In this document: positions 1 through 64,000 of the stretch, piece by piece
Position numbering within the stretch: position 1 is the first letter of the stretch
How the letters are laid out: the number at the start of each line of letters is the position of its first letter
Notes under the pieces: generated by a model
What the model was told of the DNA's origin: nothing
Databases searched by the model: none
The model's input: only the letters and a program-made list of their open reading frames with translations
Assembly: GCA_964561845.1 (NCBI GenBank)
Contig: CAZLRK010000001.1
Coordinates: 14,119 to 78,118, forward strand
Source: an uncultured Desulfobacterales bacterium
GTDB lineage: Bacteria; Desulfobacterota; Desulfobacteria; Desulfobacterales; JAUVVS01
Reading direction: 5' to 3'
Length of the DNA stretch: 64,000 bases
Program-made: the position numbers and the translations under genes

Positions 1-2
1 CT

Positions 3-311
3 CTTTTGCAGAAAATTGAAGACTGGGGAAAAATTTTATTAAAAGATGTGGATACCGGTGATCAAAAAGACCAGAAAAAGAAAAGAAAGAAGAAAAGTAA
101 GTCGGTTACAGACATTTTAATTGCAAAAAACCCGAATAATCCTTATCCGGTTTATAAGATAATGCAAAAGTCTGTAAAATTCTCAAAGAAAGACCTCCTT
201 GCCTCCATGGAGCATCTGAGCGAAGCGGACTTGCGCCTTAAATCTTCCGGCCAGAACCAAAAACTTATTTTAGAGGAAGCAATTTTCTTCATCTGTCAAT
301 CAAAAAATTAA
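3..311 (+). CDS. holA: DNA polymerase III delta subunit, C-terminal fragment (5' end lies outside the window)
   Basis: The ORF is open to the window edge. The C-terminal sequence (...MEHLSEADLRLKSSGQNQKLILEEAIFFI) looks like the HolA C-terminal domain. This is recognition from memory only. Confidence 0.45.
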   Translation, partial: LLQKIEDWGKILLKDVDTGDQKDQKKKRKKKSKSVTDILIAKNPNNPYPVYKIMQKSVKFSKKDLLASMEHLSEADLRLKSSGQNQKLILEEAIFFICQSKN

Positions 312-439
312 GGTAAACATTTACCACGGAAAGACACGAAAGATCACTGAAAATGTAAAAAAAAGTATTATAAACATTCTAACAGTTCAGTGTAATTAAG
401 TGAAAATCCATGGTAAATTATTACAGGGAGAATGGCGTC

Positions 440-649
440 ATGGGATTTATAAGACAACAGGAAGAACGCCTGGCAATACGCTTATTAATATGGCAGTATG
501 AGAGAATGAAACTTCCTGTGCCTCCCCTGTCAGAACTGGAGCGTATGGCCGGAAAACTTGTTAATGATGCACATCGTATCGCAAGAGAAAGAGGCCGTAA
601 TGTTATTTCGATAATTAAAGATCTTGTTAACGACTTGAAGAAGAAGTAG
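440..649 (+). CDS. small hypothetical protein (about 69 aa)
   Basis: ORF 410..649. The internal ATG at 440 is preceded by GGGAGA. I recognise no family. Confidence 0.35.
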   Translation: MGFIRQQEERLAIRLLIWQYERMKLPVPPLSELERMAGKLVNDAHRIARERGRNVISIIKDLVNDLKKK

Positions 650-694
650 AGGTTGTGAAATTGATTCCTTTTTGCGTCAAAATAAAATGCTAAA

Positions 695-1744
695 ATGAAG
701 ATAAAAGATAACATTGTTAAGGGGAAAACTTTTTCCGATTTCAGTGAGAAAACCATTAAATATTTAAAGGAATTGTCACCTGAAATTCTTGAAGTTCGAA
801 ACACCGATTCGGTTGAAATATTGGGAATGGCCACCGGATCTTACAATATAAACTTTCATGTCAGAGTGGACCAAAAGGAATTTATATTTCGCGTCAATAT
901 TGAACAGCAGAGTGGAATCTTAAACCAGATCGAATATGAATTTATGGTGATGAAATTTATTGAAAGCCACCATATAGCCCCAAAGCCTTATTATTTTGAC
1001 GACAGTCAGGAACATTTTGATTATCCGGTTATGATCGAAGAATATCTTAAGGGACCTATTCTTTCCCTGGAAACGGAAGAAAACATTTCAGAGGTCATTT
1101 CAAAGGTTGCCGGGCTGTTGGCAAGGCTTCACTCTCTTAAACTTAAAGACATGCCTTTTATAATCTGGAAAAACCCGCTGGTGGATACTTATAAGCTGGT
1201 CAATAATGATCTGGTTGAATATGAGGCAAAAAAAACTTCGGAAAAGAAAATAATAGGCCTGGCAAAAAAGGTACTTGCAAAAACCGAAGATGTGGTAAGT
1301 GAACATCAACATCTGTTTCATGCCGATAGTTTAAATCATACCGATTTGTGCTTTGGAAACTTTATCAATATGGCACAGGGTCTTAGATTGATCGACTGGG
1401 AAAAACCTCGTGTTGATGATTACACCTATGACGTTTGTTGTTTCATTTCTGAGCCTGCAGAGATGTATAATTCCAGGAAGGTTCTGAATCCAAAAGAGCG
1501 TATGAACTTTTTAGAAACCTATGCCCGTCTGAGTGGTAAAAATGTGGATCAACTCTTAAAGAGGGTCAAAATCAGAGAACCCCTGATTTCATTGCACTGG
1601 ATACTGTGGGGGGCGAGCAGGCTCTGCGATCTCAGAGATAATTGTACAACACCCGAGTTGCTGGAGGCTCACAGGGAGAGAAGGGTCCAGTATGAACGAA
1701 TCTCCAGGCCGGAGAACATAGAGAAGCTTCTGGAATCTTTGTAG
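695..1744 (+). CDS. phosphotransferase-family protein (aminoglycoside/choline kinase-like, APH fold)
   Basis: 349-aa ORF with kinase-like catalytic motifs HTDLCFGNF and LIDWEKPRVDD, typical of the APH/ChoK family. Confidence 0.65.
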   Translation: MKIKDNIVKGKTFSDFSEKTIKYLKELSPEILEVRNTDSVEILGMATGSYNINFHVRVDQKEFIFRVNIEQQSGILNQIEYEFMVMKFIESHHIAPKPYYFDDSQEHFDYPVMIEEYLKGPILSLETEENISEVISKVAGLLARLHSLKLKDMPFIIWKNPLVDTYKLVNNDLVEYEAKKTSEKKIIGLAKKVLAKTEDVVSEHQHLFHADSLNHTDLCFGNFINMAQGLRLIDWEKPRVDDYTYDVCCFISEPAEMYNSRKVLNPKERMNFLETYARLSGKNVDQLLKRVKIREPLISLHWILWGASRLCDLRDNCTTPELLEAHRERRVQYERISRPENIEKLLESL

Positions 1745-1750
1745 TTTTGT

Positions 1751-2064
1751 AACATTTTAGCCTTATGAAAGTAATTAGTAAAGTTCAAAAGTTACAGCAT
1801 AACAGATTACCAAACTTAGTGAACTACAATTTGTTCGGTAATGCAAATTTCTGAAAGGCAATATCAATTTACTTAGGAGAAGGTGACTAAATATTTGGGA
1901 TTTAACAAACAATATCTCTATTACTAGAGCTTACATGGCGCAAATCCCAAATATTTAGTCACTGTGAACCTCATATGGGTTTAATAGTGATATCGCCTTT
2001 CAGAAACAGGCATTACCTTTTACAACTTTGAAGCTAACTTATTTTTAAACAACTAAAATATTAC
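1751..2064. repeat. family-A modular hairpin element, inverted orientation, with a long palindromic core
   Basis: Its termini (AACATTTTAGCCTTATGAAAGTAATTAG ... AAACAACTAAAATATTAC) are reverse complements of the termini of the 36076-36326 and 38155-38402 elements. The core carries nested inverted repeats, for example GGTAATGCAAATTTCTGAAAGGCAATATCA / TGATATCGCCTTTCAGAAACAGGCATTACC and GGTGACTAAATATTTGGGATTT / AAATCCCAAATATTTAGTCAC. Confidence 0.6.
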
Positions 2065-2106
2065 AAAAAATGTAAATTATAATTAAAAAAGAAAAGGAGA
2101 AAAAAA

Positions 2107-3234
2107 ATGGCAAGATCGACAATCATGATGGTTGGACTTGGTGACCTGGGAGGACATGTCCTTGAAATGCTTGCACGCGCGCCTGGCTCCCGGAAAATTA
2201 TTACAGCTGATATAAATGAGGATTGGGCGTATAGAAAAACGAATATTACGGCCTTTGGCGCATCCCAATTGGGGCATTACCCGGAGTTGGAATTTGTAAA
2301 AATAGATCTTTATAATATCGACCAGTCTGCGGAAATAATTTCAAAATACAAACCCGAGGTCATTTATAGCGCCGTGTCCCTTCAATCGTGGTGGGTTATA
2401 AACACTTTGCCGAAAGAAGTGTTTGAAGAGCTGGATATCGCAAGGTTCGGTCCATGGCTACCCATGCATCTGACACTGGTATACAAGCTAATGCAGGCGG
2501 TAAAACAGACAGGTCTGGATATCAAGGTAATCAACTCTGCCTTTCCTGATGCGACACATACTATTCTAGATAAAGTCGGACTGGCGCCTACCATAGGGAT
2601 AGGAAACGTGGCAAACCCTGTTCCAGGCATCAGAAGCTCCATTGCTTACAGGCTGGGAAGACCCATGAAGGATGTGACGGTTTATTTTTTTGCGCAGCAT
2701 TATGTTAGCCACTATCTACCCCGCTTCGGTACAGCAGGAGGTGCGCCTTATTATTTGAAAGCCGTGGTGGACGGAGAGGATGTAACAAATGACGTAAACA
2801 TGGAAGAAGTATTTGCAGACATTCCTACTCGATTCCGTCGATCCGGCGGCAGGGAAGGTCAGATTCTTACTGCTTCTTCTGCAGCCGGAATAACTTTGGC
2901 CGTGACAGATGATACCGGAGACTTTATGCATGCCCCGGGGCCTTTAGGGTTGCCTGGAGGATATCCCGTACGTGTTAACAGGGACGGCGGAAAAGTTGTC
3001 CTTCCAAAAGGCTTGACAATGGAAGAGGCTGTTCGGATCAATGAAGAAGGACAACGTTATGACGGCATCGATAAGATTGATGATGAAGGTACTGTTACCT
3101 ACGCTGAAAAATCGGTGGAGATTATGAGAAACATGGTAGGTTACGACTGTAAGGTGATGAAGCTGGAAGAAACTGAAGAGCAAACAAAGGAATTGGGGCG
3201 CAAATTCAAAGAATTTGCCGGGAAATACAAATAA
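2107..3234 (+). CDS. NAD(P)-binding Rossmann-fold protein, saccharopine-dehydrogenase-like
   Basis: 375-aa ORF with a strong RBS (AAGGAGA) upstream and an N-terminal dinucleotide-binding motif MMVGLGDLGGHV. The family assignment is tentative. Confidence 0.45.
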   Translation: MARSTIMMVGLGDLGGHVLEMLARAPGSRKIITADINEDWAYRKTNITAFGASQLGHYPELEFVKIDLYNIDQSAEIISKYKPEVIYSAVSLQSWWVINTLPKEVFEELDIARFGPWLPMHLTLVYKLMQAVKQTGLDIKVINSAFPDATHTILDKVGLAPTIGIGNVANPVPGIRSSIAYRLGRPMKDVTVYFFAQHYVSHYLPRFGTAGGAPYYLKAVVDGEDVTNDVNMEEVFADIPTRFRRSGGREGQILTASSAAGITLAVTDDTGDFMHAPGPLGLPGGYPVRVNRDGGKVVLPKGLTMEEAVRINEEGQRYDGIDKIDDEGTVTYAEKSVEIMRNMVGYDCKVMKLEETEEQTKELGRKFKEFAGKYK

Positions 3235-3268
3235 CCTAAAGAATATATTAAAGTATCCGAATGCATTT

Positions 3269-4084
3269 ATGAACGATGAATTTCTTTATCGTGATGTTCC
3301 CGCCTTTGGTCGTCGGGTGTTCCGACTCGGTTTGGCTACCAACTATGGCGTTAACGGAAAGGATTTGGAATGGGCGCTGGAGCAGGGTGTAAACTATGTC
3401 TTTTGGACTCCCAACGCGAAAAGAGTAACAAAGTCGCTTAAAGAGGTTATAAAGCGTGACCGGGAATCACTTGTTTTGGCTTGTGGGCCCACCACCGGAT
3501 ATTTTGGTGGAGGTATCAGGCGCGCCTGTGACCGTTTGCTTAAGAGTCTTGGAACGGACTATCTCGATATTTTTCAGCTTTTTTGGCTTGGTCGTACGAG
3601 CGCTTGGACTCCATCCACGATTGAAGCGTTGGTATCCCTTCGAGAGTCAGGCAAAGTTCGTGCCATTGGGGTGAGCATTCACGACCGGAAACGGGCGGGC
3701 AAGCTTGCCGAAGATTCTCCGCTAGACATGCTTATGATTCGTTATAATGCCGCTCATACAGGCGCCGAGCAGGACATCTTTCCCCACCTTGCCAAAAACA
3801 AACCGGCTATTGTCGCATATACAGCCACTCGATGGCGCAGTTTACTTAAGCGTCCAAAAGGTTGGAACGGACCTGTCATGACCGCAGTTGATTGCTATCG
3901 CTTCTGTCTGTCCAACCCCCATGTGGATCTGGTGCTTACGGGCCCTAAAAACCAGCAGCAACTCCAAGAGAACCTACGTAATCTTCGAGAAAAAGGTCCC
4001 TTGCAAGAAGAAGAAAATCGCTGGATTAGTGACTTTGGGCAGGTTGTACACAAGGCAAGCTCGCGATTTACCTTTAGGTTTTAA
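3269..4084 (+). CDS. aldo/keto reductase family oxidoreductase
   Basis: AKR-like motifs (LGLATNYG, DYLDIFQLFW, ALVSLRESGKVRAIGVS). The start is uncertain: ATG at 3269 or TTG at 3215, the latter overlapping the upstream gene. Confidence 0.7.
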   Translation: MNDEFLYRDVPAFGRRVFRLGLATNYGVNGKDLEWALEQGVNYVFWTPNAKRVTKSLKEVIKRDRESLVLACGPTTGYFGGGIRRACDRLLKSLGTDYLDIFQLFWLGRTSAWTPSTIEALVSLRESGKVRAIGVSIHDRKRAGKLAEDSPLDMLMIRYNAAHTGAEQDIFPHLAKNKPAIVAYTATRWRSLLKRPKGWNGPVMTAVDCYRFCLSNPHVDLVLTGPKNQQQLQENLRNLREKGPLQEEENRWISDFGQVVHKASSRFTFRF

Positions 4085-4105
4085 CATATTGAGAAAGGAG
4101 GTTAT

Positions 4106-5071
4106 ATGAAATCAAAAAATTGGGATGAAGTACTGGTGGCTGATCATGAAATGATCGAGAGAGCTATGGATGTTTTAAAGCGGGAGCTTGAAAAGTTGCC
4201 TGACAATAATCAAGACAAATTTGCAATACAGAGATCCATAGACTTTTTATTGGAATTTGGAGATGGGATACATAACAAGAAAGAGGAAGACTTCCTGTTT
4301 CCTCTTATGATCAAGCGGGGCATTCCGGAAGACGGCCCCATCCGCGTAATGCTGACTGAACACGAAGCTGAACGTGATTTATTACAGCAACTTTTATCCG
4401 AAGCGCCAGAACTATCCTCTGCATCAAGTGAAGACAGGGCTTTTTTTAGGCAACGAGGTGTTGAATACCTGGAAATCCGCGCAGGTCATATATGGAAAGA
4501 AAATGATGTTTTGTTTAAAATGGGCAAACAGGTTATTTCCGAAGAAGAAGATAAAGATCTCGTGAATGAATTTGAATTAATCTGCATATCTGCCTATGGT
4601 GAAAACGCGGATGATAAATTCCGACAGATGCTTGATGAAGTTGAAAAGGGCCATAAGGCCGGAAAGAGCCTGATTTATAATCTTTCCATGGAACAAATCG
4701 ACGCGATAATGGAAACTCTCCCATTTGAGGTTACATTTGTCGATGCTGAAGATACCGTGAGCTATTTTAACCGTCTTGACAAAGAAAAAGTTTTTGTCCG
4801 CAGCCGGTCAGTTGTTGGTAGAAAGGTAGAAAAATGCCATCCTGGGAAAAGTGTGGACAAAGTAAAAAAAATAGTGAATGGATTTAAAAATGGAACTCTG
4901 GAAAAAGCCGAGTTTTGGATTAACTTTAAGGACGGCAAGGTTCTGATCCGATATTATCCGGTTCGAGATGAAGAGGGAAAATACCTCGGTGTTCTGGAAG
5001 TAACACAGGAGATTGGTCCAATTCAAGAGCTTACCGGCGAAAAAAGACTTTTGGATGAGGGTGCGGTATAG
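4106..5071 (+). CDS. hemerythrin-like / DUF438 / PAS-like domain protein
   Basis: 321-aa ORF with RBS AAGGAGG. It has an N-terminal hemerythrin-type helices region and a C-terminal segment (LPFEVTFVDAEDTVSYFN...KCHPGKSV...) typical of DUF438 proteins. Confidence 0.6.
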   Translation: MKSKNWDEVLVADHEMIERAMDVLKRELEKLPDNNQDKFAIQRSIDFLLEFGDGIHNKKEEDFLFPLMIKRGIPEDGPIRVMLTEHEAERDLLQQLLSEAPELSSASSEDRAFFRQRGVEYLEIRAGHIWKENDVLFKMGKQVISEEEDKDLVNEFELICISAYGENADDKFRQMLDEVEKGHKAGKSLIYNLSMEQIDAIMETLPFEVTFVDAEDTVSYFNRLDKEKVFVRSRSVVGRKVEKCHPGKSVDKVKKIVNGFKNGTLEKAEFWINFKDGKVLIRYYPVRDEEGKYLGVLEVTQEIGPIQELTGEKRLLDEGAV

Positions 5072-5147
5072 TGGATGCGAATACAAACTAATGAATTTTT
5101 AAATGCTCAATCCTTGTGCAGATTTTTCTGAAAGGGCAATTTTTACC

Positions 5148-6500
5148 CTAATCATAAATGAAACTAAAGATTGATCTGGGGATAATATTTGTGAAATTAA
5201 TGAAATCAAAAGTGAAATGGGCGAGCATAATGGCCGGGAGAGAACGCGTTCTCAAATAGAGTATCATGAAAAGGGCGCCGATGACCGATGAGACAATCAC
5301 CTTATGAAAACCTCCGCTCCAGTGGATAAGCCCAAAGGCAATTGAGGAGAGCCCAATAATTATGAGGGGGTGCTTGGTAAATCGGGTTAGAAATGCGTGC
5401 ATGTAGCCACGAAAAACCAATTCTTCAAATATTCCCACCATTAAAAGCCCAAAAGTAAGATCAATCCAATTCCACATGGGAGTTCCGATTTTGGGTATAC
5501 CACCCAATTGGGGATAGCCGGGTAATTCATTCAGGATTAGATATCCGTTTGGTCCGATAAACAGACTTGCCAGTGAAGCTATAAGAAATACCGTTAAAAA
5601 TGAAATCACCGGTTGGCTGGTGATTCCTAATTCAGAAAGCTGCATTTTTTTACTGTGAATCAACCAAAGTAAAATTAGAAAAGGAAAAAGTTTCACGGTT
5701 GTATAGTCGATTAAAATCCACAAACGCCAATCGGTGATAAAAATGTTAGAAAAATCGTTCAGGTAAAAAGGGGCGAAAAGTAGGAATGGTATATAAAATA
5801 TTTTTTTATCTTGAGGTGATGACTCGAAATCGATGATGGATGTTTCAAAGGCTTGTTTTTTATCATTTTCTTCTTTTAAAAATTGTATTATTGAATACCC
5901 GCCACCACCTCCAATGACTAGTGCCATCGTCAGAAATACAATAGACCATGCAACCAACTCCGGCATGAAATTTTGCAACCAATCTCCGGATGCGTCACTT
6001 GCGATGGTGGCAAAGCCAAAGCTGAAAGACCATATTATAACGCAAGGTACAATATCACGAGATGAGGCGTTTTCAAAAAGCGCTCTCATCACAAAAGCAG
6101 TTGCAACTCCTCCTATCGCTCCAAATATAGCAAAACTATAAAACGCGAGCACCGCCATTTCTAATGACGATCCTAAAGTATAGAAAAGTGGAGTGACACC
6201 CCCGATGCAACTCAAGGCCCAGACCAGCGAAATAGATAGCCCATGTTTCCACGAGACCTTCCCGCCTACCGTCCTGATGAGGATAGAATGCGACAAACCT
6301 CCCACAAGGCCGAACACCCCTATTGTGATTTGGGCGGCAAGTAAATTTGGAAAGTCGAGAAACCGTGCAGAAAAAATACCGGCAACGCCAAATAAAACCG
6401 CTACTGCCCATCCCAGTATCGAGCGAAAAAGCAAGGAGACTGTGCCTGGTAATGTCGCTTTCACATTATTTGCACACATTTTCGCCGCCCTTTGTGCCAT
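5148..6500 (-). CDS. polytopic membrane protein with a C-terminal CPBP (CAAX/Abi) intramembrane protease domain
   Basis: 450-aa hydrophobic ORF. CPBP motifs FEELVFRGY, FGLIHW and HFTFDF lie in the C-terminal third. Confidence 0.6.
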   Translation of the reverse strand: MAQRAAKMCANNVKATLPGTVSLLFRSILGWAVAVLFGVAGIFSARFLDFPNLLAAQITIGVFGLVGGLSHSILIRTVGGKVSWKHGLSISLVWALSCIGGVTPLFYTLGSSLEMAVLAFYSFAIFGAIGGVATAFVMRALFENASSRDIVPCVIIWSFSFGFATIASDASGDWLQNFMPELVAWSIVFLTMALVIGGGGGYSIIQFLKEENDKKQAFETSIIDFESSPQDKKIFYIPFLLFAPFYLNDFSNIFITDWRLWILIDYTTVKLFPFLILLWLIHSKKMQLSELGITSQPVISFLTVFLIASLASLFIGPNGYLILNELPGYPQLGGIPKIGTPMWNWIDLTFGLLMVGIFEELVFRGYMHAFLTRFTKHPLIIIGLSSIAFGLIHWSGGFHKVIVSSVIGALFMILYLRTRSLPAIMLAHFTFDFINFTNIIPRSIFSFIYD

Positions 6501-6570
6501 GTTCGTAACTAAAAGTAAAATAAATAACTCTGCGTCTTTCAGTGTTCTTTTTGGGGATAAAATATTAAGA

Positions 6571-7233
6571 CTATTTCGCTCCTAAAAGACTACCGATTTT
6601 AACAACGGCGTCTTGTGCATCAAAACCGACTGCATCCGCATTGATTTCATCGGCAAACTCCTGGGTAACAGGGCAACCGCCAACAATTACTTTCACTTTA
6701 TCCCGCAGGTTGGCTTCCTCTAATTGCTTAACCACATAACCCATATTCTCAATGGTCAATGTCAAAAGACTTGACATTCCGACACAATCAGCATTGTGCT
6801 CTATGGCGGCCTTGACAAACGCTTCATTCTCTACATCAATGCCAAGATCCACAACATCGTATCCGTTTGCCTGTAGAACTGCAGCTACCACGGACTTCCC
6901 GATGTCATGGATATCTCCCTTAACCGTTCCGATTACAACCTTTCCTAATGTTTTTCTCGTCTTTCCCTCTGCTTGTATTTTTTCGTCGAGAATGCCGACA
7001 CCTGTCTGCATGACCTCTGCAGCCTGGATTAGTTCTGGAAGAAAAAGTATTCCCGCTCCGAAATCGTTGCCTACCTTGGCAATGCCTTTTGAAAGCCCTT
7101 TTTCAATTGCATCGACAGGATCCATCCCTTTTTCAAGTCCTTCATTTATCAAGTGGGCACATTCATCCTTATAACCATCTATTACGGTCTGAGCGAGTTT
7201 TTCAAAGTATTTTTCGTTTATGTCTTCAGCCAT
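6571..7233 (-). CDS. methyltransferase cognate corrinoid protein (B12-binding)
   Basis: 220 aa. The cobalamin-binding DxHxxG motif is present (GDIHDIGKSVV), followed by a Rossmann-like B12 domain (SSLLT...VIVGG). Confidence 0.85.
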   Translation of the reverse strand: MAEDINEKYFEKLAQTVIDGYKDECAHLINEGLEKGMDPVDAIEKGLSKGIAKVGNDFGAGILFLPELIQAAEVMQTGVGILDEKIQAEGKTRKTLGKVVIGTVKGDIHDIGKSVVAAVLQANGYDVVDLGIDVENEAFVKAAIEHNADCVGMSSLLTLTIENMGYVVKQLEEANLRDKVKVIVGGCPVTQEFADEINADAVGFDAQDAVVKIGSLLGAK

Positions 7234-7290
7234 CTTAATTCTCCTATTTTCTTTTTATATATTTAGATTGATAATTAAACATATTTAAAA

Positions 7291-8754
7291 TTATTCGGCA
7301 TCTCGTTTTACTACAAAATCGAGATAATCGTCGATTTCTTTTTGGATCTCAGGTGATACCGGTGATTGGTGAGTTTCTAATATCTTAGCGGCTTTTTGCT
7401 TTGCCTTTTCCTGTAGATCTGTATGTCCTCTTTCCCATGTCTCAAAAAAGTCCCTGTTACTCAGTTCAGGAATGAAAAACTCTTCTCGATACCAATCTCT
7501 GGTATGCCTTCTATTAAGGTAGCTGCCGGGTAGAGGGCCTACTTCAAGAATCTCGTCGACTGCCATCCTTGCATCATCCACTCGTATGCCCTTAAGATAT
7601 TGGCCGATGAATGAGGCAACTTCATTTTCCAAAACCATTTCAGGCCATGTCACAAAATTGAACCCTGCCATTCCGCCGATATCCCATGAAAGAGAAATTC
7701 CGTTTAGAGCGTAATTGTAAAGTTTGAGAGCTTTTTCATATGATGTTTGCTGATCCGTAGTGCAGGAGTCACAAATGCAGAATCCTGTACAGGGGACACC
7801 GTAATACCTTGCCATAGCGGCAATTCCGCCACCGACCGTTCCGTATTCCGGATTCCCGAATGACCAGAGGCCAGTTCTCATATCCATTGACGGATTAAAG
7901 CTGTTGAAAGTTAAAGGGTGACCGGGCTTATATGCCTGAGTTTGAACAACCAGGGCAAGTGTTTCGGCTATAATCTGAACCAGCATGCCAGCCAAAGTAG
8001 CAGGACCCGTGGCTCCGCCCATGAGGGCGCTATAGGCTGTTATGGGTATGCCGGCATCACAGAAACCGATCAACCAACTGGTATAGTTTACATCGATAAC
8101 CCTGGGCGGATTGATAATAACGTGACCGATTAGATGCGGTTTTTCTTTGAGCACTTCGGCGCCGCCAGCGGCAATCTGCCAAATTTTAATAAGGTCAGGG
8201 ATCTCGTGTTCTGCGCCGGTATTGTAGACCCAGGTGCTGGTTTTATTGGTATTTTTCATCTGTTCGCCAACCAGGATCTGGGAATTGCAGATTTTTGGCT
8301 CATCATACAGCCACATCACTGATTTATACAACCCATGGACGTTTTCAAGGGCATCTGCCATCAGGGTTCCCTCGATGGCATCCTTGCGCGTGGCTTGGCG
8401 CCGTTCTCCGGTTCGAAAATCCTCGATATATCGGCCAGTAACTGTGGCAAAATGCACTTCGTCCCATCCGATATTAATATCGAGTTCAGGATCATTACGT
8501 CCATATAACGTAAAATTTCCAGGGCATTTGCTGAAAGCATCCATGATAATTTTTTCTGAAAATTTTATCAACTTTCCGTCCTGTTCGATTTTGCATCCGA
8601 CTTTTTCAAACATTTTTGCAGCTCGTTCGTCGTCACACCTCATTCCGCCTTCCTCAAGCACCCGAACTGCCGCCTTGTGAATCTTTTTGCATTCTTCTTT
8701 TGTGATAGGATATAGAGATCCCACCAACTTTCCTGTAAAACCTTTCATTCTCAT
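7291..8754 (-). CDS. MttB-superfamily methyltransferase, non-pyrrolysine type (quaternary amine / trimethylamine:corrinoid methyltransferase family)
   Basis: 487-aa uninterrupted ORF with no in-frame TAG. The N-terminus (IHKAAVRVLEEGGMRCDDERAAKMFEKVGC) is typical of the MttB family. It sits between corrinoid-protein genes. Confidence 0.8.
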   Translation of the reverse strand: MRMKGFTGKLVGSLYPITKEECKKIHKAAVRVLEEGGMRCDDERAAKMFEKVGCKIEQDGKLIKFSEKIIMDAFSKCPGNFTLYGRNDPELDINIGWDEVHFATVTGRYIEDFRTGERRQATRKDAIEGTLMADALENVHGLYKSVMWLYDEPKICNSQILVGEQMKNTNKTSTWVYNTGAEHEIPDLIKIWQIAAGGAEVLKEKPHLIGHVIINPPRVIDVNYTSWLIGFCDAGIPITAYSALMGGATGPATLAGMLVQIIAETLALVVQTQAYKPGHPLTFNSFNPSMDMRTGLWSFGNPEYGTVGGGIAAMARYYGVPCTGFCICDSCTTDQQTSYEKALKLYNYALNGISLSWDIGGMAGFNFVTWPEMVLENEVASFIGQYLKGIRVDDARMAVDEILEVGPLPGSYLNRRHTRDWYREEFFIPELSNRDFFETWERGHTDLQEKAKQKAAKILETHQSPVSPEIQKEIDDYLDFVVKRDAE

Positions 8755-8794
8755 GTCTCCTTTCTTGTTGGTTTAATAATTTCTATTCTGTGGA

Positions 8795-9376
8795 TTAAAA
8801 AGAAGGTGGCGTGATCGCCCAAATAGCCTTAACCTTAGTATCTCCGATAGCTTCCCATGCATGAGGAATAGAACTGTCGTAATAAATACTATCACCCGGC
8901 TGTAAAATAATTTGTTGATCACCTATGATCCCTTTGAAGGTTCCTTCTAATACGATGCCACATTCCTCGCCATCATGTTCATAAAGCGCATCTACCTTTG
9001 TGCCTGCAGGATAATTCAGAAAAATAAATTCAATCTTTCGCTGAAAGTCAGGGCACAACATTTCATGCGATGCACCCCAGGGCATGATCAATTTTTTCCG
9101 CTTGTTTTTTCGGACAATGCTAATTCTATTTGGAGATACATCCTTTTTGCTAGTGACTGAATTACCTGGAAGAGTGTTGTTTTCAGCAAACATGCTGGAG
9201 ATAGGTACATCCAGAGCCTCGGCGATCTCCTGGAGTTTGGTGACCGTTGGGACAGAGAGCCCACGCTCAATTTGACTCAACTGACTTTTGGAAACTCCTG
9301 ATCGTTGTGACAGATCATCCAGTGTCATCTTGGTTTCAAGCCTTACAGACCTGAGTTTATCTCCGAGATTTTTCAT
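8795..9376 (-). CDS. XRE-family HTH transcriptional regulator with a C-terminal cupin domain
   Basis: N-terminal HTH_3 (LDDLSQRSGVSKSQLSQIERG) and C-terminal cupin (GDSIYYDSSIPHAWE). Paralog of 24501..25067. Confidence 0.85.
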   Translation of the reverse strand: MKNLGDKLRSVRLETKMTLDDLSQRSGVSKSQLSQIERGLSVPTVTKLQEIAEALDVPISSMFAENNTLPGNSVTSKKDVSPNRISIVRKNKRKKLIMPWGASHEMLCPDFQRKIEFIFLNYPAGTKVDALYEHDGEECGIVLEGTFKGIIGDQQIILQPGDSIYYDSSIPHAWEAIGDTKVKAIWAITPPSF

Positions 9377-9419
9377 TTACTTTATTTTCTTTTAAATTAG
9401 CCTGTTATATCACAATTAT

Positions 9420-10802
9420 TTATAACAAAGAAAAATCGAGTCCGAGTTCCGTTAATTCCATTTTTATTTTTCTATAAAGTTCCAAATATTCACTTGTTGG
9501 TGTGACTCTCTCGATGTCATAAATCTCTTTGAATTTTTTTCCCAGTGGCGCATTGGGAATATCTTTTTCATATTTGGCCAAAATCTTTTTTATTATCTTA
9601 TTGGCCTCTTTGCGTGTCATGCCCATCCGGGCAACAATATGTCCGACTTCTGATCCAGTCTGAATTTCAAGATGTGAGATTCTTTCAGGATATTTATCTC
9701 TGGCGATTCCGGCTGAAACAAGGTTTCCACCTGATACTGTTGATGTCATCGCATGAGCTGCCAGCTCATAAAAGAGCATCTCCGTGCAGGGGCCGGCGGA
9801 AGCCATTGCAACCGATTGGTTGATGAGATGAGTATTTCTGGCAATTGCCTGGCAATACACACTGACGAGCCAGAGCATTTCCGAGCTCGTATTGCATACC
9901 TGGTGAATATCAATGGGAAAGGAAATATGGTAGTTGGCTCTGAAAGCGAGGAGTCCTAAGAAAAAGTGTGCAATCAGAACAATCAGGGTTCCTTCGGGTC
10001 CCCCGGCATATCCACCCATTAGTGGTCCATAGAGACCCGCAATGCCTGAACCGCTTTCAAGCTGAAAGGGTATCTTTCTCAGTCTTGCATAATCAATCTT
10101 TAATTCAGCAATTACTCCGTTTTGCGTTATATCATTTTTTAAAGCTCCAAATTGTTCACGTGCAGCGGCCAGAATGGCATCGGTACTCTCTGCGCATGAT
10201 GTCAGTGCATACAGGCCAAGACCGGGTTTTCCGACTAGTCTCGCGGCTTCACGCCTTTTCGATACATCCCAGATTGCCGCCGCTACTTCAATAGGGTGGC
10301 CTGATCTGATAGGAATTCCTCTAAATGTGTTTTGCAGGGAGACACCGCAAAAGGCATCTGCCAGAGGAACACCGGCTATTGCCCTGGTAACCGGCAAAAA
10401 TTGATCTTCCGGTACAGGAACTCCAAGACCCGATGCAACAAAAGAAGGATCCCTGGAATCCTCAACCTTCCTGGCCTCGGTGATCCTTTGATCCCTTCCG
10501 TCACCCCAAACATAGGAAGATGGGGCATTACTTAACGCGTCTTCAATCTCATCTCTGGTAAAACGGGCTATCCGCATGGTGTCTAGATTGTAAAAACCGA
10601 CCTGCTTGAACAATTCAAGAGCGGCTTCATAGGTTCTGTCTGCAAGGGCGTCATCGCTTGAAACGATTTCATTTTGATCAAAACGGATGTCATATTTTTT
10701 TATAAGATCAGACACATGCGTATATAGAAACATATCATAATCTGTCTCTTCCATACGTTCACCCTTGTCACTTCTTTCCATAACTTCCCAAAAATCGATC
10801 AT
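9420..10802 (-). CDS. MtmB-family (monomethylamine methyltransferase-like) protein, non-pyrrolysine homolog
   Basis: 460 aa. Segments AGPCTEM and the C-terminal FKEIYDIERVTPTSEYLELYRKIKMELTELGLDF closely recall archaeal MtmB. The ORF has no in-frame stop. Corrinoid-protein genes flank it. Confidence 0.65.
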   Translation of the reverse strand: MIDFWEVMERSDKGERMEETDYDMFLYTHVSDLIKKYDIRFDQNEIVSSDDALADRTYEAALELFKQVGFYNLDTMRIARFTRDEIEDALSNAPSSYVWGDGRDQRITEARKVEDSRDPSFVASGLGVPVPEDQFLPVTRAIAGVPLADAFCGVSLQNTFRGIPIRSGHPIEVAAAIWDVSKRREAARLVGKPGLGLYALTSCAESTDAILAAAREQFGALKNDITQNGVIAELKIDYARLRKIPFQLESGSGIAGLYGPLMGGYAGGPEGTLIVLIAHFFLGLLAFRANYHISFPIDIHQVCNTSSEMLWLVSVYCQAIARNTHLINQSVAMASAGPCTEMLFYELAAHAMTSTVSGGNLVSAGIARDKYPERISHLEIQTGSEVGHIVARMGMTRKEANKIIKKILAKYEKDIPNAPLGKKFKEIYDIERVTPTSEYLELYRKIKMELTELGLDFSLL

Positions 10803-10827
10803 GAGAAAATCCCTCCATACTCAAAGA

Positions 10828-11472
10828 TTATTTATTCATTATTCCTTTTGCTACTTGTACAGCCTCCACTGCATCTTTTGCATAGCCGTCGGATCCGATT
10901 TCATTTGCCCATTTTTCTGTCACCGGGGCGCCCCCTACAATGACCTTAAAATCATCTCTGATATCCATTTCGGACAACTCTTCAATCACTACCTGCATAA
11001 AGGTCATTGTCGTAGTCATAAGGGCGGAAAGTCCAATGATATCTGCATTTTTGTCCCTTGCCTCACTGATTATCCTATCTACTTTGACATCTTTTCCAAG
11101 GTCGATGATTTCAAAGCCGGAGGTTGACATGATCAATTTCAGAATATTTTTGCCTATATCGTGCATGTCACCCTGAACGGTTGCAAGTACAACTTTTCCC
11201 TTGTCTTGAACCTTCCCAAGATTTTTTGACGCAATGACAGGGTTGAGAATATCAACGCCTGCATTCATAGCTTTTGCAGCCAACATCATCTCAGGAAGAT
11301 AGAATTTGCCTGATTCGAAGTTCTGCCCGACAACCTCCATCCCCTTTGCAAATCCTTTTTGAATGGCCTCTAAAGGATCGATGTCCTCACGAATAGCCTG
11401 ATTGGCTAAATCGATACAGGCCGCCGTATCACGCTTTATGACCGCATTTGCCATTTCTTCCAAAATACTCAT
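10828..11472 (-). CDS. methyltransferase cognate corrinoid protein (B12-binding), second copy
   Basis: 214 aa with DxHxxG motif GDMHDIGKNIL and the same architecture as 6571..7233. It is the first gene of the minus-strand operon. Confidence 0.85.
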   Translation of the reverse strand: MSILEEMANAVIKRDTAACIDLANQAIREDIDPLEAIQKGFAKGMEVVGQNFESGKFYLPEMMLAAKAMNAGVDILNPVIASKNLGKVQDKGKVVLATVQGDMHDIGKNILKLIMSTSGFEIIDLGKDVKVDRIISEARDKNADIIGLSALMTTTMTFMQVVIEELSEMDIRDDFKVIVGGAPVTEKWANEIGSDGYAKDAVEAVQVAKGIMNK

Positions 11473-11830
11473 AGTTTATACCTCCGTTAATATTTCCGAT
11501 AGAGAAAGAATTTCATAAAATAACTTATACAGTCAGTAATAAATATTCAATATATTATATTAAATCCTATATATAAAACATTTATGAAATATATTAATAG
11601 TTGTCAAGCTTGATAATAGCTGACAACATCCAATTTATAATATATATTGGAATTATAGTCTAATTTACTATTAAAAATATAGAATATCTTTAAAAAGCTA
11701 CTAATTTTAAATATTATGGTTAAATATGAGTAGATTATTTCCATTATATCGAACTACATCTGCTCCAAAATTTTAACTTTTTGAAAATAAGCCGCTCCAA
11801 AGATCAATGAACAGGCAGGGAGTGTTTCTC

Positions 11831-11895
11831 TTAAGACACACTTGGCACGGGGGGGATTTTGGATTTGGTTCTAACTGACTGCTAACTTCTTAAAA
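11831..11895. repeat. family-C intergenic repeat module
   Basis: TTAAGACACACTTGGCACGGGGGGGATTTTGGATTTGGTTCTAACTGACTGCTAACTTC is the near reverse complement of 44696-44760. Confidence 0.6.
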
Positions 11896-11988
11896 TCTTA
11901 GAATATCGAATGTCGAACAAGGAACCGCAATTTAATCTATTTGTTTTCTTAAAAAAAGTGTTGCCATGTGCTATATGATTTTATACTA

Positions 11989-12004
11989 TTTTCGATATCG
12001 AAAA
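11989..12004. promoter_or_regulatory. perfect 16-bp palindrome TTTTCGATATCGAAAA, candidate operator upstream of the pyrE-like gene
   Basis: Perfect dyad 29 nt upstream of the 12033 start, just downstream of TTGCCA ... TATACT promoter-like hexamers. Confidence 0.3.
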
Positions 12005-12032
12005 CACTTAAGAAGTGAGAGGAGCATGAGCA

Positions 12033-12701
12033 ATGCCTTACAATCAGTATGACGAGATAAGAAACCTCATCTGGCAAGAAGAGAAAAAGTATCTTATGAA
12101 AAAGGTTGCTTTTGATCTGGTTCTAAATGATGCGCTCAAAATCGGCGATTATATCCTTTACTCCGGGAAGAAAAGTCCCTATTACGTGGATCTTCGACAA
12201 TCCATCTCAGATCCCATAACAATGGATTTGATAGCCAATTCTTTGGCTCGCATCATCGACAATGAAATCGGAAGAAACAAATTCGATAAAATTATGGGAG
12301 TTCCTACAGCCGGTGTCCCTTTCACAACCATTGTGTGTCAGAAGTTGGCCATACCTATGCTTTACTATCGCAAGGAAAGAAAGGAACACGGTGTTCGGAA
12401 AAAGATCGAAGGTAAGATGGAAATAAACGACCGCATCCTCATGATAGATGATCTCATCACCACCGGCAAGAGTGTTATTCAAGCTGCAGAAGCTGCCCGG
12501 GAACAGGGAGGGCTGGTTACCGAGCTGGTGGTGCTTTTGAACAGAGAGCAAGGGGGACGAGAGTTTATCTTATCCAACAATATCCGCCCACATGTTCTTT
12601 TTAATATTTCCGATGCCTTTGAGTGGCTACGTGAAGTCAATTTGCTAAATGAAGATGATTACAAAGTGATTATGGATTATATTAATGAAGAAAGAAGTTA
12701 G
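12033..12701 (+). CDS. pyrE: orotate phosphoribosyltransferase-like protein
   Basis: PRTase PRPP-binding motif ILMIDDLITTGKS, plus YSGKKSPYYVDLR and GVPTAGVPF, typical of type I OPRTases. RBS GAGAGGAG. An N-terminal extension of about 20 aa is possible. Confidence 0.65.
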   Translation: MPYNQYDEIRNLIWQEEKKYLMKKVAFDLVLNDALKIGDYILYSGKKSPYYVDLRQSISDPITMDLIANSLARIIDNEIGRNKFDKIMGVPTAGVPFTTIVCQKLAIPMLYYRKERKEHGVRKKIEGKMEINDRILMIDDLITTGKSVIQAAEAAREQGGLVTELVVLLNREQGGREFILSNNIRPHVLFNISDAFEWLREVNLLNEDDYKVIMDYINEERS

Positions 12702-12709
12702 TATAAATT

Positions 12710-14059
12710 CTATTTTAGCTTCTTCAGAATTCTGGTTTGTAAGAATTTTCCTTTTCCACTGATACCTTTTAGTTTCATATCCTCTACGATTATATCTCCC
12801 CGATGCATGACCAAAGTGGGGGCTCCAAGACACTCCAAGCCCTCATAAAGCGTATAACCTGCATTTGAATGCTGTGTATTTTGCGATATTGTATGCCTTA
12901 TGGCAGGATCGAATATCACGAGATCTGCATCGGATCCAGTCTGCAGAACGCCTTTTTGAGGATAGAGACCGAATATTTTTGCAGGCGTTTCACTCAACGC
13001 TCTGATGAGGGTGCAAAGATCAACCCGACCTTCATTAACGCCTTTTTGATAAGCGACGGCCAACATGGTTTCAGTCGACGGGGAGCCAAAAGGAGCATCG
13101 AAGAAATCGTCGTCTATCTTCTTGGCCTTCGGCGCATGGTCACTGGCAATCACATCTATGAGCCCTGTTTTAAGACCCTCCCATAGGGCCTGGTTGTCTT
13201 GAGGTGTCCGCAGCGGGGGGCCTATTTTTGCCAGCGGCCCTTTCTCCTGTAAGTTTTTATCCGTCAGGACGAGATATTGGGGGCAGGTCTCCGTATATAC
13301 GGTCTGGCCCTTATCCCTAGCCCATCGAATGGGCTCAAGCGCGCGACTCGCACTAATATGGACGATGTAAAGTGCACAGTTCATGGTCTCGGCAATGGAA
13401 ATCGCCCGAAAGATGGCATCGGTTTCGAGCGCTGCCGGTCGCATTTTTAAAAAAACATCTCTCTGGGGTTGATTGCGGTATTTATCTTCAAGATAATCAA
13501 TTGAAAGGCCGTCTTCTCCATGCACCATGGCCAGCCCATCCAACTCGGAAATGATATCCATCGCCTTGGACAAATAGTAGTCGTCGGTCATCCAGCCCAG
13601 TTTGGCATATGTCATGAACATTTTAAAAGAGGTCACACCCATGTCAAAGCATTTCGGGATATCCTGGATTTGATTCTGTGCATCGAACATGGCCCCATGG
13701 ATAGCGAAATCCGTGTAGGAGGTGGCTTTACCTTCATCGATGAATTGTCTGACTGTCTCCGCTAGTTCCATACCGGGCCTGGCATATGCATAGTGGATCA
13801 TCGTGGTGATACCACCGAAGGCCCCCAAGGCGGAGCAGTCTTGTATAGTATCGACATAGACGGGATGTGTGTGGACGTCGAGCAGGCCCGGAATAATGTA
13901 TTTTCCACTACCGTCGATGACCGCCCGGGCTTCATTTTCCGGCAGATCAGGGGCCATTTTGGCAATTCTGCCGTCTCTAATCGCAATGTCGGTTTTGCAG
14001 ATATTTTGCGGACCGACAATCAGCCCGCTTTTTATGAGTTGATCAAACCTGTTTTCCAT
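12710..14059 (-). CDS. cyclic amidohydrolase, D-hydantoinase/dihydropyrimidinase family
   Basis: 449 aa. Metal-binding DVHTHP, carboxylated-lysine context VTSFKMFMTY, VHGEDG, YIVHIS, ETCPQYL and IASDHAP match hydantoinase/dihydropyrimidinase better than type I dihydroorotase. Confidence 0.75.
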   Translation of the reverse strand: MENRFDQLIKSGLIVGPQNICKTDIAIRDGRIAKMAPDLPENEARAVIDGSGKYIIPGLLDVHTHPVYVDTIQDCSALGAFGGITTMIHYAYARPGMELAETVRQFIDEGKATSYTDFAIHGAMFDAQNQIQDIPKCFDMGVTSFKMFMTYAKLGWMTDDYYLSKAMDIISELDGLAMVHGEDGLSIDYLEDKYRNQPQRDVFLKMRPAALETDAIFRAISIAETMNCALYIVHISASRALEPIRWARDKGQTVYTETCPQYLVLTDKNLQEKGPLAKIGPPLRTPQDNQALWEGLKTGLIDVIASDHAPKAKKIDDDFFDAPFGSPSTETMLAVAYQKGVNEGRVDLCTLIRALSETPAKIFGLYPQKGVLQTGSDADLVIFDPAIRHTISQNTQHSNAGYTLYEGLECLGAPTLVMHRGDIIVEDMKLKGISGKGKFLQTRILKKLK

Positions 14060-14248
14060 TTTTATAACTCCATTTCAATTTCAGAAAATATTACCAACAA
14101 CGGCCCAGGAGGCTATCAGAGAATAGCAATTTTTTCTCAAATCAAGGCATTTTTTAAAAAATAAGCACAGTCATATATTTGATATTACGAGCATTATTTT
14201 TTCAAAATAACGCTGAGTTGGGGAAAAAGGGCATTCTCAGACAGCCTC

Positions 14249-15346
14249 CTACGGTACAATTGTCGTTCCTGCATTACCCGCCAGGGTTTCACGAAATAAC
14301 TCAACCGTCGTAATATAGGCTTTATTACCGCCACCGAGGACAAAATTAACAGCCGCTTGAACTTTAGGTTTCATACTCCCTGCGGGGAAGTGTCCCTTGT
14401 CGCATAATTGCTGGGCTTCATTTGCTGTTAATAATCTCAAATCCTTTTGGTTCGGCTCTCCGAAATTGAGCTTAGCTCCGTCAACATTTGTAAATATGGT
14501 AAACTCGGCTTCAAGATCTTCTTTGCGTTCGGCTGCTCGACGAATAAGCATTTCCCCCAACAGGCTCGAAGCCAAATCTTTATCAATAACGGCATCTACG
14601 CCGGAGTACACAGCGGCTGAGGTTTCGCTTTGATGCGGACGTCTGAAAACAATCTCATGCCGGCACTCATAAATCTCCTCTCCATCAGCTATTCCAGGTT
14701 TTACAGGGACAACCGGAATACCACCGCCGCCAACGGCTATGGAAATAAATCCGGCTTTGAGATTGGCTTCAACAACCTCGATTTCTACAATGTCAATAGG
14801 TTTGGGTGATCCGACCACTCTTCGCCAGATCTCCTCACCTTGATCATTTTTTTTATATAACTTGAATAATTGTAGCTCTCTTTCTTTTTCAGAAACTTCT
14901 TCATGCGTAAAAGAGGGGCCTATGAATTTAGTAGGGTCTTTAAAATCCGGATCATCAGGATCAACTACAACTTGAGTAACGATGGTTGCAAGGCCTTTGT
15001 TGATACCTCGCACTCTGAGGGCATTTGCGACATGGGCCATCATGAACCCCATCGCACCTTGGGTATCTGCAACAATAGTATCAAGCGGTATGGGGGGCAT
15101 GATCGGAAGAGAATACTCGGACCGAAGTAAAATATTCCCCACTTGTGGCCCATTACCATGGGTTAGAATATAATAGTCGTCTGGATTTTTCTGTATAATC
15201 TCTGAAAGTAGATCGCACGTTTTAGCAGCGCGCCGCCACTGTGCCGGAATATCCGGATTGATTGTTTTGCCAGTCTCCGGATCGACTATATCTGTGGGAG
15301 CGACCTCATTTCCGCCCAGAGCAAAGATTCTTAAACATTTTCTCAT
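14249..15346 (-). CDS. carbamate kinase-like protein (amino-acid kinase fold)
   Basis: 365 aa. Motifs FALGGNE, HGNGPQVGN, GGGGIPV and AVIDKDLAS are present. It is longer than the carbamate kinases I recall, with an extra segment between GGGGIPV and VIDKD. Confidence 0.7.
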   Translation of the reverse strand: MRKCLRIFALGGNEVAPTDIVDPETGKTINPDIPAQWRRAAKTCDLLSEIIQKNPDDYYILTHGNGPQVGNILLRSEYSLPIMPPIPLDTIVADTQGAMGFMMAHVANALRVRGINKGLATIVTQVVVDPDDPDFKDPTKFIGPSFTHEEVSEKERELQLFKLYKKNDQGEEIWRRVVGSPKPIDIVEIEVVEANLKAGFISIAVGGGGIPVVPVKPGIADGEEIYECRHEIVFRRPHQSETSAAVYSGVDAVIDKDLASSLLGEMLIRRAAERKEDLEAEFTIFTNVDGAKLNFGEPNQKDLRLLTANEAQQLCDKGHFPAGSMKPKVQAAVNFVLGGGNKAYITTVELFRETLAGNAGTTIVP

Positions 15347-15369
15347 CTTTTGTCTTCCCTATAATGATA

Positions 15370-16332
<963 letters not shown>

Positions 16333-16347
16333 TTATTTTAACAACTT

Positions 16348-18663
16348 TCAAATTACTTTCCGGGCCTTAAGTATCTTCTCCGGTGTCAGGGGGAGATCAA
16401 AAATTCTGGCCCCGATGGCATCGCATACTGCATTGGCTATAGCCGGTGCAGGAGAAGTGCATGCCGGCTCTCCTATCCCTTTTGCGCCAAACGGCCCTAC
16501 GCCGTCGCCTGACTCAACCAGAATAGTCTCAACATCCGGGGAGTCAACGGATGTAGGAATAATAAATTCAGCAAAAGAGGGAGTAAGTGTAATTCCTTTG
16601 TTTAAAATTATTTCTTCGGTCAGACCGTATCCCATACCATAAATAGCGCCTCCTTCGATTTGTCCCTCAACGCTGTTTAGATTGATAGCCTGCCCAACAT
16701 CAAAACATGCAATCAGTTTGAGAACCTTAACTTTGCCGGTTTCCACATCAACCGATACCTCCGCTGCATGAGTTCCAAAGGTAAAATCCGAAAAGACTTG
16801 ACCCTGGCCGGTTTTAAAATCAATTAGCTCTCTGAAAGGGCCGTTAAACTGGGCCAAACTATAAACGGGGATACCGTCAGAAGCGCAGGCCTTCACAACA
16901 TCACCCAGGGGAAGGGACACGATTGGATTGCCCTTGACTTGGATTTTGTTGTCCATGAGTTCAATATCCTCTTTACTCGATTTAAGCAATTCTTCGGCCT
17001 TTGATAGAAGGGTTTCCTTTAATTCAGTTGCAGCTTTTAATGTAGCGTTACCTGACATGTATAGTTGACGGGTAGCAGTTGTCGTACCTGCAATAGGTGT
17101 TAATGCCGTGTCGCCGAAATAAACGGTGACATTTTCCATGGAAACACCCAAAACCTCCGCCGCGATGGAAGCCAGTGAAGATGCCTGTCCTCCGCCGATA
17201 TCCTGAACTCCGCATCTTACTACAATACTACCGTCCATCTCTGCGCTTACATAAGAGCGGGAGGTGTCGTGAAGAAAAACCATCCGGCCGTAACTTTGCA
17301 TCCCGGAAGCGATTCCTCTGCCTATCTTTTCTGTAGGAGATCCCGGTTTAGAAGATTTTCCAAGGGCTGCCAGAGCCTTTTCAGCGGTCTGCTCGGTTTC
17401 AACACCGTGCTCCAGGATTCTTCCCGTGGCTAATTTGTCTCCTTTTCTCAAATAATTTTTTTTGCGGATTTCAATGGGCGTCATATTGAGCTTTCGAGCC
17501 ATTTCGTCCATTTGGCATTCATATGCAAAACAGACCTGAGGTGCTCCGAATCCTCTGTTGGCGCTGCAAAATGTGTTGTTGGTTAACACGGTGTAAGAGT
17601 CGACTTTAACATGCGTAATGTCATAGGGTCCGGTTGCCATTACGGTTGAATAGAGCAGCACCCAGGGACTTAGATAGATATGCCCTCCGGAGTCAGAAAT
17701 CAGCTCTATTTCATTGGCTACAAGTTTGCCGTCTTTAGTGGCACCGGTTTTGTATTTCATAATATAAGGATGGCGCTTGCTGGTTACAATTATCGATTCT
17801 TCACGGGTATAGGTCATTTTAACAGGCTTACTGGTTTTTTGGGTTAACAGGGCGAGGTAGGTCTCAACTGTAATATCCTCCTTACTTCCAAATCCACCTC
17901 CCACCATGGGAGCGATAACCCTGACCTGGTTATGAGGAACCCCAAGAACATCGGCAATACCTCTGAAATGTTCGATTACCTGTGTGCATACCCGTATTGT
18001 GATAACTCCGTCTTCATCTATCCAGGCTAAACCTGATTCCGGCTCCAGAAAAGCATGCTCCACAAACGGCACGTGATATGTATTCTCAATTATGACATCT
18101 GAATCGGCAAACCCTTTTTCAACATCCCCTTTTCGTACTTTATAACTGCAGATGATATTGCTTTGTTCTTCACCAACCTGGTAGGCGTCGGGTTTCATGG
18201 CTTCGATAGGATCAAACACACCAGGAAGGGGGTCATATTCCACTTGAATCAGTTTTATGGCTTCTTCGGCAATTGCCTCTGTTTTCGCTGCTACCAGGGC
18301 AACGCCTTCTCCCATGTATCTAACCTTTTTATCTGCTAAAACACGGTAGAGCCCTTCAAACCCGCCGACTTTATGGGTTTGTCCAAAACGGGTTACCGTT
18401 TCGTTGTTAGGTACATCTTTGGCAGTCAATACAGCTTCAACTCCCGGAAGCTTTTCTGCTTTTGTGGTGTCTATGGATAGAATATTTGCCGCAGGATATT
18501 TGGTCCTTAAAACTTTTCCATAAAGCATTCCCGGAGTTTCAAAATCTTCGGCATATTTTGTTTTTCCTAGCACCTTATCCCAGGCATCATGTCGAGGTAT
18601 ACGTTTACCAATGACCCGGTAATCGGCTTTTTCGGATGTTTCGGTTTTGACTTTATTAAGCAT
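16348..18663 (-). CDS. xanthine dehydrogenase/aldehyde oxidase-family molybdopterin-binding large subunit (set 1)
   Basis: 771 aa with an N-terminal a/b-hammerhead region and MoCo-binding domains (GGGFGSKED, GIGEP near the C-terminus). Confidence 0.85.
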   Translation of the reverse strand: MLNKVKTETSEKADYRVIGKRIPRHDAWDKVLGKTKYAEDFETPGMLYGKVLRTKYPAANILSIDTTKAEKLPGVEAVLTAKDVPNNETVTRFGQTHKVGGFEGLYRVLADKKVRYMGEGVALVAAKTEAIAEEAIKLIQVEYDPLPGVFDPIEAMKPDAYQVGEEQSNIICSYKVRKGDVEKGFADSDVIIENTYHVPFVEHAFLEPESGLAWIDEDGVITIRVCTQVIEHFRGIADVLGVPHNQVRVIAPMVGGGFGSKEDITVETYLALLTQKTSKPVKMTYTREESIIVTSKRHPYIMKYKTGATKDGKLVANEIELISDSGGHIYLSPWVLLYSTVMATGPYDITHVKVDSYTVLTNNTFCSANRGFGAPQVCFAYECQMDEMARKLNMTPIEIRKKNYLRKGDKLATGRILEHGVETEQTAEKALAALGKSSKPGSPTEKIGRGIASGMQSYGRMVFLHDTSRSYVSAEMDGSIVVRCGVQDIGGGQASSLASIAAEVLGVSMENVTVYFGDTALTPIAGTTTATRQLYMSGNATLKAATELKETLLSKAEELLKSSKEDIELMDNKIQVKGNPIVSLPLGDVVKACASDGIPVYSLAQFNGPFRELIDFKTGQGQVFSDFTFGTHAAEVSVDVETGKVKVLKLIACFDVGQAINLNSVEGQIEGGAIYGMGYGLTEEIILNKGITLTPSFAEFIIPTSVDSPDVETILVESGDGVGPFGAKGIGEPACTSPAPAIANAVCDAIGARIFDLPLTPEKILKARKVI

Positions 18664-18718
18664 AGTTGATTTCCTTTATATTACAGCCTAATTGAGCGAA
18701 AATAATGCTCACTTAGGC

Positions 18719-18844
18719 GTTAATTGTTATTTGTTATTCGTTATTAGAATTTGATCGTCTCATTTTATAAATCTATGGTTGGTGAAATATAAAAACAGAT
18801 ATAATTCCTTTTAAACCATTAACCAATAACAAATAACGAATAAC
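18719..18844. repeat. paired low-complexity heptamer-periodic arms (GTTATTN units vs NAATAAC units) around an AT-rich spacer
   Basis: Left arm GTTAATTGTTATTTGTTATTCGTTATTAG and right arm CATTAACCAATAACAAATAACGAATAAC. It lies inside the operon, between the 2Fe-2S and Mo-subunit genes of set 1. Confidence 0.55.
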
Positions 18845-18880
18845 TCCCAATTGGTTTTTACTCGCTTGGGGTTACAGCCA

Positions 18881-19348
18881 TTATTTTTTTAAAGCTATCT
18901 CTTCAATGGCATCAATAATTTTAACATATCCGGTGCAGCGGCAAAGATTTCCGGAGATAGCTTCTTTTATCTCTTCCCTTTCGGGTTTTGGGTTTTTATC
19001 AAGTAAAGTCTTAGCAGATAAAACCATGCCTGGTGTGCAGAAACCACATTGAATAGCTCCGGACTCAACAAAGCTCTTTTGAAGCGGATGAGGTTTTTCT
19101 TCGGTTCCAATCCCCTTAATCGTGATTATTTCCTTACCATCGGCTTGAACAGCAAGTGTTAAACATGAATTTACAGCTTTTCCATCCATTATAACAGTGC
19201 ATACGCCACAGTCGCCCTGGTCGCAACCGTTTTTAACTTCAATTGCTTTTAAATTATTTCGTAATGTTTCAAGAAGTGTTTCCCGGGCGGTTACATCCAC
19301 CTTTTGCCGTTCACCATTAACGCTGATTTCGATTTGATACTTTTTCAT
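18881..19348 (-). CDS. (2Fe-2S)-binding small subunit of the XDH-family enzyme (set 1)
   Basis: 155 aa with cysteine motifs CDQGDCGVCTV and CGFCTPG...CRCTGY. It overlaps the upstream FAD-subunit gene by 4 nt. Confidence 0.9.
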   Translation of the reverse strand: MKKYQIEISVNGERQKVDVTARETLLETLRNNLKAIEVKNGCDQGDCGVCTVIMDGKAVNSCLTLAVQADGKEIITIKGIGTEEKPHPLQKSFVESGAIQCGFCTPGMVLSAKTLLDKNPKPEREEIKEAISGNLCRCTGYVKIIDAIEEIALKK

Positions 19349-20214
19349 ATTCCAAGGCTCCTATTCAAAGCATTTAAAATTGTTCTTTTAAAAATTGCCG
19401 TTGTTACATATCGTCGATATTCGGCTGAGCCGCGAATATCACCTATGGGAGAAATTTCTTCACGGAGGGTAATCGCGCATTCATCTATCAGTTTTTGATC
19501 GACCTGCTTGCCTTTGAGAAGTTCTTCAACCCGATAGGCACGAATCGGTGTCGGTGCTACGGAACCCAGTGCGATTCGGATTTTGTCGCATATATTTGAT
19601 TTCTTTTGGGTTATCACCGCGATGCTGGAGATAGATATGGCGGATGCGTTTCTAAGTCCTATTTTGGTAAAACTGCCTTTTGCTGAAGCGTTTGGTTTAG
19701 GGATTGTGATATGAGTGAGTATTTCCCCTTTTCTTAAATCTGTTTGTCTGTAACTCTTAAAAAATAATTCCAAAGGTACATCTCTATGGGTGCTATCCGG
19801 ACCTGCAATATGTGCCAAAGCCTCAAGAGCCAATAGGGGAGGGGCTGTGTCCGCGGCTGGTGAAGCATTAACCAGATTTCCTCCAATGGTGGCCCGGTTT
19901 CTAGTTAAAGGATTTCCTATCTGGCCGGCAGCAGAAGCCAGAATAGGGCATAGAGTGTTTATGGTATTACTTGAAGCAATATCAGCAATAGTGGTTGCCG
20001 CGCCGATGGATATGATACCATTCTCTTCCTTTATATAGGAGAGGTCTTTCATGTCGCTTAGATCAATTAAAACCTCCGATGATTTTTCACCATTTCTCAT
20101 TTGGGGAATCAGATTCGTTCCGCCGGCAATAATTGTTGCCCTGTCTTTGTTTTTTGCTAAAAAACTTGTAAGTTCTGTTAAATTGTTTGGCCTTATGTAT
20201 TCTGTGTTATTCAT
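19345..20214 (-). CDS. FAD-binding (CoxM/XdhB-like) medium subunit (set 1)
   Basis: FAD-binding PCMH-type motifs (IIAGGTNL, ATIGGNL). Start placed at ATG 20214 behind AAAAAGGAA; the ORF extends to 20271. Confidence 0.8.
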   Translation of the reverse strand: MNNTEYIRPNNLTELTSFLAKNKDRATIIAGGTNLIPQMRNGEKSSEVLIDLSDMKDLSYIKEENGIISIGAATTIADIASSNTINTLCPILASAAGQIGNPLTRNRATIGGNLVNASPAADTAPPLLALEALAHIAGPDSTHRDVPLELFFKSYRQTDLRKGEILTHITIPKPNASAKGSFTKIGLRNASAISISSIAVITQKKSNICDKIRIALGSVAPTPIRAYRVEELLKGKQVDQKLIDECAITLREEISPIGDIRGSAEYRRYVTTAIFKRTILNALNRSLGI

Positions 20215-20340
20215 AGTATTCCTTTTTTCGAGTTCTTTAATTTTAGCGCAGCAAGCCATAGAACGCTTCAAATGTCCCCACGATTAGTTCGGAAGTTCAG
20301 ACGCTGATCAATCGGAACATATTTTAAAAACCGCAATAGA

Positions 20341-20385
20341 GTATTGTCTGTTAAATTCCAAGTATTTGGTCACCTTCTCCTAAGC
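20341..20385. repeat. partial copy of the core module of the 1751-2064 element
   Basis: The reverse complement (TTAGGAGAAGGTGACCAAATACTTGGAATTTAACAGACAATAC) closely matches 1868-1912 (TTAGGAGAAGGTGACTAAATATTTGGGATTTAACAAACAATAT). Confidence 0.55.
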
Positions 20386-20404
20386 AAATAGGACGTAGCT
20401 TACT

Positions 20405-20884
20405 TTATTTATTTTGTATATTCTCCGCGCAATTCTTAATGGCTCTGACAATACCATGATAACCCGTGCATCGGCAAATGTTGCCCTTAATTTGACGGCG
20501 AATCTCATCTTCATCGGGATTAGGATTTTTCGACAAGAGGTCTTTGGCAACGAGAATCATACCAGGAGTGCAGTAGCCACATTGAATGGCATTTGTATCT
20601 AAGAATGCTTCCTGAATCGGATCCAACGCGCCGTCCGGTTGGGCCACCCCTTCTATTGTGGTAATTTCAGCTCCATCAACGGCAACGGCAAGTGTAAGGC
20701 AACTCAGCACCGGTTCGCTATTCACTAATACTGTACATCCGCCGCATTGACCGGTACCGCAGCAATATTTGGCGCCGGTTAGTCCCAAATCTTCTCTCAG
20801 CAGATTTAGCAAAAGCGTATTTGGCTCAACCAAAAAATCGCAAGCTTCACCATTTATTGTAAAGTTAATTCTTTTTTTATCCAT
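20405..20884 (-). CDS. (2Fe-2S)-binding small subunit (set 2)
   Basis: Motifs CGTGQCGGCTV and CGYCTPG...CRCTGY. The ATG at 20884 overlaps the stop of the upstream FAD-subunit gene (TAATG). Confidence 0.9.
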   Translation of the reverse strand: MDKKRINFTINGEACDFLVEPNTLLLNLLREDLGLTGAKYCCGTGQCGGCTVLVNSEPVLSCLTLAVAVDGAEITTIEGVAQPDGALDPIQEAFLDTNAIQCGYCTPGMILVAKDLLSKNPNPDEDEIRRQIKGNICRCTGYHGIVRAIKNCAENIQNK

Positions 20885-21771
20885 TATACGTTCTCTCCGG
20901 CCCTTTGCCACGCCAGTTTGAAGACGTCCATGAACAAAACACCGGCAACCTGTTTCCTGTAATCCTCGGTTGAGCGCATGTCTGTAATGGGCTTGATCTC
21001 TTCTGAAACCATCTTTCCGGCCTCATCAATAATTGTTTCATCAATTTTGTTTTCGGCAAGTATTTTTTCAGTGGAAAACATTCTTATGGGCACAGCAGCC
21101 ACAGCACCCATGGCAATCCTACAAGCATTACAAGTCTCTCCTTCTCGCTCCACTGCAACGGCACAGCTTATTTTGGAAATATCCGAAGCAACCCGTGATT
21201 TTTTTTTAAAAGCACTTCCCGAACCTTTTCCGATTCGAGGAACTTGTATCTCCGTCATGATTTCATCTGGAGACATGGCTGTTTTATTGGGACCCTGAAA
21301 AAAATCCTCAAGTTGAACCAGCTTTTCCCCTTGCTCACTTAGAATCTTCACGAGGCCCTTTAAAACCAGAAGAGCAGGGGCGGAATCGGCGGCAGGTGAG
21401 GCGGTGCAAAGATTTCCTCCCAACGTCCCCATGTTTATTACCTGGATTTTACCAATTGAAGAAACGGCTTCATAGAGCGCAGTATAATTTTCATCTCCGT
21501 CACAAATCCGCATAATGTCACGCAATTTAGCTGCCGCTCCGATTCGCAACCCATTATCTTTGTTAATATCTCCTAACTCCGAGATCTTCATAATGTTGAT
21601 CAGGCAATCTGGTGTTATCTTTTCATACTTTAAATGGGGCACGATGTCGGTGCCGCCTGCAATAATCTTTGCGTCTTTCCCGTACCGAGTCAAAAGTTGA
21701 AGTGTTTCGGCAATGGTTTTTGGTGTAAAGTATTCAAAATCATGTGCTATTATTCTGGTATTTACCGGCAT
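20884..21771 (-). CDS. FAD-binding medium subunit (set 2)
   Basis: 295 aa with IIAGGTDI and GTLGGNL motifs. It lies immediately downstream of the set 2 Mo subunit. Confidence 0.85.
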   Translation of the reverse strand: MPVNTRIIAHDFEYFTPKTIAETLQLLTRYGKDAKIIAGGTDIVPHLKYEKITPDCLINIMKISELGDINKDNGLRIGAAAKLRDIMRICDGDENYTALYEAVSSIGKIQVINMGTLGGNLCTASPAADSAPALLVLKGLVKILSEQGEKLVQLEDFFQGPNKTAMSPDEIMTEIQVPRIGKGSGSAFKKKSRVASDISKISCAVAVEREGETCNACRIAMGAVAAVPIRMFSTEKILAENKIDETIIDEAGKMVSEEIKPITDMRSTEDYRKQVAGVLFMDVFKLAWQRAGENV

Positions 21772-21775
21772 GGTC

Positions 21776-24130
21776 TCATTCTTTCTTAAGCGATTTTTCC
21801 TTTATCGCTTTTAATACTTTTTCGGGCGTTATGGGTGTATCGTAAAACCTTATTCCAATGGCGTTATAGACGGCGTTGGCAACGGCACCTGCTGTACAAT
21901 TATTGGCCGCTTCGCCGACTCCCTTGGCTCCAAATGGACCGGAAGGTTCGTAGGTATCAGCATAAAAAGTCTCGATGTCTTCAAGTGGCGGCATATCCAT
22001 GGAAGTATAAACTTTATAATCCATAAAATTTGCGCCGCATGTAAGCTCACCTGTATTTGGATCGTACTCAGTATTCTCCAGGAGTGCCAGAGCGATACCC
22101 CTGCAGAGCCCCCCTTCAAGCTGACCGGCGCCTAGATCGGGGTTAATAGGAGTGCCGCAATCCACAGCCGCCACTGCTCGAGACGGCCTGATTTCTCCGG
22201 TTTCAGTATCTATTTCGACTTCGATATAATTGGTCACAAAACAAGGAGGACAATTCACCTGTCTGTGGCTATCTACGGCAATGGCCGTTCCCCAGCCTTT
22301 AAATTGTGCGGTTTTAGCAACTTCGCCGACCGTGATGGATTTGTCTTTTGCGCCTTCCAGAAAGATAACGCCTTGACCAAGCTCCTCATCCGGACGGATC
22401 TGCAAGGCATCGGGGTTGACATCAATCAAACGGGAGGCAAATTCCAGTAAAATCCTCTTTGACTTTTCAGCAGCTATCTTAACAGTCGATCCGCCGCAAT
22501 ATATGCCGCGTGTGGCGTGTGTACAGACATCATATCCGGTAGTAAGGGTGCATGAAGGGGAAATGCCCACCTTGTCAAGCGGTACCCCCATTACTTCAGC
22601 TACGATTTTAGCACAGGCTTCAAGGGTTCCTCCGCCGTGGCACATAAGGCCGGTAAGAAAATCAACCGATCCGTCTTCATTTACTTTGACCATGGCCGTG
22701 GAATAATCGATTACCTCTCCAGGCATGGGTGCTCCGGTTCCGGATGTATGAAAGCTCCGGCCTACGCCGATTCCACGTCGATAACGACCGGTTTTTTCTT
22801 CCGGCCTTCCGCGATGTTTCCAGGCAATTTTATCCTTGCCCTTGAGCAGCATTTCTTCTACACCGCAGCTGCGGATAACGGAACGAACCGTTGGGCCTTG
22901 TCCCCAGAATGTTTCACCCAGTCCGACATAATTTTTCAATCGTAACTCGATGGGGTCTATTTTCATTTCTTCGGCAATAATATCCATTAAACTTTCCACG
23001 GCAAAGGAGACCTGGGGGTTGCCGTAGCCCTGCATGGCACAAGCCGGAGCCTTGTTGGTGTAAACCGTTGTGCCTTCAAAATTCATGTGGGGCATTCGGT
23101 ACAGGGATGCGAACCAGCCCGACATGCATCCCAGCAAAGGATAAGCCTGTATATTATGCCCACCGATATCTATGGTGGTTTTCAATTCTCCGGCTGTGAT
23201 AGTTCCGTCTTTTTTTAGTCCGTATTTGAGTTTCATGTGGGCAGGATATTTGCAATGGTCGTACATATCCTCTTCGCGAGTAAGATTCAACTTTACAGGT
23301 TTGCGGGCCTTAAGGGCAAGGGCCACGCAAATGGCAATGGGAGTATTCATCTGGATGCTTGAACCAAATGCGCCTCCTATTGATACACGGTGTACATTAA
23401 CATTGCTAAGGGGAATGTCAAAGATTCGTCCGAGCAACTGGCGTGTGTTGTGAATGGATTGGGTCGTGGGCCAAACGTTAATACCACCGTTTGCAAGGGG
23501 TTCACAGACAACGGACTTGGTTTCCATTTGGGCATGGTAGACCCGGCCAGTATAAAATTCCTTTTCAATAACCACGTCTGCTTCTTTGAAGCCTTGTTTT
23601 ATATCGCCTTCAGAGACATGGCGTTCGCAGGCGATGTTGTTCTCGATCGGCAATTCAACATCTCCCAGCATGACGTTCTCATAGAGCCGGGGAGCATCCG
23701 GTTTCAGGGCTTCAAAAACATCAAAAGTTGCAGGCAGTATCTCGTATTCGACCTTTATGGCACGCATGGCCTTTTCGGCAAGCGCTTCTGTCTTGTGGGC
23801 AACAGCAGCAAAACCTTCGCCAACGTGCTTTACCCTATGTGGCAGAACGGTCCTGTCCCGATATGTTTTAGCCGGTATGCTAACCTGGCGTTCGTTATAT
23901 CTTGTTTGGGGAACTTCATCGGGGGTAATACAGACGGCGCCCATTTTTACCGCCTCACTGGTATCGATTGTAACAATTTTTGCATGGGGATAGGGGCTTC
24001 TGAGCACCCTCGCGTGGAGTATATTGGGGAGGTGAATATCCGACGAGAAGATCTCCTTGCCGGTCACCTTGGCATAGCCGTCTTTGCGTCGAGCTGTATG
24101 GCCTATTACAGAAAAATTCTTTTTTTCCAT
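21776..24130 (-). CDS. xanthine dehydrogenase/aldehyde oxidase-family molybdopterin-binding large subunit (set 2)
   Basis: 784 aa with the same architecture as 16348..18663 (GGAFGSS, GVGEA near the C-terminus). Confidence 0.85.
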   Translation of the reverse strand: MEKKNFSVIGHTARRKDGYAKVTGKEIFSSDIHLPNILHARVLRSPYPHAKIVTIDTSEAVKMGAVCITPDEVPQTRYNERQVSIPAKTYRDRTVLPHRVKHVGEGFAAVAHKTEALAEKAMRAIKVEYEILPATFDVFEALKPDAPRLYENVMLGDVELPIENNIACERHVSEGDIKQGFKEADVVIEKEFYTGRVYHAQMETKSVVCEPLANGGINVWPTTQSIHNTRQLLGRIFDIPLSNVNVHRVSIGGAFGSSIQMNTPIAICVALALKARKPVKLNLTREEDMYDHCKYPAHMKLKYGLKKDGTITAGELKTTIDIGGHNIQAYPLLGCMSGWFASLYRMPHMNFEGTTVYTNKAPACAMQGYGNPQVSFAVESLMDIIAEEMKIDPIELRLKNYVGLGETFWGQGPTVRSVIRSCGVEEMLLKGKDKIAWKHRGRPEEKTGRYRRGIGVGRSFHTSGTGAPMPGEVIDYSTAMVKVNEDGSVDFLTGLMCHGGGTLEACAKIVAEVMGVPLDKVGISPSCTLTTGYDVCTHATRGIYCGGSTVKIAAEKSKRILLEFASRLIDVNPDALQIRPDEELGQGVIFLEGAKDKSITVGEVAKTAQFKGWGTAIAVDSHRQVNCPPCFVTNYIEVEIDTETGEIRPSRAVAAVDCGTPINPDLGAGQLEGGLCRGIALALLENTEYDPNTGELTCGANFMDYKVYTSMDMPPLEDIETFYADTYEPSGPFGAKGVGEAANNCTAGAVANAVYNAIGIRFYDTPITPEKVLKAIKEKSLKKE

Positions 24131-24189
24131 AGCTTAGTAGATGTATCCTTTATTACAGTATCGTATTATAATTGGATAATTTATAATCA

Positions 24190-24402
24190 CCGCTGAGACG
24201 CAGAGGTCGCAGAGAATTTGTTTTTTTTTGCTTTCCGCTGAGAGGGCGGAAAGCAAAAATGTTCATCCCTGTGGGACAAAAAAATAACTACTTATATATC
24301 AATACAATGTTACTTTTATAATGTTTGAGCTATTTTCTTTTGCCGTCCCCTCAACGGCAAAAGAAAAAATATTTAACTCTGCGATCTTTGCGTCTCAAGC
24401 GG
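24190..24402. repeat. nested inverted-repeat element (outer arms plus two perfect inner hairpins)
   Basis: Outer arms are CCGCTGAGACGCAGAGGTCGCAGAG and CTCTGCGATCTTTGCGTCTCAAGCGG. Inner hairpins are TTGCTTTCCGC...GCGGAAAGCAA (24228-24256) and TTTCTTTTGCCG...CGGCAAAAGAAA (24333-24365). Confidence 0.6.
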
Positions 24403-24500
24403 AGCGGGCGGTGAAACAATATAAAAAAATACGTCATCGAACTTATGAATTAGGATACTAAGTACATTTTTTCGAGCACACTGAGAAATACTTTAAATAT

Positions 24501-25067
24501 TCACCAAACAGGAGGTGTCCAGACGAAAAGAACTTCGGCTGTTTCCTTTCCCTCATTCATCCAGCTATGAGGCTGATTGCCGTTAAAGTATAGAGTATCC
24601 CCTTCTTTAAGTTTTATGTGATCTAAATTTATTTCAAAGTCGATTTCACCTTTTAAAACAAGAACGAATTCTTCGCTCTCTTCAGGATGAAGCAATTTAT
24701 CAGAATCATCCGAGGTTCCACCCGGCTCGATGATGCTGATTAAAGGCTGCATTTTTTTTTGGAATATTGCTCTTGTCAACAGCTGGCTTGTAACTTTTTC
24801 ATCGGGATAATTTATGGATCTTCGATCAGCTTTACAAAGCTTCCAGTTTTTTTTTGGTTCCATATCTTCATTACGGAAAAAATCGCCCACCTGAGAATCA
24901 AGAGCTTCTGCGAGGCGACCCAACATGGAAACGGATGGGACGTTTATCCCCTTTTCGAGTTGGGAAATATAAGACTTCGTGCAACCGGCTTTATTGGCAA
25001 GCTGTTCTATTGTTAGCTTTTTTGTTTTTCGAAGTGTTTTAATTTTTTCTTGAAGAAATTTTCGCAT
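24501..25067 (-). CDS. XRE-family HTH regulator with cupin domain (paralog of 8795..9376)
   Basis: HTH (IEQLANKAGCTKSYISQLEKG) plus cupin (GDTLYFNGNQPHSW). It sits upstream of the XDH/hydantoinase cluster on the same strand. Confidence 0.85.
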   Translation of the reverse strand: MRKFLQEKIKTLRKTKKLTIEQLANKAGCTKSYISQLEKGINVPSVSMLGRLAEALDSQVGDFFRNEDMEPKKNWKLCKADRRSINYPDEKVTSQLLTRAIFQKKMQPLISIIEPGGTSDDSDKLLHPEESEEFVLVLKGEIDFEINLDHIKLKEGDTLYFNGNQPHSWMNEGKETAEVLFVWTPPVW

Positions 25068-25527
25068 TAATTTGCAAGATCCTCAGAAGTATTTGGAGGT
25101 AAACTATGACTTAACTTTAAAGCCACATAGTTTTCGAACACTAAAATATTATAGAAAAATAATTTATAGTATAAAAATTTAAATAATAAATTCCTTTTGT
25201 TATACATGACGCAGGCTAAAAACCATGTCCGAATTATCCATTTATTTGTTCAGTATTACTTAACTTATTTAAGGGCTATGATGTTGTCAAGTAAAAAATT
25301 GATTCGATACAACAATATTTGTTTGTTGATAGTACTTAGACCTATTAAAAAGAATATCTTGATAGTAAAAAATTCGTGTTTACTATTTGTGCTATATTTG
25401 TTACAGTACCAGTAGCTTTCAGTCGGCCAATTTTTTGAGTAAATCATGAATAGTAAAATCTTGATGTACAAAAAGTGACTTTTTTACGAATTCATCAACT
25501 TTACTTTTAACGAAGGAAGGTACCAAA

Positions 25528-25767
25528 ATGAATAAGGAAGCTTTAACAAAACATGAAATTTATAATAAGCTGTTTGGATTTACCGAACATGATTTAGATG
25601 CTATTGTCAATTTTATCGATTTTATGAGGCATAAAAAAAAGCTTGGAACAAAAAAGGTAATCAAACTTGAAGGTATTCTTAAGGGTCATGATATAGACTT
25701 TTCCGATCTGAAGAAGTTAAAACAGCAAACCTGGAAGCACGTTGACCAGGAGTTTGCCAATGGATAG
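25528..25767 (+). CDS. putative antitoxin of a PIN-toxin pair
   Basis: 79-aa ORF with RBS GAAGGAAGG. Its stop overlaps the ATG of the downstream PIN gene by 8 nt. Confidence 0.5.
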   Translation: MNKEALTKHEIYNKLFGFTEHDLDAIVNFIDFMRHKKKLGTKKVIKLEGILKGHDIDFSDLKKLKQQTWKHVDQEFANG

Positions 25768-26149
25768 TTTTGTAACCGACACTCAGGCCCTTGTAAAATT
25801 TATGCTGGGCAAAAAGGTAATCAATAAAAAATCCCATCAGGTTTTCCACTCCACCGATAAGGGAGATGCCACTATCATCAATCCTGCCATTGTTTTGATG
25901 GAGGTTCTCTATCTATTTGAAAAGAACAGGATCGATATCAGCCTGCTTCAAACCGAAGATCTTTTCAAGAGCCAAAATTATCAGTTTGAGCCGCTGAGCT
26001 TTGAGATTCTTAAAACCGCTTCTGAGATCGACGACATCCCCGAGTTGCATGACCGGCTTATTGCTGCAACCGCCAGATATCTTGACCTGCCAATTATCAC
26101 CAATGATCCCGTGATACGGAACTCCAAATTTGTTGAAGTTCTGGTGTAA
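25760..26149 (+). CDS. PIN-domain ribonuclease toxin (VapC-like)
   Basis: An N-terminal acidic residue context (MDSFVTDTQ) and C-terminal LHDRLIAATARYLDLPIITNDP are typical of PIN toxins. Confidence 0.7.
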   Translation: MDSFVTDTQALVKFMLGKKVINKKSHQVFHSTDKGDATIINPAIVLMEVLYLFEKNRIDISLLQTEDLFKSQNYQFEPLSFEILKTASEIDDIPELHDRLIAATARYLDLPIITNDPVIRNSKFVEVLV

Positions 26150-26216
26150 TTAAAACAAGATAGCCGATTGTCATCTTAAAGTCCCCTATTACGTCCTCTA
26201 TTGTTTGCAAAATCCT

Positions 26217-26245
26217 TTGACAGGTCAGCAATAATATGATATAAA
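26217..26245 (+). promoter_or_regulatory. sigma70-like promoter for DGR target 1 (TTGACA-17 nt-TATAAA)
   Basis: The hexamers were read directly. The same TTGACA/TATAAA pair, with an 18-nt spacer, precedes target 2 at 31536-31565. Confidence 0.4.
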
Positions 26246-26334
26246 CTGCCAATTTTAAATATAATCTGTAACATTTTAACTGTTTGAACAACAAAGCCAT
26301 CAAATTTGCCAACTGTATACATATGGAGGTAAAA

Positions 26335-28500
26335 GTGAATATCAGGCGAGTCAAAACCCCTGCAATTAACATGCTTATAATTAGCATATGCTTTTTACTC
26401 CTTTCTTTTTCCACCTACGCAGCTTCCAGGGGCATATATGTAAAAGCCAAAACATCTTCCGGCGGCATGAAGGAGATATCACTCTATTCCGGGTATCATG
26501 CATTGGTTGTGGGAGTTAGTGATTACGAAACATGGCCGGATCTGCCCAATGCCACAAAAGATGCTCATGAAATAGCACGCCTTTTAAAGAGGATGGGATT
26601 TGAGGTTAAAACGGTAACAAATCCCTCTTCACGTGAGCTTAAAAATGCTCTGAACGATTTGACATACAAATATGGCCTGGAATCAAACCGTGCTATTTTG
26701 TTTTATTATGCCGGACATGGGGAAACAGAAAAGCTGGCTGACGGTAATAAGTTGGGATACATCATTCCCAGAGACTGTCCCTTGCTAAAAGAAGATCCAC
26801 AGGGTTTTGTGAGCAAGGCCATCAGCATGAAGGATATGGAGGTCTATTCTTTGCGAATTCGGTCAAAGCATGTTTTGATGTTGTTTGATTCCTGTTTCTC
26901 CGGCTCACTTTTTTCATTGGTTAGAGCAGTGCCTGAGGATATAACTGAAAAGAGTACGCTTCCCGTGCGCCAGTACATTACAGCCGGTACCGAGGATGAA
27001 ACCGTACCTGATCGAAGTATGTTCAAACGATGTCTTATTTTAGGATTAGAAGGCGATGCAGATCTTACCAGAGACGGTTATATTACCGGAACGGAACTGG
27101 GATTGTATCTTTCAGACAAAGTTGTACAAAGTACCAGTCGTGCCCAGCACCCTCAGTATGGGAAAATTAGGACTCCGGAATTAGCAAGGGGTGATTTTGT
27201 GTTTCTCCTTGCTAGCTCCGGCGCTGTTGTGGAAGCTCCTGGCGAAGCAACCCTTTCAGTGGAATCGAATGTATCAGGCGCAAGAGTATTTGTGGATGGT
27301 CAAAAGGTGGGGACAACACAATTATCGGAAGTGGCAATTTCGGAAGGCGAACACAGAATACTGGTAGAGAAATCCGGATATGAGACATACAGGAAAACAA
27401 TCCGTGTTAAACAGGGCCGGTCCATATCGTTATACGTAGATCTTAGTATGAATACTCAACAGAATGGCAGACTTTACGTAGACACACAGCCTGCTGATGC
27501 CAATGTGAAAATACTTAACATCGGGCCTGCATTTTACCAGGGCATTGAGCTTGAAGCTGGCAGTTATCAAGTGGAAGTTTCAGCGGATGGCTATGAAGGT
27601 AAAAAATTGTGGATATCACTTGCCGCAGGAGAAGATAAGACTCTTGATATCAGTTTGAAACGAGAAACCGCATCCCGTGAAGGTAAAAAGATTACAAACA
27701 GCCTTGGGATGGAATTTTTATATATAAAACCGGGAACATTTATGATGGGAAGCCCTTCCAGTGAAAAAGGCAGGCAAAAAGATGAAAAGCAACACAGGGT
27801 AACCCTGAGCAAGGGATTTTATATACAGACCACGGAGGTGACTGTTGGGCAGTGGCGAGAGTTTATCCGGGATTCGGGATACAAGACAGAGGCAGAAACC
27901 GGTGGCGGCGCCTGGATCTGGACAGGCTCAAAATGGGAAAAGAAAAAGGGATATTATTGGGACAATCCGGGTTTTTCTCAGAGCGAAAACCATCCTGTGA
28001 CATGTGTGTCATGGAATGATGTCCGTAAATTTATAAACTGGATAAATCGTAAAGAGGGAAAATCTTATAAATTACCGACTGAAGCTGAATGGGAATATGC
28101 GTGCCGGGCAGGGAGTATGACTGCTTTTGCTAATGGTGACATATCTGAGCTCAAATGTGGTTATGATTCAAATCTGAATGCAATGGGGTGGTACTGCTAT
28201 AATGCAAATAAAAGGACACATCCGGTTGCCCAAAAGAATGCGAATGCCTGGGGGCTGTATGATATGCACGGCAATGTCTGGGAATGGTGTCAGGATAGTT
28301 GTGAATGGAAAAATGGTATAGTAACTGATACCTATCGTGACGGAATTGTTGATCCATTAAATACCAGCGGCTCTTACCGGGTGATCCGGGGCGGCAGCTG
28401 GGGCAATTACGCCAGGTACTGCCGGTCAGCGGATCGGAGCGGCTACACGCCCGGCGACAGGAGCAGCTTCCTGGGCTTCCGCCTCCTGAGGACACTTTAG
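26335..28500 (+). CDS. DGR target protein 1: signal peptide, caspase (peptidase C14) domain, two PEGA-like domains, FGE-sulfatase/C-type-lectin-fold domain with a C-terminal variable region
   Basis: Caspase His/Cys dyad contexts YYAGHGE and FDSCFSG. PEGA-like repeats (SGARVFVDGQKVG...). FGE-sulfatase motifs ([49 protein letters not shown]). GTG 26335 follows GGAGG; ATG 26323 and 26284 are alternatives. Confidence 0.85.
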   Translation: MNIRRVKTPAINMLIISICFLLLSFSTYAASRGIYVKAKTSSGGMKEISLYSGYHALVVGVSDYETWPDLPNATKDAHEIARLLKRMGFEVKTVTNPSSRELKNALNDLTYKYGLESNRAILFYYAGHGETEKLADGNKLGYIIPRDCPLLKEDPQGFVSKAISMKDMEVYSLRIRSKHVLMLFDSCFSGSLFSLVRAVPEDITEKSTLPVRQYITAGTEDETVPDRSMFKRCLILGLEGDADLTRDGYITGTELGLYLSDKVVQSTSRAQHPQYGKIRTPELARGDFVFLLASSGAVVEAPGEATLSVESNVSGARVFVDGQKVGTTQLSEVAISEGEHRILVEKSGYETYRKTIRVKQGRSISLYVDLSMNTQQNGRLYVDTQPADANVKILNIGPAFYQGIELEAGSYQVEVSADGYEGKKLWISLAAGEDKTLDISLKRETASREGKKITNSLGMEFLYIKPGTFMMGSPSSEKGRQKDEKQHRVTLSKGFYIQTTEVTVGQWREFIRDSGYKTEAETGGGAWIWTGSKWEKKKGYYWDNPGFSQSENHPVTCVSWNDVRKFINWINRKEGKSYKLPTEAEWEYACRAGSMTAFANGDISELKCGYDSNLNAMGWYCYNANKRTHPVAQKNANAWGLYDMHGNVWEWCQDSCEWKNGIVTDTYRDGIVDPLNTSGSYRVIRGGSWGNYARYCRSADRSGYTPGDRSSFLGFRLLRTL
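28369..28490 (+). repeat. DGR variable repeat VR1
   Basis: 122-nt alignment to the TR (30999-31120) with 17 mismatches by hand count. Every mismatch is at a TR adenine. Confidence 0.9.
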
Positions 28501-28550
28501 TTTTTGAGTTTTTACATTTTTACCTTTTGGACCGGGGTTTGGGGCGGGCT

Positions 28551-29011
28551 CCATAAGAGCTAATTTAACAATGAAGGCTTTTCATTCGTCATTCCGGCGA
28601 AAGCCGGAATCCAGGATTTGCCAGTACCCTGAACTGGGGCCTGCCCCGGACTTTGATCCGGGGGAGACGACAATGGATAAACAACCAGCGGTATATATTT
28701 TGGCAAGCAAACGAAATGGAACCCTCTATATAGGCGTGACATCAGATCTTGTTAAAAGGATCTGGCAACATAAAAACAATATGGTAGAAGGATTTACTAA
28801 GCGTTACGGTGTTCATCAGCTAATTTGGTATGAATTGCACGAAAATATGAAATCTGCCATTGAGAGGGAGAAACGAATGAAAGGATGGAAACGAAAGTGG
28901 AAACTGGAATTGATAGAGAGTATGAATGCCAGTTGGCAGGATTTGTATAATACGATTGTTTGACTGGATTCCGGCTTTCGCCGAAATGACTTGTTAAGTT
29001 AGCGCTTATGG
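28551..29011 (+). mobile_element. GIY-YIG gene cassette bounded by composite terminal inverted repeats
   Basis: Outer IR: CCATAAGAGCTAATTTAACAA (28551-28571) vs the reverse complement of 28991-29011, 19/21. Inner IR: GTCATTCCGGCGAAAGCCGGAATCCAG (28588-28614) vs the reverse complement of 28964-28990, 26/27. Each inner IR is itself a hairpin. Confidence 0.55.
28673..28963 (+). CDS. GIY-YIG nuclease-family protein (UPF0213-like)
   Basis: AVYILASKRNGTLYIGVTSDLVKRIWQHK...REKRMKGW is the classic small GIY-YIG protein. ATG 28673 follows GGGGAG; the upstream part of the ORF is repeat-derived. Confidence 0.85.
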   Translation: MDKQPAVYILASKRNGTLYIGVTSDLVKRIWQHKNNMVEGFTKRYGVHQLIWYELHENMKSAIEREKRMKGWKRKWKLELIESMNASWQDLYNTIV

Positions 29012-29097
29012 GGCGAAACCCCAACAGAAATTTATTAAAGAATAATGTTTTTTGCCTTAAAATGTCCTGTTTTTAATAATATAACCTTATCGTTTTT

Positions 29098-29152
29098 CCC
29101 ATATATGTGCCGCTTACAGTTGCATATATACGGTTTCAAGTATGCATATATG
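29098..29152 (+). promoter_or_regulatory. three phased CATATAT boxes immediately upstream of the HRDC-avd-RT operon
   Basis: CATATAT starts at 29100, 29123 and 29145 (spacing 23 and 22 nt). A homologous array lies at 33737-33790. Confidence 0.35.
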
Positions 29153-29154
29153 TG

Positions 29155-29667
29155 ATGCCTGTCCGAATATTCACCATACCATTTGATTCGAAAAAAGAGG
29201 TCTTCTCAGATGAAGACCTTTCACGATTTCTTCTGAACAAAAATGTAAAAAGGTTGCACCCTGAATTTTTTCAAATAAATGGCAAAGCATTCTGGACGGT
29301 TTTTATTGAGTATGAGGCCGTTGTAATTCCAGAAAAAAAGGATGCTGACTATCTTGATGAGGCACAAAGGCTGCTTATGAAACGTCTGAAAGAGTGGAGA
29401 AAAGAAAAGGCGGAAACAGTGGGGATACCGGTATTTATAATTGCAACCAATAAACAGCTTGTTGATGTTATTAAACGCGCGCCAGGGACCCTGGAAGCAC
29501 TGCGGGAAATAAACGGATTCGGCAAGAAAAAAATTGAACGGTACGGCGGTGAAATTGTTAAAATCATAACCGCCTTTTATGAAAAAAAGCCACTTCGTTT
29601 CCAAAAATCAAAAAAGTTGTCCGAAAAAAGAAGTAAAACAGATGATGCAAAAAACGAAAAGGGTTAA
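29155..29667 (+). CDS. HRDC-domain accessory protein of the DGR
   Basis: The C-terminal half (LKEWRKEKAETVGIPVFIIATNKQLVDVIKRAPGTLEALREINGFGKKKIERYG) is an HRDC fold signature. ATG 29155 is chosen; the ORF extends to 29107. Confidence 0.65.
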   Translation: MPVRIFTIPFDSKKEVFSDEDLSRFLLNKNVKRLHPEFFQINGKAFWTVFIEYEAVVIPEKKDADYLDEAQRLLMKRLKEWRKEKAETVGIPVFIIATNKQLVDVIKRAPGTLEALREINGFGKKKIERYGGEIVKIITAFYEKKPLRFQKSKKLSEKRSKTDDAKNEKG

Positions 29668-29670
29668 TAA

Positions 29671-30018
29671 ATGAGAGACGATTATCCATTATTTGTGCAT
29701 TGGTACAAAACCCTTGACTGGATATTGTCAACCATTGAAAATTTTCCGAAAAAAGCGAGATTTTCTCTGGCATCTCGACTTGCAAATGGCGCTCTGGATA
29801 CGATTGAGCTTATTATCGAGGCCATATATACCAAAAACCGTCTCCATATATTGAATAAAATAAACCTATATATGGAAAAGCAGCGTGTTTTGTTTCGCAT
29901 TGCTCATGACAGGCGATACATTTCAACAAGGCAGTATGAATATGTTTCAAAAGCAATTGATGAAGCAGGTAAAATGACAGGCGGATGGAGAAAGCAAACC
30001 CTTGAAAAGAATCAATAA
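29671..30018 (+). CDS. avd: Avd-like four-helix-bundle accessory variability determinant
   Basis: 115 aa, basic, with a helix-bundle pattern (YKTLDWILSTIENFPKKARFSLASRL...) typical of Avd / 23S-rRNA-IVS family proteins. It lies directly upstream of and overlaps the RT gene. Confidence 0.8.
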   Translation: MRDDYPLFVHWYKTLDWILSTIENFPKKARFSLASRLANGALDTIELIIEAIYTKNRLHILNKINLYMEKQRVLFRIAHDRRYISTRQYEYVSKAIDEAGKMTGGWRKQTLEKNQ

Positions 30019-30994
30019 TCTTTTTAACAGCATCACTTCATACGAAAATCTATTAATCGCTTCCCGTCTTGCGATGAAAGGAAGCGGCAAAACCGCTGCA
30101 ACTTGCAAGTATTTCTATCACTGGGAAACGGAAATTTTGCAACTTCAGACGGAATTGTTAAATGGGATTTATCGGCCTGGTTCATACCGCTATTTTATCA
30201 TTTATGATCCAAAAGAAAGAGTTATTGCTGTTGCCCCTTTTCGTGACCGGGTTGTCCATCACGCAGTGGTTCGAATCCTTACGCCGATTTATGAACGTGT
30301 ATTTATACATGATTCCTATGCCACAAGGCCTTGCAAGGGGACACATGCCGCTATTAAGCGTGCTCAAAAGTTTATTAGGCAGTGGCCCTGGTATCTTAAA
30401 GCAGATATTGAAAAATATTTTAACAATGTTGATCATGAAATTCTTCTGGGAATCATAGAGCGAAAGATAAAAGATAGGCAGCTACTTAAGCTGCTGGATA
30501 GAATCATCAGAAATACACCCACATCTGGCATAGGGATTCCCATTGGAAACCTTACCAGTCAATTCTTGGCAAATGTATATCTTGACCCTTTGGATCATAA
30601 AATAAAGGATCAAATAGGTGTTAAAGGGTATTTACGTTATATGGATGACTTTGTCTTGTTTGGATATTCAAAAAAGGAGCTGTTAGATTTAAAGTGCTCT
30701 GTTGACCACTTTTTGTCAGAACGATTGAGACTTTGCTTAAAATCCAATTCAACCTGGCTGAATCGATCAAGCCACGGTCTTAGTTTTTTGGGAATGAGAA
30801 TCTTCCCGAGGTTTATCAGAGTGAAGCCGGAAAACCGAAAGAGAAGCTTAAAACGAATGTCTAATATTGTTAAAAAATGGGAAATTGGCGAGATTGAAGA
30901 AGAGCGAATGGCCAAGAGCCTGGCCAGTATTGTTGGGCATCTTCGTTATTTCTGCCCCAAGGTAAATATAGCTTTGGAAGCAGGCGCCGAATAA
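30002..30994 (+). CDS. DGR reverse transcriptase
   Basis: RT motifs include the catalytic YMDD ([10 protein letters not shown]) and the DGR-characteristic IGNLTSQ motif. The TTG start overlaps avd. The TR begins 5 nt after its stop. Confidence 0.9.
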
Positions 30995-30998
30995 AGGT

Positions 30999-31120
30999 GG
31001 CTCTAACCGGGTGATCCGGGGCGGCAGCTGGAACAATAACGCCAGAAACTGCCGGTCAGCAAATCGGAACAACAACACGCCCGGCAACAGGAACAACAAC
31101 CTGGGCTTCCGCCTCCTGAG
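30999..31120 (+). repeat. DGR template repeat (TR)
   Basis: Adenine-rich (AAC-codon-rich) 122-nt copy of the VR1/VR2 sequences. It differs from them only at its own adenines. I counted about 35 A in the TR by hand. Confidence 0.9.
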
Positions 31121-31339
31121 CACGGGGGAACAGCAGAATCCGGTTTCGTTACGGCGCCCCAGACCGTCTACACCCCTGTCCAGGCGCTGCTTCCTGCATC
31201 CTGCCTCTATATACTTATATATGGTGCAGGATCGAAAAGAACGGATCGGTCCCGGGATTAGTAGATAAATAAATGGATAAACTTTTTTATCGAATATGCC
31301 GGGACGATCAATTATTAATCCGGCGACTAAATAGGCAAC

Positions 31340-31407
31340 AACGTCATACCGGACTTGATCCGGCATCCAGTGTCTTTCTGGATTCCCGCGTTCGCGGGAA
31401 TGAGCAC
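31340..31407 (-). repeat. solo copy of the double-hairpin leader repeat that precedes the GIY-YIG gene
   Basis: The reverse complement (TCATTCCCGCGAACGCGGGAATCCAG...GCCGGATCAAGTCCGG) parallels 28588-28665 (TCATTCCGGCGAAAGCCGGAATCCAG...CCCCGGACTTTGATCCGGGG). No ORF is attached. Confidence 0.45.
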
Positions 31408-31535
31408 CCTCGGGTATTTAACCGCCGGAGTAATAAGAATACGTTAATTTGATTAATGACTTTAATTAAAATATATAATTCATGACGTTGGAAAAAATCT
31501 CCTTAAATCCCTTTAAAAAAGGGAGACTTTTGATT

Positions 31536-31565
31536 TTGACATTTGCAAACAAAATCTGCTATAAA
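31536..31565 (+). promoter_or_regulatory. sigma70-like promoter for DGR target 2 (TTGACA-18 nt-TATAAA)
   Basis: The hexamers were read directly, about 105 nt upstream of ATG 31670. Confidence 0.35.
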
Positions 31566-31669
31566 GGCTGTTGCTTAGCACAAATTATTAAAATTACACC
31601 CACAACATAATGAGAATAATATTTAATTTATGGAATGTATAATTACATAAAAAGATAAAAGGTGCTGAT

Positions 31670-33442
31670 ATGATTAAACGTATTATTTTCAGGTTATCTA
31701 CCATAGCATTTTTATTTGTTTTATTAATTCCGAGTATTTCTCTCTCCAGCCAGGATCGCCGGATTGCCCTTGTTATCGGTAATGGTGCCTACAAATTTTC
31801 TCCTCTCAGGAATCCGGTGAATGATGCCAACGATATGGCTGTTGCTCTGGAAAAGTGCAAATTCAATGTAGTGAAAATAACCGATGCCAATAGAGGTGAA
31901 ATGCGCAAAGCAATCAGGAAATTTGGGAATAAACTTATGAGAGGGGGAATAGGTTTGTTCTATTATGCGGGCCACGGGATTCAAGTTAATGGTGAAAATT
32001 ATCTGGTTCCTGTTGGGGCTGAAGTTTTCGCTGAAGATGAGGTTGAGGATGAGTGTCTGAAGGTATCATCTGTATTAAGAAAAATGGAAACAGCAAATAA
32101 CAGCCTTAACATAATAATACTTGACGCCTGCAGAGATAATCCTTTTGGGCGTAGTTTCAGGTCCGGTAAGAGTGGTTTAGCAAAAATGGATGCCCCGACC
32201 GGCTCGATTCTGGCCTATGCCACAGCCCCTGGATCAGTTGCCGCTGATGGTACAGATAGAAATGGCCTGTATACGTCCAAGCTTTTAAAGCATATGACGA
32301 CACAGGGGATAACAATAGAAAATTTATTCAAGCGGGTACGAGTTGATGTAATGAATGCTTCAGGCAAAAGACAGGTTCCCTGGGAATCATCGTCTCTTGC
32401 GGGAAATTTCTATTTCTATTCAAAAAGAGGAATTACAATTGCGGAAAGTACAGCATTAAAATCGCAACCGGTTAAAGAGACGCCAGAGATTGAGGAAAAA
32501 ACCAAAGATGAGCTTGAACTTGCACTTTTAAAAATAAAAAAGTTGAAAGAAGCACAGCAAAAGGAAAAAGAGGCAAAGGGACGAAAGTTTAAAAATCTTC
32601 TTGCTGATTTGAAAAAATACCAAACTATTGAGAAATCAGATTTGGATGATGAAACAAAATATTCTGCCTGGAAGGCAATGAAAAGAAAATATCCTAAATG
32701 GAGTTCAGGTATAGGATCAGGCGATTCTACGGGCATGGTATATCGTGCACTTGAAGAAGACAATGATGGTACGTATGCAGAAATAGCCAAGGCCTCGGGT
32801 TTTGAGTTGTCAAAGACAAATTCAATTGGGATGGAGTTTGTTTATATAAAACCAGGTAGCTTCATGATGGGAAGCCCTTCCAATGAATCCGGGAGGGATG
32901 ATGACGAGGTGCAACACCGCGTGTCCATAACAAAGAGTTTTTACATACAAACAACGGAGGTGACCCAAGGGCAGTGGAAAGCGGTAATGGGCAGCAATCC
33001 ATCTCATTTTAAAAATTGTGGTGATGACTGTCCTGTGGAAAATGTTTCCTGGAATGATGTTAAAGAATTTATTCACAAGCTGAACCAGCGGGAAGGCAGC
33101 GGTACTTACAGGCTGCCTTCAGAGGCCGAATGGGAATATGCTGCCAGGGCAGGAACGGATACGCCTTTTTCCTTTGGTCGATGTTTATCCACTGATCAGG
33201 CCAATTATCATGGCAATTATCCATTATCAGGATGCGCTAAAGGAAAGTATAGGAATAGTACGATCCGTGTAGCCAGTTTTTCTCCCAACGCCTGGGGCTT
33301 GTATGATATGCATGGTAATGTCTATGAGTGGTGCCAGGACTGGTATGCAAAGTATTATTCCAGTTCAGCAACCGATCCCACCGGCCCATCCAGCGGCTCT
33401 TACCGGGTGATCCGGGGCGGCAGCTGGTACAATTACGCCTGA
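31670..33442 (+). CDS. DGR target protein 2: signal peptide, caspase domain, coiled-coil linker, FGE-sulfatase/CLec domain. It is truncated by a TGA inside its variable repeat.
   Basis: Caspase dyad contexts YYAGHGI and LDACRDN. FGE motifs ([39 protein letters not shown]). After TGA 33440-33442 the same frame continues for 27 codons (YCRSAVRNFFTPGDRSSFLGFRLLRTL) to TAG 33524-33526, matching the C-terminus of target 1. Confidence 0.85.
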   Translation: MIKRIIFRLSTIAFLFVLLIPSISLSSQDRRIALVIGNGAYKFSPLRNPVNDANDMAVALEKCKFNVVKITDANRGEMRKAIRKFGNKLMRGGIGLFYYAGHGIQVNGENYLVPVGAEVFAEDEVEDECLKVSSVLRKMETANNSLNIIILDACRDNPFGRSFRSGKSGLAKMDAPTGSILAYATAPGSVAADGTDRNGLYTSKLLKHMTTQGITIENLFKRVRVDVMNASGKRQVPWESSSLAGNFYFYSKRGITIAESTALKSQPVKETPEIEEKTKDELELALLKIKKLKEAQQKEKEAKGRKFKNLLADLKKYQTIEKSDLDDETKYSAWKAMKRKYPKWSSGIGSGDSTGMVYRALEEDNDGTYAEIAKASGFELSKTNSIGMEFVYIKPGSFMMGSPSNESGRDDDEVQHRVSITKSFYIQTTEVTQGQWKAVMGSNPSHFKNCGDDCPVENVSWNDVKEFIHKLNQREGSGTYRLPSEAEWEYAARAGTDTPFSFGRCLSTDQANYHGNYPLSGCAKGKYRNSTIRVASFSPNAWGLYDMHGNVYEWCQDWYAKYYSSSATDPTGPSSGSYRVIRGGSWYNYA

Positions 33443-33516
33443 TACTGCCGGTCAGCAGTTCGGAACTTCTTCACGCCCGGCGACAGGAGCAGCTTCCTGG
33501 GCTTCCGCCTCCTGAG
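33395..33516 (+). repeat. DGR variable repeat VR2
   Basis: 122-nt alignment to the TR with 16 mismatches by hand count, all at TR adenines. The following 57 nt (to 33573) are identical to the sequence after VR1. Confidence 0.9.
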
Positions 33517-33736
33517 GACACTTTAGTTTTTGAGTTTTTACATTTTTACCTTTTGGACCGGGGTTTGGGGCGGCTTCCGGCCCGGAGGGCTCTACCACGG
33601 CGGGAGCCCCAACGGAAATTATTTAAAAGTCAATTAAAATATTGATAAATTTACTTGTAAATATGCTTTTTTAACTAAAGTTGGTGATATTTGATAAAAA
33701 TATACCCATTTTAATAAATATTTTTTACTCATCCAC

Positions 33737-33790
33737 CCCATATATGTGCAGTTCTACTCGCATATATGCGATAATATATATGCATATATA
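33737..33790 (+). promoter_or_regulatory. second array of three phased CATATAT boxes
   Basis: CATATAT starts at 33739, 33761 and 33783 (spacing 22 and 22 nt). The first 13 nt (CCCATATATGTGC) are identical to 29098-29110. The array lies about 100 nt upstream of gene 33890. Confidence 0.35.
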
Positions 33791-33889
33791 CTATTTCAGT
33801 TTTAATCATTTTGCCCTAAATTATTTTGCCTTACAAGCCGGAGGCCAAAAAATTAATTATAAAACGCTTCAGCATGGAGGTTTTTCGTT

Positions 33890-34663
33890 ATGAGATTTAA
33901 AATTTTTATTTTAATAGTGCTAATGCTATCCGTACCTTTATCCTATGGTCAGGATAATAATGTGTTTGAAAAAGCGGATGATATGTTTGAAGAAATGGAC
34001 TATCAAAATCTTACTTTAAGATTTTTCAATGCTGTTAATGGAAATGGAATACCAGGAGCTGAGGTTGAAATAGAAGGAATAGGCGCAGGCGAAACCGATG
34101 ATGAGGGTAAGCTTTTGTTTCCTGTCCCTGAAGACGGAATTTACGATGTATATTTTAGAAAAAAGGGTTATATTGACTCGGATTTCAAGATAAAAATTAT
34201 GGTCGGCACAATATTTTTCAACAGGTTTTCAGTATCACCAGAGATAGATCTAAAGTATGTCAGGATAGTTCTTGATTGGGATAGAAGACCTTCAGATCTT
34301 GATGCTCACCTTGTAAAGGAAGGGGGTTATCATATATCATATAGAAACATGCATACAGTATCAGATGGAAGCGCTAAACTTGACAGGGACGATATGGATG
34401 GCTTTGGGCCGGAGACAATTACCATAAAAAGAGTGGACATAAACTCAAATTACAGATTCTTTGTCCATGATTATTCAAATCAGTCAAACCGTTTAAATCT
34501 GCAACTTTCAAAATCAAAGGCCTGCATTAAAGTTTACGGCGACGGCAAACTTCTCCAGTTGTTTAATGTTCCGCAGAATGAAAGAGGCATAGTCTGGGAA
34601 GTATTCCGCCTGGAAAAGGGCAGGATTGTTGAAGTCAATAGAATATCAAAAAAAATGATGTAG
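33890..34663 (+). CDS. secreted hypothetical protein (signal peptide; beta-rich)
   Basis: 257 aa. N-terminal signal-like MRFKIFILIVLMLSVPLSYGQ and RBS GGAGG. The C-terminal half (LDWDRRPSDLDAHL...DDMDGFGPETI) is reminiscent of a YfaP/DUF2135-type domain (uncertain). Confidence 0.55.
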   Translation: MRFKIFILIVLMLSVPLSYGQDNNVFEKADDMFEEMDYQNLTLRFFNAVNGNGIPGAEVEIEGIGAGETDDEGKLLFPVPEDGIYDVYFRKKGYIDSDFKIKIMVGTIFFNRFSVSPEIDLKYVRIVLDWDRRPSDLDAHLVKEGGYHISYRNMHTVSDGSAKLDRDDMDGFGPETITIKRVDINSNYRFFVHDYSNQSNRLNLQLSKSKACIKVYGDGKLLQLFNVPQNERGIVWEVFRLEKGRIVEVNRISKKMM

Positions 34664-34737
34664 GTGGATACTCTAATCGCCATTGTATCTACAGGCGGTA
34701 ATTTGTAGCTTTGGTTTTCAAAAAGATTGACAAAACC

Positions 34738-34751
34738 ATATCGATCGATAT
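34738..34751. promoter_or_regulatory. perfect 14-bp palindrome ATATCGATCGATAT, candidate autoregulatory operator of the vapBC-like pair
   Basis: Perfect dyad 37 nt upstream of the antitoxin ATG, next to a TTGACA hexamer (34727-34732). Confidence 0.4.
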
Positions 34752-34787
34752 ATTGTAATATATAATATTATCGATGGGGGATTTGAA

Positions 34788-34994
34788 ATGCAAATTGTAA
34801 CAGTATCGCCAAAATATCAAGTAGTAATACCAAAAAAGGTTAGAGATGTATTGCATCTTCGGCCCGGACAAAAAATGCAGGTTGTAGAATATGATGGACG
34901 GATCGAGCTTATCCCGGAGCGAGATATTAAAGAACTTCGCGGATTCCTAAAAGGTATAAACACAGAGTTCGAACGCGAGGAAGATAGAACATGA
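34788..34994 (+). CDS. AbrB/MazE/SpoVT-family antitoxin (VapB-like)
   Basis: 68 aa. MQIVTVSPKYQVVIPKKVRDVLHLRPGQKM is a swapped-hairpin AbrB-type DNA-binding motif. It overlaps the PIN gene by 4 nt (ATGA). Confidence 0.8.
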   Translation: MQIVTVSPKYQVVIPKKVRDVLHLRPGQKMQVVEYDGRIELIPERDIKELRGFLKGINTEFEREEDRT

Positions 34995-35365
34995 ATATTG
35001 TCGATTCTTCCGGTTGGCTTGCTTATTTTGCGGATGAGCCGAATGCTAAAAACTTTATAACCCCTTTAAATGATACGGCTTCACTTATTATTCCATCTGT
35101 AACGATATATGAGGTTTTCAAGGTAGTTCTTCGAGAGTCAAGTGAGAATAATGCGTTACAAGCAGCCGGTGCTATGCATAAAGGAACGGTTGTGGATCTA
35201 ACAGCTTCGTTGGCGATTGCTGCCTCAAAAATAAGTTTGGAGTATAATCCTCCAATGGCTGACAGTTTTATTCTCGCAACAGCAAAGGAATTCGATGCCA
35301 CCATTTGGATTCAAGATGCAGATTTTAAAAATATAGGCGGGGTAAAGTATTTCGCCAAGAAATAA
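34991..35365 (+). CDS. PIN-domain toxin (VapC-like)
   Basis: 124 aa. It has an N-terminal IVDSSGW acidic site and C-terminal ADSFILATAKEFDATIWIQDADF. Confidence 0.8.
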   Translation: MNIVDSSGWLAYFADEPNAKNFITPLNDTASLIIPSVTIYEVFKVVLRESSENNALQAAGAMHKGTVVDLTASLAIAASKISLEYNPPMADSFILATAKEFDATIWIQDADFKNIGGVKYFAKK

Positions 35366-35383
35366 ATACTAACGTCATTAGCA

Positions 35384-36070
35384 CTATTTCAACTTCCCAT
35401 GTTTTGATAGCTCTTCCAGACCACTACGATCCAAAAGCCTAATATTCTTGCCGGTTACTTCGATCAGATTTTGACTGGTCATTTTCGCAAAAATTCGTGA
35501 CAGGGTTTCAGGGATTGTTCCAAGAAGGCTCGCAAGCTGTCCCTTTGAAATAGTTAAAGTAATTACATCATTATTACCCTGTTCATTTGATACATATAAA
35601 AGATAAGACGACAGGCGACCCGGGACCTCTTTTAAGGAAAGATTTTCTACTTGAACCGTAAATCGACGAAGCCGGTTCGACAAAACAGCAAGCATGTTAA
35701 GCGCAAGCGAAGGATTGTCAGATATCAGATTCACAAACGCGGTTCTTGGGAAAAAGAGAAGACGGCTTTTAACAAGGGCTTCTGCATTTGCCGGGAATGA
35801 CCTGCCGGTAAATACCGGCACTTCGCCAAATGGCTCCAATGGCCCGAAAATATGGAGAATTTGTTCCTTGCCGTCCATTGAGACTTTATAAATTTTGACC
35901 TTACCCCCTGCAATAATATAAAATCCGTTCCCATCATCTCCTTCTGAAAAGATTATCTCACCTTTATTGAAGTACTTTGTAAGGGCAATATGTCCTATTT
36001 TTTCGATCTGGTTTTCAGGAAGACCGTTAAAAAGGGGAGTGTTGGATAGTATTTCAAGAATTTTTTTCAT
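35384..36070 (-). CDS. Crp/Fnr-family transcriptional regulator (HcpR-like by context)
   Basis: cNMP-binding domain (FNKGEIIFSEGDDGNGFYIIAGGKVKI) plus C-terminal HTH (SKGQLASLLGTIPETLSRIFAKM). It is divergent from hcp. Start set at MKKILEIL (36070); the longer ORF runs into a repeat. Confidence 0.8.
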   Translation of the reverse strand: MKKILEILSNTPLFNGLPENQIEKIGHIALTKYFNKGEIIFSEGDDGNGFYIIAGGKVKIYKVSMDGKEQILHIFGPLEPFGEVPVFTGRSFPANAEALVKSRLLFFPRTAFVNLISDNPSLALNMLAVLSNRLRRFTVQVENLSLKEVPGRLSSYLLYVSNEQGNNDVITLTISKGQLASLLGTIPETLSRIFAKMTSQNLIEVTGKNIRLLDRSGLEELSKHGKLK

Positions 36071-36075
36071 AATTT

Positions 36076-36326
36076 GTAATATTTTAGCTGTTTGAAAAAC
36101 AGGCCGAATGTGTAAAACTCGCGAATAAGTGAGAGTAAAGAAAGAACAGTGCATGCCATATTAATAAAATAAGTAAGCAATAAATGCCGATTAGTCTTTG
36201 AAACATACCGATTCAATCCCTGTTTTTTCTTAACTCTCACTAATACGCTCAGACAGTTACACGATTTAAAATTTAAAAACCTTTAAAGCTGTATAATTCT
36301 AATTACTTTCATAAGGCTAAATTGTT
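36076..36326 (+). repeat. family-A modular hairpin element, copy upstream of hcp
   Basis: Termini are GTAATATTTTAGCTGTTTGAAAA ... CTAATTACTTTCATAAGGCTAAATTGTT. The internal long imperfect hairpin spans 36110-36262. It is about 85-90 percent similar (by eye) to 38155-38402. Confidence 0.7.
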
Positions 36327-36358
36327 ATTATAATTTTTTTTAAAAATATCACCTTTTT

Positions 36359-36372
36359 TTGACATAAGTCAA
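36359..36372. promoter_or_regulatory. FNR/HcpR-type palindromic box TTGACATAAGTCAA
   Basis: Perfect TTGAC-N4-GTCAA dyad 118 nt upstream of the hcp ATG and 17 nt upstream of a TATAAT hexamer (36390-36395). Confidence 0.5.
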
Positions 36373-36489
36373 GGCAGAGAATTTATTTGTATAATAAAAT
36401 ACCTCCAAAAATTGGCAATGGTTTTTTTTAAAACCTAAATCATGCAGGTTTTAGGTTAAATATTAATTCAATAATACTGGAGGAAAATT

Positions 36490-38118
36490 ATGTTTTGCTA
36501 TCAATGTGAACAATCATCAAAAGGTAAGGCCTGTACAAAAATCGGAGTTTGCGGAAAAACGCCTGAAGTAGCAGCCCTGCAAGACTTGCTTATTTACGCG
36601 GTAAGTGGGTTGTCTTTACTTGCAGTGGAAGGACGGAAAGTTGGAATATCTGACGAAAATATCGATCAATTTGCCAGTGAGGCAATCTTTTCCACATTGA
36701 CCAATGTGGATTTTGATCCCGAAAGATTCGCCGATCTTATAAATGAAACGGTACGGTTGCGTGATAAGCTAAAGGAAAAGGTTAAAGCAGCAGGCGGAAA
36801 ATCAGATTTTTCAGAGGGGCCTGTTACATTTATCCCTGAAACCACTTTAGACGGAATAGTGGAGCAGGGGGAAAAGGTAGGAATAAAATCAGACGCTGAT
36901 GAAGATCCGGATATTACTTCTCTTAAGCAACTTTTGGTTTATGGTATTAAAGGTGTTTCAGCATATGCTGATCATGCTGCAATCCTGGGACAAACCGATG
37001 AAAAGGTTTTTGCTTTTATACATGAGGGTATGGCTGCGACATTAAATAATGAATTGAGTGCGGATGATCTGGTTGGACTTGTTTTGAAATGCGGTGAGAT
37101 TAACCTGCGGGCCATGGAACTTCTTGATGCCGGAAATACCGGAGCATACGGACATCCGGTTCCAACAGGCGTTCCGCTGGGTGTAAAAAAAGGAAAAGCG
37201 ATACTTGTTTCCGGGCATGATTTAAAAGATCTCGAAGAGATTCTAAAACAGAGTGAAGGAAAAGGAATCAACGTGTATACTCATGGCGAAATGCTTCCCT
37301 GCCACGGTTATCCCGAACTGAAGAAGTATTCACACTTTTACGGACATTACGGCACCGCGTGGCAGAACCAGGCAAAGGAATTTGCCCAATTTCCAGGCGC
37401 TATTTTAATGACCACAAATTGCATCCAAAAACCAAAAGATTCTTACAAAGACAATATTTTTACAACAGGCCTTGTAGGCTGGCCGGGTATCGTCCATATC
37501 GCCGACAAGAACTTTGCACCGATAATTGAAAAAGCATTGGAAATGCCTGGATTTGACGAGGATGTTGAAGGCAAATCCGTCATGGTGGGATTTGCTCGAA
37601 ACGCGGTCATGGGGGTCGTGGACAAGGTGATTGAAGCTGTAAAAAGTAAAGCAATCCGTCACTTTTTTCTTGTCGGAGGATGTGACGGTGCAAAAACCGG
37701 AAGGAATTACTATACCGAGTTTGTGGAAAAAGTGCCGGAGGATTGTGTGGTTCTTACACTTGCTTGCGGCAAATTCCGCTTTTTTGATAAAGACCTGGGT
37801 AACATCGGTGGTATTCCAAGGTTGCTCGACATAGGACAGTGCAATGATGCGTACTCTGCCGTCAAGATAGCGGTAGCTCTTTCTGAAGCCTTTGAATGCG
37901 GGGTTAATGATCTTCCTCTTTCTATGATACTTTCATGGTATGAGCAAAAGGCAGTTGCAATCCTTTTGACCCTGCTTTATCTTGGAATTAGGGATATAAG
38001 ACTGGGTCCGAGCTTACCTGTTTTTGTTTCGCCTAACATACTTAACGTTTTGGTGGAGAGATTTAACATTATGCCGGTAAAGACGCCGGATGAGGACCTA
38101 AAAACCATTTTAGGATAA
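36490..38118 (+). CDS. hcp: hybrid cluster protein / hydroxylamine reductase
   Basis: 542 aa. The N-terminal cysteine motif MFCYQCEQSSKGKACTKIGVCGK and overall length are typical of class I Hcp. RBS GGAGGA. Confidence 0.9.
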   Translation: MFCYQCEQSSKGKACTKIGVCGKTPEVAALQDLLIYAVSGLSLLAVEGRKVGISDENIDQFASEAIFSTLTNVDFDPERFADLINETVRLRDKLKEKVKAAGGKSDFSEGPVTFIPETTLDGIVEQGEKVGIKSDADEDPDITSLKQLLVYGIKGVSAYADHAAILGQTDEKVFAFIHEGMAATLNNELSADDLVGLVLKCGEINLRAMELLDAGNTGAYGHPVPTGVPLGVKKGKAILVSGHDLKDLEEILKQSEGKGINVYTHGEMLPCHGYPELKKYSHFYGHYGTAWQNQAKEFAQFPGAILMTTNCIQKPKDSYKDNIFTTGLVGWPGIVHIADKNFAPIIEKALEMPGFDEDVEGKSVMVGFARNAVMGVVDKVIEAVKSKAIRHFFLVGGCDGAKTGRNYYTEFVEKVPEDCVVLTLACGKFRFFDKDLGNIGGIPRLLDIGQCNDAYSAVKIAVALSEAFECGVNDLPLSMILSWYEQKAVAILLTLLYLGIRDIRLGPSLPVFVSPNILNVLVERFNIMPVKTPDEDLKTILG

Positions 38119-38154
38119 TATGTTTTTGACAAGATTATCAGAATAACAATCTTG

Positions 38155-38402
38155 GTAATATTTTAGCTGTTTGAAAACAACGTCGCTTCAAAGGCAATTA
38201 AATTTTAATGTGTAAAACTCGTGTATAAGTGAGAGTAAAGAAAAAACAGTGCATGTCTTATAAATAAACAAGTAAGCAATCAATACCGATTAGCTTGTGA
38301 GACACACCAATTCAATTCCTGTTTTTTCTAAACTCTCACTAATACCCTCAGACAGTTACACGATCTATATAGTCCTAATTACTTTCATAAGGCTAAAATG
38401 TT
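38155..38402 (+). repeat. family-A modular hairpin element, copy downstream of hcp
   Basis: Same orientation, termini and hairpin core as 36076-36326, with an indel near the left end. Confidence 0.7.
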
Positions 38403-38452
38403 GTGAATCTTGTAAATCCTGTCAAAAAAAATAAATTGGAATAGGTGATACC

Positions 38453-39181
38453 ATGAAATGCCCTGGTCAGGACAGTCGATATTGGAAGCCGGGGGCTATT
38501 TTTGAAGAAAAATGCCCTGAATGCGGCAATGACGTTGAATTTTTCAAGGACGACACGGCCCGGAAATGCGGAAAATGTGGACACAAATTTGTGAATCCGA
38601 AAATGGATTTCGGCTGTGCATCATATTGCCAGTATGCCGAACAGTGTTTGGGGACAATTCCACCGGAACTTGTTGCTCAGCAAGAAGAGCTTTTAAAGGA
38701 TCGGGTGGCAATAGAAATGAAGCTGTATTTCAAGACGGATTTTAAAAGGGTAGGGCATGCGATCCGGGTGGCACGCTGTGCAGAGGGGATCGGTATGAAG
38801 GAAAAGGGCAACCTTGCGGTAATTTTGCCGGCTGCATATCTTCATGATATCGGTATTCATGAAGCAGAACGCAAGTACAAAAGCACGGCTCCCAAGTATC
38901 AAGAAAAGGAAGGTCCACCAATTGCAAGATCTATATTGATAAAGCTTGGAGCAAATGAAGAATTAATAGACGAGGTGTGTGATATCGTAGGACACCATCA
39001 TCATCCACGTAAAGATGAAACAGTTAATTTCAGGGTGCTGTATGATTCGGATCTTATTGTGAACCTGGAGGAGAAACACAAAGAAAAACCAATGGATTCA
39101 AAGAAAATGGCCAATATAATCGGAAAATCGTTTTTAACAGAAGGGGGTCGTGAAGAAGCAAGGAAAGTGCTGCTGAGCTAA
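38453..39181 (+). CDS. zinc-ribbon plus HD-domain phosphohydrolase-like protein
   Basis: N-terminal CPxxxx...CPECG...CGKCGH cysteine pairs. HD motif region (AAYLHDIG ... VGHHHHP). Confidence 0.65.
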   Translation: MKCPGQDSRYWKPGAIFEEKCPECGNDVEFFKDDTARKCGKCGHKFVNPKMDFGCASYCQYAEQCLGTIPPELVAQQEELLKDRVAIEMKLYFKTDFKRVGHAIRVARCAEGIGMKEKGNLAVILPAAYLHDIGIHEAERKYKSTAPKYQEKEGPPIARSILIKLGANEELIDEVCDIVGHHHHPRKDETVNFRVLYDSDLIVNLEEKHKEKPMDSKKMANIIGKSFLTEGGREEARKVLLS

Positions 39182-39244
39182 GACCCTAATTGAAAAAAAA
39201 CTCAAAATAAGACCGTTTTAATTATAAACATACAGACATCGTCA

Positions 39245-39399
39245 AATAGTTGAGTGGTTAAATGGTTGAGTAGAAAAAGAATTATAATTAAATCAATATG
39301 TTAATATTTTCAAGCGGGTGGTTGTCCAATTATTTTGCAAAACGGATATTATTCCTATCATTACAACCACTTAACTACTCAACTACTCAACGACTTAAC
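39245..39399. repeat. paired low-complexity periodic arms (GTTGAGT/GGTTAAA words vs ACTCAAC/TTAACTA words)
   Basis: Left arm AATAGTTGAGTGGTTAAATGGTTGAGTAG and right arm CAACCACTTAACTACTCAACTACTCAACGACTTAAC, around an AT-rich spacer. Confidence 0.5.
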
Positions 39400-39423
39400 G
39401 AGATCTGAACATAAGGAGAAATT

Positions 39424-40176
39424 ATGAAAATATTAAGAAAAATAATAGAAATCGATGAAGAACTGTGTGATGGATGCGGAGTTTGCGTGCCGTCATGTGC
39501 CGAAGGTGCGCTTAAAATTATAGACGGTAAGGTGAAAGTTGTTGCTGAGAAACTTTGTGATGGACTAGGTGCCTGTATGGGAGAATGCCCTGCCGGTGCA
39601 CTTAAGGTTATAGAACGGGAAGCCGAAGAATTTAATGAAGAAGCTGTTGAAGAACACCTGGCGGAAAGAGACAAAAAAGAAAGCAAAGAAGAAGCGGTGC
39701 TGCCCTGCGGATGCCCCTCAGCGCAAATCCAGAATTTTATGTCAGCTGATCCCTGCCGGGAAGCTAATATACCTACTGCCATCCATAGCGAAGTGGAGTC
39801 TGCTCTATCCCATTGGCCGGTTCAGATAAAGCTGGTGCCTCCCCAGGCTCCGTTTCTAAAAGGGGCGGATCTTCTTGTCCCGGCAGACTGTGTTCCCATT
39901 GCTTTCCCCAATCTTCACAGGGAATTTTTAAAAGGAAAGGCCGTAACCATGGGATGTCCTAAATTTGATGATGTTGATGAGTATATTCAAAAGTTTACAG
40001 AGATATTCAAAGTTGCGGACATTAAGAGCATTACCACGGTTGTAATGGAAGTGCCCTGCTGCTCAGGCCTTCCAATAATTGTGAAGAAAGGATTGGAAGC
40101 GTCCGGGAAAAAAATACCCATGGAAGAGGTAGTTATCAGTACGAGGGGTAAGATTCTGGAACGGATTAAAAGTTGA
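39424..40176 (+). CDS. 4Fe-4S dicluster domain-containing protein (ferredoxin-like N-terminus)
   Basis: CDGCGVCVPSCAEGAL and CDGLGACMGECPAGAL cluster motifs. The C-terminal domain is uncharacterised. It lies downstream of hcp, like frdX-type genes in sulfate reducers (context inference). Confidence 0.65.
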   Translation: MKILRKIIEIDEELCDGCGVCVPSCAEGALKIIDGKVKVVAEKLCDGLGACMGECPAGALKVIEREAEEFNEEAVEEHLAERDKKESKEEAVLPCGCPSAQIQNFMSADPCREANIPTAIHSEVESALSHWPVQIKLVPPQAPFLKGADLLVPADCVPIAFPNLHREFLKGKAVTMGCPKFDDVDEYIQKFTEIFKVADIKSITTVVMEVPCCSGLPIIVKKGLEASGKKIPMEEVVISTRGKILERIKS

Positions 40177-40354
40177 ACTGAATATCTAATATCGAACAAT
40201 GAACCGCAGAATAATGAAGGGTTTTCTTCGATATTCTGCGGTTTAAGAATATTCATTTAAACCAAATACTTACATACCCCTTGTATCAAGTGTGTACTGC
40301 GCTCATCCTTTTAGGGCTGGTAGTTGACTTTTCCCATGAAGGATTATATGATAG

Positions 40355-43300
40355 GTGGCACTATACCACGGCACAATCTTATGTGTCTCTGTGGCAAACT
40401 ACCGGGTTAAATCATTGTCAGGCGCACAGAAAAAATTAAAAAAACTTCAATCTCTATTACCAAAGACATTAAGGATTGACCGTTATAAAATAAAACGTGA
40501 AATCAACAAATTAAAGCGATATAATACTGATTCTCCGCCAAGTGAAGAAGTAAAAAAAAGACTCCGAAATCTTGAAAATCGACTTCAATCATCCATAAAA
40601 AAAAGATCGTGGCGAAAAGAAAACCTGCCAAAGCCTACATATAACGACAGCCTTCCTATAACAGCAAAGAAAAACGAAATAATTACTTCAATTTTAAAAC
40701 ACCAGGTGGTTATTATATCCGGTGAAACAGGTTCCGGGAAGACCACCCAGATACCCAAGTTCTGTCTTGCTTCAGGAAGAGGAATAGACGGCAGGATTGG
40801 ATGTACACAGCCGAGAAGAATTGCTGCCGTGGCCGTAACCAACCGAATAGCTGAAGAACTGGGTGAAAAAGCAGGCGAGTCGGTTGGTTATAAAATCAGG
40901 TTCAAAGACAGAACTAGACATGATTCATTTATAAAGATCATGACGGATGGGATTCTTCTTGCTGAGACTCATAACGATCCTTATCTGAATGAATACGATA
41001 CTATAATTGTAGATGAGGCGCATGAGAGAAGTCTTAATATAGATTTTATTCTGGGGATTTTAAAGACACTCTTGAAGAAAAGAAAAGATCTTAAACTGAT
41101 AATAACTTCAGCAACCATCGATACGGAAAAGTTTTCAAAAGCGTTTAATAATGCACCTGTAATAGAGGTGTCAGGCCGCATGTATCCGGTTGAGGTGCAA
41201 TATCATTCTACGGAGCAGGAAAAAGATAAGAATGAGGATCAAACTCATATAGAACTGACCATAAATGCAGTTGATAATCTGCAAAAACAAAGTCCTTTTG
41301 GTGACATTCTCGTATTTATGCCGACGGAACAAGATATCCGTGAAACCTGTGAGATACTTGAAGGTAAAAATTATAAAGGCGCCATTGTTCTTCCTTTATT
41401 TGCAAGACTTTCCGGGTTTGAACAATCGAGAATTTTTTCAAGATCGCAGGGCAGAAAAATTATTGTTTCAACCAACGTTGCCGAAACTTCACTAACAATT
41501 CCGGGTATTAAATACGTGATCGATGCAGGTCTTGCGCGCATTCCCCGGTACACGCCGAGAACAAGAACCACATCGCTACCGGTTTCACCCATATCAAGAA
41601 GCAGTGCAGATCAGAGAAAAGGAAGATGTGGAAGGGTTGAAAACGGCGTTTGCATACGTCTTTTTTCAGAAGAGGATTATAATTCTCGTTCCATTTATAC
41701 TTTACCGGAAATTTTAAGGGCCAATCTGGCAGAAGTTATCCTAAGGATGATAGACTTAAAATTAGGCGATATTTCAGATTTCCCGTTTATAGACAGACCT
41801 GATCCAAAGAGTGTAAGGGATGGATTTGAGCTTCTATCGGAACTCGGGGCCATAAAGACGGACGACGGACGACGGACGACGGAGGGCAGAGGGCAGAGGG
41901 CAGAGGGCGGAAGACGGAAGACGGAGAGCGGAGGGCAGAGGGTAGAAGACGGAGGGCAGAGGACAGATGGCGGAGAACGGAAAGCGGAGGACAGCTTTTT
42001 TCTTACTGAAAAGGGAAAGATTATGGCGAAGATGCCGGTTGACCCAAGACTTTCCCGTATGCTTATTGAAGCGGAAAAAGAGGGATGCATTAAAGAGCTT
42101 GCTATTATTGCTTCTGCTTTAAGTTTACAGGATCCCCGGGAGAGACCAACGGATAAATACGAAGCTGCTGATAAAATACACGCAACCTTTAATGATCCTT
42201 CTTCTGATTTTATTACCTTTATAAATATATGGAACAAATATCATGAAACTCTGCGAAAGGAAAAAAGTACAAATAAACTAAAACGATTCTGTAAAGCGAA
42301 CTACCTCTCATTTAAACGTATGAGGGAATGGCGCGATATTCATGCTCAGGTTACTGATATATTGAAAGAGTGCGGGATGAGGAATGTTGATTCCAAAACG
42401 GTGGGTGTCTTAAATACCGGATCAGAACTTGAGAACCAGGCATATGAAAAAATTCATAAATCGATTTTGAGCGGATTTCTGTCGAATATTGCCATGAAAA
42501 AGGAAAAAAATATATTCACCGCTGCAAAGGGAAAGGAAGTGATGATATTTCCGGGTTCCGGTCTTTTTAATAAGGCCGGCAAGTGGATTGTTGCGGCGGA
42601 AATGGTAAGGACATCAAGGCTATTTGCCAGGACTGCGGCAAAAATAGACAGCAATTGGCTGGAAGACCTTGGAAAAGCACAGTGTAAATATACATATATG
42701 CACCCCCATTGGGAAAGGATCAGGGGTGAAGTAATTGCTTTAGAGCAGGTAAGTTTATTTGGTCTTATCATCCTTTCCGATAGATCAGTATCCTACGGAA
42801 GGATTAATCCTGACGAAGCAACGGATATATTTATACAAAGCGCTCTTGTTAATGGAGATGTGAAAAGACCTTTTCAATTTATGAAGTATAACAAAAAGCT
42901 TATTGATGAAGTTGAAGACATGGAAAACAGGATAAGAAGAAGGGATATCCTGGTAAGCGAGAATGATATGTTTCAGTTTTATAAAGATAAGCTTGAAAAC
43001 ATTTACAACATAAAATCACTTGAGAATTTTATAAAAAAAAGAGGAGGAGACAGCTTCCTCAGGATGAAAGAGGAAGACCTGCTTTTATATTCTCCAGACG
43101 TGAAAGAACTTTCTCTTTTTCCCGACAGCATTGAACTTGGGGATAGAAGTTTTCAATGTGTATATAATTTTGATCCGGAAAAGAATGACGACGGCCTGAC
43201 TGTAAAGATACCGATATCGCAGGTCTCAATGATTCCTATAGAATCTCTGGATTGGCTTGTGCCCGGACTTTTCAGAGAAAAAATTGAAGCGCTTATAAAA

Positions 43301-44509
43301 AGTCTTCCCAAGGTTTATCGAAGAAAGCTTGTTCCCGTTTCAAAGTCTGTAGACACCATTGTAAATGAGATGTCAAAAGGAGAAAATTCTTTGATAATCG
43401 AACTTGGCAAATTCATTAAAATACACTTTGGAATTAATATACCTGCATCTGCATGGTCTCTTGATTCTTTGCCGGATCATCTTAAGATGCGCATATCGAT
43501 TATGGACCCAAGAGGCGAAGAACTTTGTTCAGGCAGAGAAAAGGATATTCTCAATTTGAATAACGTAATCGGCGCCGAACAAAAAGAGTCTGGTGAATTT
43601 AAATCCGCAAGAAAAAAATGGGAAAGAACAGGAATTAGAGAATGGGATTTTAAGGATCTGCCGGAAACCGTTTCCATAAAGGGTAGGGACGGGGCACAAT
43701 GGGTTTTTTATCCGGGGCTGAAAATTGAAAATAAAAGTATCAGTCTCCGCCTTTTTCAAAATAAAGATGAAGCAGTAAAATCCCATAAAAAGGGTGTTTC
43801 CGCCCTTTTTGAAATATTATTTTCAAAGGACCTGAAGTTTTTAAAAAAGACTCTGACACTACCAAAAGATACGGCAAATACCGCCAAATATTTTGGAGGT
43901 GCAAAACAATTTGAGAAAATGCTTTATGAAAATGTAATAAAGGACCTTTTTCACAAGAATATACAGACTAAAGATAAATTTTATTCACATGCTGGATCGA
44001 CAGGACCAACTATTTTTAAAAAGGGACAAATAAAATTAGACGGGACCTTACCGGTTCTTAAGGCCTTTCATGATACAAGGTCTACCATTTACAGCCTGGA
44101 AAAGGCCGAGAGGGCAAACAGCGGTATAGTTCAATTTCTTAAAAGATTAAGGGAAGAGCTCTCCAGGCTAGTACCGGAGACGTATATGGAGCTCTATGAT
44201 GATGAAAGGATGGTTCATATTCCAAGATATGTAAAGGCTATTGCCGTCCGGGCAAAAAGAGGCGTAGAAAATATAGAAAAAGATAAATTCCGGTCAAAGG
44301 AAATCAAGATTTATTCCGACCGTTTGAATGGGTTTCTTGAAGAGCTTTCTAATTCAGTGTCTTCCCAAAAGAGAAATGCTATTGAGGATTTCTTCTGGCT
44401 TGTTGAAGAATACAAGGTTTCTATTTTTGCCCAGGAGTTGAAAACACCATTTCCTGTTTCAAAGAAGCGGCTTGATGAAAAATTAAAGGAGATAGAAAGG
44501 ATGATTTAG
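40355..44509 (+). CDS. hrpA: ATP-dependent RNA helicase HrpA (DEAH box)
   Basis: GETGSGKTTQ, DEAHERS, SATID, TNVAETSLTIPG and QRKGRCGR motifs plus a long C-terminal HrpA-type extension. The exact start is uncertain (GTG 40355 is the ORF limit). Confidence 0.85.
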   Translation: MALYHGTILCVSVANYRVKSLSGAQKKLKKLQSLLPKTLRIDRYKIKREINKLKRYNTDSPPSEEVKKRLRNLENRLQSSIKKRSWRKENLPKPTYNDSLPITAKKNEIITSILKHQVVIISGETGSGKTTQIPKFCLASGRGIDGRIGCTQPRRIAAVAVTNRIAEELGEKAGESVGYKIRFKDRTRHDSFIKIMTDGILLAETHNDPYLNEYDTIIVDEAHERSLNIDFILGILKTLLKKRKDLKLIITSATIDTEKFSKAFNNAPVIEVSGRMYPVEVQYHSTEQEKDKNEDQTHIELTINAVDNLQKQSPFGDILVFMPTEQDIRETCEILEGKNYKGAIVLPLFARLSGFEQSRIFSRSQGRKIIVSTNVAETSLTIPGIKYVIDAGLARIPRYTPRTRTTSLPVSPISRSSADQRKGRCGRVENGVCIRLFSEEDYNSRSIYTLPEILRANLAEVILRMIDLKLGDISDFPFIDRPDPKSVRDGFELLSELGAIKTDDGRRTTEGRGQRAEGGRRKTESGGQRVEDGGQRTDGGERKAEDSFFLTEKGKIMAKMPVDPRLSRMLIEAEKEGCIKELAIIASALSLQDPRERPTDKYEAADKIHATFNDPSSDFITFINIWNKYHETLRKEKSTNKLKRFCKANYLSFKRMREWRDIHAQVTDILKECGMRNVDSKTVGVLNTGSELENQAYEKIHKSILSGFLSNIAMKKEKNIFTAAKGKEVMIFPGSGLFNKAGKWIVAAEMVRTSRLFARTAAKIDSNWLEDLGKAQCKYTYMHPHWERIRGEVIALEQVSLFGLIILSDRSVSYGRINPDEATDIFIQSALVNGDVKRPFQFMKYNKKLIDEVEDMENRIRRRDILVSENDMFQFYKDKLENIYNIKSLENFIKKRGGDSFLRMKEEDLLLYSPDVKELSLFPDSIELGDRSFQCVYNFDPEKNDDGLTVKIPISQVSMIPIESLDWLVPGLFREKIEALIKSLPKVYRRKLVPVSKSVDTIVNEMSKGENSLIIELGKFIKIHFGINIPASAWSLDSLPDHLKMRISIMDPRGEELCSGREKDILNLNNVIGAEQKESGEFKSARKKWERTGIREWDFKDLPETVSIKGRDGAQWVFYPGLKIENKSISLRLFQNKDEAVKSHKKGVSALFEILFSKDLKFLKKTLTLPKDTANTAKYFGGAKQFEKMLYENVIKDLFHKNIQTKDKFYSHAGSTGPTIFKKGQIKLDGTLPVLKAFHDTRSTIYSLEKAERANSGIVQFLKRLREELSRLVPETYMELYDDERMVHIPRYVKAIAVRAKRGVENIEKDKFRSKEIKIYSDRLNGFLEELSNSVSSQKRNAIEDFFWLVEEYKVSIFAQELKTPFPVSKKRLDEKLKEIERMI
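41857..41994 (+). repeat. degenerate heptanucleotide tandem tract (about 19-20 units of NNNCGGA/NNNCAGA), in frame inside hrpA
   Basis: Units read directly: CGACGGA x3, GGGCAGA x3, GGGCGGA, AGACGGA x2, GAGCGGA and so on. They translate to a 7-aa-periodic Gly/Arg/Glu-rich insert (DDGRRTT EGRGQRA EGGRRKT ESGGQRV EDGGQRT DGGERKA). Confidence 0.8.
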
Positions 44510-44576
44510 GCAAGTATTTTGGTTATTTTAACTTTACAAAAAGTTATGGTAAGCTATGGTAAGCCTTGTGGTGTCC

Positions 44577-44858
44577 GGTTATTAGTAATCGGTGATCAGG
44601 TTATCGGTGATCGGTCAGTAACGTTCAAACGTTGAGCTTTATACACACTTGATACAGCTGCAATGTAAGCAACTTGTTTTATAAATATTCTATGTTTTTA
44701 GGAAGTTAGCAGTCAGTTAGAACCACATCCAAAATACCCTCTGTGTTAAGTGTGTCTTAAAGTCAGTTTCAAAAGGGGGGAGATTTTTAGGGTTTTCGTT
44801 CAGACACTAATTACCGATTACCAATCACTGATCACCGATCACCTGATCACTGATCACT
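44577..44858. repeat. paired heptamer-periodic arms (TAATCGG/TGATCGG words vs CCGATTA/CCGATCA words) enclosing family-C modules
   Basis: Left arm GGTTATTAGTAATCGGTGATCAGGTTATCGGTGATCGGTCAG and right arm CTAATTACCGATTACCAATCACTGATCACCGATCACCTGATCACTGATCAC. Confidence 0.55.
44696..44760. repeat. family-C intergenic repeat module (inverted relative to 11831-11895)
   Basis: GGAAGTTAGCAGTCAGTTAGAACCACATCCAAAATACCCTCTGTGTTAAGTGTGTCTTAA matches the reverse complement of 11831-11895. Confidence 0.6.
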
Positions 44859-44912
44859 CCAACATTTCGATACTCCGCGAACGAATAAATGCAACCACTA
44901 CTTTTAGAGAAT

Positions 44913-47864
44913 TTACCATTTAACAGGGATTCGAACCGTGTTCCCGGCCTTATTGTTGAAAAGAAGATATCCATTCTGATTTCCATATAAAAACAAATCT
45001 TTTGTAATCTCCACATCGTGTTTGCAGTAGTCGATAATTTCTCGTATGCGTCCCTGCTTCCACCACCGAAGAGCCTGAAGGCCGTCGGCGCTCTTTTTTG
45101 CCTTAAGAGTTACTTTGGCCAGGTGATCAAGAGACAGCCTGTAGCCGAGGTGGTTGTGTATCTCTTCAAGCATGTCAAGGGTCGGAAGTCTACGAAAGTC
45201 AAAGTCTGAATATCCGGCGAGTACATGATAGTCAAATCTTTTGATGTTGAAACCTATAGTAAGATCAAATTTTCTCATATGCTCAATTAGCATGGGCACC
45301 TGGTCTTCCAGGAATTCAAAGAATGTATCTTCCTTTGAATCATAAAGAACTGCACAACTTATGCCCATCAAATCGGCTCTATGCCATCCTCCGACTTCTT
45401 GAGCGGAACGTTGAGTTTCCAAATCAAAGACACCGAAATGAGTGTTTTGCAAATCGGTTTTTATGGTTGGTCCATGAGATGTTTCTGAAGTACGATTCTT
45501 TTTAGTTGATTGCCCCATCCGATTGCTCCTTTTAGAAACAAAAACATTGCCCCTCTCTTTAACTGTTTTTGAATGTACAGTGCTTTTCTGAATTCTGCGT
45601 GGCTTGGGGGCATCTTGTAATCTATTAAGGATAAAGATGGCGGCAGCCTTGTCAATTGGCCTGTTCCCGGAACCGCATTTTGGTGAATGTACGCAAGAGG
45701 GGCACCCGGATTCACAGGGACATTTTATAATAGTCTTTATGGTATATTGGAGAAGTTCTTCTGAACGGTTGAAAGCCTGTCTGCTTAATCCTGCACCGCC
45801 CGGGACTCCATCGTATATAAATACCGCAGCACAGCCAACCTGATTATGAAATGGTGTTGAAATACCGCCAAGGTCGTTTCTGTCTGTCATCACCAGAAGC
45901 GGAAAGATACCGATGGCGGCATGTTCAAGGGCGTGAATCCCACCCATGAAATGCAAATACTCCGAAACAGTCTCTTCCTGTATTTTTAAGGGGATTTTAA
46001 ACCAGAGGCCTTCGGTTTCAAAGGTTTGTGGCGGAAGATTTAAAGGGATTATGTTTAACCTTTTTTTTGCATGAATATTCCATTTTTCGTATCCGGTAAT
46101 CTGTTCGGTTACTTTAAGCTGTCCAATATAAACCGATGTTCCCCAAACATCCTTTTTGTCAAATATTTTCAGAATATCTGTATTTTTATCGGACCTTACT
46201 CTTGTATAATAGTCAACCTTTGCCTTTGAAACCTTTACTGTCATTGTGTCTAAATCGAGATTGTTAACAAGATAAGTATCTCCCTTATGAAGATATATTG
46301 CGCCGGGATGCGTCTCTTTAAAGGCTCTGAAGCCGTCTATCTCGCCTTTACTCTCTCCTGTTTTGCCTGATACAATGTTAAATCTGTTGCCGGTTCCCCT
46401 CAGATTAATATAACGATGGGGAAATTTTCTGGAGGAGTAGAATTCTTTTCCCTCGGCGCTCTTTAAGAGTTCGCCTTTTTTCACAAGCTTTGAAATACTT
46501 TCTTGAACAGGTTTTTCGGATAAAAATTTCTCGTCATTTTTTAAAGGAAGCTCTGCAGCGGCACATACAATATGTCTTTCAAGAATTTGAGGATTATAGG
46601 GATTTATTACTGCGGCTTCCGGCTCCCTGTTTATAAATTCTTTTGGATTGTGCATAAAATATTGATCAAGGGCATCTTCGCCGGCTATAAGCACAAGCGC
46701 GGAATCCTGACCGCTACGTCCTACCCTGCCACCTCTTTGCCATGTGGCGACAACTGATCCTGGATAACCAACAAGGATGCAGAGGTCCAGATCTCCGATA
46801 TCGATACCGAGTTCAAGGGCGCTGGTGGAAATAACCGCCAAAAGATCTCCTTTTGTCAGCTTTTTTTCTATCTCTCTACGCTCTTCAGGAAGAAATCCCG
46901 CACGATATGCACTGATTAGGCCTGCAAAACGTCCTGATTGGCTTCCGGCCCAGATGGCAATAAGTTCGGTAAGTTTGCGAGACTGAGTGTATACAATAGT
47001 ACGTAATTCTCTATGAAGCGCGGCTTTCAATAGAAGTATAGCTGCCCGGGCAGGGCCTTCAATGGGGTTAATAAAGAGAATATTGCGTTTTCCAAAAGGA
47101 GCGCCGCTTTTTGTTATTGTTTTAGCTTTGAGTCCTGTAAGCTGTTCTGTAAGTTGAGCGGGATTAGAAACTGTGGCGGAACTAAAAATGAATGTTGGCG
47201 AGACACCGTAAAAAGAGCATATCCTTTGAAAGCGTCTGAAAACCAGGGCCATGTTAGACCCCATGACACCGCGGTATGTATGGACTTCATCCACAACCAC
47301 AATGTCAAGGCCGGAAAAAAAAGAAGCCCATTTTTCATGATACGGCAGGAGTGAAAGATGAATCATTTCAGGATTTGTTAAAAGGACGTTGGGGGGCATT
47401 TCTCGAATACGTTTACGATGCCAGGCTGAAGTGTCACCGTCATAAATAGCGGCCGTGGGCATTATTTGAGAGCTGTTTGCGGCCATATCCTCAAAAGCTC
47501 GTAGTTGATCCTGGGCAAGAGCCTTTAAAGGAAAAATATAAAGAGCCTTTGAACCGGGATTTTTTAATATATTTTCAAGAACCGGGAGAGTATAGATGAG
47601 GGTCTTGCCGCTTGCAGTAGGGGTTGCAACAACCACATGCCGGCCTTTTCTAATATGATCAATTGACTGGAACTGGTGGCTGTACAGTTTTTGAATACCT
47701 GATGCATATATGATCTTTTTTATCTCTTCAGGCCATGAATTTTCCGGTTCTTTCCACGAAGCAGGGATCTCAGGAAACACTTCATGATAAACTACCTCTT
47801 TTCCCGGGCGTTTTGAAGAGATCAAGGATTGCAAATATTCGCTTATTTTGGATATTTTTTTCAT
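44913..47864 (-). CDS. MrfA/YprA-like DEXH helicase with a DUF1998 zinc domain, fused to a C-terminal DEDD-type (RNase H-like) exonuclease domain
   Basis: 983 aa. Helicase motifs (ATPTASGKT, DEVHTYRG, GRVGRSG). Four-Cys DUF1998 signature (CPCESGCPSCVHSPKCGSGN). The C-terminal roughly 200 aa carry exonuclease motifs FDLET, GFNIKRFDY and CKHDVE. Confidence 0.75.
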   Translation of the reverse strand: MKKISKISEYLQSLISSKRPGKEVVYHEVFPEIPASWKEPENSWPEEIKKIIYASGIQKLYSHQFQSIDHIRKGRHVVVATPTASGKTLIYTLPVLENILKNPGSKALYIFPLKALAQDQLRAFEDMAANSSQIMPTAAIYDGDTSAWHRKRIREMPPNVLLTNPEMIHLSLLPYHEKWASFFSGLDIVVVDEVHTYRGVMGSNMALVFRRFQRICSFYGVSPTFIFSSATVSNPAQLTEQLTGLKAKTITKSGAPFGKRNILFINPIEGPARAAILLLKAALHRELRTIVYTQSRKLTELIAIWAGSQSGRFAGLISAYRAGFLPEERREIEKKLTKGDLLAVISTSALELGIDIGDLDLCILVGYPGSVVATWQRGGRVGRSGQDSALVLIAGEDALDQYFMHNPKEFINREPEAAVINPYNPQILERHIVCAAAELPLKNDEKFLSEKPVQESISKLVKKGELLKSAEGKEFYSSRKFPHRYINLRGTGNRFNIVSGKTGESKGEIDGFRAFKETHPGAIYLHKGDTYLVNNLDLDTMTVKVSKAKVDYYTRVRSDKNTDILKIFDKKDVWGTSVYIGQLKVTEQITGYEKWNIHAKKRLNIIPLNLPPQTFETEGLWFKIPLKIQEETVSEYLHFMGGIHALEHAAIGIFPLLVMTDRNDLGGISTPFHNQVGCAAVFIYDGVPGGAGLSRQAFNRSEELLQYTIKTIIKCPCESGCPSCVHSPKCGSGNRPIDKAAAIFILNRLQDAPKPRRIQKSTVHSKTVKERGNVFVSKRSNRMGQSTKKNRTSETSHGPTIKTDLQNTHFGVFDLETQRSAQEVGGWHRADLMGISCAVLYDSKEDTFFEFLEDQVPMLIEHMRKFDLTIGFNIKRFDYHVLAGYSDFDFRRLPTLDMLEEIHNHLGYRLSLDHLAKVTLKAKKSADGLQALRWWKQGRIREIIDYCKHDVEITKDLFLYGNQNGYLLFNNKAGNTVRIPVKW

Positions 47865-48344
47865 AAATATCTGGCCACTAAGCCACTAAGACACAAAGAA
47901 AATATAAATATAAAGTATATAACATTATCTGAGGAAGAAAAGCACATAGTAAGATAAATAAATGATTATATAATCTTGATATTTTAGTGCTTTTGTGGCC
48001 TTGCACTTAAAAGGTTTGTAAAAAGTCTAATTTTTAGCTTTTATAAAGCTCTTATGCTTATTTTACTTGAAAATAAAATTATTTGCGCTATAATATATGT
48101 AGTAAATTACTTTTACACCATATATTTCCTTTTTCAAGAGGTACTGGTAAATTTTGGATGATCCGTTTTTATTCAAGGTAATCTCAATTTTTTTATTCCT
48201 TTTAATTTCAAGTCTTTTTCCGGTTCGGGAACGATTTCATATCCGATTTTCTGCATTCAATTTTAACATATCAAAAGGGCCCTGTTTGTTAAACGGGTTT
48301 CTTTTGTGTTTAGTATATTTTAACCACGAAGTTTACAAAGAGAT

Positions 48345-48486
48345 GAGACCTTTGGAAAATGCTCAATTTTGTTCAAGTTCAAGGCGGGCGAAAATTTTAA
48401 CCACAGGCATACATTGAGTATTTCGAGGATTAAAATTTTAGCCTAACACAGAAATTGGGCAAAAGGGAGCGTTTTGCAAAGGTCTC
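48345..48486 (+). repeat. family-B MITE-like element (GAGACCTTTG ... CAAAGGTCTC termini), copy 1
   Basis: 142 bp, near-identical to 51664-51805 and to the reverse complement of 61215-61355. It has 10-bp terminal inverted repeats. Confidence 0.75.
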
Positions 48487-48519
48487 AAAAAGAAATGATG
48501 AAAACCGAGGATAACAACA

Positions 48520-49860
48520 GTGGATTACGTATTATGGCTTGAATTAGTCCTGTTTATTATATTGATGGGACTATCAGGCTTTTTTTCCAGCTCCGAAACC
48601 GCACTATTTTCTCTTAGCAAATTGCAAATGGAACAGATGCGGCAGGACAATCACCCCCGCGTCGGTCTTATTGAGCGCATGATTGAAAAGCCACGCCGGC
48701 TTATCATTACAATCCTCATCGGCAATGAACTGGTCAATGTTGCCGCATCCGTTATCTCAGCCTCCGTTGTTATTCGAATACTAGGCGCCGAAAACAAATG
48801 GATAAACCTTTTTATTATGGTTCCCATACTGTTATTGGTGGGAGAGATCACTCCCAAAACTTTGGCTATACGTAACAATATTGCCTTTGCCGGCTTTGAA
48901 AGCCGTCCCATTGAAATCTTTGCCCGTTTTATAAAACCAGTGAGATGGCTGATACGGAAAGTGGCGGACTTGTTTATCACATTAATCATCGGCAAGGAAC
49001 GTTCCCATGGCAATATTATCACCGAAGATATGGTACGCACTCTGGCGCATGATGCGGTTGGGGAAGGCACTTTAGACCGTAATGAGGCACAGTTCATCGA
49101 ACACATTTTTGATTTTGGAAATAAGACCCTGCAAGATGTGATGACACCGCGTTCATATATCTTTTTTCTTTCCATGGATACGCCTTTGCCGGAAATGATT
49201 GCCGAATTAAGAAGAACCCGTCACACAAAGGCGCCAATATATCAAGGGAAAAGGGACAACATTGTCGGAATACTGCATGTGAGGGATTTGCTTGGCATTG
49301 ATATGGAAGAATTGTTAAAGAATCAAAAGAAATTTAAAGAGTTGCTTCGGGAACCTTATTTCGTGCCGGAATCAAAGTCAGCGGCAGAACTGTTTCATAC
49401 CTTTCGTGAGCGCAAACTATCCATTGCCCTGACCGTAGATGAGTACGGTGGTGTTACAGGTCTGGTCACCATGGAGGATTTGCTGGAGTGCATTTTCGGA
49501 GACATCCATAGTCCGTCTGACGTGTATCGCCAGGCTGATATAAAGGAACTCAGGGACGGCCGCTATACAATAGATGGAGCGATGCCCATATCGGACTTTA
49601 ACCAGGAAATCGGTAGTAATTTGTCCGAAGAATTTGCTGAAACCATAGGCGGATTGTTGCTGCATGAATACGGCGAATTACCGCCAAAGGATACTATTAT
49701 CGAGCTTGACGAATTGCGTTTTACAGTGGAGGAAGTGGAAGATAACCGCATTAAGAAGGTACGATTAGAAAAAGATGATTCTATTAAATCTGTTAAAGAC
49801 CAGAGCAATAGGAATGAAGAAACCTCGACCATCGATTCCGGAGATGGGAGGGAAAAGTAG
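48520..49860 (+). CDS. CNNM/CorC-family (DUF21-CBS-CorC_HlyC) membrane protein
   Basis: 446 aa. N-terminal TM region with a SSSETALFSL motif, a CBS pair and a C-terminal CorC/HlyC transporter-associated domain. Confidence 0.8.
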   Translation: MDYVLWLELVLFIILMGLSGFFSSSETALFSLSKLQMEQMRQDNHPRVGLIERMIEKPRRLIITILIGNELVNVAASVISASVVIRILGAENKWINLFIMVPILLLVGEITPKTLAIRNNIAFAGFESRPIEIFARFIKPVRWLIRKVADLFITLIIGKERSHGNIITEDMVRTLAHDAVGEGTLDRNEAQFIEHIFDFGNKTLQDVMTPRSYIFFLSMDTPLPEMIAELRRTRHTKAPIYQGKRDNIVGILHVRDLLGIDMEELLKNQKKFKELLREPYFVPESKSAAELFHTFRERKLSIALTVDEYGGVTGLVTMEDLLECIFGDIHSPSDVYRQADIKELRDGRYTIDGAMPISDFNQEIGSNLSEEFAETIGGLLLHEYGELPPKDTIIELDELRFTVEEVEDNRIKKVRLEKDDSIKSVKDQSNRNEETSTIDSGDGREK

Positions 49861-49863
49861 ATC

Positions 49864-51096
49864 ATGGATATCCTGTGGACTTTAATCATCATGGTGGTCT
49901 GCCTGTTATTAGAAGGATTCTTTTCCGGCTCCGAAATCGGAGTGGTGAGTGCCGACCAAATGAAATTGCGCCACGAAGCTGCCAAAGGGTCCCGTGGCGC
50001 CAAACTCGCGCTGAAAATGCTGGAAAAGCCGGAGTGGCTGCTTTCCACAACATTAGTTGGCACTAACATCTCTGAGGTCACTGTTGCCACTATGGCCACT
50101 GCTTTGATGATACACTTATTTGGTGAGCAAAGCAGTTTGATTACCATTGTGTTGATTATCCCGATAATATGGATCTTTGGGGAAATTGTACCCAAGAGCG
50201 TTTTCCAGCAGCGGGCCGACGTCATCACCCCTCGTGCTATAATATTTCTACGTTTTGCTTCCTACCTGTTCTATCCCATATTGGTTGTATTTACATTCAT
50301 TACCCATTTGTTGACTAAGCTTCTTGGAGGCAAAGGTGAAAATCCCTTTACATTGCGTGAACAGATCATCACCATGTTGCAAATGCCTGCTGAGCATGGG
50401 GATATCCAGCCGGCGGAGAAGAGCATGATTCGCCGTATTTTCAGCTTTTCCGAAACCACGGCACAGGAAGTCATGGTGCCGTTGATCGATATAGCAGGCA
50501 TTGAACGAGGTGCAAGTTGTGGCGAGGCCATTAAAATTGCGATGGAAAAGGCCCATATCCGCTTGCCTGTTTATGATGACAGGGTGGATCAGGTGATTGG
50601 CGTGTTAAACACGTTGCAGCTTTTAGGCGTCGAACCTGAAGAACCTATAAAACCCTATATAAGGCCGGTGAGTTACGTGCCCGGATCTAAAAGTATAGAT
50701 AAACTGTTGCTGGATCTACGCAAGGATGGAGATACAGTGGCGGTCGTTGTTGATGAGTTCGGAGGTGCAGAAGGGCTCGTCACAAGCGAAGATATTATGG
50801 AAGAAGTGGTTGAAGAAATTGAGGATGAGTACGATATTGAAGAAAAGCCGCAACAATGGCTGCGCAAAATATCCGAAAGAGTCTACATCGTCAGCGCCCG
50901 GATAGAGTTGGACAACCTGGAAGAGGAATTAGGCATTGTCCTCCCTGAAGGAGAATATGCGACGTTGGCAGGGTTCCTTTTGGAAAAAGCGCGTGAGATA
51001 CCCCCTGTGGGGACCACCATTAAGGAAAAGGATATTTCCTTCACCATACATCGTTGTACGCCTCAGGCCATCCAAGAAGTTCGTATCAGTTGGTGA
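49864..51096 (+). CDS. CNNM/CorC-family membrane protein, tandem paralog
   Basis: 410 aa with the same architecture (FSGSEIGVVSA, CBS pair, CorC_HlyC). It starts 3 nt after the upstream stop. Confidence 0.8.
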   Translation: MDILWTLIIMVVCLLLEGFFSGSEIGVVSADQMKLRHEAAKGSRGAKLALKMLEKPEWLLSTTLVGTNISEVTVATMATALMIHLFGEQSSLITIVLIIPIIWIFGEIVPKSVFQQRADVITPRAIIFLRFASYLFYPILVVFTFITHLLTKLLGGKGENPFTLREQIITMLQMPAEHGDIQPAEKSMIRRIFSFSETTAQEVMVPLIDIAGIERGASCGEAIKIAMEKAHIRLPVYDDRVDQVIGVLNTLQLLGVEPEEPIKPYIRPVSYVPGSKSIDKLLLDLRKDGDTVAVVVDEFGGAEGLVTSEDIMEEVVEEIEDEYDIEEKPQQWLRKISERVYIVSARIELDNLEEELGIVLPEGEYATLAGFLLEKAREIPPVGTTIKEKDISFTIHRCTPQAIQEVRISW

Positions 51097-51650
51097 TGAT
51101 GAAATTTGACCAGATACTTGAAAAGCGAATATCAGTTAGATCTTACGATTCAAGACCAATAGATAAAAATGATATTTTCATTATTTGTGAGGCCGCCCGC
51201 CTTGCTCCCTCCGCATGTAACAGCCAAACATGGCGCTTTATTGCTGTGACGGACAGACAATCCATAAAAAAAATCTGCCATGAGGCCATGCGCCCTGTTA
51301 TTCCGAATAAGTGGATAGAACAGGCACCTCTGCTTATTATTGGATGCTCCCAGCTTGATATAATTGCAAACCGCATAGGCTCAAAGGTGACAGGAATTGA
51401 ATATTACCAGATAGACCTTGGAATTGCCATGGAGCATATGGTTTTGAAGGCAACAGAACTGGGACTTGGAACGTGCTGGATCGGTTGGTTTAAGGAGGAC
51501 AAGCTAAAAGAGATCCTCGACATACCCAAAAGGATAAAAGTCTCGGCTATGCTGGCAATCGGATACCCAAAAGATGAATCTTCAAAGAAAAGGCACAGAA
51601 AGCCCATCAGCAAAATACTCTTTGCTGAAAAATGGGGAGAATCTTTTTAA
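51096..51650 (+). CDS. nitroreductase-family protein
   Basis: RISVRSYDSRPI ... APSACNSQTWRFIAV is a nitroreductase signature. ATG 51096 overlaps the upstream TGA (TGATG). Confidence 0.75.
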   Translation: MMKFDQILEKRISVRSYDSRPIDKNDIFIICEAARLAPSACNSQTWRFIAVTDRQSIKKICHEAMRPVIPNKWIEQAPLLIIGCSQLDIIANRIGSKVTGIEYYQIDLGIAMEHMVLKATELGLGTCWIGWFKEDKLKEILDIPKRIKVSAMLAIGYPKDESSKKRHRKPISKILFAEKWGESF

Positions 51651-51663
51651 TACTAAATGAAAC

Positions 51664-51805
51664 GAGACCTTTGAAAAATGTTCAATTTTGTTCAAGTTCA
51701 AGGCAGGCTAAAATTTTAACCACAGGCATACATTGAGTATTTCGAGGATTAAAATTTGAGCCTAACACAGAAATTGGGCAAAAGGGGGCGTTTTACAAAG
51801 GTCTC
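51664..51805 (+). repeat. family-B MITE-like element, copy 2
   Basis: See 48345-48486. It supplies the spurious N-terminus MSLTQKLGKRG of ORF 51756. Confidence 0.75.
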
Positions 51806-51824
51806 GAAACAGGAAATAGTAATT

Positions 51825-52910
51825 ATGAACGATGATGCATATCAAAAACTGGCGAAGGTCCTTGATACTCTTCCTAACGGCTTTCCTGCGACTAAAAGCG
51901 GCATAGAAATCAAGCTGCTGAAAAAGATATTCCAACCGGAACAGGCTGATCTTTTTTGTGATTTGAGGCTGGTCTTTGAGACAGTGGATCAGATAGCAGA
52001 GCGTACAGGGCGCCCCCTGAAAGGTCTGGAAAGGAAGTTGACAATCATGTGGAAACGGGGGCAACTTTTCGGAGTCATTATTGGCGGGGTCAAGATGTTT
52101 AAGATGGCGCCCTGGGCGATCGGGATATTTGAATTTCAGCTTCCCCACATGGATCGAGAACTGGCCGAGATGTGTGAAGAATACATGGAAGTTTACGGAC
52201 GACAGTTTTTCGAGAACAAACCTCAGCTCATGCAGGTGATCCCCATAGAAAAAGAGATTCAAGCCAGACAAGAGGCTTTAACTTATGAGAAGGTTTCAAA
52301 CATTATCGAAAACGGCCAATCATTTTTTTTACAAGAATGCATTTGTAAGAAAGAGCAAGGGTTTTTGGGTAACACCTGTGAAAAGTCCCTGAATGTCTGT
52401 TTGGGCATTGCCCCGGTGCCTAGGGTTTTTAAAGACTCAAAAGTGGGCCACACCATCTCTAAGGAGGAGGCATATGAAGCACTTCGCAAGTCGGAAGAAG
52501 AAGGTCTGGTCCACCTGACCTGGAATGTTCAGAAAGACCATTTCTTTATTTGTAATTGTTGCGGATGCTGCTGTGAAGTATTGAGGGGGATCAATGATTT
52601 GGGGATCCCAGCGTCTAAGGTCGTAAATTCATACTATTATGCAAAGATCGATCCTGATGAGTGCGATGCTTGCGGCACCTGTGCTGATGAGCGCTGTCAG
52701 GTGAAGGCAATCGAGGAAGATGAGGATACATACAAGGTTATTAGGGAGCAGTGTATCGGCTGCGGTCTTTGTGTAACCACTTGTCCTTCAGATGCTATAA
52801 AACTTGTACGAAAGCAACCGGAAGAGTTGGTTGATCCTCCAAAAGATGAAATGGCCTGGTTCGAGGAACGTGGACGTATGCGTGGGGTAGATTTTAGCGC
52901 CTATAAATAG
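51825..52910 (+). CDS. 4Fe-4S dicluster domain-containing protein
   Basis: C-terminal CDACGTCADERC and CIGCGLCVTTCP motifs plus a CNCCGCCCE cysteine cluster. Start moved to ATG 51825 (RBS AGGAAA) to exclude the MITE. Confidence 0.7.
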   Translation: MNDDAYQKLAKVLDTLPNGFPATKSGIEIKLLKKIFQPEQADLFCDLRLVFETVDQIAERTGRPLKGLERKLTIMWKRGQLFGVIIGGVKMFKMAPWAIGIFEFQLPHMDRELAEMCEEYMEVYGRQFFENKPQLMQVIPIEKEIQARQEALTYEKVSNIIENGQSFFLQECICKKEQGFLGNTCEKSLNVCLGIAPVPRVFKDSKVGHTISKEEAYEALRKSEEEGLVHLTWNVQKDHFFICNCCGCCCEVLRGINDLGIPASKVVNSYYYAKIDPDECDACGTCADERCQVKAIEEDEDTYKVIREQCIGCGLCVTTCPSDAIKLVRKQPEELVDPPKDEMAWFEERGRMRGVDFSAYK

Positions 52911-53043
52911 CTTTTTTTTATTCGTAACCGAAAGGAATAAGTAATGAATATACGTTCACGAGCACGAGCACGTGTACGTATACGATCACGGGGGAAGTGA
53001 ATGTATTTAATGCCCTTTTAGGGCTATAATCAAGCCAGTAGCT

Positions 53044-53223
53044 ATGTTGGCGGTAATGGGTAATATGAGCGATAAAACTAAATATACATGTTATGAATAT
53101 AGAGAAGAAATGATTCTTTTAGGTTTAAGAAAACGTTTAAACTCTGAAAACTTAAATGAAGAAGAAAAAGAGGCTTTATTAAAGGAAATTGAAGAATTTG
53201 AGGAAAAAATGGGTATGAATTAA
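53044..53223 (+). CDS. small hypothetical protein (52-59 aa), glutamate-rich helical
   Basis: Not in the ORF track (under 60 aa). In-frame ATGs at 53044, 53056 and 53065. Sequence ...SDKTKYTCYEYREEMILLGLRKRLNSENLNEEEKEALLKEIEEFEEKMGMN. It resembles small conserved ORFs I have seen in related genomes (weak). Confidence 0.3.
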   Translation: MLAVMGNMSDKTKYTCYEYREEMILLGLRKRLNSENLNEEEKEALLKEIEEFEEKMGMN

Positions 53224-53252
53224 GCATTATCACTCAATTGAGATACAATGAA

Positions 53253-53289
53253 GAGACCTTTAATAAAGGGGACGTTTTTCAAAGGTCTC
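53253..53289. repeat. miniature hairpin sharing family-B termini (GAGACCTTT...AAAGGTCTC)
   Basis: GAGACCTTTAATAAAGGGGACGTTTTTCAAAGGTCTC has the same terminal inverted repeats as the 142-bp elements but lacks their core. Confidence 0.6.
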
Positions 53290-53301
53290 ACGGAGGTGTT
53301 T

Positions 53302-54405
53302 ATGAGTTCAATGAAAGTTGCCGTAATGGGAGGGGGAAACGGTTCTCATACAATAGCAGCGGATCTCACCCTTAAAGGCTTGAAGGTTAACATGTTTGAG
53401 ATGGAGCAGTTTGCGGATCGTATGAAGAAAGTATTCGAAACCCGCGAAATTGAAATGTCAGGAAAAGCCGGGACGGGAACTGCAAAATTGAATATTGTGA
53501 CAACCGATATTCGTGAAGCCGTTGAGGATGTCAAAGTTGTCTTTATTCCTCTTCCGGGATTTACTGTCGCCGCATATGCCAAGCTTCTGGCTCCTCACCT
53601 AACTGAAGACCAGATCGTTGTGATAATGCCCGGCACTCTTGCCGCTCTTGAGTTTCGAGAAACCCTCCGATCAAATGGAAATAATAAGAATGTAATTATC
53701 GGTGAAACAGGAGGACTCCCTTTTGCAACCCGTCTGATCGCCCCGGGGAGAGTAAAGACGTTTCATATTAGATCGGTTTGCGGTCTTGCCACTATTCCCG
53801 GGAATGAGGGCAGCAAAGTGTATAGCAAAATAAAGGATTTATATTCCTTTGACCTTAAAAGGACGGTGGTTGAAACAGGACTTGGTCATCTGACCCCTCT
53901 TCTTCATCCTGCGGGTGCTTTGCTAAATGCCGGGCGCATCGAGAGATCCCATGGAGAATTCTACATGTACGAGGAGGGAATGACCCCTTCTGTTGTAAGG
54001 GTTATGGAGTCTCTGGACAGGGAACGATTGGAAATCGGAGAAAAACTGGGGATCAAATTGCCCTCAGGCGTGGACATGATGGTTGAATCCGGCTACGGTC
54101 CCAGAGGGACCCTTTGGGAATCATTAAATGGAAGCGCTGGACTTACACCGGTCAAAGGGCCGGACTCCCTGGAGAATCGATATGTGACCGAAGATATTCC
54201 ATTTGGGCTTGTGGCATGGGCTGCCTTAGGCGATGCAACCGGAGTCGACACTCCGGTTATGGATGCATTTATCGAGATTGGAAGTGCTATTATGGGTAAG
54301 AATTGTCGGGCGAATGGAAGAAATCTTGAGAAGATGGGATTAGATGGGCTCAATATGGATCAGATAAAGGTTTATCTGGAAAAGGGGGAACGGCCTGGAG
54401 ATTGA
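53302..54405 (+). CDS. NAD/NADP-dependent octopine/nopaline (opine) dehydrogenase-family protein
   Basis: N-terminal Rossmann motif KVAVMGGGNGSH and a C-terminal opine-DH-like region (RYVTEDIPFGL). ATG 53302 follows GGAGG. Confidence 0.65.
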   Translation: MSSMKVAVMGGGNGSHTIAADLTLKGLKVNMFEMEQFADRMKKVFETREIEMSGKAGTGTAKLNIVTTDIREAVEDVKVVFIPLPGFTVAAYAKLLAPHLTEDQIVVIMPGTLAALEFRETLRSNGNNKNVIIGETGGLPFATRLIAPGRVKTFHIRSVCGLATIPGNEGSKVYSKIKDLYSFDLKRTVVETGLGHLTPLLHPAGALLNAGRIERSHGEFYMYEEGMTPSVVRVMESLDRERLEIGEKLGIKLPSGVDMMVESGYGPRGTLWESLNGSAGLTPVKGPDSLENRYVTEDIPFGLVAWAALGDATGVDTPVMDAFIEIGSAIMGKNCRANGRNLEKMGLDGLNMDQIKVYLEKGERPGD

Positions 54406-54474
54406 AGATTTCAGATAACCGAAAGAAATAGTAGGAATTCGATTACACCTTTTGAAATCATTCTCGTTATCTTA

Positions 54475-57228
54475 TTATATGTTTTTTAAAATACTCTTCC
54501 GTTTTGCTGAAGTTTCCAATAACTTCCAATGGACAATAGGAATCTCGAGTAAAGGGTAATCGGTAATCGAATACACTGTCGAGGGTTGAGTTGTTTGAAC
54601 TTGAAATTTATCCCGCGATTGAGAAAATAAACTTTCTTCACCGAAAAAATCTCCCATCTTCAGCCTTTCTATTACCTCATCCCTTGGATTCGTTATTTGA
54701 AGTTCTCCTTCTTTAAGCAAATAGAGCCCTGGTGATCCCCAAATTGGAATAGTTTCATATTTGTTGTAAACCTGAGACGTCATTATTTGTGCTATTTTAT
54801 TTTGGGTAAGGTAAGAGATACCTTCACCAAAAATCAATGTTTGTTGCAAAAACTCGATATTGTGCCAAGTATTACTCATCTGCTTTTGCAATCGATTTTT
54901 TTCAAGAAATTTATAATATAAATCATTGGGGAAACGAAGTGCATGGACATGAGAAATGGCTTTCCAGGTTCCGGGTGATGTCGTATTTCTTAAAAGAGAA
55001 ACATCACCGATAAAACATCCATTAGAGAGGTTGTTTTGAATATTAAATCCAGATTGAATAAATTCAACACTGCCTGCAAGAATTAAAAAAATGTGTGAAG
55101 CCATATCACCTTTTTTCTGTATTATAGCTCCTGGATTAAACGAAACTAAAGGGGAATTAAGCAGCACTCGAAATTGTTTAAACGGAACGTTTGGGAAATA
55201 GGCTTCAAGATACTGTGAAGCCTGTTTTAATAAATAATTTTGAGGAGTGGAAATTAATAGGTCCAGAGTCCCAAACGATGTCTCTGATCCGATCTCTTTT
55301 TGTTGTGCGCTAAGATTTGAAGCGGTGTGTGAAAGAATTATTTTTTTGGATTTATCCTCCCTGAAATCATCGACTTGACCATGAATCAGCCCTCCACCGA
55401 TATCTACTTTTTTAAGGTCCGCCGGTATGATGTAGTTATTTTTAGTGGTTTCATAAAATTCTCGGGAAATACCTTCCTTTGAAATATCTTTAGAAACCAT
55501 ATTCTTTAGTACTTCGAATGATGCTATGTCTGCCCAATGTGCATAGGTTCTATAGCCGGTTTCCCCTAAAGCGCGAAATAGGAAAATATTTGTCTCTAAT
55601 GGATGAGGTGAATAAATCGGTTTGACTTCCAGTCCATCCAAATCATTCCATGTATCGGGCGCCAAGTCTTGTATTTTAAAAAATTGGGAAAACTTTTCTT
55701 CTTCCATGGACATCAATGCCGAAAGTTTTTTGGTAACTGATGCACGAACTACCGGGGTTGAATAATATTTTATGCGATGATCCGATTGCATCAAGGTTGG
55801 TAAGCCTGCAAAATGATCATCGTGTGCATGTGTATGGAAAATGCCTACTATTTCAGTGATATCAATGCCCAAAGCTCTCAGTGAAGACAACATATTAGGC
55901 CCTGCATCTATTAAAAAGACTTTTCCTTGAAACATCAATATGCTTCCCATACATGGACGGTTAATGTCCCAACCATCTCCTTCTCCGGAATGGATAACAG
56001 CAAAGTATTCACGTTTTACATTGTGAAAGCCGAGGGCAAAGGCGGGTTCATACGTTTCATGAGGTTCTAAATTGAGACTTATAACTACGGATTTTCCCTT
56101 GTACTGAAATTCGTATTTATTGAACCCGACTCTCTGTATAAAAACTTCATTTTTTATTTCTATAGGCTCATCCTCAACAATGAGGGTGCTTAGAAACTCT
56201 TCTGTTGGGCGAATTTTACCGAAAGCAAACTTCATTTTCAATCGCATCATTTCATCAGCCATATCCTCAGACACTCCGGCCTCCATAATCTCTTCCATAG
56301 ATATTAAGCCGTAATTACCACGGTAAATATATTGCATCTGTGCATAGACTTGTTCTTTAGAACCGATCAATATTGGTTTGATTCCGGAATTATTGGGATG
56401 ATCGGGCAGGATCATACCCTGACGATAGAGCATTTGTAGGATCGGAAACTCTGCAAGGTTGGAAAATTTTCCATTTTGTATCAACACATCGGAAAGCAAT
56501 ATGGCATTTGGTCCGGTCTCAAACGCGACTTCTCCCTTTTTAGTAGTGGAGATCAATCCCTTTCTCATCATATGCTTAACCACATCTGCGGGGCACCCGC
56601 ATAAGATGTAAAGATCCGCTTCGGGCACTTGAACCCAATGTACGCCAGGAGTTATCTCAATGGTATATAAATTTCTCATTGCTTCCTGGAGTGCGTAATT
56701 CGTCTGGCGAAGATTTCCTATTAACAGTGCTTTTTCTTCCTCAAGATCGTATGTTTCCAAGGCCCGCTTTATGGTCAGCCGCAAACTTTGATTATCAAAA
56801 GGTTTCATAATATACTGATGAATCTTAGCCTTGTTGATCGAATCGATAATGACATCCACATCAGAATATCCCGTTAAAATAATTCGTATGGTTTTAGGCA
56901 TGATTTCGAAGCTTTTTTCCAAAAAATCAACACCGTTCAACCGAGGCATCCGTTGGTCGCTTATGATAAGATTAATACGTTCCGGGTCGTTATCTTTCTG
57001 AATGAGTTCTAAGGCATCCTGACCATCTTGGGCAACCAAGACATTGTAGGAATCATCAAGCATATCGGCAAGCGCTAATAAATTGTTCTCCTCGTCATCA
57101 ACGATAAGGATGGTATGCTTCTTGTAGGTATCCTTTTCTATCTTAGCCTTTTTTTTTGCCTTCTTCAGAGCATCTTCTCTAAATAGTGACATCTTAGTTC
57201 TCTCTTTTTTTACATGGTTAATTCCCAT
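54475..57228 (-). CDS. response regulator receiver, MBL-fold metallohydrolase and two cyclic-nucleotide-binding domains, fused in one protein
   Basis: Receiver (ILIVDDEENN ... ISDQRMPRLNG), MBL motif HTHAHDDHFAG and two C-terminal cNMP-binding-like domains. The alternative start ATG 57192 is possibly better. Confidence 0.7.
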   Translation of the reverse strand: MGINHVKKERTKMSLFREDALKKAKKKAKIEKDTYKKHTILIVDDEENNLLALADMLDDSYNVLVAQDGQDALELIQKDNDPERINLIISDQRMPRLNGVDFLEKSFEIMPKTIRIILTGYSDVDVIIDSINKAKIHQYIMKPFDNQSLRLTIKRALETYDLEEEKALLIGNLRQTNYALQEAMRNLYTIEITPGVHWVQVPEADLYILCGCPADVVKHMMRKGLISTTKKGEVAFETGPNAILLSDVLIQNGKFSNLAEFPILQMLYRQGMILPDHPNNSGIKPILIGSKEQVYAQMQYIYRGNYGLISMEEIMEAGVSEDMADEMMRLKMKFAFGKIRPTEEFLSTLIVEDEPIEIKNEVFIQRVGFNKYEFQYKGKSVVISLNLEPHETYEPAFALGFHNVKREYFAVIHSGEGDGWDINRPCMGSILMFQGKVFLIDAGPNMLSSLRALGIDITEIVGIFHTHAHDDHFAGLPTLMQSDHRIKYYSTPVVRASVTKKLSALMSMEEEKFSQFFKIQDLAPDTWNDLDGLEVKPIYSPHPLETNIFLFRALGETGYRTYAHWADIASFEVLKNMVSKDISKEGISREFYETTKNNYIIPADLKKVDIGGGLIHGQVDDFREDKSKKIILSHTASNLSAQQKEIGSETSFGTLDLLISTPQNYLLKQASQYLEAYFPNVPFKQFRVLLNSPLVSFNPGAIIQKKGDMASHIFLILAGSVEFIQSGFNIQNNLSNGCFIGDVSLLRNTTSPGTWKAISHVHALRFPNDLYYKFLEKNRLQKQMSNTWHNIEFLQQTLIFGEGISYLTQNKIAQIMTSQVYNKYETIPIWGSPGLYLLKEGELQITNPRDEVIERLKMGDFFGEESLFSQSRDKFQVQTTQPSTVYSITDYPLLEIPIVHWKLLETSAKRKSILKNI

Positions 57229-57236
57229 AAGGGTTT

Positions 57237-59240
57237 TTATGTAAGTGGCAGGTAGATTGAAAACGTCGTGCCTTTTCCAATTGAAGATTCCACATCTATC
57301 TTGCCTTGGTGTTTTTCAATAATTCCGTAGGAAACCGCAAGCCCTAAACCAGTTCCCTCCCCAACTTCCTTGGTGGTAAAAAAAGGTTCGAAAAGCTTAT
57401 GTTGAATATCTTCTGAAATTCCAGAACCATTATCTTGAAAACGAATCGCTATCAATTGGTCTTGAATCCTTGTGCTTATCTTTAATATTCCCGGTGTGTT
57501 GTCTCCTGTTTGGTTTTGTTTGGAAATTATTGCCTGGCAGGCATTAACCATCATGTTTATAAAAACCTGATTGAGCTTGGCTGGCCAGCACTCCACTTCC
57601 GGATCAGCCTGAAAATCGGTTTGAAAGTCTACTTGTTCTCGATAATTTGTTTGGACCAGGTTAATCGTTGACTGCAACCTCCGAACTATCTTGCTTCGCT
57701 TGTGTTCGGCTTCACCTAAACTGGAAAATGTACGTAATTCGGTCACTATGGTTTTGATTCTCTGACCGCCATCTAGTATTGCTGACAGGTTATGGAAAAT
57801 CGGAGAAAATTTTTCTTCGAACATCTGAATGGTTTCTTTATCAGGATTTTCTCCAAGCAGGTTAATAATAAAGTTCTTGAATTCTTGCAGCCGTTCTTCC
57901 AAATTTTGAGAACAACTATTGACAAAATTGATAGGATTATTGATTTCATGCGCCACCCCGGCAACAAGAGTTCCTAAGCCTGCCATCTTTTCAGATTGAA
58001 CCAGTTGTGCCTGGGTATTTTTTAATTGAATATGGTGCTGTTCCAACTTATCATGGGATTCTTTAATTATTATTGATTTTTGTTCTAATTCTTGGGCGGA
58101 GTTTAAAATTTTTCTTCGATTGATTGCAAGCGCTATGGAAAAAAATAAAAACATGCCTACTGCCATTCCAAATCCAACCAATACAATCCATCGCGTATTA
58201 TAGAAAGATCGATATCCTTCAGATAGTTCTATTTCGGTTGCAAGACCAAAATTCATTTCCTCAATCCATGTCCAAGCCCCTACAACCGGAACACCCCGAT
58301 AATCGCGATAGCCATTAAGATCAAGACCGGTTCTGCCTTCCACAGCGTCACCGGCCATTCGCGTTAACGGCTGCTGGTTTTGGGGTAATTTAGGTCGAAA
58401 GCCTTTCATCATGTTAACCCCAGGATCACGGACATTGACCTTTAAAATGCTTTGTTCACCTGGTTTAATAAGACCTATCTTCTGTAAAAGTATTTCAGAG
58501 TTAATCTGGGTTATTATCTCCCCATTTTTGTTAAAAGCGTAGGTGTGTCCTGTTTCACCAAAATGCCCGGGGTTAACTATCTGGCTGAAGTCCTCAGATG
58601 GATCAACAAGCAACGCCAATCCAGCAATCACCTTGTCTGTTTCGTCTTTAATAGGGGCACAGATAAATATCATGGGTTGATCCTCAACAAGAAAACCTAA
58701 TAATTCAGGTAAAGGAACATCTGAGATTATTGGGTGTGTGACCTGAAAAATCCCCCTAAATAATTTTTCTAGGTAATTCCCATGACTCTCCAAATAATTA
58801 ACGCTTCCAACATTTGCTTCGTTTATCGATGCAATGTTGGTAAAGTCCGGTGCAATAATGAAGAACCCAATAAACCCGTGCATAATGAGTGTTTCCTTAA
58901 ACAAATTATGTATCCGTGCCGTTGCAGGACAAGACAGCAGGGCCTCACGAGTCTGTATAGCCTTCAAAAGCTCTTTTGTTAATTCACGCAACCTGGTGGA
59001 TATCGTCCAGGTTTCAATATATGCTTTTTTGCTTGAGTTCCACTGATATATTGACTCTTCTGTAATCTTGAGAATCGTTTCCAGGGAGTTCGCCAAATCT
59101 TTTCGTTCAATGTCTTTTATTTTATTTAATGTAAACCAGGATAGAATAGTGCCTAAAAAGATAAGTAAAAACAAGAGGATAAAAATTAATTTATTGGCAT
59201 GTAATGAAAGCGTTTGCTTAATTGTATTTTCATAACCCAT
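57237..59240 (-). CDS. sensor histidine kinase with an extracytoplasmic sensor domain
   Basis: Two TM segments flank a roughly 300-aa sensor region. H-box GVAHEINNP; ATPase motifs DNGSGI and GTGLGLAVS. Confidence 0.8.
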   Translation of the reverse strand: MGYENTIKQTLSLHANKLIFILLFLLIFLGTILSWFTLNKIKDIERKDLANSLETILKITEESIYQWNSSKKAYIETWTISTRLRELTKELLKAIQTREALLSCPATARIHNLFKETLIMHGFIGFFIIAPDFTNIASINEANVGSVNYLESHGNYLEKLFRGIFQVTHPIISDVPLPELLGFLVEDQPMIFICAPIKDETDKVIAGLALLVDPSEDFSQIVNPGHFGETGHTYAFNKNGEIITQINSEILLQKIGLIKPGEQSILKVNVRDPGVNMMKGFRPKLPQNQQPLTRMAGDAVEGRTGLDLNGYRDYRGVPVVGAWTWIEEMNFGLATEIELSEGYRSFYNTRWIVLVGFGMAVGMFLFFSIALAINRRKILNSAQELEQKSIIIKESHDKLEQHHIQLKNTQAQLVQSEKMAGLGTLVAGVAHEINNPINFVNSCSQNLEERLQEFKNFIINLLGENPDKETIQMFEEKFSPIFHNLSAILDGGQRIKTIVTELRTFSSLGEAEHKRSKIVRRLQSTINLVQTNYREQVDFQTDFQADPEVECWPAKLNQVFINMMVNACQAIISKQNQTGDNTPGILKISTRIQDQLIAIRFQDNGSGISEDIQHKLFEPFFTTKEVGEGTGLGLAVSYGIIEKHQGKIDVESSIGKGTTFSIYLPLT

Positions 59241-59269
59241 TTTAAGCCCTTTGGCTTGCTATCTATTGC

Positions 59270-59552
59270 ATTCTTGTCAATATTTTCCAGAAAATCTGTA
59301 ACCAAAATTCCCACATTTTTAAACTGATAGGATTCTTCCCGATTCCTGATGTGTCTGTAATCGCTTTTACTAGGCTCATTGTTGTAATGAACCTCGTAGG
59401 TTCCATTAGCTAACCGATAATAGAGGCGGTATTTCAGACCATGTGGGTTCTAAGTCCTAAGTCGTCTTTTCTGGAAGTTGCCAGAGAACCATTTCCCTAA
59501 TAGTTCCGTCGGCATAGATGTATTTTTTCCAGTAGATCAGCTTTGCTTACAT
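59270..59552 (-). pseudogene. degraded small ORF (nonsense codons plus a frameshift)
   Basis: On the minus strand, ATG TAA is followed by AKLIYWKKYIYADGTIREMVLWQLPEKTT, then TAG, then in the +1 frame NPHGLKYRLYYRLANGTYEVHYNNEPSKSDYRHI...DFLENIDK. The frame change coincides with a perfect 7-bp tandem duplication at 59450-59463. Confidence 0.4.
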
Positions 59553-59742
59553 ATGGTACTTTATACCATATAATTCAATATAATTCAATATAAAATAACA
59601 ATAATTCTAATAATTGGTGAATTCATGTTGCAACTGCACCATGTAATTCTTTATAGTAGACTTCATGTGGTGCACTTTGAAGTTGAATTCACCCCCGTCA
59701 AGTTAGCTTGACCGTTGGGCTATATATCAGGAGACATATCAA

Positions 59743-60915
59743 GTGGAAATAGAAAGCAGAATTAGAATTTTGCAGGACAAGATACGGGAAAAGGAATTAT
59801 CGGCTGCATTGTTATTTTATTCACGAGATGTGCTCTATTATACTGGCACTGCACAGCCATCATACCTTGTCGTATTTCCTCAAGAGTATTTCCTTTTTGT
59901 CAGAAGTGGTTTTGAATTTGCGTTAAGTGATGCATTTATCCCACATAAGAGAATAAGGGAGGAACGTCGATTAGAAAGTATTTATAAAGAAGCATTTTCC
60001 GGATTGCGGACCAATAAGAAGATTGGGACTGAATTAGACATCTTGACTGCAGACCAATTTAACAAGCTCAAAATGATTTTTACCGATTACGAATTTTTTA
60101 ATGTATCACCTATGGTCTTAGAGCAGAGAAAAAAGAAGGATGCATCTGAAATCAATAAGATCAAAGAGGCTTGTGATGTAATTGATATGGGCCACAATGC
60201 GGTTTTGTCTACACTAAGGGAAGGAGCAACTGAGCTTGAAATTGCAGCCGCTGTTGAAAATGCCCATAGATTGGCCGGACATGAAGGAATATTTTTCATT
60301 AGACAACCGGATTTTTTTATGAGCAGAGGCCCTATTTCCTCCGGCCCGAACCTCTTCAAAATCAGCGGGGTCGTCTATACGATAACAGGGGTGGGCTTGA
60401 GTCCATCAGTCCCAGCCGGACCTTCCAGAAGATCAATTTCAACGGGAGACTTAGTTGTTGTTGACATCCCAACATTGGTAGGCGGCTACCATGCAGACCA
60501 GACAAGGAGTTATATTTTAGGGAAGGCCAATGAAGAGATTAAAACCCTGTATAATCACCTAAAAGAGATCGCAGATTACCTCATACAAGCTATTAAACCG
60601 GGATTGAAATGCAGTGAAATTTATAAAATGGCAATAGAGAAATCAAAGGAAATCAAGGTTTCCAACGCTTTCTTGAATTTTGGGAGAGGAAGAAAGAGCC
60701 ATATGATTGGCCATGGCATCGGGCTAGAATTGAATGAACCCCCTATTCTCTCTGCTTATGATAATTCTGAAGTCTCGGATGGCTTTGTAGTAGCGTTGGA
60801 TATGCACATGATGGATGACAATGTTGGAGTGGTTAAATTGGAAGATATGATCCTAGTTACTAACGCCGGAAATGAGATTCTGACGAAAAGCCCAAGAGAT
60901 CTTTTCAAGCTATAA
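59743..60915 (+). CDS. M24-family metallopeptidase (Xaa-Pro aminopeptidase/creatinase-like)
   Basis: 390 aa. Creatinase-like N-domain plus pita-bread metal ligand contexts (VVDIPTLVGGYHADQTRS, HGIGLELNE, LEDMILV). GTG start follows AGGAGA. Confidence 0.75.
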   Translation: MEIESRIRILQDKIREKELSAALLFYSRDVLYYTGTAQPSYLVVFPQEYFLFVRSGFEFALSDAFIPHKRIREERRLESIYKEAFSGLRTNKKIGTELDILTADQFNKLKMIFTDYEFFNVSPMVLEQRKKKDASEINKIKEACDVIDMGHNAVLSTLREGATELEIAAAVENAHRLAGHEGIFFIRQPDFFMSRGPISSGPNLFKISGVVYTITGVGLSPSVPAGPSRRSISTGDLVVVDIPTLVGGYHADQTRSYILGKANEEIKTLYNHLKEIADYLIQAIKPGLKCSEIYKMAIEKSKEIKVSNAFLNFGRGRKSHMIGHGIGLELNEPPILSAYDNSEVSDGFVVALDMHMMDDNVGVVKLEDMILVTNAGNEILTKSPRDLFKL

Positions 60916-60956
60916 CAAGGTATTTCAGGAAGAGAGCCCAACAAGACAAATCCAGC

Positions 60957-60985
60957 CAACCGCTGACCACAGCGGCTGTTTTTCA
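60957..60985 (+). terminator. candidate rho-independent terminator after the M24 peptidase gene
   Basis: CCGCTG-ACCA-CAGCGG stem-loop followed by CTGTTTTT. Confidence 0.45.
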
Positions 60986-61015
60986 CCGTTGGATACAAAA
61001 AGGGGAGAGAAATAT

Positions 61016-61147
61016 ATGAAGCCAACACATGGTAGAACAATTTTTGCCGGTCTCCTAGGCGGGTTGTCTATGAATTTAGTTATGTTGCTTACGTTTCGTC
61101 TTCTTGGGTTTGGCTGGAATGGCGGAGGAATCCCCTTGTCTGACTGA
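61016..61147 (+). CDS. short ORF (43 aa) with a strong RBS, possibly the N-terminal remnant of a membrane protein
   Basis: GGGGAGAG lies 6 nt upstream of the ATG. The product MKPTHGRTIFAGLLGGLSMNLVMLLTFRLLGFGWNGGGIPLSD is hydrophobic. It ends 68 nt before a family-B element. Confidence 0.3.
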   Translation: MKPTHGRTIFAGLLGGLSMNLVMLLTFRLLGFGWNGGGIPLSD

Positions 61148-61214
61148 TATAGGCGAACAAGCGAATGGAGCGCGACAAGTAAGCACACAGGCCTTACTGG
61201 CGGCGTTATACATC

Positions 61215-61355
61215 GAGACCTTTGCAAAAGCCCCCTTTTGCCCAATTTCTGTGTTAGGCTCAAATTTTAATCCTCGAAATACTCAATGTATTCCTGTGGT
61301 TAAAATTTTCGCCTGCCTTAAACTTGAACAAAATTGAGCATTTTTCAAAGGTCTC
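61215..61355 (-). repeat. family-B MITE-like element, copy 3 (inverted)
   Basis: Reverse complement of copies 1 and 2. It generates the spurious ORF 60925..61263, which has the same MSLTQKLGKRG start. Confidence 0.75.
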
Positions 61356-61417
61356 ACATCCTAATCTGGAGAGGTTTGATTTATTATGAAATAACTTAAA
61401 TATGGAGGCGGGCAAAA

Positions 61418-61777
61418 ATGAAAGTTATTGTTGAACCAAAAAAAATTGACTGGTGGTTTTGGACAGTTACATTCATTTTCATCATTGCTGCCCTATTGGG
61501 ATGGCTACCGGGCTACTATCTTGTTATGATCATCAGTGCCATACAAATACTCTTTTTTTGGGGTCGTTTTAAGAGTTTTATGGCATTTGATACTCAGGTA
61601 AGAATCGTATATTTCGCATACACCCTTCTTGGTCTTATAGAAACAGTTCGATTCCCTCTCTATATTTTACTGCTTTTGGGGACATACATGGTCGTTGCTT
61701 TTAACCGATGTGGAATTGCGCTCATTCTCAAAAAAATGCCTTGGAATAAACATCAAGTAGTAAAAATACAGGGGTAA
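61418..61777 (+). CDS. small integral membrane protein (about 3 TM helices), hypothetical
   Basis: 119 aa with RBS GGAGG and hydrophobic segments. I recognise no family. Confidence 0.5.
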   Translation: MKVIVEPKKIDWWFWTVTFIFIIAALLGWLPGYYLVMIISAIQILFFWGRFKSFMAFDTQVRIVYFAYTLLGLIETVRFPLYILLLLGTYMVVAFNRCGIALILKKMPWNKHQVVKIQG

Positions 61778-61901
61778 CGCCGTATAATAAAATATTGCAT
61801 AACCACTCACTTGAGAGGACAGCAAGTGACTTTGGGGACATCCTATATTTCCTCTGTCAAGCATAAAGGTGATTTTATAAAAAGGTAATTTGAGGAAAAA
61901 C

Positions 61902-62672
61902 ATGAAGAGTGAGATTCGAGGAATAATTTTTGATATTGATGGTGTGCTAACCTACCAGGGAAAAGTGTACCCAGGTGCCATAGAAACAGTAGAGTGTTTA
62001 AGGAATCAAGGGATTATCTTACGATTTTTAACGAATAGTACCCTAAAAAGCCGTAAGTCCTGTGCTGATAAATTAAATAAAGCGGGATTCCATATTAACA
62101 CGTTTGAGGTTATTACAGCATCCTACGCGACAGCGATGTATTTAAGAAAAAAAAATCCGGTTTCCTGCTGGGTAATGCTCGACGGGGAGGGACTTCAAGA
62201 GTTTAAAGAGTTTCGGCGTGATGAGAACAATCCCGAATATATCATTGTAGGAGACTATAGAAATAATTTCAATTTCAACAATATGAACAAAGCGTTACGA
62301 CTTATGACAAAAGGTTCTCAATTAATCGTGATGATTCCCGAATTGATTGATACCTCCTTAGGAGAAATCGAGCTCAATGTAGGTTCATGGGCAGGGATGC
62401 TAGAAAGGGCTACTGGTACAAAAGCCGTTTATGTTGGAAAACCCAATCCTTTTGTATTTGACCTCACAGTTGATACAACGCGGCTTCCAAAAGAACGCGT
62501 CTGTATTGTTGGCGATAGTATTTCCACGGATATTCAAGGAGCGAATAATGTGGGTATAAAGTCGGTATTACTTAAAACAGGCGCATTCAAAATTGAAAAA
62601 CACTTGATAGGGACCGTGAAGACAGATTGGATTGTTGATTCAATAGAGGAAGTGGGCCATCTGTTTACGTGA
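61902..62672 (+). CDS. HAD-superfamily (subfamily IIA-like) hydrolase
   Basis: Motif I FDIDGVL, motif II LTNST, and motifs III/IV GKPNP ... VGDSISTDI. ATG 61902 follows GAGGAAA. Confidence 0.75.
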   Translation: MKSEIRGIIFDIDGVLTYQGKVYPGAIETVECLRNQGIILRFLTNSTLKSRKSCADKLNKAGFHINTFEVITASYATAMYLRKKNPVSCWVMLDGEGLQEFKEFRRDENNPEYIIVGDYRNNFNFNNMNKALRLMTKGSQLIVMIPELIDTSLGEIELNVGSWAGMLERATGTKAVYVGKPNPFVFDLTVDTTRLPKERVCIVGDSISTDIQGANNVGIKSVLLKTGAFKIEKHLIGTVKTDWIVDSIEEVGHLFT

Positions 62673-63068
62673 ATGTCTCAATTGATGAGGAAAAGACTTA
62701 TGAAACCATCAAAGATCAATATAATGGAGAAGTTTTCAAAACTTCCAGATGAAGATTATTCAGTTCGAATTATCGCTATGATGAATAATTATGAGTTTAA
62801 AATTGTAAAATTTAAAGGGGAGTTTATTTGGCATAGCCATCCTGATACGGATGAAACCTTCATAATCTTAGATGGTAAAATGCTGATGAATTTCAGAGAC
62901 AAGGTGGTTGAACTAAATTCCGGAGAAATGATTGTCATCCCGAAGGGAGTGGAACATAAACCTGCATCCAATGAAGGATACAAAGCACTTCTAATAGAGC
63001 CGGAGAGTGTCTCTAACACCGGTGATATTGATAACGAAATTACGATAAACAAAATAGAATGGATATAA
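62673..63068 (+). CDS. cupin-domain protein
   Basis: The WHSHPDTDETFIILDG ... GEMIVIPKGVEHKP pattern is a cupin two-motif signature. Confidence 0.7.
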   Translation: MSQLMRKRLMKPSKINIMEKFSKLPDEDYSVRIIAMMNNYEFKIVKFKGEFIWHSHPDTDETFIILDGKMLMNFRDKVVELNSGEMIVIPKGVEHKPASNEGYKALLIEPESVSNTGDIDNEITINKIEWI

Positions 63069-63208
63069 TAGCTCATAACAAGCGATTGCACAACCGACCG
63101 GGCTACAGCGACGCCTTTTTAAATTTTGTTGCCCTTTGAAGTTTATCAAATTTTCATAGTCTGTTACTATACCACGTTCGGCAGGTGAAGCACAGCGTTA
63201 TGAGGTAG

Positions 63209-63526
63209 ATGAATCCTATAATATTTAATGGTGAAAAGATGGAAAAAATTTTTAATGGTCAAAAGACGGCAAAATTAGGTACTGAAAAGAAGCCCGCTGT
63301 TGTTAATGTACAAACAGAAGAAAGATTGAAAGAAGTAGCATCGATATTTGAAGAAAAGGGTTGGGAATATACAATTGGATTAGAACCAGAAAAACCAGAG
63401 GATATTACCGATTTAGAAATGTTATTGAATCCACCACAACCAAAGATAGCCGAAAAGAAAGTTGGCCGCAATGAGCCCTGCCCATGCGGAAGCGGGAATA
63501 AGTATAAAAAATGCTGTGGCAAATAA
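63209..63526 (+). CDS. SEC-C metal-binding motif protein
   Basis: C-terminal [17 protein letters not shown] is the SEC-C zinc motif. The alternative start is ATG 63239. Confidence 0.7.
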
Positions 63527-63821
63527 GGATATTTTACATTCCAAAAGATTAGTCTGCGCATAACCACCTGCTTCACTCTGACCGCTGGAAGCCGGGGTAC
63601 TTTGGCTATTCCTTGGTTTACTGAAGTTTCTCATGGTCAAAGCAGGCCATCTATGTAACCGCCGCTGGTGAGCAGGACGTTCATAAGTAAATGAGAAATT
63701 TAAATGTCAGAAGAAAATCATGAAGAACTATCAGAGATAGCCAGCCATAAGGTGAAAAATATTTCAAAACCGCTATAAGTCCATCGTTTGTCAGGGGGAT
63801 GTTTATCTGAAAATTTCTTGA

Positions 63822-64000
63822 TTAGCTAAATTTACCGGCCTTTAACGTGGCATTATAAACCGCCTCATTGATTGCTGCTCTAAAAGCATATTTATCCAAT
63901 ACAAATAGGCTTTCCACTGAAATTCCTCCGGGGGTGGCGGCTTCGTTTATCAACTCATAAGGTGCTACCTTTCGATTGTTCCATACTTCCATTGCCCCTA
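63822..64000 (-). CDS. C-terminal fragment of a pyrroline-5-carboxylate reductase-like protein (5' end outside the window)
   Basis: Minus-strand frame open to the window edge: ...APYELINEAATPGGISVESLFVLDKYAFRAAINEAVYNATLKAGKFS*. It resembles the ProC dimerisation-domain C-terminus (xTxPGGxT). This is tentative. Confidence 0.35.
   Translation of the reverse strand, partial: GAMEVWNNRKVAPYELINEAATPGGISVESLFVLDKYAFRAAINEAVYNATLKAGKFS

Follow-up and report, generated by a model that had tools for sequence, protein, structure and literature searches.

The DNA analysed here, a stretch of 64 kb which we call the window, carries on its minus strand one operon with two pairs of a methyltransferase of the MT1 type and a corrinoid protein. 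We use MT1 below as the name of the first of the two methyltransferases. In the direction of transcription, the features are as follows.

11473 to 12032, minus strand: AT-rich intergenic region of 560 nt 5' of the operon, presumed promoter region, with sigma-70-like matches
10828 to 11472, minus strand: cognate corrinoid protein of 214 aa, DMHDIG at residues 102 to 107, Pfam B12-binding and B12-binding_2 domains; 25 nt separate the end of this gene from the start of MT1
9420 to 10802, minus strand: MT1, a methyltransferase of the MtmB family (PF05369) without pyrrolysine (non-Pyl), 460 aa
10209 to 10211, minus strand: codon TAT within MT1, encoding Tyr198, aligned to Pyl-202 of M. barkeri MtmB (one larger alignment is off by one residue)
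8795 to 9376, minus strand: XRE-type HTH and cupin regulator (PuuR-like; Pfam HTH_3 and Cupin_2) within the operon
7291 to 8754, minus strand: non-Pyl methyltransferase of the MttB superfamily (second MT1), 487 aa, uninterrupted (Pfam PF06253, E = 2e-84)
6571 to 7233, minus strand: second corrinoid protein of 220 aa, DIHDIG at residues 107 to 112, Pfam B12-binding domains
5148 to 6500, minus strand: membrane protein with a C-terminal CPBP/Rce1-like domain (Pfam PF02517), last gene on the strand and an uncertain member of the system

The MT1 gene runs from an ATG, preceded by a GGAGG ribosome-binding site, to a TAA without any stop in between, so that the uninterrupted reading frame given in the preliminary description is correct. 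That description also placed MT1 in an operon with its own corrinoid protein, and the gene directly upstream on the same strand, with its B12-binding domains, is indeed such a protein. It overlooked the MttB homolog, the second corrinoid protein and the regulator embedded between the two methyltransferase genes. The presumed promoter region weakly resembles sigma-70 promoters in two places, 11616-11588 and 11577-11549, by consensus only. For the region upstream of the operon, an RNA element such as a cobalamin riboswitch was considered and rejected, as no Rfam family reached its gathering threshold in the whole window. The membrane protein gene is separated from the second corrinoid gene by 70 nt, and it was not found beside the same genes in the other genomes examined.

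MT1 is a genuine relative of archaeal MtmB in which an ordinary tyrosine replaces pyrrolysine. The Pfam MtmB profile (PF05369) covers residues 3-455 with positions 2-450 of its 450 (E = 1.7e-92; 311 bits against a cut-off of 25), and a HMMER pairwise alignment with M. barkeri MtmB1 (PDB 1L2Q/1NTH) extends over residues 3-457 with E = 3e-60. The AlphaFold2 model of MT1 (pLDDT 93.6, pTM 0.93) superposes on 1NTH with a TM score of 0.94 and an rmsd of 1.8 A over 459 columns. The two proteins share the full-length TIM barrel at 30% identity, the motifs AGPCTEM, GGYAGG and the C-terminal VTPT-EY, and the pairing with a cognate DxHxxG corrinoid protein, whose gene lies directly upstream in the case of MT1. 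The motifs from which the family had been recognised are all present: AGPCTEM at residues 336-342, with the same letters in M. barkeri MtmB, VTPTSEYLELY from residue 433 and LGLDF from residue 453. Unlike MtmB, MT1 has no UAG codon or Pyl, has different residues in its pocket (T/Q/L/V/M), belongs to a bacterial host and is accompanied by no Pyl machinery seen in the window. The bacterial origin claimed earlier agrees with the DNA polymerase III delta gene beside the window on the same contig, with the HrpA-type helicase gene in the window and with the closest homologs, which all come from bacterial metagenome-assembled genomes (MAGs). None of the NCBIfam models matches MT1 at an E-value of 0.01 or better.

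The class to which MT1 belongs is already known, as the non-Pyl MtmB homologs are a large, recognised family. The database search returned 449 homologs of MT1, and its PF05369 relatives form 219 clusters (50% identity) at E 1e-30 or better; among the 150 such clusters listed, most are uninterrupted proteins of about 455-470 aa. The preliminary description had called the substrate range of these proteins essentially unexplored. This is still true to the extent that only one member has a known function, but it no longer holds for that member, MtqB of Methanococcoides methylutens Q3c, for which demethylation of tetramethylammonium and choline was reported in March 2026 (PMC13044021).

The sense-codon tyrosine that had been proposed for the Pyl site is supported to within one residue. 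The M. barkeri sequence GMGV-Pyl-GPETS pairs with GLGLYALTS in MT1, which brings Tyr198 to the position of Pyl202, in the HMMER pairwise alignment and in MAFFT alignments of 118 and 143 sequences; in a MAFFT alignment of 212 sequences the Pyl column moves by one residue, to Ala199, and therefore the assignment is good to plus or minus one residue. In the model of MT1, Tyr198 comes immediately after a short strand (residues 196-197), which agrees with the anchoring of Pyl202 to a barrel strand described for MtmB (PMC9842639). Among 117 homologs with at least 49% identity, the column holds Tyr in 90 and His in 27. Two proteins of 261 aa that start three residues past the Pyl column (P0146 and P0312) were considered as Pyl-containing close relatives and rejected, P0146 being cut off by the end of its contig and having His at the site. 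A search for pylT found no tRNA gene in the window, Pfam found no pyl operon genes there, and TAG is a common ordinary stop codon within it.

The surroundings of the Pyl site are also changed. The residues E205, E229, E259, Q333 and Y335 of M. barkeri MtmB, which we take to be those of the Pyl pocket (their identities were checked in the sequence), correspond to T201, Q227, L257, V331 and M333 in MT1, and none of the 117 homologs with 49% identity or more departs from Leu257. Further residues that are invariant and specific to the clade are H279, W311, R322 and R240. Met and Cys are among the residues of the MT1 pocket, which is neutral or hydrophobic, whereas the non-Pyl relatives closest to true MtmB retain E205, D229, E259 and Y335. 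Because Pyl is missing and the acidic residues around it are swapped for neutral or hydrophobic ones, monomethylamine is, judged from the sequence, very unlikely to be the substrate of MT1.

The corrinoid protein encoded upstream of MT1 scores 209.6 bits with the NCBIfam model for methyltransferase cognate corrinoid proteins (TIGR02370), under the cut-off of 215.3. Of 69 related loci, 60 have a gene for a corrinoid protein no more than 5 kb from the MtmB homolog, as a rule immediately upstream of it. The second methyltransferase of the operon is from a different protein family than MT1 (Foldseek TM about 0.5, identity 14-15%), the MttB superfamily, which follows the same evolutionary logic: sense-codon members of a Pyl family act on already-charged methylammonium substrates in anaerobic bacteria. 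MtcB, MtpB and MtyB are non-Pyl quaternary-amine methyltransferases of this superfamily. So are MtgB, for glycine betaine (PMC13080624), and MthB, for phosphocholine (PMC12155760), and these non-Pyl MttB enzymes each have their own corrinoid protein, with tetrahydrofolate as the acceptor (PMC13080624, PMC12155760). The homolog at 7291-8754 matches D. hafniense MtgB (2QNE/9YCE) with 215 bits and is 90% identical to a protein of Desulfobacteraceae UBA2156. Its orthologs (72-90% identity) adjoin MtmB-family genes; in most contigs these are MT1 orthologs of 58-84% identity, whereas L022 has a paralog of 53%. Glycine betaine was rejected as its substrate, because three of the four residues with which MtgB binds this compound (Y97, R312, H348 and F356; PMC13080624) are lost: Y97 is replaced by Thr, R312 falls in a gap, H348 is replaced by Asp, and F356 is retained. 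The regulator at 8795-9376 scores 65 bits with the NCBIfam PuuR model, far under its cut-off, and has orthologs (50-76% identity) in the same module in L087/L088, L010/L089, L066 and L017. The Pfam analysis detected neither an MT2 (pterin-binding, MtrH-type or URO-D-type) nor a RamA/RACo activase in the window.

The operon belongs to a module that is conserved in other genomes. The closest relatives of MT1, with 58-84% identity, come from uncultured Spirochaetota, Desulfobacterota and Actinomycetota. The exact protein is found on at least 24 metagenome contigs with an identical gene order, and it is present in none of the GTDB species representatives, in which the top match is 73%. The order of the module is corrinoid protein, MtmB homolog, in some cases the XRE-cupin regulator, MttB homolog (here 72-87% identity) and second corrinoid protein (65-76% identity for the orthologs of the latter), and it is found in L007, L009-L013, L017, L066 and L087-L092, from Spirochaetota, Desulfobacterota and Thermoleophilia MAGs. 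In L007, a gene for a pterin-binding methyltransferase of the methyl-corrinoid:tetrahydrofolate type lies beside the ortholog, directly upstream, and the L066/L018 contig carries MtrH-like and URO-D-type genes and a RACo/RamA-type activase. Genes for PotABCD-like ABC importers are located beside the orthologs in L008, L010, L011 and L066, and genes for class III aminotransferases in L007, L011, L013 and L091. The latter are of the HemL type, over the NF000818 cut-off, and the class I/II aminotransferases near orthologs are of the HisC/CobD type. These neighbours were rejected as proof of a primary-amine product, as the two types together give an ambiguous signal.

A further neighbour of the module lies on the other side of the promoter region, and its recurrence beside the module in other genomes was also overlooked in the earlier work.

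16348 to 20271, minus strand: molybdenum hydroxylase of the xanthine dehydrogenase family (Pfam), with the MoCo subunit at 16348-18663, the 2Fe-2S subunit at 18881-19348 and the FAD subunit at 19345-20271

The matches of this enzyme to XdhA-like NCBIfam models are under the cut-offs, and no equivalog cut-off is reached. Its PDB matches are 4-hydroxybenzoyl-CoA reductase (392 bits) and the split chains of nicotinate dehydrogenase (320 and 217 bits). In the window the hydroxylase genes are not fused to the operon; they are upstream of it, and the 4.9 kb between them and the first corrinoid gene contain pyrimidine-type genes and a divergent pyrE-like gene. Orthologs of the MoCo, FAD and 2Fe-2S subunits (54-76% identity for the MoCo subunit, which has 771 aa in the window) are found near the module in six other contig groups (L088, L089/L090, L091, L012, L013 and L018/L066), and in L088 and L089/L090 they follow directly after the second corrinoid gene. 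Counted over the contig groups with orthologs, about 12 in all, the hydroxylase is next to the module in 7. It is absent from the available sequence of the ortholog loci L007, L008, L009, L011 and L017, and about 55 loci of more distant clades contain no ortholog. We consider it a conserved neighbour of the module and possibly a downstream enzyme. Co-regulation of the hydroxylase with the operon by two XRE-cupin regulators was considered and rejected, as these regulators share only 29% identity.

A different context was found for a paralog clade with about 49% identity to MT1 that has His at the Pyl site. This His-type clade is located within complete Hut clusters, in which HutH, HutU, HutI and FtcD are all over their NCBIfam cut-offs, and this location suggests that its substrate is a methylated imidazole amino acid. 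In about eight loci of this clade, a single corrinoid gene is followed by tandem homologs of MtmB and MttB.

Our best explanation is that MT1 is probably the substrate-specific methyltransferase of a corrinoid-dependent demethylation system and acts on some methylated compound of nitrogen, not monomethylamine but possibly a heterocycle with an N-methyl group. MT1 would bind this compound in the middle of the TIM barrel, in the space that is held by Pyl and the methylamine adduct in archaeal MtmB, and would offer its N-methyl group to Co(I) of the corrinoid protein encoded upstream, which would yield methyl-Co(III) and the demethylated product. A second methyltransferase would then move the methyl group to tetrahydrofolate, and a reductive activase would keep the cobalt reduced; the window encodes neither of the two. 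Where the substrate class is concerned, which is read solely from the gene neighbourhood, the most likely reading is that MT1 and the MttB homolog demethylate the nitrogen of a cationic heterocycle, for example of a methylated base of the pyridine, purine or pyrimidine type, and that the hydroxylase would next attack the demethylated ring. The importers and the HemL-like class III aminotransferases found beside orthologs do not single out a heterocycle. N-methyl groups on a neutral ring are poor targets for attack by Co(I) unless the ring is cationic or protonated, and this chemistry counts against a heterocycle. It also counts against it that the sole characterised non-Pyl MtmB homolog acts on aliphatic quaternary amines (PMC13044021).

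Going one step further, and only tentatively, the Tyr-type clade and its partner MttB homolog may be undescribed anaerobic, cobalamin-dependent demethylases of ring-N-methylated heteroaromatics that pass the ring to the hydroxylase of the same cluster. The His-type clade may do likewise with methylated histidine ahead of the Hut pathway, and the Tyr or His may help to hold or protonate the ring. Candidate substrates would then be pyridinium betaines of the trigonelline or homarine type and methylated purines or pyrimidines. Among the papers searched, none ties corrinoid methyltransferases to trigonelline, methylhistidine or hercynine.

An alternative, which we find unlikely, is that MT1 is a functional orthologue of MtqB for tetramethylammonium and/or choline and that the MttB homolog takes an aliphatic quaternary amine of a related kind. 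Apart from MtqB (ACT9XH_RS04775, genome NZ_CP199767.1), no non-Pyl MtmB homolog has been characterised, and this enzyme, with 459 aa and a corrinoid protein of 216 aa (MtqC) encoded directly upstream, resembles MT1 in length and gene order (PMC13044021). Both enzymes would presumably do without Pyl by direct attack on an N-methyl group that is already cationic. The neutral or hydrophobic pocket of MT1 with its Met and Cys residues also recalls the sulfur-containing and aromatic residues that ring the docked ligand in MtqB (PMC13044021), and the MttB homolog is without the carboxylate-binding residues of MtgB. However, MtqB is from a methanogen and delivers the methyl group to coenzyme M, and neither an MttB homolog nor a molybdenum hydroxylase is reported as its partner. 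The matches to MT1 with at least 49% identity include no methanogen and no genome-sized contig, and it is from this absence of methanogens, indirectly and not by direct alignment, that we place MtqB below 49% identity to MT1. The 80 best GTDB loci (down to 38% identity) include none from Methanococcoides or Methanosarcina, although the two search patterns used might miss such loci. No methanogen-named non-Pyl protein came from the profile search, which started from the three non-Pyl representatives nearest M. barkeri MtmB, from the search with M. barkeri MtmB or from the cluster look-ups. The MtqB clade was placed beside the Pyl-containing MtmBs (PMC13044021), whereas in our neighbour-joining tree MT1 is far from M. 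barkeri MtmB and its nearest non-Pyl groups. By this indirect route, MT1 appears to belong to a clade other than that of MtqB. A gene of the choline/ethanolamine kinase family at 695-1744 could speak for choline, as one MttB homolog is known to serve a choline route that depends on a kinase (PMC12155760), but this gene lies 4.8 kb off with unrelated genes in between, it is absent from the neighbourhood of all related loci, and its best NCBIfam models, thiamine kinase and GntI, are both far under cut-off. We therefore rejected this route to choline. The linkage with the hydroxylase would also be left unexplained.

It is also improbable, in our view, that the two methyltransferases work in series on one aliphatic methylated amine, where the MttB homolog would take the first methyl group of a quaternary amine and the MtmB homolog a later one, so that a primary amine would result and be transaminated. 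Such a series would fit two methyltransferase families with separate corrinoid proteins in one conserved module, the tandem MtmB and MttB homologs behind one corrinoid gene in the His-type loci, the PuuR-like regulator, and the importers and class III aminotransferases beside orthologs. The class III enzymes are, however, of the HemL type, those of class I/II may serve cofactor synthesis or histidine-type metabolism, and the operon in the window adjoins no transporter or aminotransferase. Secondary and tertiary amines require activation, which is the job of Pyl in MtmB and MtbB and would here need a substitute. Like the alternative with MtqB, the series does not explain the hydroxylase.

That the substrate is no amine but, say, a halomethane, methyl sulfide or methoxylated compound is very improbable. 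In 'Ca. Formimonas warabiya' DCMF growing on dichloromethane, the most strongly induced protein is a bacterial non-Pyl member of the MtmB superfamily (Ga0180325_111810), which according to the literature is probably no monomethylamine enzyme (PMC9768040), and MT1 has Peptococcaceae homologs with 39-43% identity. However, the Formimonas protein, which we compared by description only, is itself without a known role, and its kinship to the MT1 clade is not established. Moreover, every signal from the neighbourhoods concerns nitrogen metabolism, namely the Hut genes, the aminotransferases, the polyamine-type importers, the hydroxylase, whose family includes N-heterocycle hydroxylases, and the PuuR-like regulator. 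That MT1 is a monomethylamine:corrinoid methyltransferase working without pyrrolysine is hardly credible: homologs carry this name or 'methylamine--corrinoid protein Co-methyltransferase' in the databases and MtqB has a small residual activity with monomethylamine (PMC13044021), but these names are automatic labels from homology, MT1 has no NCBIfam match at the E-value given above, Pyl is what binds and activates methylamine in MtmB (PMC9842639), and MT1 has lost both Pyl and the acidic residues around it.

The preferred reading, in which MT1 demethylates a nitrogen compound that is not monomethylamine, bears on a family with hundreds of pyrrolysine-free members whose function has long been open and for which one function is known so far. 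The MT1 locus narrows this question without answering it, and its contexts give a short list of candidate substrates. The two-methyltransferase module moves between phyla as a unit and has repeatedly been joined to a molybdenum hydroxylase. If the reading is true, common N-methylated osmolytes or nucleobases would be demethylated independently of oxygen in anoxic marine and sediment habitats. It would also extend the account of how a family of Pyl enzymes diversified after losing, or before gaining, pyrrolysine.

The open reading frame at 9420-10802 (-) encodes a methyltransferase of the MtmB family without pyrrolysine (Pyl), and the preliminary description of this gene was correct in both observation and interpretation. 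The frame is uninterrupted, as had been claimed: it runs for 460 codons from ATG to TAA with zero internal stops, and a GGAGG site lies 5' of the start. Family membership was borne out, as the Pfam MtmB family covers the protein end to end (E = 1.7e-92) and the crystallised M. barkeri MtmB1 matches it with E = 3e-60. An AlphaFold2 model built with 59 homologs as input (pLDDT 93.6, pTM 0.93) superposes on PDB 1NTH with a TM score of 0.94 and an rmsd of 1.8 Å. The motifs that had been named were all found in place, including AGPCTEM, which has the same letters in archaeal MtmB.

Non-Pyl MtmB homologs are an already recognised family, on record for years (PMC13044021). MtqB of Methanococcoides methylutens Q3c, which uses choline and tetramethylammonium as methyl donors to cob(I)alamin, provided the first function demonstrated for any of them, and in a tree of 1,061 sequences functions are known only for MtqB and the Pyl clades (PMC13044021). 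In one dichloromethane-fermenting member of the Peptococcaceae, the top induced protein is a non-Pyl member of the MtmB superfamily (PMC9768040). As the class is known and one member has been characterised since 2026, the gene adds a member to an existing class. A word-indexed search returned 449 homologs, and 219 clusters (50% identity) were obtained at E <= 1e-30; those listed are mostly uninterrupted proteins of ~455-470 aa. The MtqB clade branches beside the Pyl enzymes (PMC13044021), and in our neighbour-joining tree the MtmB homolog is distant from them; this is indirect evidence, with MtqB compared by its published description, that the homolog lies outside the MtqB group.

The gene belongs to an operon of six head-to-tail genes on the minus strand, separated by gaps of 25-70 nt. 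The first encodes the operon's own corrinoid protein, as had been proposed.

10828-11472, minus strand: gene 1, corrinoid protein with DxHxxG
9420-10802, minus strand: gene 2, MtmB homolog (Pfam MtmB)
8795-9376, minus strand: gene 3, XRE-cupin, PuuR-like regulator
7291-8754, minus strand: gene 4, uninterrupted methyltransferase of the MttB superfamily
6571-7233, minus strand: gene 5, second corrinoid protein with DxHxxG
5148-6500, minus strand: gene 6, membrane protein with a CPBP domain

Genes 1-5 form a recurring unit, the module. Loci from three phyla (L007, L009-L013, L017, L066, L087-L092) contain orthologs of both methyltransferases together, at 58-84% identity for the MtmB homolog and 72-87% for the MttB homolog. 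The MttB homolog is similar to MtgB of D. hafniense (215 bits), in which four residues, Y97, R312, H348 and F356, were shown to bind glycine betaine (PMC13080624), but it lacks three of the four (Thr for Y97, a gap at R312, Asp for H348) and retains only F356. Genes for a second methyltransferase (MT2) or a reductive activase were not found in the 64-kb window. A pterin-binding methyltransferase gene lies beside the ortholog in L007, and the L066/L018 contig bears MtrH-like, URO-D-type and RACo/RamA-type genes.

A sense codon for tyrosine in place of Pyl, as previously suggested, was confirmed by an HMMER pairwise alignment and two MAFFT alignments, all of which put Tyr198 (codon TAT, 10209-10211, minus strand) under Pyl202. 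The assignment is good to within one residue, because an alignment of 212 sequences opens a gap one column earlier and brings Ala199 instead of Tyr198 to the Pyl column. From the conserved RPG motif to the Pyl position the alignment is gap-free. In the model Tyr198 comes right after a short strand, which resembles the anchoring of Pyl202 to a barrel strand in MtmB (PMC9842639). TAG is one substitution away from the TAT codon, to which we give no weight; it is the stop of many ordinary genes in the window, and neither tRNA genes nor pyl genes were detected in these 64 kb. Among 117 full-length homologs (>=49% identity), the Pyl column holds Tyr in 90 and His in 27. In M. barkeri MtmB, Pyl is surrounded by what we take to be the relevant pocket residues, E205, E229, E259, Q333 and Y335, whose identities were confirmed in that sequence; the MtmB homolog has T201, Q227, L257, V331 and M333 instead, and Leu257 is invariant across its clade. 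The non-Pyl proteins nearest true MtmB (40-45% identity to it), in which I, L, M, F or T occupies the Pyl site, retain E205, D229, E259 and Y335, and therefore the clade of the MtmB homolog has rebuilt its site more thoroughly. This rebuilding argues against monomethylamine and favours a different mode of substrate binding.

In seven full-length database proteins (P0327, P0328, P0331, P0315, P0332, P0335 and P0338; 46-57% identity to M. barkeri MtmB), the residue precisely at the Pyl position is Gln or Lys, and the acidic pocket residues are mostly or wholly retained. These may be true Pyl enzymes in which gene callers turned UAG into Q or K, as opposed to variants with a sense codon.

At least 24 metagenome contigs encode a protein identical to the MtmB homolog and share its gene order. 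The protein's top genome matches (70-73% identity) are from Spirochaetota and Desulfobacterota MAGs, followed by Thermoleophilia and other Actinomycetota MAGs (58-65%), a large clade from Desulfobacterales, Spirochaetota, Anaerolineae, Syntrophaceae and Marinimicrobia (44-53%), Peptococcaceae and Bacillota (39-43%) and Asgard archaea (38-40%). No methanogen proteins are among the matches with >=49% identity, nor are methanogens among the best 80 species-representative loci (identity down to 38%), which is further indirect evidence for a position outside the MtqB group. The source species itself is absent from the GTDB representatives. The operon's MttB homolog shares 90% identity with its counterpart in Desulfobacteraceae UBA2156.

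The strongest neighbourhood clue to the substrate is a molybdenum hydroxylase of the xanthine-dehydrogenase family.

16348-20271, minus strand (as the operon): hydroxylase set 1, three subunits
20405-24130: hydroxylase set 2, a second full set of xanthine-dehydrogenase-family subunits
24501-25067: second XRE-cupin regulator, heading the gene group 12033-24130

In L088 and L089/L090, orthologs of set 1 (54-76% identity in the MoCo subunit) come immediately after the second corrinoid gene; in L091 they lie two genes beyond it, and in L012 and L013 they are within a few kilobases of the module. On the L066/L018 contig they immediately follow a paralog of the Tyr type. The hydroxylase thus accompanies the module in 7 of ~12 ortholog-bearing contig groups, this window included, and in none of ~55 loci of more distant clades. 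It reaches no NCBIfam equivalog cut-off; among solved structures it matches best 4-hydroxybenzoyl-CoA reductase (392 bits) and the split nicotinate dehydrogenase of E. barkeri, whose two chains score 320 and 217 bits. A caveat is that four genes separate operon and hydroxylase here: a divergent pyrE-type phosphoribosyltransferase, a dihydropyrimidinase/hydantoinase-like amidohydrolase, a carbamate-kinase-like and an aspartate-carbamoyltransferase-type gene. These pyrimidine-type genes are not kept with the module in other loci; the carbamate-kinase-like gene carries an insertion. The group at 12033-24130 looks like an energy-conserving cluster for N-heterocycle degradation.

A paralogous clade with His at the Pyl position (~49% identity to the MtmB homolog) gives a second clue. 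In five Syntrophaceae/deltaproteobacterial MAG loci (L038, L042, L046, L051, L070), a corrinoid gene and the clade's MtmB homolog have a TRAP transporter on one side and a full set of histidine-utilisation genes on the other, and in that set HutH, HutU, HutI and glutamate formimidoyltransferase (FtcD) all exceed NCBIfam cut-offs; a HisC-type aminotransferase and a cyclohydrolase are also present. Other His-type members are partnered by a sodium:solute symporter, a HisC-type aminotransferase and a D-2-hydroxyacid dehydrogenase. Methylated histidine would be our guess for the substrate of the Hut-linked enzymes. In eight His-type loci (L047, L049, L053, L057-L060, L071), a ~700-aa cytoplasmic-type molybdopterin oxidoreductase with Fe4S4, Molybdopterin and Molydop_binding domains adjoins the MtmB/MttB homolog pair.

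The window also holds a diversity-generating retroelement (26284-33578), in which nearly all repeat-core mismatches are at template adenines, and other genes.

25742-26149 and 34991-35365: two PIN-domain toxin-like genes
26284-28500: caspase and FGE-sulfatase-domain gene, with variable repeat 1 (28364-28552) at its 3' end
28571-28963: GIY-YIG gene, between the two caspase and FGE-sulfatase genes
29107-29667: HRDC-domain gene, likewise between them
30002-30994: reverse transcriptase
~30994-31182: template repeat, immediately after the reverse transcriptase
31670-33442: caspase and FGE-sulfatase-domain gene, with variable repeat 2 (33390-33578) at its 3' end
35384-36154: Crp-family regulator gene, divergent from the next
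36490-38118: hybrid-cluster (prismane) protein gene, adjoining the regulator

Taken together, the hydroxylase link and the Hut clusters led us to propose that the likely role of these family members is to break down N-methylated nitrogen heterocycles or amino acids, and not simple methylamines. The literature searched contained no paper tying corrinoid methyltransferases to trigonelline, methylhistidine or hercynine. The recurrent neighbours also include PotABCD-like importers and HemL-type aminotransferases, which would suit a cationic amine equally, and the identity of a substrate cannot be read from gene neighbourhood. For Co(I), N-methyl groups on a ring make good targets only if the ring is cationic or protonated. 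With these caveats of neighbourhood and Co(I) chemistry, we are highly confident of the general mechanism, in which the MtmB homolog is the substrate-specific methyltransferase (MT1) of a corrinoid system acting on a substrate other than monomethylamine, and we regard a heterocycle as a possible substrate, though less likely than not. The value of the finding lies in an active site that is distinct and rebuilt, with Tyr where Pyl would be, and in a conserved two-methyltransferase module which, with its link to a molybdenum hydroxylase, reduces the question of what the family does to a few experiments.

Follow-up and report, generated by a model that had tools for sequence, protein, structure and literature searches.

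Diversity-generating retroelements (DGRs) whose cassettes contain an HRDC gene have been classified as 'Architecture C', which comprised 14 of 372 surveyed DGRs (PMC5758913). Fusions of metacaspase and FGE-sulfatase domains were catalogued in 2012 for 33 proteins (PMC3501461), and orthocaspase N-termini on the variable proteins of cyanobacterial DGRs were described in 2020 (PMC7517822). Caspase effectors and DGR-diversified FGE-type sensors have also been proposed for conflict systems (PMC7159879, PMC10907252). As in silico descriptions already exist for DGRs with HRDC, for fusions of metacaspase and FGE and for orthocaspase targets of DGRs, the novelty of the locus presented here is limited, and a preliminary description of this DNA overstated it. 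New details are a T-tract array after the variable repeats (VRs) and an RNA of ~190 nt with predicted covarying structure 3' of the template repeat (TR).

The locus is located in a 64-kb window, i.e. the whole stretch of DNA analysed, from an uncultured marine Desulfobacterales bacterium. It is very probably best explained as a chromosomal, currently active HRDC+Avd-type DGR that rewrites two caspase-lectin genes (Table 1). The complete HRDC-Avd-RT-TR cassette with two exported caspase/C-type-lectin-fold targets, as originally proposed, passed every test named for it, and profile HMMs for Peptidase_C14, PEGA, FGE-sulfatase, HRDC, bAvd and RVT_1 all found matches. The range first assigned to the element (26217-34663) holds for the DGR parts but not for its 257-aa ORF at 33890-34663, which has no visible link to the DGR. 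A GIY-YIG cassette is inserted between target gene 1 and the HRDC gene.

Table 1. Features of the DGR locus, numbered by position in the 64-kb window
Feature	Position	Strand	Details
Target gene 1	26323-28500	+	725 aa from ATG 26323; TTG 26284 also possible start
Target 1 caspase domain	26497-27207
Target 1 His132	26710-26724		in AGHGE
Target 1 Cys191	26887-26904		in DSCFSG
Target 1 PEGA domains	27247-27672		two domains
Target 1 FGE/C-type-lectin domain	27712-28497
VR1	28369-28490	+	3' end of target gene 1
T-tract array 1	28501-28528	+	right after target 1 stop; TTTTTGAGTTTTTACATTTTTACCTTTT
Hairpin, VR1 equivalent	29010-29022		GGGGCGAAACCCC
HRDC-domain accessory gene	29107-29667	+	186 aa from GTG; Pfam HRDC 71 bits
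Avd	29671-30018	+	115 aa; 17-nt overlap with RT
DGR reverse transcriptase (RT)	30002-30994	+	330 aa; RVT_1; stop ends at 30994
TR	30999-31120	+	122 nt, 35 adenines, mostly AAC/AAT codons
Conserved structured RNA (predicted)	31121-31310	+	~190 nt, 3' of TR
Target gene 2	31670-33526	+	full frame 617 aa, TAG 33524-33526
Target 2 caspase domain	31757-32413
Target 2 His	31967-31981		in AGHGI
Target 2 Cys	32123-32137		in DACRD
Target 2 FGE/lectin domain	32834-33523
VR2	33395-33516	+	variable repeat of target gene 2
T-tract array 2	33527-33554	+	after target 2; identical to array after VR1
GC-rich imperfect inverted repeat	33558-33615	+	downstream of VR2; from DNA folds of VR flanks (window, L008, L012)

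The machinery ORFs are all intact. The HRDC gene, for which other gene callers give an alternative start at 29155, lies upstream as previously stated; it occupies the same position in the related loci L008/L009, L012, L036 and L106 and is also present in L107. The Avd-like gene that overlaps the RT gene was likewise confirmed, reaching 101.4 bits with the NCBIfam model NF033474 ('DGR protein Avd', cutoff 80) and 67.5 bits with Pfam bAvd. The RT contains IGNLTSQ at residues 181-187 and YMDD at residues 213-216, and its Arg73 aligns with Arg74 of bRT; the roles of the motif and of Arg74 have been described (PMC7826257).

The TR could encode ~1.9e18 peptide variants, and one of its codons, AGA at 31044-31046, is able to become a stop. 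A computed alignment and an ungapped comparison reproduced the adenine-only claim and the earlier hand counts, with 17 mismatches between TR and VR1 (17/17 at TR adenines) and 16 between TR and VR2 (16/16). The invariant cores of the repeats occur exactly three times in the 64 kb, while shuffles expect 0. In VR1, position 28474 is the site of the final A-derived change, and a GC-rich, invariant IMH-like end (28475-28490) with the same sequence in the TR comes after it. The 3' substitution pattern is identical between VR1 and VR2 of the window, and an assembly artefact or gene conversion may account for this. Two diversified targets were correctly recognised, but a stop in VR2 had been overlooked: an A>T change at the first position of the TR codon AGA has resulted in an in-frame TGA (33440-33442), so that target 2 is truncated in the window to 590 aa, 27 codons ahead of its TAG.

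Population variation was assessed indirectly by comparing the window over ~72 kb with 12 other, independent metagenome assemblies of this strain. The heterogeneity measured in this way lies between assemblies, i.e. between consensus sequences and not within one sample; VRs taken from a consensus may be chimeras. Out of 177 differences, 174 are inside the two 122-nt VRs and three elsewhere, and all VR differences except one are at TR adenines. Variation affects 34 of 35 TR adenines versus one of 87 non-adenine sites (Fisher p = 7e-28), and the VR alleles depart from the TR by 209 changes, 208 of them at adenines (A>T 115, A>G 69, A>C 24), a spectrum in agreement with the preference of bRT for misincorporating dATP (PMC7826257). 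The TR itself is identical in 12/12 other assemblies. VR1 has eight alleles among eight assemblies and VR2 four among seven; the differing alleles are found in assemblies otherwise identical across 6-10 kb. The TGA allele of VR2 is present in the window and in assemblies L001, L019 and L003, while target 2 reaches its full length, with 618 aa as called, in L002, L020 and L021. Contig breaks recur at VR and TR edges. With this A-site variation in VR1 and VR2, the DGR is demonstrably active.

Both targets start with a signal-peptide-like N-terminus (~aa 1-34 in target 1), in keeping with the signal peptides first claimed, and a crude hydrophobicity check found an N-terminal hydrophobic segment in 64 of 66 homologs. 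The caspase His/Cys dyad is intact in both, as had been reported, and invariant or nearly so across the 66 homologs. Target 1 scores 64 bits with Peptidase_C14, 84 bits with two PEGA domains and 191 bits with FGE-sulfatase; target 2, which has a charged linker between its caspase and lectin domains, scores 142 bits with Peptidase_C14 and 151 bits with FGE-sulfatase. The targets are paralogous in the lectin domain (49% identity), but the term does not extend beyond it, as the caspase domains share 32% over 99 aa and PEGA domains are found in target 1 only. PDB sequence matches of target 1 are PvdO, TvpA, FGE and MALT1. The suggested C-terminal CLec/FGE fold is supported both by sequence and by an AlphaFold model of target 1 (pLDDT 85.6) with Foldseek TM values of 0.68-0.85 to TvpA, FGE and PvdO. 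By sequence, TvpA is the DGR prototype that comes closest, and the VR is TvpA-like.

The same cassette, with caspase-lectin targets and A-only VRs, is also found in L008/L009 (RT 80% identical), L106 (69%), L105 (70%; Ca. Magnetomoraceae gMMP-1, a multicellular magnetotactic bacterium) and L057 (40%). L036 (RT 49%), which was compared without its TR, has the same gene order as the window. In L007 and L010, family members lack a DGR within 10 kb, so the protein family is independent of diversification.

The region 3' of the TR resembles the 'Sp' region of Bordetella and in part forms pairs with the 3' end of the TR. It is ~93% identical to its counterpart in L008, versus 80% for the RT protein. 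RNAalifold predicted 45 pairs from six lineages, 19 of them with compensatory changes; when the structure was scored on its own source alignment, 90.8% of cells were paired versus 35-44% in slid controls, a level attained by 0 of 500 shuffles. As judged from these alignments, this shows a putative structured RNA with covariation. The T-tract motif occurs nowhere in the 64-kb window except after the two VRs. Across seven lineages of the RT clade, it comes after 14 of 14 VRs or target 3' ends and after 0 of 6 TRs, and it is enriched beside FGE gene ends. The array is a candidate mark distinguishing the recipient VR from the TR. The inverted repeat downstream of VR2 is the counterpart of the GC-rich repeat after the IMH in other DGRs, and the equivalent hairpin of VR1 has been displaced to its present position by the GIY-YIG insertion.

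The HRDC-avd-RT operon would be transcribed jointly with the TR and the structured 3' RNA. Insertion of random bases opposite TR adenines by RT-Avd is established DGR biochemistry, and the same reaction would convert the TR RNA into cDNA here, where its outcome is seen. The cDNA would then take the place of the homologous VR (122 nt) at the 3' ends of the two genes, with the invariant GC-rich end as its anchor and a variable reach in 5' direction. Since the GC-rich end does not differ between TR and VRs, the mark of the recipient is probably the flank specific to the VR, with GAGGAC, T-tract array and GC hairpin in this order. By the AGA to TGA change, this process has switched off target 2 in the window; the truncated allele is dominant in several samples, and target 2 could be dispensable.

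There is a negligible probability that the RT is a retron, group II intron or DRT enzyme with repeats nearby by coincidence. In favour of this reading, NCBIfam lacks a model for DGR RTs and its best match is one for group II maturases, which at 155 bits stays below its cutoff of 300; homologs are labelled 'retron-type' in some sources. The best PDB match is 8ub7_A, presumably the Bordetella phage bRT as recognised from its sequence, with 190 bits versus 106 for group II and ~80 for retron RTs. The motif of the RT in the window is of the [I/V/L]GxxxSQ and not the QGxxxSP type, maturase and endonuclease domains are absent, a PADLOC DRT model is never the best match, a curated Avd adjoins and the TR starts 5 nt past the RT stop, all of which supports the DGR-type assignment made earlier. 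It is very improbable that the element is a relic with old VR differences, or that the VR variation is an artefact of assembly or recombination between paralogous repeats. The 3' substitutions common to both VRs, the assembly breaks at repeats and the stop in target 2 would fit such a reading, but the eight VR1 and four VR2 alleles in otherwise identical assemblies, the near-exclusive changes at adenines, the intact machinery and the invariant TR argue against it, and recombination among VR1, VR2 and TR is unable to make new bases at adenine sites only.

As for function, the variable lectin might recognise a molecule of an invader or foreign cell in the envelope, upon which the caspase would cleave a signalling substrate, e.g. 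a DUF4384-bearing anti-sigma factor, so as to set off either an ECF-sigma response or the death of the cell. Parallels would be the DGR-diversified conflict systems of multicellular bacteria and the sensors already proposed (PMC7159879, PMC10907252). In L008/L009, the caspase-lectin targets have neighbouring genes that encode an ECF sigma factor and an anti-sigma factor of the zf-HC2 type, the anti-sigma factor of L057 bears a DUF4384 domain, DUF4384 proteins are encoded near family members in L007, L008/L009, L047 and L057, a TIR-lectin fusion is the second target of the L105 cassette, and NACHT, WD40, ThiF and UQ_con genes lie beside L107. Such a role is nevertheless rather unlikely: the association comes from few loci, the 64-kb window has no homologs of those ECF sigma, anti-sigma and DUF4384 proteins, MoxR, vWA, STAND, TIR and adaptor-domain genes were not found among its annotated ORFs, and most of the conflict systems described act in the cytoplasm, in contrast to these targets with their signal-peptide-like N-termini. 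It is similarly doubtful that the targets are simply TvpA/LdtA-type variable adhesins or surface-binding proteins, with a caspase-like domain that is no ligand-directed effector and serves solely for autoprocessing, anchoring or scaffolding. The closeness to TvpA and the lectin-only targets of L012 (a Spirochaetes relative with the same cassette) and L107 are consistent with this, as are the PEGA domains, which are typical of surface proteins and have been noted on DGR targets (supplement of PMC8144416). The conserved dyad speaks against it, as does the repeated appearance of caspase+lectin fusions among the DGR targets of at least five RT lineages, an argument for functional coupling of the protease.

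Both targets are probably Sec-exported proteins with an intact caspase-type Cys protease and a TvpA-like C-type-lectin domain, and the part that is rewritten is the ligand-binding face of the latter. Tentatively, the diversified proteins may combine binding of variable specificity in the periplasm or at the cell surface with cleavage of the molecule bound or of an envelope protein nearby. They would then resemble the receptor wired to a protease effector that was first suggested.

The HRDC-Avd-RT-TR cassette of the window is a real, complete and active diversity-generating retroelement (DGR). A 122-nt repeat occurs three times in the region, and the middle copy, the template repeat (TR) with its 35 adenines, differs from the first copy (VR1) at 17 and from the third copy (VR2) at 16 positions. 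All of these mismatches fall on TR adenines in a computed ungapped comparison, and the hand counts and repeat coordinates of the preliminary description were correct. The invariant cores of the repeat are found in the 64-kb window exactly three times, where chance would give none. Differences from the TR that lie on its adenines, as is characteristic of DGRs, are also found across 12 distinct alleles (see below), with 208 of 209 changes at adenines. VR1 and VR2 code for the last 40-44 codons of the FGE-sulfatase domains of targets 1 and 2. In target 1, the variable residues are 685, 688, 692, 694-696, 698-699, 704, 706-709 and 712-716. The adenine-containing TR codons, 20 in number and mostly AAC or AAT, allow for ~1.9e18 peptide variants.

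Positions of the retroelement, its targets and neighbouring features in the window
Feature	Position	Strand	Matches and remarks
MttB-like methyltransferase	7291-8754	-	284 bits
MtmB-like methyltransferase	9420-10802	-	311 bits
Left toxin-antitoxin pair	25528-26149		small antitoxin-like ORF, PIN toxin
Target 1	26323-28500	+	Peptidase_C14, two PEGA, FGE-sulfatase
VR1	28369-28490		first repeat copy
T-tract array after VR1	28501-28528		TTTTTGAGTTTTTACATTTTTACCTTTT
TGGGGCG, left junction	28540-28546
GIY-YIG cassette	28548-29008		~460 bp
GIY-YIG ORF	28571-28963		Pfam GIY-YIG
Terminal inverted repeats	28588-28614 and 28964-28990		27 nt
TGGGGCG, right junction	29009-29015
VR1 hairpin	29010-29022		GGGGCGAAACCCC; cut off from array by GIY-YIG cassette
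HRDC	29107-29667	+	Pfam HRDC, 71 bits
Avd	29671-30018	+	NCBIfam DGR-Avd equivalog NF033474, 101.4 bits (cutoff 80); Pfam bAvd, 67.5 bits
RT	30002-30994	+	RVT_1
Antisense ORF	30848-31366	-	172 aa
TR	30999-31120		middle repeat copy
Solo hairpin-forming repeat	31371-31403		CTGGATTCCCGCGTTCGCGGGAATGA
Target 2	31670-33442	+	Peptidase_C14, FGE-sulfatase
VR2	33395-33516		third repeat copy
TGA in VR2	33440-33442		end of target-2 ORF
Normal TAG of target 2	33524-33526
T-tract array after VR2	33527-33554		TTTTTGAGTTTTTACATTTTTACCTTTT
257-aa ORF	33890-34663		faint CarboxypepD_reg match
Right toxin-antitoxin pair	34788-35365		MazE/AbrB-like ORF, PIN-like ORF

All cassette genes lie on the + strand. The suggested completeness of the DGR, with an Avd-like and an HRDC gene, was confirmed by an Avd match above the curated cutoff and by the Pfam HRDC match. 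The position of the HRDC gene is conserved in relatives, and its presence inside the cassette assigns the element, by gene content, to 'Architecture C', the HRDC-containing cassettes that account for 14 of 372 DGRs (PMC5758913). From its sequence, the RT is assigned to the DGR class. It aligns end to end with the 328-aa RT of PDB entry 8ub7_A, which we take to be the Bordetella phage enzyme bRT, with 190 bits as compared to 106 bits for group II RTs and ~80 bits for retron RTs. Both motifs named in the preliminary description were located, IGNLTSQ at residues 181-187 and YMDD at residues 213-216; the residue numbers of IGxLTSQ are the same in 8ub7_A, and an arginine is present at the position of bRT Arg74. 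DGR RTs carry [I/V/L]GxxxSQ instead of QGxxxSP, together with YxDD, and the signature motif and Arg74 residues promote adenine mutagenesis (PMC7826257). A retron, group II intron or DRT identity was rejected because of the match to 8ub7_A, the DGR motifs, scores below all curated cutoffs and the lack of any Rfam match in the window, including group II or retron RNA. The best PADLOC match of the RT is a generic RT model. Scans for promoters and terminators performed no better than shuffles. A 172-aa antisense ORF that overlaps the 3' end of the RT gene, the TR and the conserved 3' RNA is most likely a spurious by-product of the GC-rich repeat.

Mutagenic retrohoming is ongoing, as indicated indirectly by a comparison between assemblies. 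Twelve other contigs, from independent metagenome assemblies (ENA, Logan, JGI), code for an identical RT protein. Over ~72 kb compared, these contigs show 177 differences from the window, 174 of which are inside the two VRs and three elsewhere, and the TR is identical in all 12. Thus, the population heterogeneity that was to be sought in reads is seen among assemblies. VR1 is represented by eight different alleles in eight assemblies, and VR2 by four different alleles in seven. Variable sites comprise 34 of 35 TR adenines versus 1 of 87 other TR sites (Fisher p = 7e-28), and the substitution spectrum (A>T 115, A>G 69, A>C 24, non-A 1) agrees with the preference of bRT for misincorporating dATP (PMC7826257). 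These numbers describe variation between consensus assemblies rather than reads, and the consensus VRs may be chimeric. Many contigs stop exactly at VR or TR borders, as hypervariable repeats are expected to break assembly graphs.

Compared with VR2 of the window, the same-strain contig L003 shows a partial, 3'-anchored replacement, which agrees with the known mechanism. The VR1 alleles of contigs L019 and L022 differ in their 5' part only, so that consensus chimerism is possible despite the reading as 3'-anchored replacement. In the window, the 3' fifths of VR1 and VR2 carry the same substitutions (G, G, G and TT at TR offsets 86-105); the other assemblies have VR1 alleles that differ from that of the window and the same VR2 allele. 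This shared pattern could be due to a chimeric consensus, to gene conversion between the VRs or to one cDNA that was used twice. An exact scan with the VR-specific flank gave no match in a metagenome contig collection that evidently lacks these samples, and a genome contig scan with a two-sequence RT alignment (N-terminal peptides) found only seven distant DGRs, none of them from this organism.

VR2 of the window contains a stop codon made by the DGR. The target-2 ORF of the window ends at a TGA inside VR2, 27 codons ahead of the normal TAG, so that the lectin domain of target 2 as sequenced is missing its last strands. This stop had been overlooked in the preliminary description. The matching TR codon is AGA, which turns into TGA when its first base changes from A to T and is the sole stop-prone codon among the adenine-containing ones. 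The TGA-bearing VR2 allele is found in the window and in contigs L001 and L019, and L003 agrees with it in the 5' half, where the TGA lies, and differs in the 3' half. The VR2 alleles of L002/L021 and of L020 are full length, with AGA or TGG at this codon. An adaptive 'phase variation' by means of the AGA codon has a weak case, because the TGA alleles share their 5' half, suggesting a single origin of the TGA, and because the related locus L008 has AGG at the same TR codon, which cannot become a stop.

The sequences of both targets predict a caspase-hemoglobinase fold with a His-Cys dyad and thus a putative protease. Peptidase_C14 is matched with Pfam scores of 64 and 142 bits, and the dyads, which had been described as intact, were found as AGHG and DSC in target 1 and as AGHG and DAC in target 2. 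Among 66 target-1 homologs, His132 is at least 90% and Cys191 100% conserved. In an AlphaFold model of target 1, the mean pLDDT is 85.6 and the pTM 0.44, which leaves the relative arrangement of its domains uncertain. In Foldseek, this model matches the MALT1 caspase domain as well as PvdO (target-normalised TM 0.82-0.85), FGE (~0.72) and TvpA (0.68), the variable protein of Treponema denticola. These matches and Pfam bear out the C-terminal FGE-sulfatase/C-type lectin fold, and each VR is located, as is typical for DGRs, in the 3' end of a target ORF, within a predicted C-type lectin fold, a fold that tolerates variation. The VR peptide aligns directly with the variable region of TvpA in the frame RGGSW..A..C....R....PG.R....GFRL. 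The view of the targets as paralogs holds for the lectin domain (49% identity) and not for the caspase domains (32% over 99 aa). In each target, a basic stretch at the N-terminus is followed by a hydrophobic core and an Ala-rich end, there are no other transmembrane segments, and the same pattern is present in 64 of the 66 target-1 homologs; the targets are therefore predicted to be exported via signal-peptide-like N-termini.

Homologs of target 1 are annotated as 'formylglycine-generating enzyme' or 'SUMF1/EgtB/PvdO family nonheme iron enzyme'. Human FGE has two catalytic cysteines, Cys336 and Cys341 in the common numbering. In an alignment to this protein, the position of Cys341 corresponds to a conserved Cys and the position of Cys336 to a TR AAT codon that is randomised by the DGR and encodes Asn in the window. 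With one of the two catalytic cysteines on a DGR-variable codon, an FGE enzyme was rejected, and the lectin domain is regarded as a binding module. The enzyme label is probably wrong for DGR-targeted homologs. Among 8,000 scored candidates, 1,825 homologs of target 1 were found at E <= 1e-10, and nearly all of the best 120 have a caspase-PEGA-FGE architecture. A metagenome scan with the target alignment returned mostly generic FGE domains, with the combination of caspase and FGE at 7 of 80 loci.

Verified VRs with adenine-only changes are present on caspase-lectin genes in four other lineages, represented by loci L008/L009, L106, L105 and L057 with 80, 69, 70 and 40% RT identity to the window, respectively. 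L057 has no HRDC gene and up to six caspase-lectin genes. A further locus, L036 (RT 49%), has the same gene order, and its contig ends before the TR. Lectin-only targets of the same cassette are found at L012, from a Spirochaetes MAG, and at L107; L012 (RT 50% identical) has the order target-HRDC-Avd-RT-TR as in the window and the same T-tract array. L007 and L010 are family members without a nearby DGR. L105 (7288-12831) belongs to the multicellular magnetotactic bacterium Candidatus Magnetomoraceae gMMP-1, in which a caspase-PEGA-lectin protein and a TIR-lectin protein share one TR for their diversification.

The context of the cassette differs among relatives, being unrelated in L008 and including integrases and a primase-helicase in L106, which hints at mobility of the cassette. 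In the window, the cassette is flanked by a toxin-antitoxin pair on either side. The 257-aa ORF with a signal-peptide-like N-terminus and no informative family match was dropped as a part of the DGR, as it is not conserved beside related DGRs. The window itself is chromosomal, with genes for HrpA, xanthine-dehydrogenase-family enzymes and methyltransferases, and no compositional island is visible in it. Among the named HrpA homologs, those of Desulfobacterales MAGs match best, with 60-63% identity. One ORF of the window was read from its sequence as a putative hybrid-cluster protein. Two homologs of methylamine methyltransferases are also encoded at a short distance from each other; the reading frame of the MtmB homolog runs through 460 aa without interruption, and a pyrrolysine codon is present in archaeal MtmB. 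The source samples presumably come from the Cariaco Basin. One of them is from a marine water column (PMC12220078).

A question left open by known DGRs is how target and template are discriminated at identical IMH and IMH*, the invariant VR end and its TR counterpart, and the flanks of the repeats in the window bear on it with the T-tract array of the VRs and the covarying RNA 3' of the TR. The TR, VR1 and VR2 all have the same GC-rich 3' end, CTGGGCTTCCGCCTCCTGAG, so that the discrimination between donor and recipient probably lies in downstream sequence. Directly after it, the VRs continue with GAC, a stop codon and a T-tract array, and the TR with CAC and GGGG(G). The array motif has no other occurrence in the window. 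Such an array follows each VR or target 3' end in L008, L012, L036, L105, L106 and L107 (14 of 14 including the two of the window), and was found at none of six TR flanks and not at the non-DGR homologs L007 and L010. A relaxed motif had 13 matches in 621 kb of unrelated FGE loci, of which four were at most 60 nt from an FGE gene end, where ~0.06 would be expected by estimate. In L057, a more distant relative, the VRs are followed by another short tandem array, (CCCTTAA)n, at 1809-1840, 5968-6000 and 15526-15560, which amounts to four G-tracts on the complementary strand. Periodic arrays 3' of the VR may thus occur more generally, with a sequence specific to each clade.

A GC-rich hairpin follows 3' of the T-tract array. 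It is in place after VR2 and is displaced from VR1, between whose array and hairpin the GIY-YIG cassette is located. This cassette has terminal inverted repeats, is bordered by TGGGGCG at both junctions, is missing from L008, and looks like a small mobile element. Due to this insertion, the VR1 flank alone has no significant DNA structure (z = 0.6). VR1 is nevertheless more variable than VR2, suggesting that the hairpin need not adjoin the VR. The hairpin-forming terminal repeat of the cassette has a third, solo copy downstream of the TR-associated RNA and ahead of target 2; this copy probably represents a remnant of the end of the GIY-YIG element or a REP-like copy of it. A DGR is commonly characterised by an IMH that differs from IMH* and precedes a GC-rich inverted repeat. 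Identical IMH/IMH* pairs are known among DGRs, and an inverted repeat following the IMH is found in only 34% of them (PMC5758913).

The 190 nt after the TR share ~93% identity with L008, as compared to only 80% for the RT proteins. When six lineages are aligned, the predicted fold has 45 pairs, and compensatory changes are seen in 19 of these. In this structure, which was derived from the same alignment that was used for its scoring, 90.8% of the cells are paired, as compared to 35-44% in slid controls and 0 of 500 shuffles that reach 90.8%. Two helices pair the 3' end of the TR with downstream sequence, resembling the spacer RNA of the Bordetella element.

Neither the machinery nor the general architecture of the targets is new, and the classification of the element is unchanged. 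As in the Treponema denticola TvpA DGR (PMC5758913, PMC4891356), the cassette is chromosomal and includes an HRDC accessory gene, and exported targets carry the VR at the C-terminus of an FGE-type C-type lectin with a shared VR frame. The window differs from it in having Avd, two flanking targets, N-terminal caspase domains, PEGA in target 1, and a Sec-type instead of a lipoprotein signal. For the RT, the comparison with Treponema was made with L012, which has a TvpA-like target, as a proxy. [quoted passage not shown] With the Bordetella phage prototype BPP-1, the element shares adenine-specific mutagenesis, Avd, a GC-rich invariant VR end and a structured RNA 3' of the TR. In contrast to BPP-1, it is not on a phage, its gene order is HRDC-avd-RT-TR instead of mtd-avd-TR-brt, IMH and IMH* are identical, and protease-lectin fusions of the cell take the place of a tail-fibre protein as targets. 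Other DGRs have by now been rebuilt in E. coli (PMC12875486; bioRxiv 10.64898/2026.07.21.739853).

Orthocaspase-like N-termini have been described in 2020 for cyanobacterial DGR variable proteins, which are mostly predicted to be cytosolic (PMC7517822). These proteins resemble the targets in having a caspase N-terminal to a DGR-diversified C-type lectin and paralogous copies; the targets differ by their predicted signal peptides, by PEGA in target 1 and by phylum, being from Desulfobacterales, and the HRDC gene of the window cassette has no mention in that paper. The domain combination is also the same as in 33 metacaspase-FGE-sulfatase proteins reported in 2012 in a survey where FGE-sulfatase ranked fifth by frequency among the domains that accompany bacterial metacaspases (PMC3501461). 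There, the domain was taken as an enzyme without a link to DGRs, whereas it is a hypervariable binding module in the window. PEGA domains on DGR targets are listed in the supplement of PMC8144416. DGR-diversified lectin (FGS) sensors are further known from conflict systems of multicellular bacteria, with caspase-like peptidases and TIR domains as associated effectors (PMC7159879, PMC10907252). The close RT relative in a multicellular magnetotactic bacterium, with its TIR-lectin target, fits this likeness. Unlike in those systems, sensor and protease are on one exported polypeptide, no MoxR, vWA, STAND or adaptor-domain genes were seen among the annotated ORFs of the window, and nothing in it points to a multicellular host. 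Novelty can thus not be claimed for HRDC-type DGRs, metacaspase-FGE proteins or orthocaspase targets, all of which had been described; an experimental characterisation of these proteins was not found in the literature searched.

In the proposed working of the element, the TR and its 3' RNA would be co-transcribed with the RT. As established for DGRs, reverse transcription of the TR RNA by RT-Avd inserts random bases opposite adenines, and the resulting cDNA takes the place of the VR, beginning at the 3' end of the VR. The T-tract array and the hairpin may serve as the mark of the recipient, and the HRDC protein may assist at the DNA target. It is tentatively proposed, at less than even confidence, that the exported targets bind variable ligands with their lectin face and use the caspase as output. 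A role as plain variable adhesins is rather unlikely, and the conserved caspase dyad speaks against it. Much the same doubt applies to immune-like sensors that signal via an anti-sigma factor and an ECF sigma factor. For such signalling speak genes for ECF sigma and zf-HC2 anti-sigma factors that adjoin caspase-lectin DGR targets in L008/L009 and L057, the DUF4384 domain of the L057 anti-sigma factor, and DUF4384 proteins near family members in L007, L008/L009, L047 and L057, including one subtilase-DUF4384 fusion (regions L008 7732-9277 and 17634-19130, L057 7815-11957, L007 13261-16446). Homologs of these ECF sigma, anti-sigma and DUF4384 proteins were not found in the window.

The broadest proposal, improbable when taken with all of its steps, is that exported caspase-lectins and HRDC-type DGRs form a widespread, unrecognised system of extracytoplasmic surveillance. 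A randomised lectin tip would capture unpredictable foreign proteins or glycans in the envelope, and binding would trigger caspase proteolysis of the ligand or of a DUF4384/anti-sigma partner, freeing the ECF sigma factor. The stop-prone TR codon would let the DGR turn single receptors off and then on again, and the clade would tell recipient from donor by the T-tract array of the VR, with the HRDC protein as its possible reader. Features that deserve follow-up are the T-tract array, the hairpin displaced from VR1, the nonsense allele made by the DGR and the family of exported protease-lectin proteins. Two diversified targets and at least 12 natural VR alleles in public data make this element convenient for studies of DGR dynamics in a wild, uncultured anaerobe, and the role that a protease joined to a hypervariable binding domain plays in the envelope could point to a new kind of programmable recognition.

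Follow-up and report, generated by a model that had tools for sequence, protein, structure and literature searches.

The Bordetella phage BPP-1 element (bRT, bAvd, TR and the VR of Mtd) is the mechanistic prototype of DGRs, and work with engineered systems has demonstrated that retrohoming can restore a defective target (PMC3240598; PMC12875486). For the targets of the locus considered here, the closest solved structure by sequence is TvpA of Treponema denticola (PDB 2Y3C; E = 8.9e-36). Lys codons that can become stops occur in T. denticola TRs, and a list of truncated, 'suspicious' targets exists for this species (PMC4891356). Dore et al. (bioRxiv 10.1101/2023.09.22.558884) describe DGRs in multicellular and filamentous bacteria by which putative antigen sensors of conflict systems are diversified, and report that the codon composition of the TR keeps nonsense codons from arising. 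Field data likewise show TRs and RTs to be biased against nonsense outcomes (including PMC12875486). In standard accounts, DGR templates are built to avoid nonsense, and the locus described here offers a clean natural counter-example. For a natural, adenine-derived VR stop that segregates with intact alleles, we found no description in the DGR literature that was searched, most subscription-journal papers lying outside that search. As a natural observation, the nonsense polymorphism is new but modest, and it leaves the known mechanism unchanged. Our best explanation as a whole, which we regard as likely, is that an ordinary DGR wrote a stop into its own target 2 and that the resulting null allele is tolerated.

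Layout of the locus

The window, i.e. the whole stretch of 64,000 nucleotides that was analysed, contains a complete DGR at 26.3-33.5 kb, which comprises two caspase-FGE/C-type-lectin targets, HRDC, bAvd, RT and TR, with all of its individual features on the + strand. The locus is a standard, active, chromosomal DGR with one TR. Its reverse transcriptase (30002-30994; 330 aa; Pfam RVT_1, 1.7e-19) carries IGNLTSQ and YMDD motifs, and its sequence is the same in 11 contigs. RT homologues at E <= 1e-30 number 6290, and the RT homologue alignment has G182, N183, L184, T185, S186, Q187, M214, D215 and D216 invariant. The start of the RT gene is overlapped by the gene of the bAvd accessory variability determinant (29671-30018; Pfam bAvd, 1.8e-18), which is preceded by a gene for an HRDC-domain accessory protein (29107-29667; Pfam HRDC, 7.2e-20) whose gene order is also kept in relatives (L096-L101). 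The TR (30999-31120) has 122 bases, including 35 adenines, of which 26 lie in AAY codons. Relatives of the RT come from Ca. Magnetomorum/Magnetomoraceae, Desulfonema, Nostoc, Scytonema and Thiomargarita, with Desulfobacteraceae/Desulfobacterales also among the nearest named homologues.

Target gene 1 (26284-28500; start at 26323 or 26335 according to gene callers in other assemblies) encodes a signal peptide, a caspase domain (Peptidase_C14), PEGA and an FGE-sulfatase/C-type-lectin domain that covers profile positions 4-255 of 255 (3.3e-56; Pfam). It is intact and ends in TAG. Target gene 2 (31670-33442) is in a truncated, null state, and its 590-aa product has a signal peptide, a caspase domain and a cut FGE/CLec domain (Pfam). 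VR1 (28369-28490) and VR2 (33395-33516), which lie 5 kb apart, belong to a 189-nt repeat family in which the VR1 and VR2 copies are 94% identical. The VR1 3' flank (28491-28552) is identical to that of VR2 (33517-33612) up to 33578, after which comes a GC-rich inverted repeat (GGGGTTTGGGGC...GCCCCAAC), and both flanks part from the TR sequence at 31121 onward, which is IMH-like behaviour. The inverted repeat, about 40 nt 3' of the VR, is possibly a target-recognition hairpin or a terminator; its predicted fold is no better than those of shuffled sequences (z = -0.62, -0.19). As a side feature, the hairpin 3' of VR1 holds a GIY-YIG ORF (28571-28963) within an insert bounded by inverted repeats (28537-29025), and this insert is missing at the closest relative loci.

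A stop codon at a template adenine

An earlier, sequence-only reading held that the ORF at 31670-33442 stops at a TGA (33440-33442) within VR2, that the corresponding codon is AGA in the TR (31044-31046) and AGG in VR1 (28414-28416), and that the TGA differs from the template solely by an A-to-T change at the TR adenine 31044. All of this was confirmed when the coordinates were re-read. Its frame assignment is also right: past the TGA, 27 further codons follow without a stop (YCRSAVRNFFTPGDRSSFLGFRLLRTL) up to a TAG at 33524-33526, and 23 of the 27 residues are identical to those of the target 1 C-terminus (YCRSADRSGYTPGDRSSFLGFRLLRTL). Mismatches between TR and VRs, 17 for VR1 and 16 for VR2, fall on TR adenines in 33 of 33 cases and on other bases of 30999-31120 in none, for which the chance expectation by our own arithmetic (adenines being 35/122 of the TR) is about 0.287^33, or roughly 1e-18. 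The AGA codon is indeed unprotected, and it is the sole TR codon that A-only mutagenesis can make a stop. The same reading was mistaken in counting CAA and GAA as unprotected, since their first base is not adenine and adenine mutagenesis cannot turn them into stops.

The T at 33440 is not a sequencing or assembly error, given that the identical 590-aa product is found on 7 further contigs, which come from JGI 3300009374, 3300009375, 3300009405 and 3300009127 and from ENA assemblies of SAMN10231904 and SAMN10231903; some of the JGI and ENA assemblies may stem from the same samples. A consensus artefact, in which VR haplotypes, or VR1 and VR2, were joined into a chimera, could be suspected from the hypervariability of the VRs, the identical flanks of VR1 and VR2 and signs of cross-talk (the last five substitutions of VR1 in the window equal those of VR2, and the allele of assembly L004 is a mosaic). 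We consider it exceedingly unlikely, because the TGA-bearing VR2 recurs unchanged across different samples and pipelines (JGI, ENA), no VR1 allele has T at this position, and the TGA lies 49 nt from VR2-unique sequence, inside one short read.

The T appears to have been written by the DGR rather than by spontaneous mutation. As a single-base change, it cannot formally be assigned to a mechanism, and an A-to-T point mutation could have struck this position by chance, independently of the DGR. That coincidence would be very improbable where the VRs hold 168 differences in 244 nt and the sequence beyond them only 1 in about 75.8 kb, where the site is a TR adenine and A-to-T the commonest DGR substitution at the locus, and where the T is accompanied by 15 other adenine-specific substitutions in VR2.

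The open and conserved frame of 27 codons past the TGA might also suggest that TGA is not a stop here (genetic code 4 or 25, selenocysteine or efficient readthrough) and that full-length protein is made. Recent DGR copying from the TR fully accounts for the open tail, and several observations make recoding highly unlikely. TGA is an ordinary stop in this genome: it terminates 9 of the 41 long ORFs, 3 of which have Pfam domains reaching the protein C-terminus, and in-frame TGAs do not break up long ORFs. The codon is Arg, Ser or Trp in other alleles, with no conserved Cys or Sec, and a gathering search of Rfam families (SECIS included) and a search for tRNAs gave no hits within the window.

The truncation removes the last 28 residues of target 2, among them half of its variable surface and the C-terminal strands that are conserved in the lectin fold. 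Full-length alleles and orthologues measure 615-618 aa, and the orthologues end in ...LGFRxxRxx; in the truncated form, only positions 4-224 of the 255 in the FGE profile are covered (Pfam). The orphaned in-frame tail (33443-33526; 27 codons and TAG) holds R598, G611 and R613 (full-length numbering), which are invariant in 41 homologues, and the alignment with TvpA extends to the terminal GFRL. In an AlphaFold model of a full-length allele (AF2; mean pLDDT 82), strands are placed at 598-601 and around 610-616. With these residues lost, the ligand-binding domain is most likely non-functional, as judged from the alignment and the predicted structure, and the truncated target 2 would be a null or sensor-less allele.

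Null and intact alleles across assemblies

The comparison across assemblies of the population covers consensus assemblies only, and the allele figures below count assemblies rather than within-sample frequencies. A search for further VR2 alleles with an exact 40-nt anchor from upstream of VR2 had 0 matches in another metagenome collection, which evidently does not contain these samples. One of the biosamples, SAMN10231904, comes from a marine oxygen-deficient water column according to one paper (PMC12220078), the JGI sample numbers appearing in none of the papers searched, and the habitat of the population is the marine low-oxygen water column. Over 76,024 aligned bases in 15 assemblies, 168 differences fall in the two VRs and 1 elsewhere, while the TR is invariant in all 11 assemblies with enough coverage of it for a comparison. 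This variation of the VRs alongside a constant TR indicates that the DGR is active. VR1 occurs as 6 distinct alleles in 7 assemblies and VR2 as 5 distinct alleles in 10. The earlier suggestion that variants of the codon at 33440 might coexist was borne out between assemblies, not within reads: AGA (in L007 and L015) and TGG (in L014) are found beside TGA in an otherwise identical 10-kb background. The TGA allele is present in the window and 7 contigs and is the assembled consensus in most, not all, assemblies. The intact alleles, both of 618 aa, are P0002 with AGA (3 contigs) and P0004 with TGG (1 contig); intact VR2 alleles are present in at least 3 samples and have no clear flanking substitution pattern in common with the null haplotype.

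One and the same null VR2 allele is shared by 5 assemblies, among them the window, while VR1 is different in almost every assembly, and equal re-homing of VR2 and VR1 would predict more null-derived VR2 variants than are seen. The uniformity of the null allele is more suggestive of a knock-out haplotype that persists than of rapid flipping. Two TGA alleles depart from it. The one in L004 has 8 changes, all 3' of the stop; at first sight this suggests that the null allele was partly re-homed, but it is no clean evidence of such an event, since 6 retained, shared substitutions lie in among the changed positions. The one in L006 has a single base change with no clean 3' re-homing tract and was rejected as proof of re-homing.

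Persistence of the null allele raises the question of whether target 2 is heading to permanent loss, with the stop as a first pseudogene lesion that is never repaired. The null allele is the consensus in most assemblies and shows far less turnover than VR1, and the second, intact paralogous target could cover the function. Such decay is nevertheless unlikely, given that no assembly shows a difference in target 2 outside VR2, or a substitution within VR2 at anything but an adenine, that the orphaned tail is intact and still in frame, and that intact alleles persist in several samples.

The vulnerability of target 2 to a stop can be traced to the choice of Arg codon in the template. At this TR position, most relatives have Arg as AGG (12 related TRs use it), and the VRs of these AGG-type relatives have TGG (Trp) here 6 times. 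AGA is shared by the TR in the window and its closest relative (L096/L097, RT 82% identical). The A-to-T change that converts AGG into a Trp codon converts the synonymous AGA into a stop, and one synonymous AGG-to-AGA difference in the template is enough for the element to inactivate its own target. In the VR alleles, A is kept at 0.50-0.53 and goes to T at 0.27-0.29, from which the conversion of AGA to TGA is expected at about 0.14. The naive published figure for the one-adenine change of AAG to TAG is about 7%, and the stop conversion observed for AAA/AAG is about 1% (PMC12875486). A survey of other TRs for unprotected codons, as the sequence-only reading had proposed, revealed a stop-capable codon in 11 of 45 related templates, i.e. 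about a quarter; the parallel survey for stop-containing VRs came back empty, with an internal stop in 0 of 58 VRs at 45 related loci. Stop-capable codons in about a quarter of related templates suggest that self-inflicted null alleles are a real, usually purged, cost of DGRs.

We propose that the DGR serves to diversify two secreted caspase-domain proteins in their C-terminal, FGE-type C-type-lectin domains. In its TR, one Arg is encoded by AGA, at the first A of which the RT would have misincorporated to give T while copying the third A faithfully, and retrohoming would then have placed an opal stop in VR2. The stop would be an intrinsic by-product of a TR with AGA in place of the AGG usual in relatives, expected naively in a few percent to about 15% of homing events over this codon. 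The null allele is apparently tolerated in the population, with intact VR2 alleles persisting elsewhere in it. Since the TR, the RT and the VR2 3' flank are intact, a later homing event could in principle overwrite the stop, and we infer that the null allele is in principle repairable by homing.

The sequence-only reading went further and saw here what would be a reversible, DGR-driven ON/OFF state. Taken as programmed, adaptive phase variation, this would mean that AGA is kept so that the DGR turns target 2 OFF and ON stochastically as a form of bet-hedging. ON and OFF alleles do occur in one population (TGA in the window and 7 contigs, AGA or TGG in 4 contigs) and share an otherwise identical background. 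The AGA has also persisted over some evolutionary distance, being kept in the closest relative DGR, stop-capable codons recur in the related TRs counted above, and the intact components make rewriting mechanistically possible. Such a switch is plausible but unproven. There is no sign of repeated switching among the alleles compared: the TGA alleles all share a common descent, indicative of one event, and are nearly uniform between assemblies. A switch in use would predict more internal stops than none in 58 VRs, drift would suffice for a synonymous AGG-to-AGA change in a TR that is not translated as target, and the bias of TRs and RTs against nonsense outcomes in field data speaks in the same direction. 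It therefore seems improbable to us that AGA is a maintained 'off-switch' in the template that adds reversible phase variation of a secreted caspase-lectin sensor to its diversification. The stop is genuine, yet it is a side-effect that could be predicted from what is known of this mutagenesis system.

The coexistence of an intact, changing VR1 and a null, near-frozen VR2 in one clonal background could be used to separate homing rate from selection in metagenomic reads. In a weaker reading, related to that of the maintained switch, the null VR2 would be a natural neutral control beside VR1 in the same cells, and its near-frozen consensus, set against a VR1 that turns over in every sample, would then point to selection on the protein, and not homing rate, as the driver of VR turnover in nature.

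Comparison with known diversification systems

The locus resembles the BPP-1 DGR in its combination of RT, Avd and TR/VR with adenine-only substitutions, in the position of the VR at the C-terminus of a C-type-lectin-fold protein, in the IMH-like 3' divergence of VR and TR, and in the capacity of retrohoming, seen in engineered BPP-1 assays (PMC3240598, PMC12875486) and in principle open to this locus, to rebuild a defective target ORF. Unlike the phage element, it is chromosomal, has two targets and an HRDC accessory gene, and carries an FGE-sulfatase-type lectin domain fused to a caspase domain. No significant hairpin follows directly after the VR when its fold is compared with shuffles, and the TR contains a stop-capable AGA whose resulting stop is present in one natural VR.

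With the T. denticola DGR, the locus shares a variable protein of the FGE-type CLec kind and the use of one TR for several targets, although the T. denticola targets are without the caspase domain. The truncations there were neither traced to a particular adenine-derived stop nor found alongside intact alleles within a single clonal background, in contrast to the stop described here. The elements described by Dore et al. are similar by hosts and domains: the RT relatives come from the same kinds of organisms, and CLec domains are fused to caspase-type peptidases. Unlike in those DGRs, both targets here have N-terminal signal peptides, and one TR codon is stop-capable, with the nonsense outcome found in nature. 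The locus can also be likened to contingency loci (slipped-strand repeats, invertons), in which dedicated hypermutation likewise leaves one population with both null and functional alleles of a protein that is secreted or at the surface. Here, by contrast, the mechanism is adenine-directed retrohoming, and OFF is one outcome among very many sense variants rather than one half of a binary state.

The second target and its stop codon

The window carries an ordinary diversity-generating retroelement (DGR), with two variable repeats (VR1, 28369-28490; VR2, 33395-33516), one template repeat (TR, 30999-31120) and no more. According to Pfam, target 1 (26284-28500) combines a caspase domain, PEGA and a complete FGE-sulfatase domain (profile positions 4-255 of 255), and is followed by a small GIY-YIG ORF (28571-28963), an HRDC protein (29107-29667), bAvd (29671-30018) and the reverse transcriptase (RT, 30002-30994), which possesses the IGNLTSQ and YMDD motifs that are a DGR hallmark. 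Target 2 (31670-33442) combines caspase and FGE-sulfatase domains, but the profile match of its FGE-sulfatase domain stops at position 224 of 255. The gene order target-HRDC-bAvd-RT-TR is common to the closest relatives, with the second target present or absent; most named homologues come from Desulfobacterales or from other bacteria that are multicellular or filamentous, and the DGR sits among housekeeping and redox genes of the chromosome (for xanthine-dehydrogenase-like proteins, a hybrid-cluster protein, HrpA and Crp).

Reading 30800-33700 and aligning the TR with both VRs bore out all coordinates of the sequence-only reading. The target-2 ORF terminates within VR2 at TGA 33440-33442, where the homologous codon is AGA in the TR (31044-31046) and AGG in VR1; the TGA departs from the TR by an A-to-T change at TR adenine 31044 alone. 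Past the stop, the frame stays open for 27 codons (YCRSAVRNFFTPGDRSSFLGFRLLRTL) until TAG 33524-33526, with 23/27 identity to the target-1 tail. VR1 and VR2 have 17 and 16 mismatches to the TR, and 33/33 fall on TR adenines (35/122 TR bases; chance expectation ~1e-18).

The truncated target 2 retains its signal peptide and caspase domain; half of its variable surface is missing, together with the strands that close the lectin fold. Full-length orthologues measure 615-618 aa and share the C-terminal sequence ...LGFRxxRxx; the residues invariant (R598, G611, R613) or nearly invariant (R594, A596, P603) in a 41-homologue alignment all lie beyond the stop. In an AlphaFold prediction for the intact allele (mean pLDDT 82), residues 598-601 and ~610-616 form strands, and alignment with the closest solved relative, the DGR variable protein TvpA (2Y3C, E = 8.9e-36), extends to the terminal GFRL of TvpA. 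Ligand binding is probably lost.

An assembly or consensus error at 33440 is very unlikely because the exact 590-aa product was recovered on 7 other contigs, from JGI (3300009374, 3300009375, 3300009405, 3300009127) and from ENA assemblies of SAMN10231904, which originates from a marine oxygen-deficient water column (PMC12220078), and SAMN10231903. Recoding of the TGA is also very unlikely, since TGA closes 9 of the window's 41 long ORFs, Pfam domains reach the protein C-terminus in three of these, and Rfam and tRNA searches of the window returned no SECIS, no other Rfam family and no tRNA.

On either side of the DGR lie toxin-antitoxin-like genes (25742-26149 and 34788-35365), with a PIN-domain ORF upstream of target 1 and a MazE/AbrB-type antitoxin plus PIN ORF downstream of target 2; the intervening ORF 33890-34663 (257 aa) has no Pfam match. 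Two nested inverted repeats (28537-28571/28991-29025 and 28588-28614/28964-28990, 96% complementary) enclose the GIY-YIG ORF, which lies within a hairpin loop; the hairpin (GGGGTTTGGGGCGG...CCCCAAC) is unbroken downstream of VR2 (33560-33612). The ORF is absent from the closest relative loci (L096-L099, L101), and the region 28537-29025 looks like a small mobile cassette inserted directly after VR1.

Null and intact alleles in one population

Fifteen metagenome assemblies of the locus (L001-L015) aligned to the window without gaps, for a total of 76,024 bases. They show 168 differences within the two VRs and one elsewhere (28736 in L004), the VR differences lie at TR-adenine positions in all cases except one, and the TR is unchanged in 11/11 copies; the DGR is therefore active. 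Six VR1 alleles occur in 7 assemblies and five VR2 alleles in 10. The codon at 33440-33442 is TGA in the major null form (window, L001, L002, L003, L005), in a null form with one extra change at 33495 (L006) and in a null form with 8 changes, each on the 3' side of the TGA (L004), and it is AGA in L007 and L015 (protein P0002, 618 aa) and TGG in L014 (protein P0004, 618 aa). Null and intact target 2 thus exist side by side in one otherwise clonal background, and the coexistence of codon variants at 33440 that the sequence-only reading proposed to look for is seen between assemblies. The homologous VR1 codon is AGG in 2/6 distinct alleles and AGT in 4/6, its first A unaltered in all.

Several finer features accompany this pattern. 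The sole non-adenine VR difference, a G-to-T at the TR 31083 position in L014 VR1 (L014:3450-3571; GGC to TGC, Gly to Cys), comes either from rare misincorporation at a base other than adenine or from ordinary mutation. In L004 (4900-5021, window 33392-33516), the 8 changed adenine positions are interleaved with 6 retained substitutions, a mosaic that does not match one unbroken 3' re-homing tract, and the intact alleles L007 and L014 have scattered substitutions in common (CT at 33428/29, T at 33482, GA at 33494/95). Candidate causes of both features are patchy conversion and convergent selection. Window VR1 (28456-28469) and the major null VR2 (33482-33495) are alike at the last five substituted positions (GAC, AGC, AGC, TTC), a match found in 0/5 other VR1 alleles (chance ~3e-4), suggesting either gene conversion between VR1 and VR2 or, where the 3' flanks are identical, cross-talk in the assembler. 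One VR1 allele occurs in L003 alongside a null VR2 and in L015 alongside an intact one, and L007 and L015 combine the same VR2 with different VR1; either the VRs reassort or diversify independently, or assemblers fail to phase sites 5 kb apart. P0003, a 220-aa fragment from a 789-nt ENA contig, equals target 2 up to the VR start bar one Y-to-N, and its VR departs at non-adenine positions (LPRGVRSANRYNDAPGFRSSFIGVRLVRTP). Either the assembly joined it to a paralogue that another TR serves, or it is a recombinant.

A stop-capable codon in the template

As proposed, codon type protects most of the template: 26/35 TR adenines sit in AAY codons, and AGA alone can yield a stop under adenine-only mutagenesis. 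CAA and GAA had wrongly been named as unprotected, their first base not being adenine. A custom TR/VR finder, run on 80 related loci from reference genomes, yielded 58 well-framed FGE-type TR/VR pairs from 45 loci, the window left out. Stop-capable codons do recur, in 11/45 TRs (24%, mostly AAA); the stop-containing VRs sought alongside them do not (0/58). The homologous position (A/P-X-N-C-R-S-A) is AGG in 12 TRs and CGN in two or three, and the corresponding VRs include six instances of TGG (Trp) and three of GGG, so first-position A-to-T change is common and harmless there. AGA is found in the window and its closest relative (L096/L097, RT 82% identical), and AGG in the next relatives (RT 74% and 69% identical); the stop-capable codon therefore predates the window population. 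The DGR of that closest relative (L096:7996-8120, L097:4567-4691; JGI 3300083231, 3300082323), with TR AGA and VR AGG, has one target only, located downstream of integrase and resolvase genes.

From the local substitution spectrum at adenines (kept 0.50-0.53, T 0.27-0.29, G 0.16, C 0.02-0.07), the naive AGA-to-TGA probability is ~0.14 per homing event covering the codon. Published BPP-1 numbers give a naive ~7% for AAG-to-TAG, a comparable one-adenine change, and the measured conversion of AAA/AAG to stops is only ~1% (PMC12875486). One independent nonsense event in ~9 independent alleles fits a simple by-product.

By-product, switch and known DGRs

The sequence-only reading saw in the stop a state that would, in principle, be a reversible ON/OFF one. 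A DGR-written stop and coexisting null and intact alleles are real; reversible, adaptive switching is so far a proposal, and we consider true DGR-driven phase variation of target 2 unlikely. Repair of the null VR2 by later homing is possible in principle: TR and RT are intact, as is the 3' flank of VR2, which equals the flank downstream of VR1, and repair would parallel the restoration of defective reporter genes through retrohoming by engineered DGRs (PMC3240598; PMC12875486). Comparison of the VR2 alleles revealed neither a readable direction of change nor a clear flanking pattern common to the intact alleles and the null haplotype. The null VR2 is identical in five assemblies (window included) despite differing VR1; its two variants, a single-base change (L006) and a mosaic (L004), do not look like clean re-homing tracts. 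This pattern fits a tolerated, or even favoured, persisting knock-out haplotype and is not evidence of rapid flipping. Because the null VR2, invisible to selection, keeps a frozen consensus beside an ever-changing VR1, consensus turnover at VR1 may be driven by selection.

According to published DGR work, the codons used in TRs keep nonsense mutations from arising (bioRxiv 10.1101/2023.09.22.558884; bioRxiv 10.1101/2024.11.15.621889; PMC10686091), and a study of T. denticola reported TRs with Lys codons and a list of truncated targets, but did not trace the latter (PMC4891356). In the accessible DGR literature, whose coverage is incomplete, no paper was found to describe a naturally occurring VR stop that arose at a template adenine and segregates with intact alleles. 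The nonsense polymorphism in VR2 is a modest new natural observation, and a consequence of a known mechanism.
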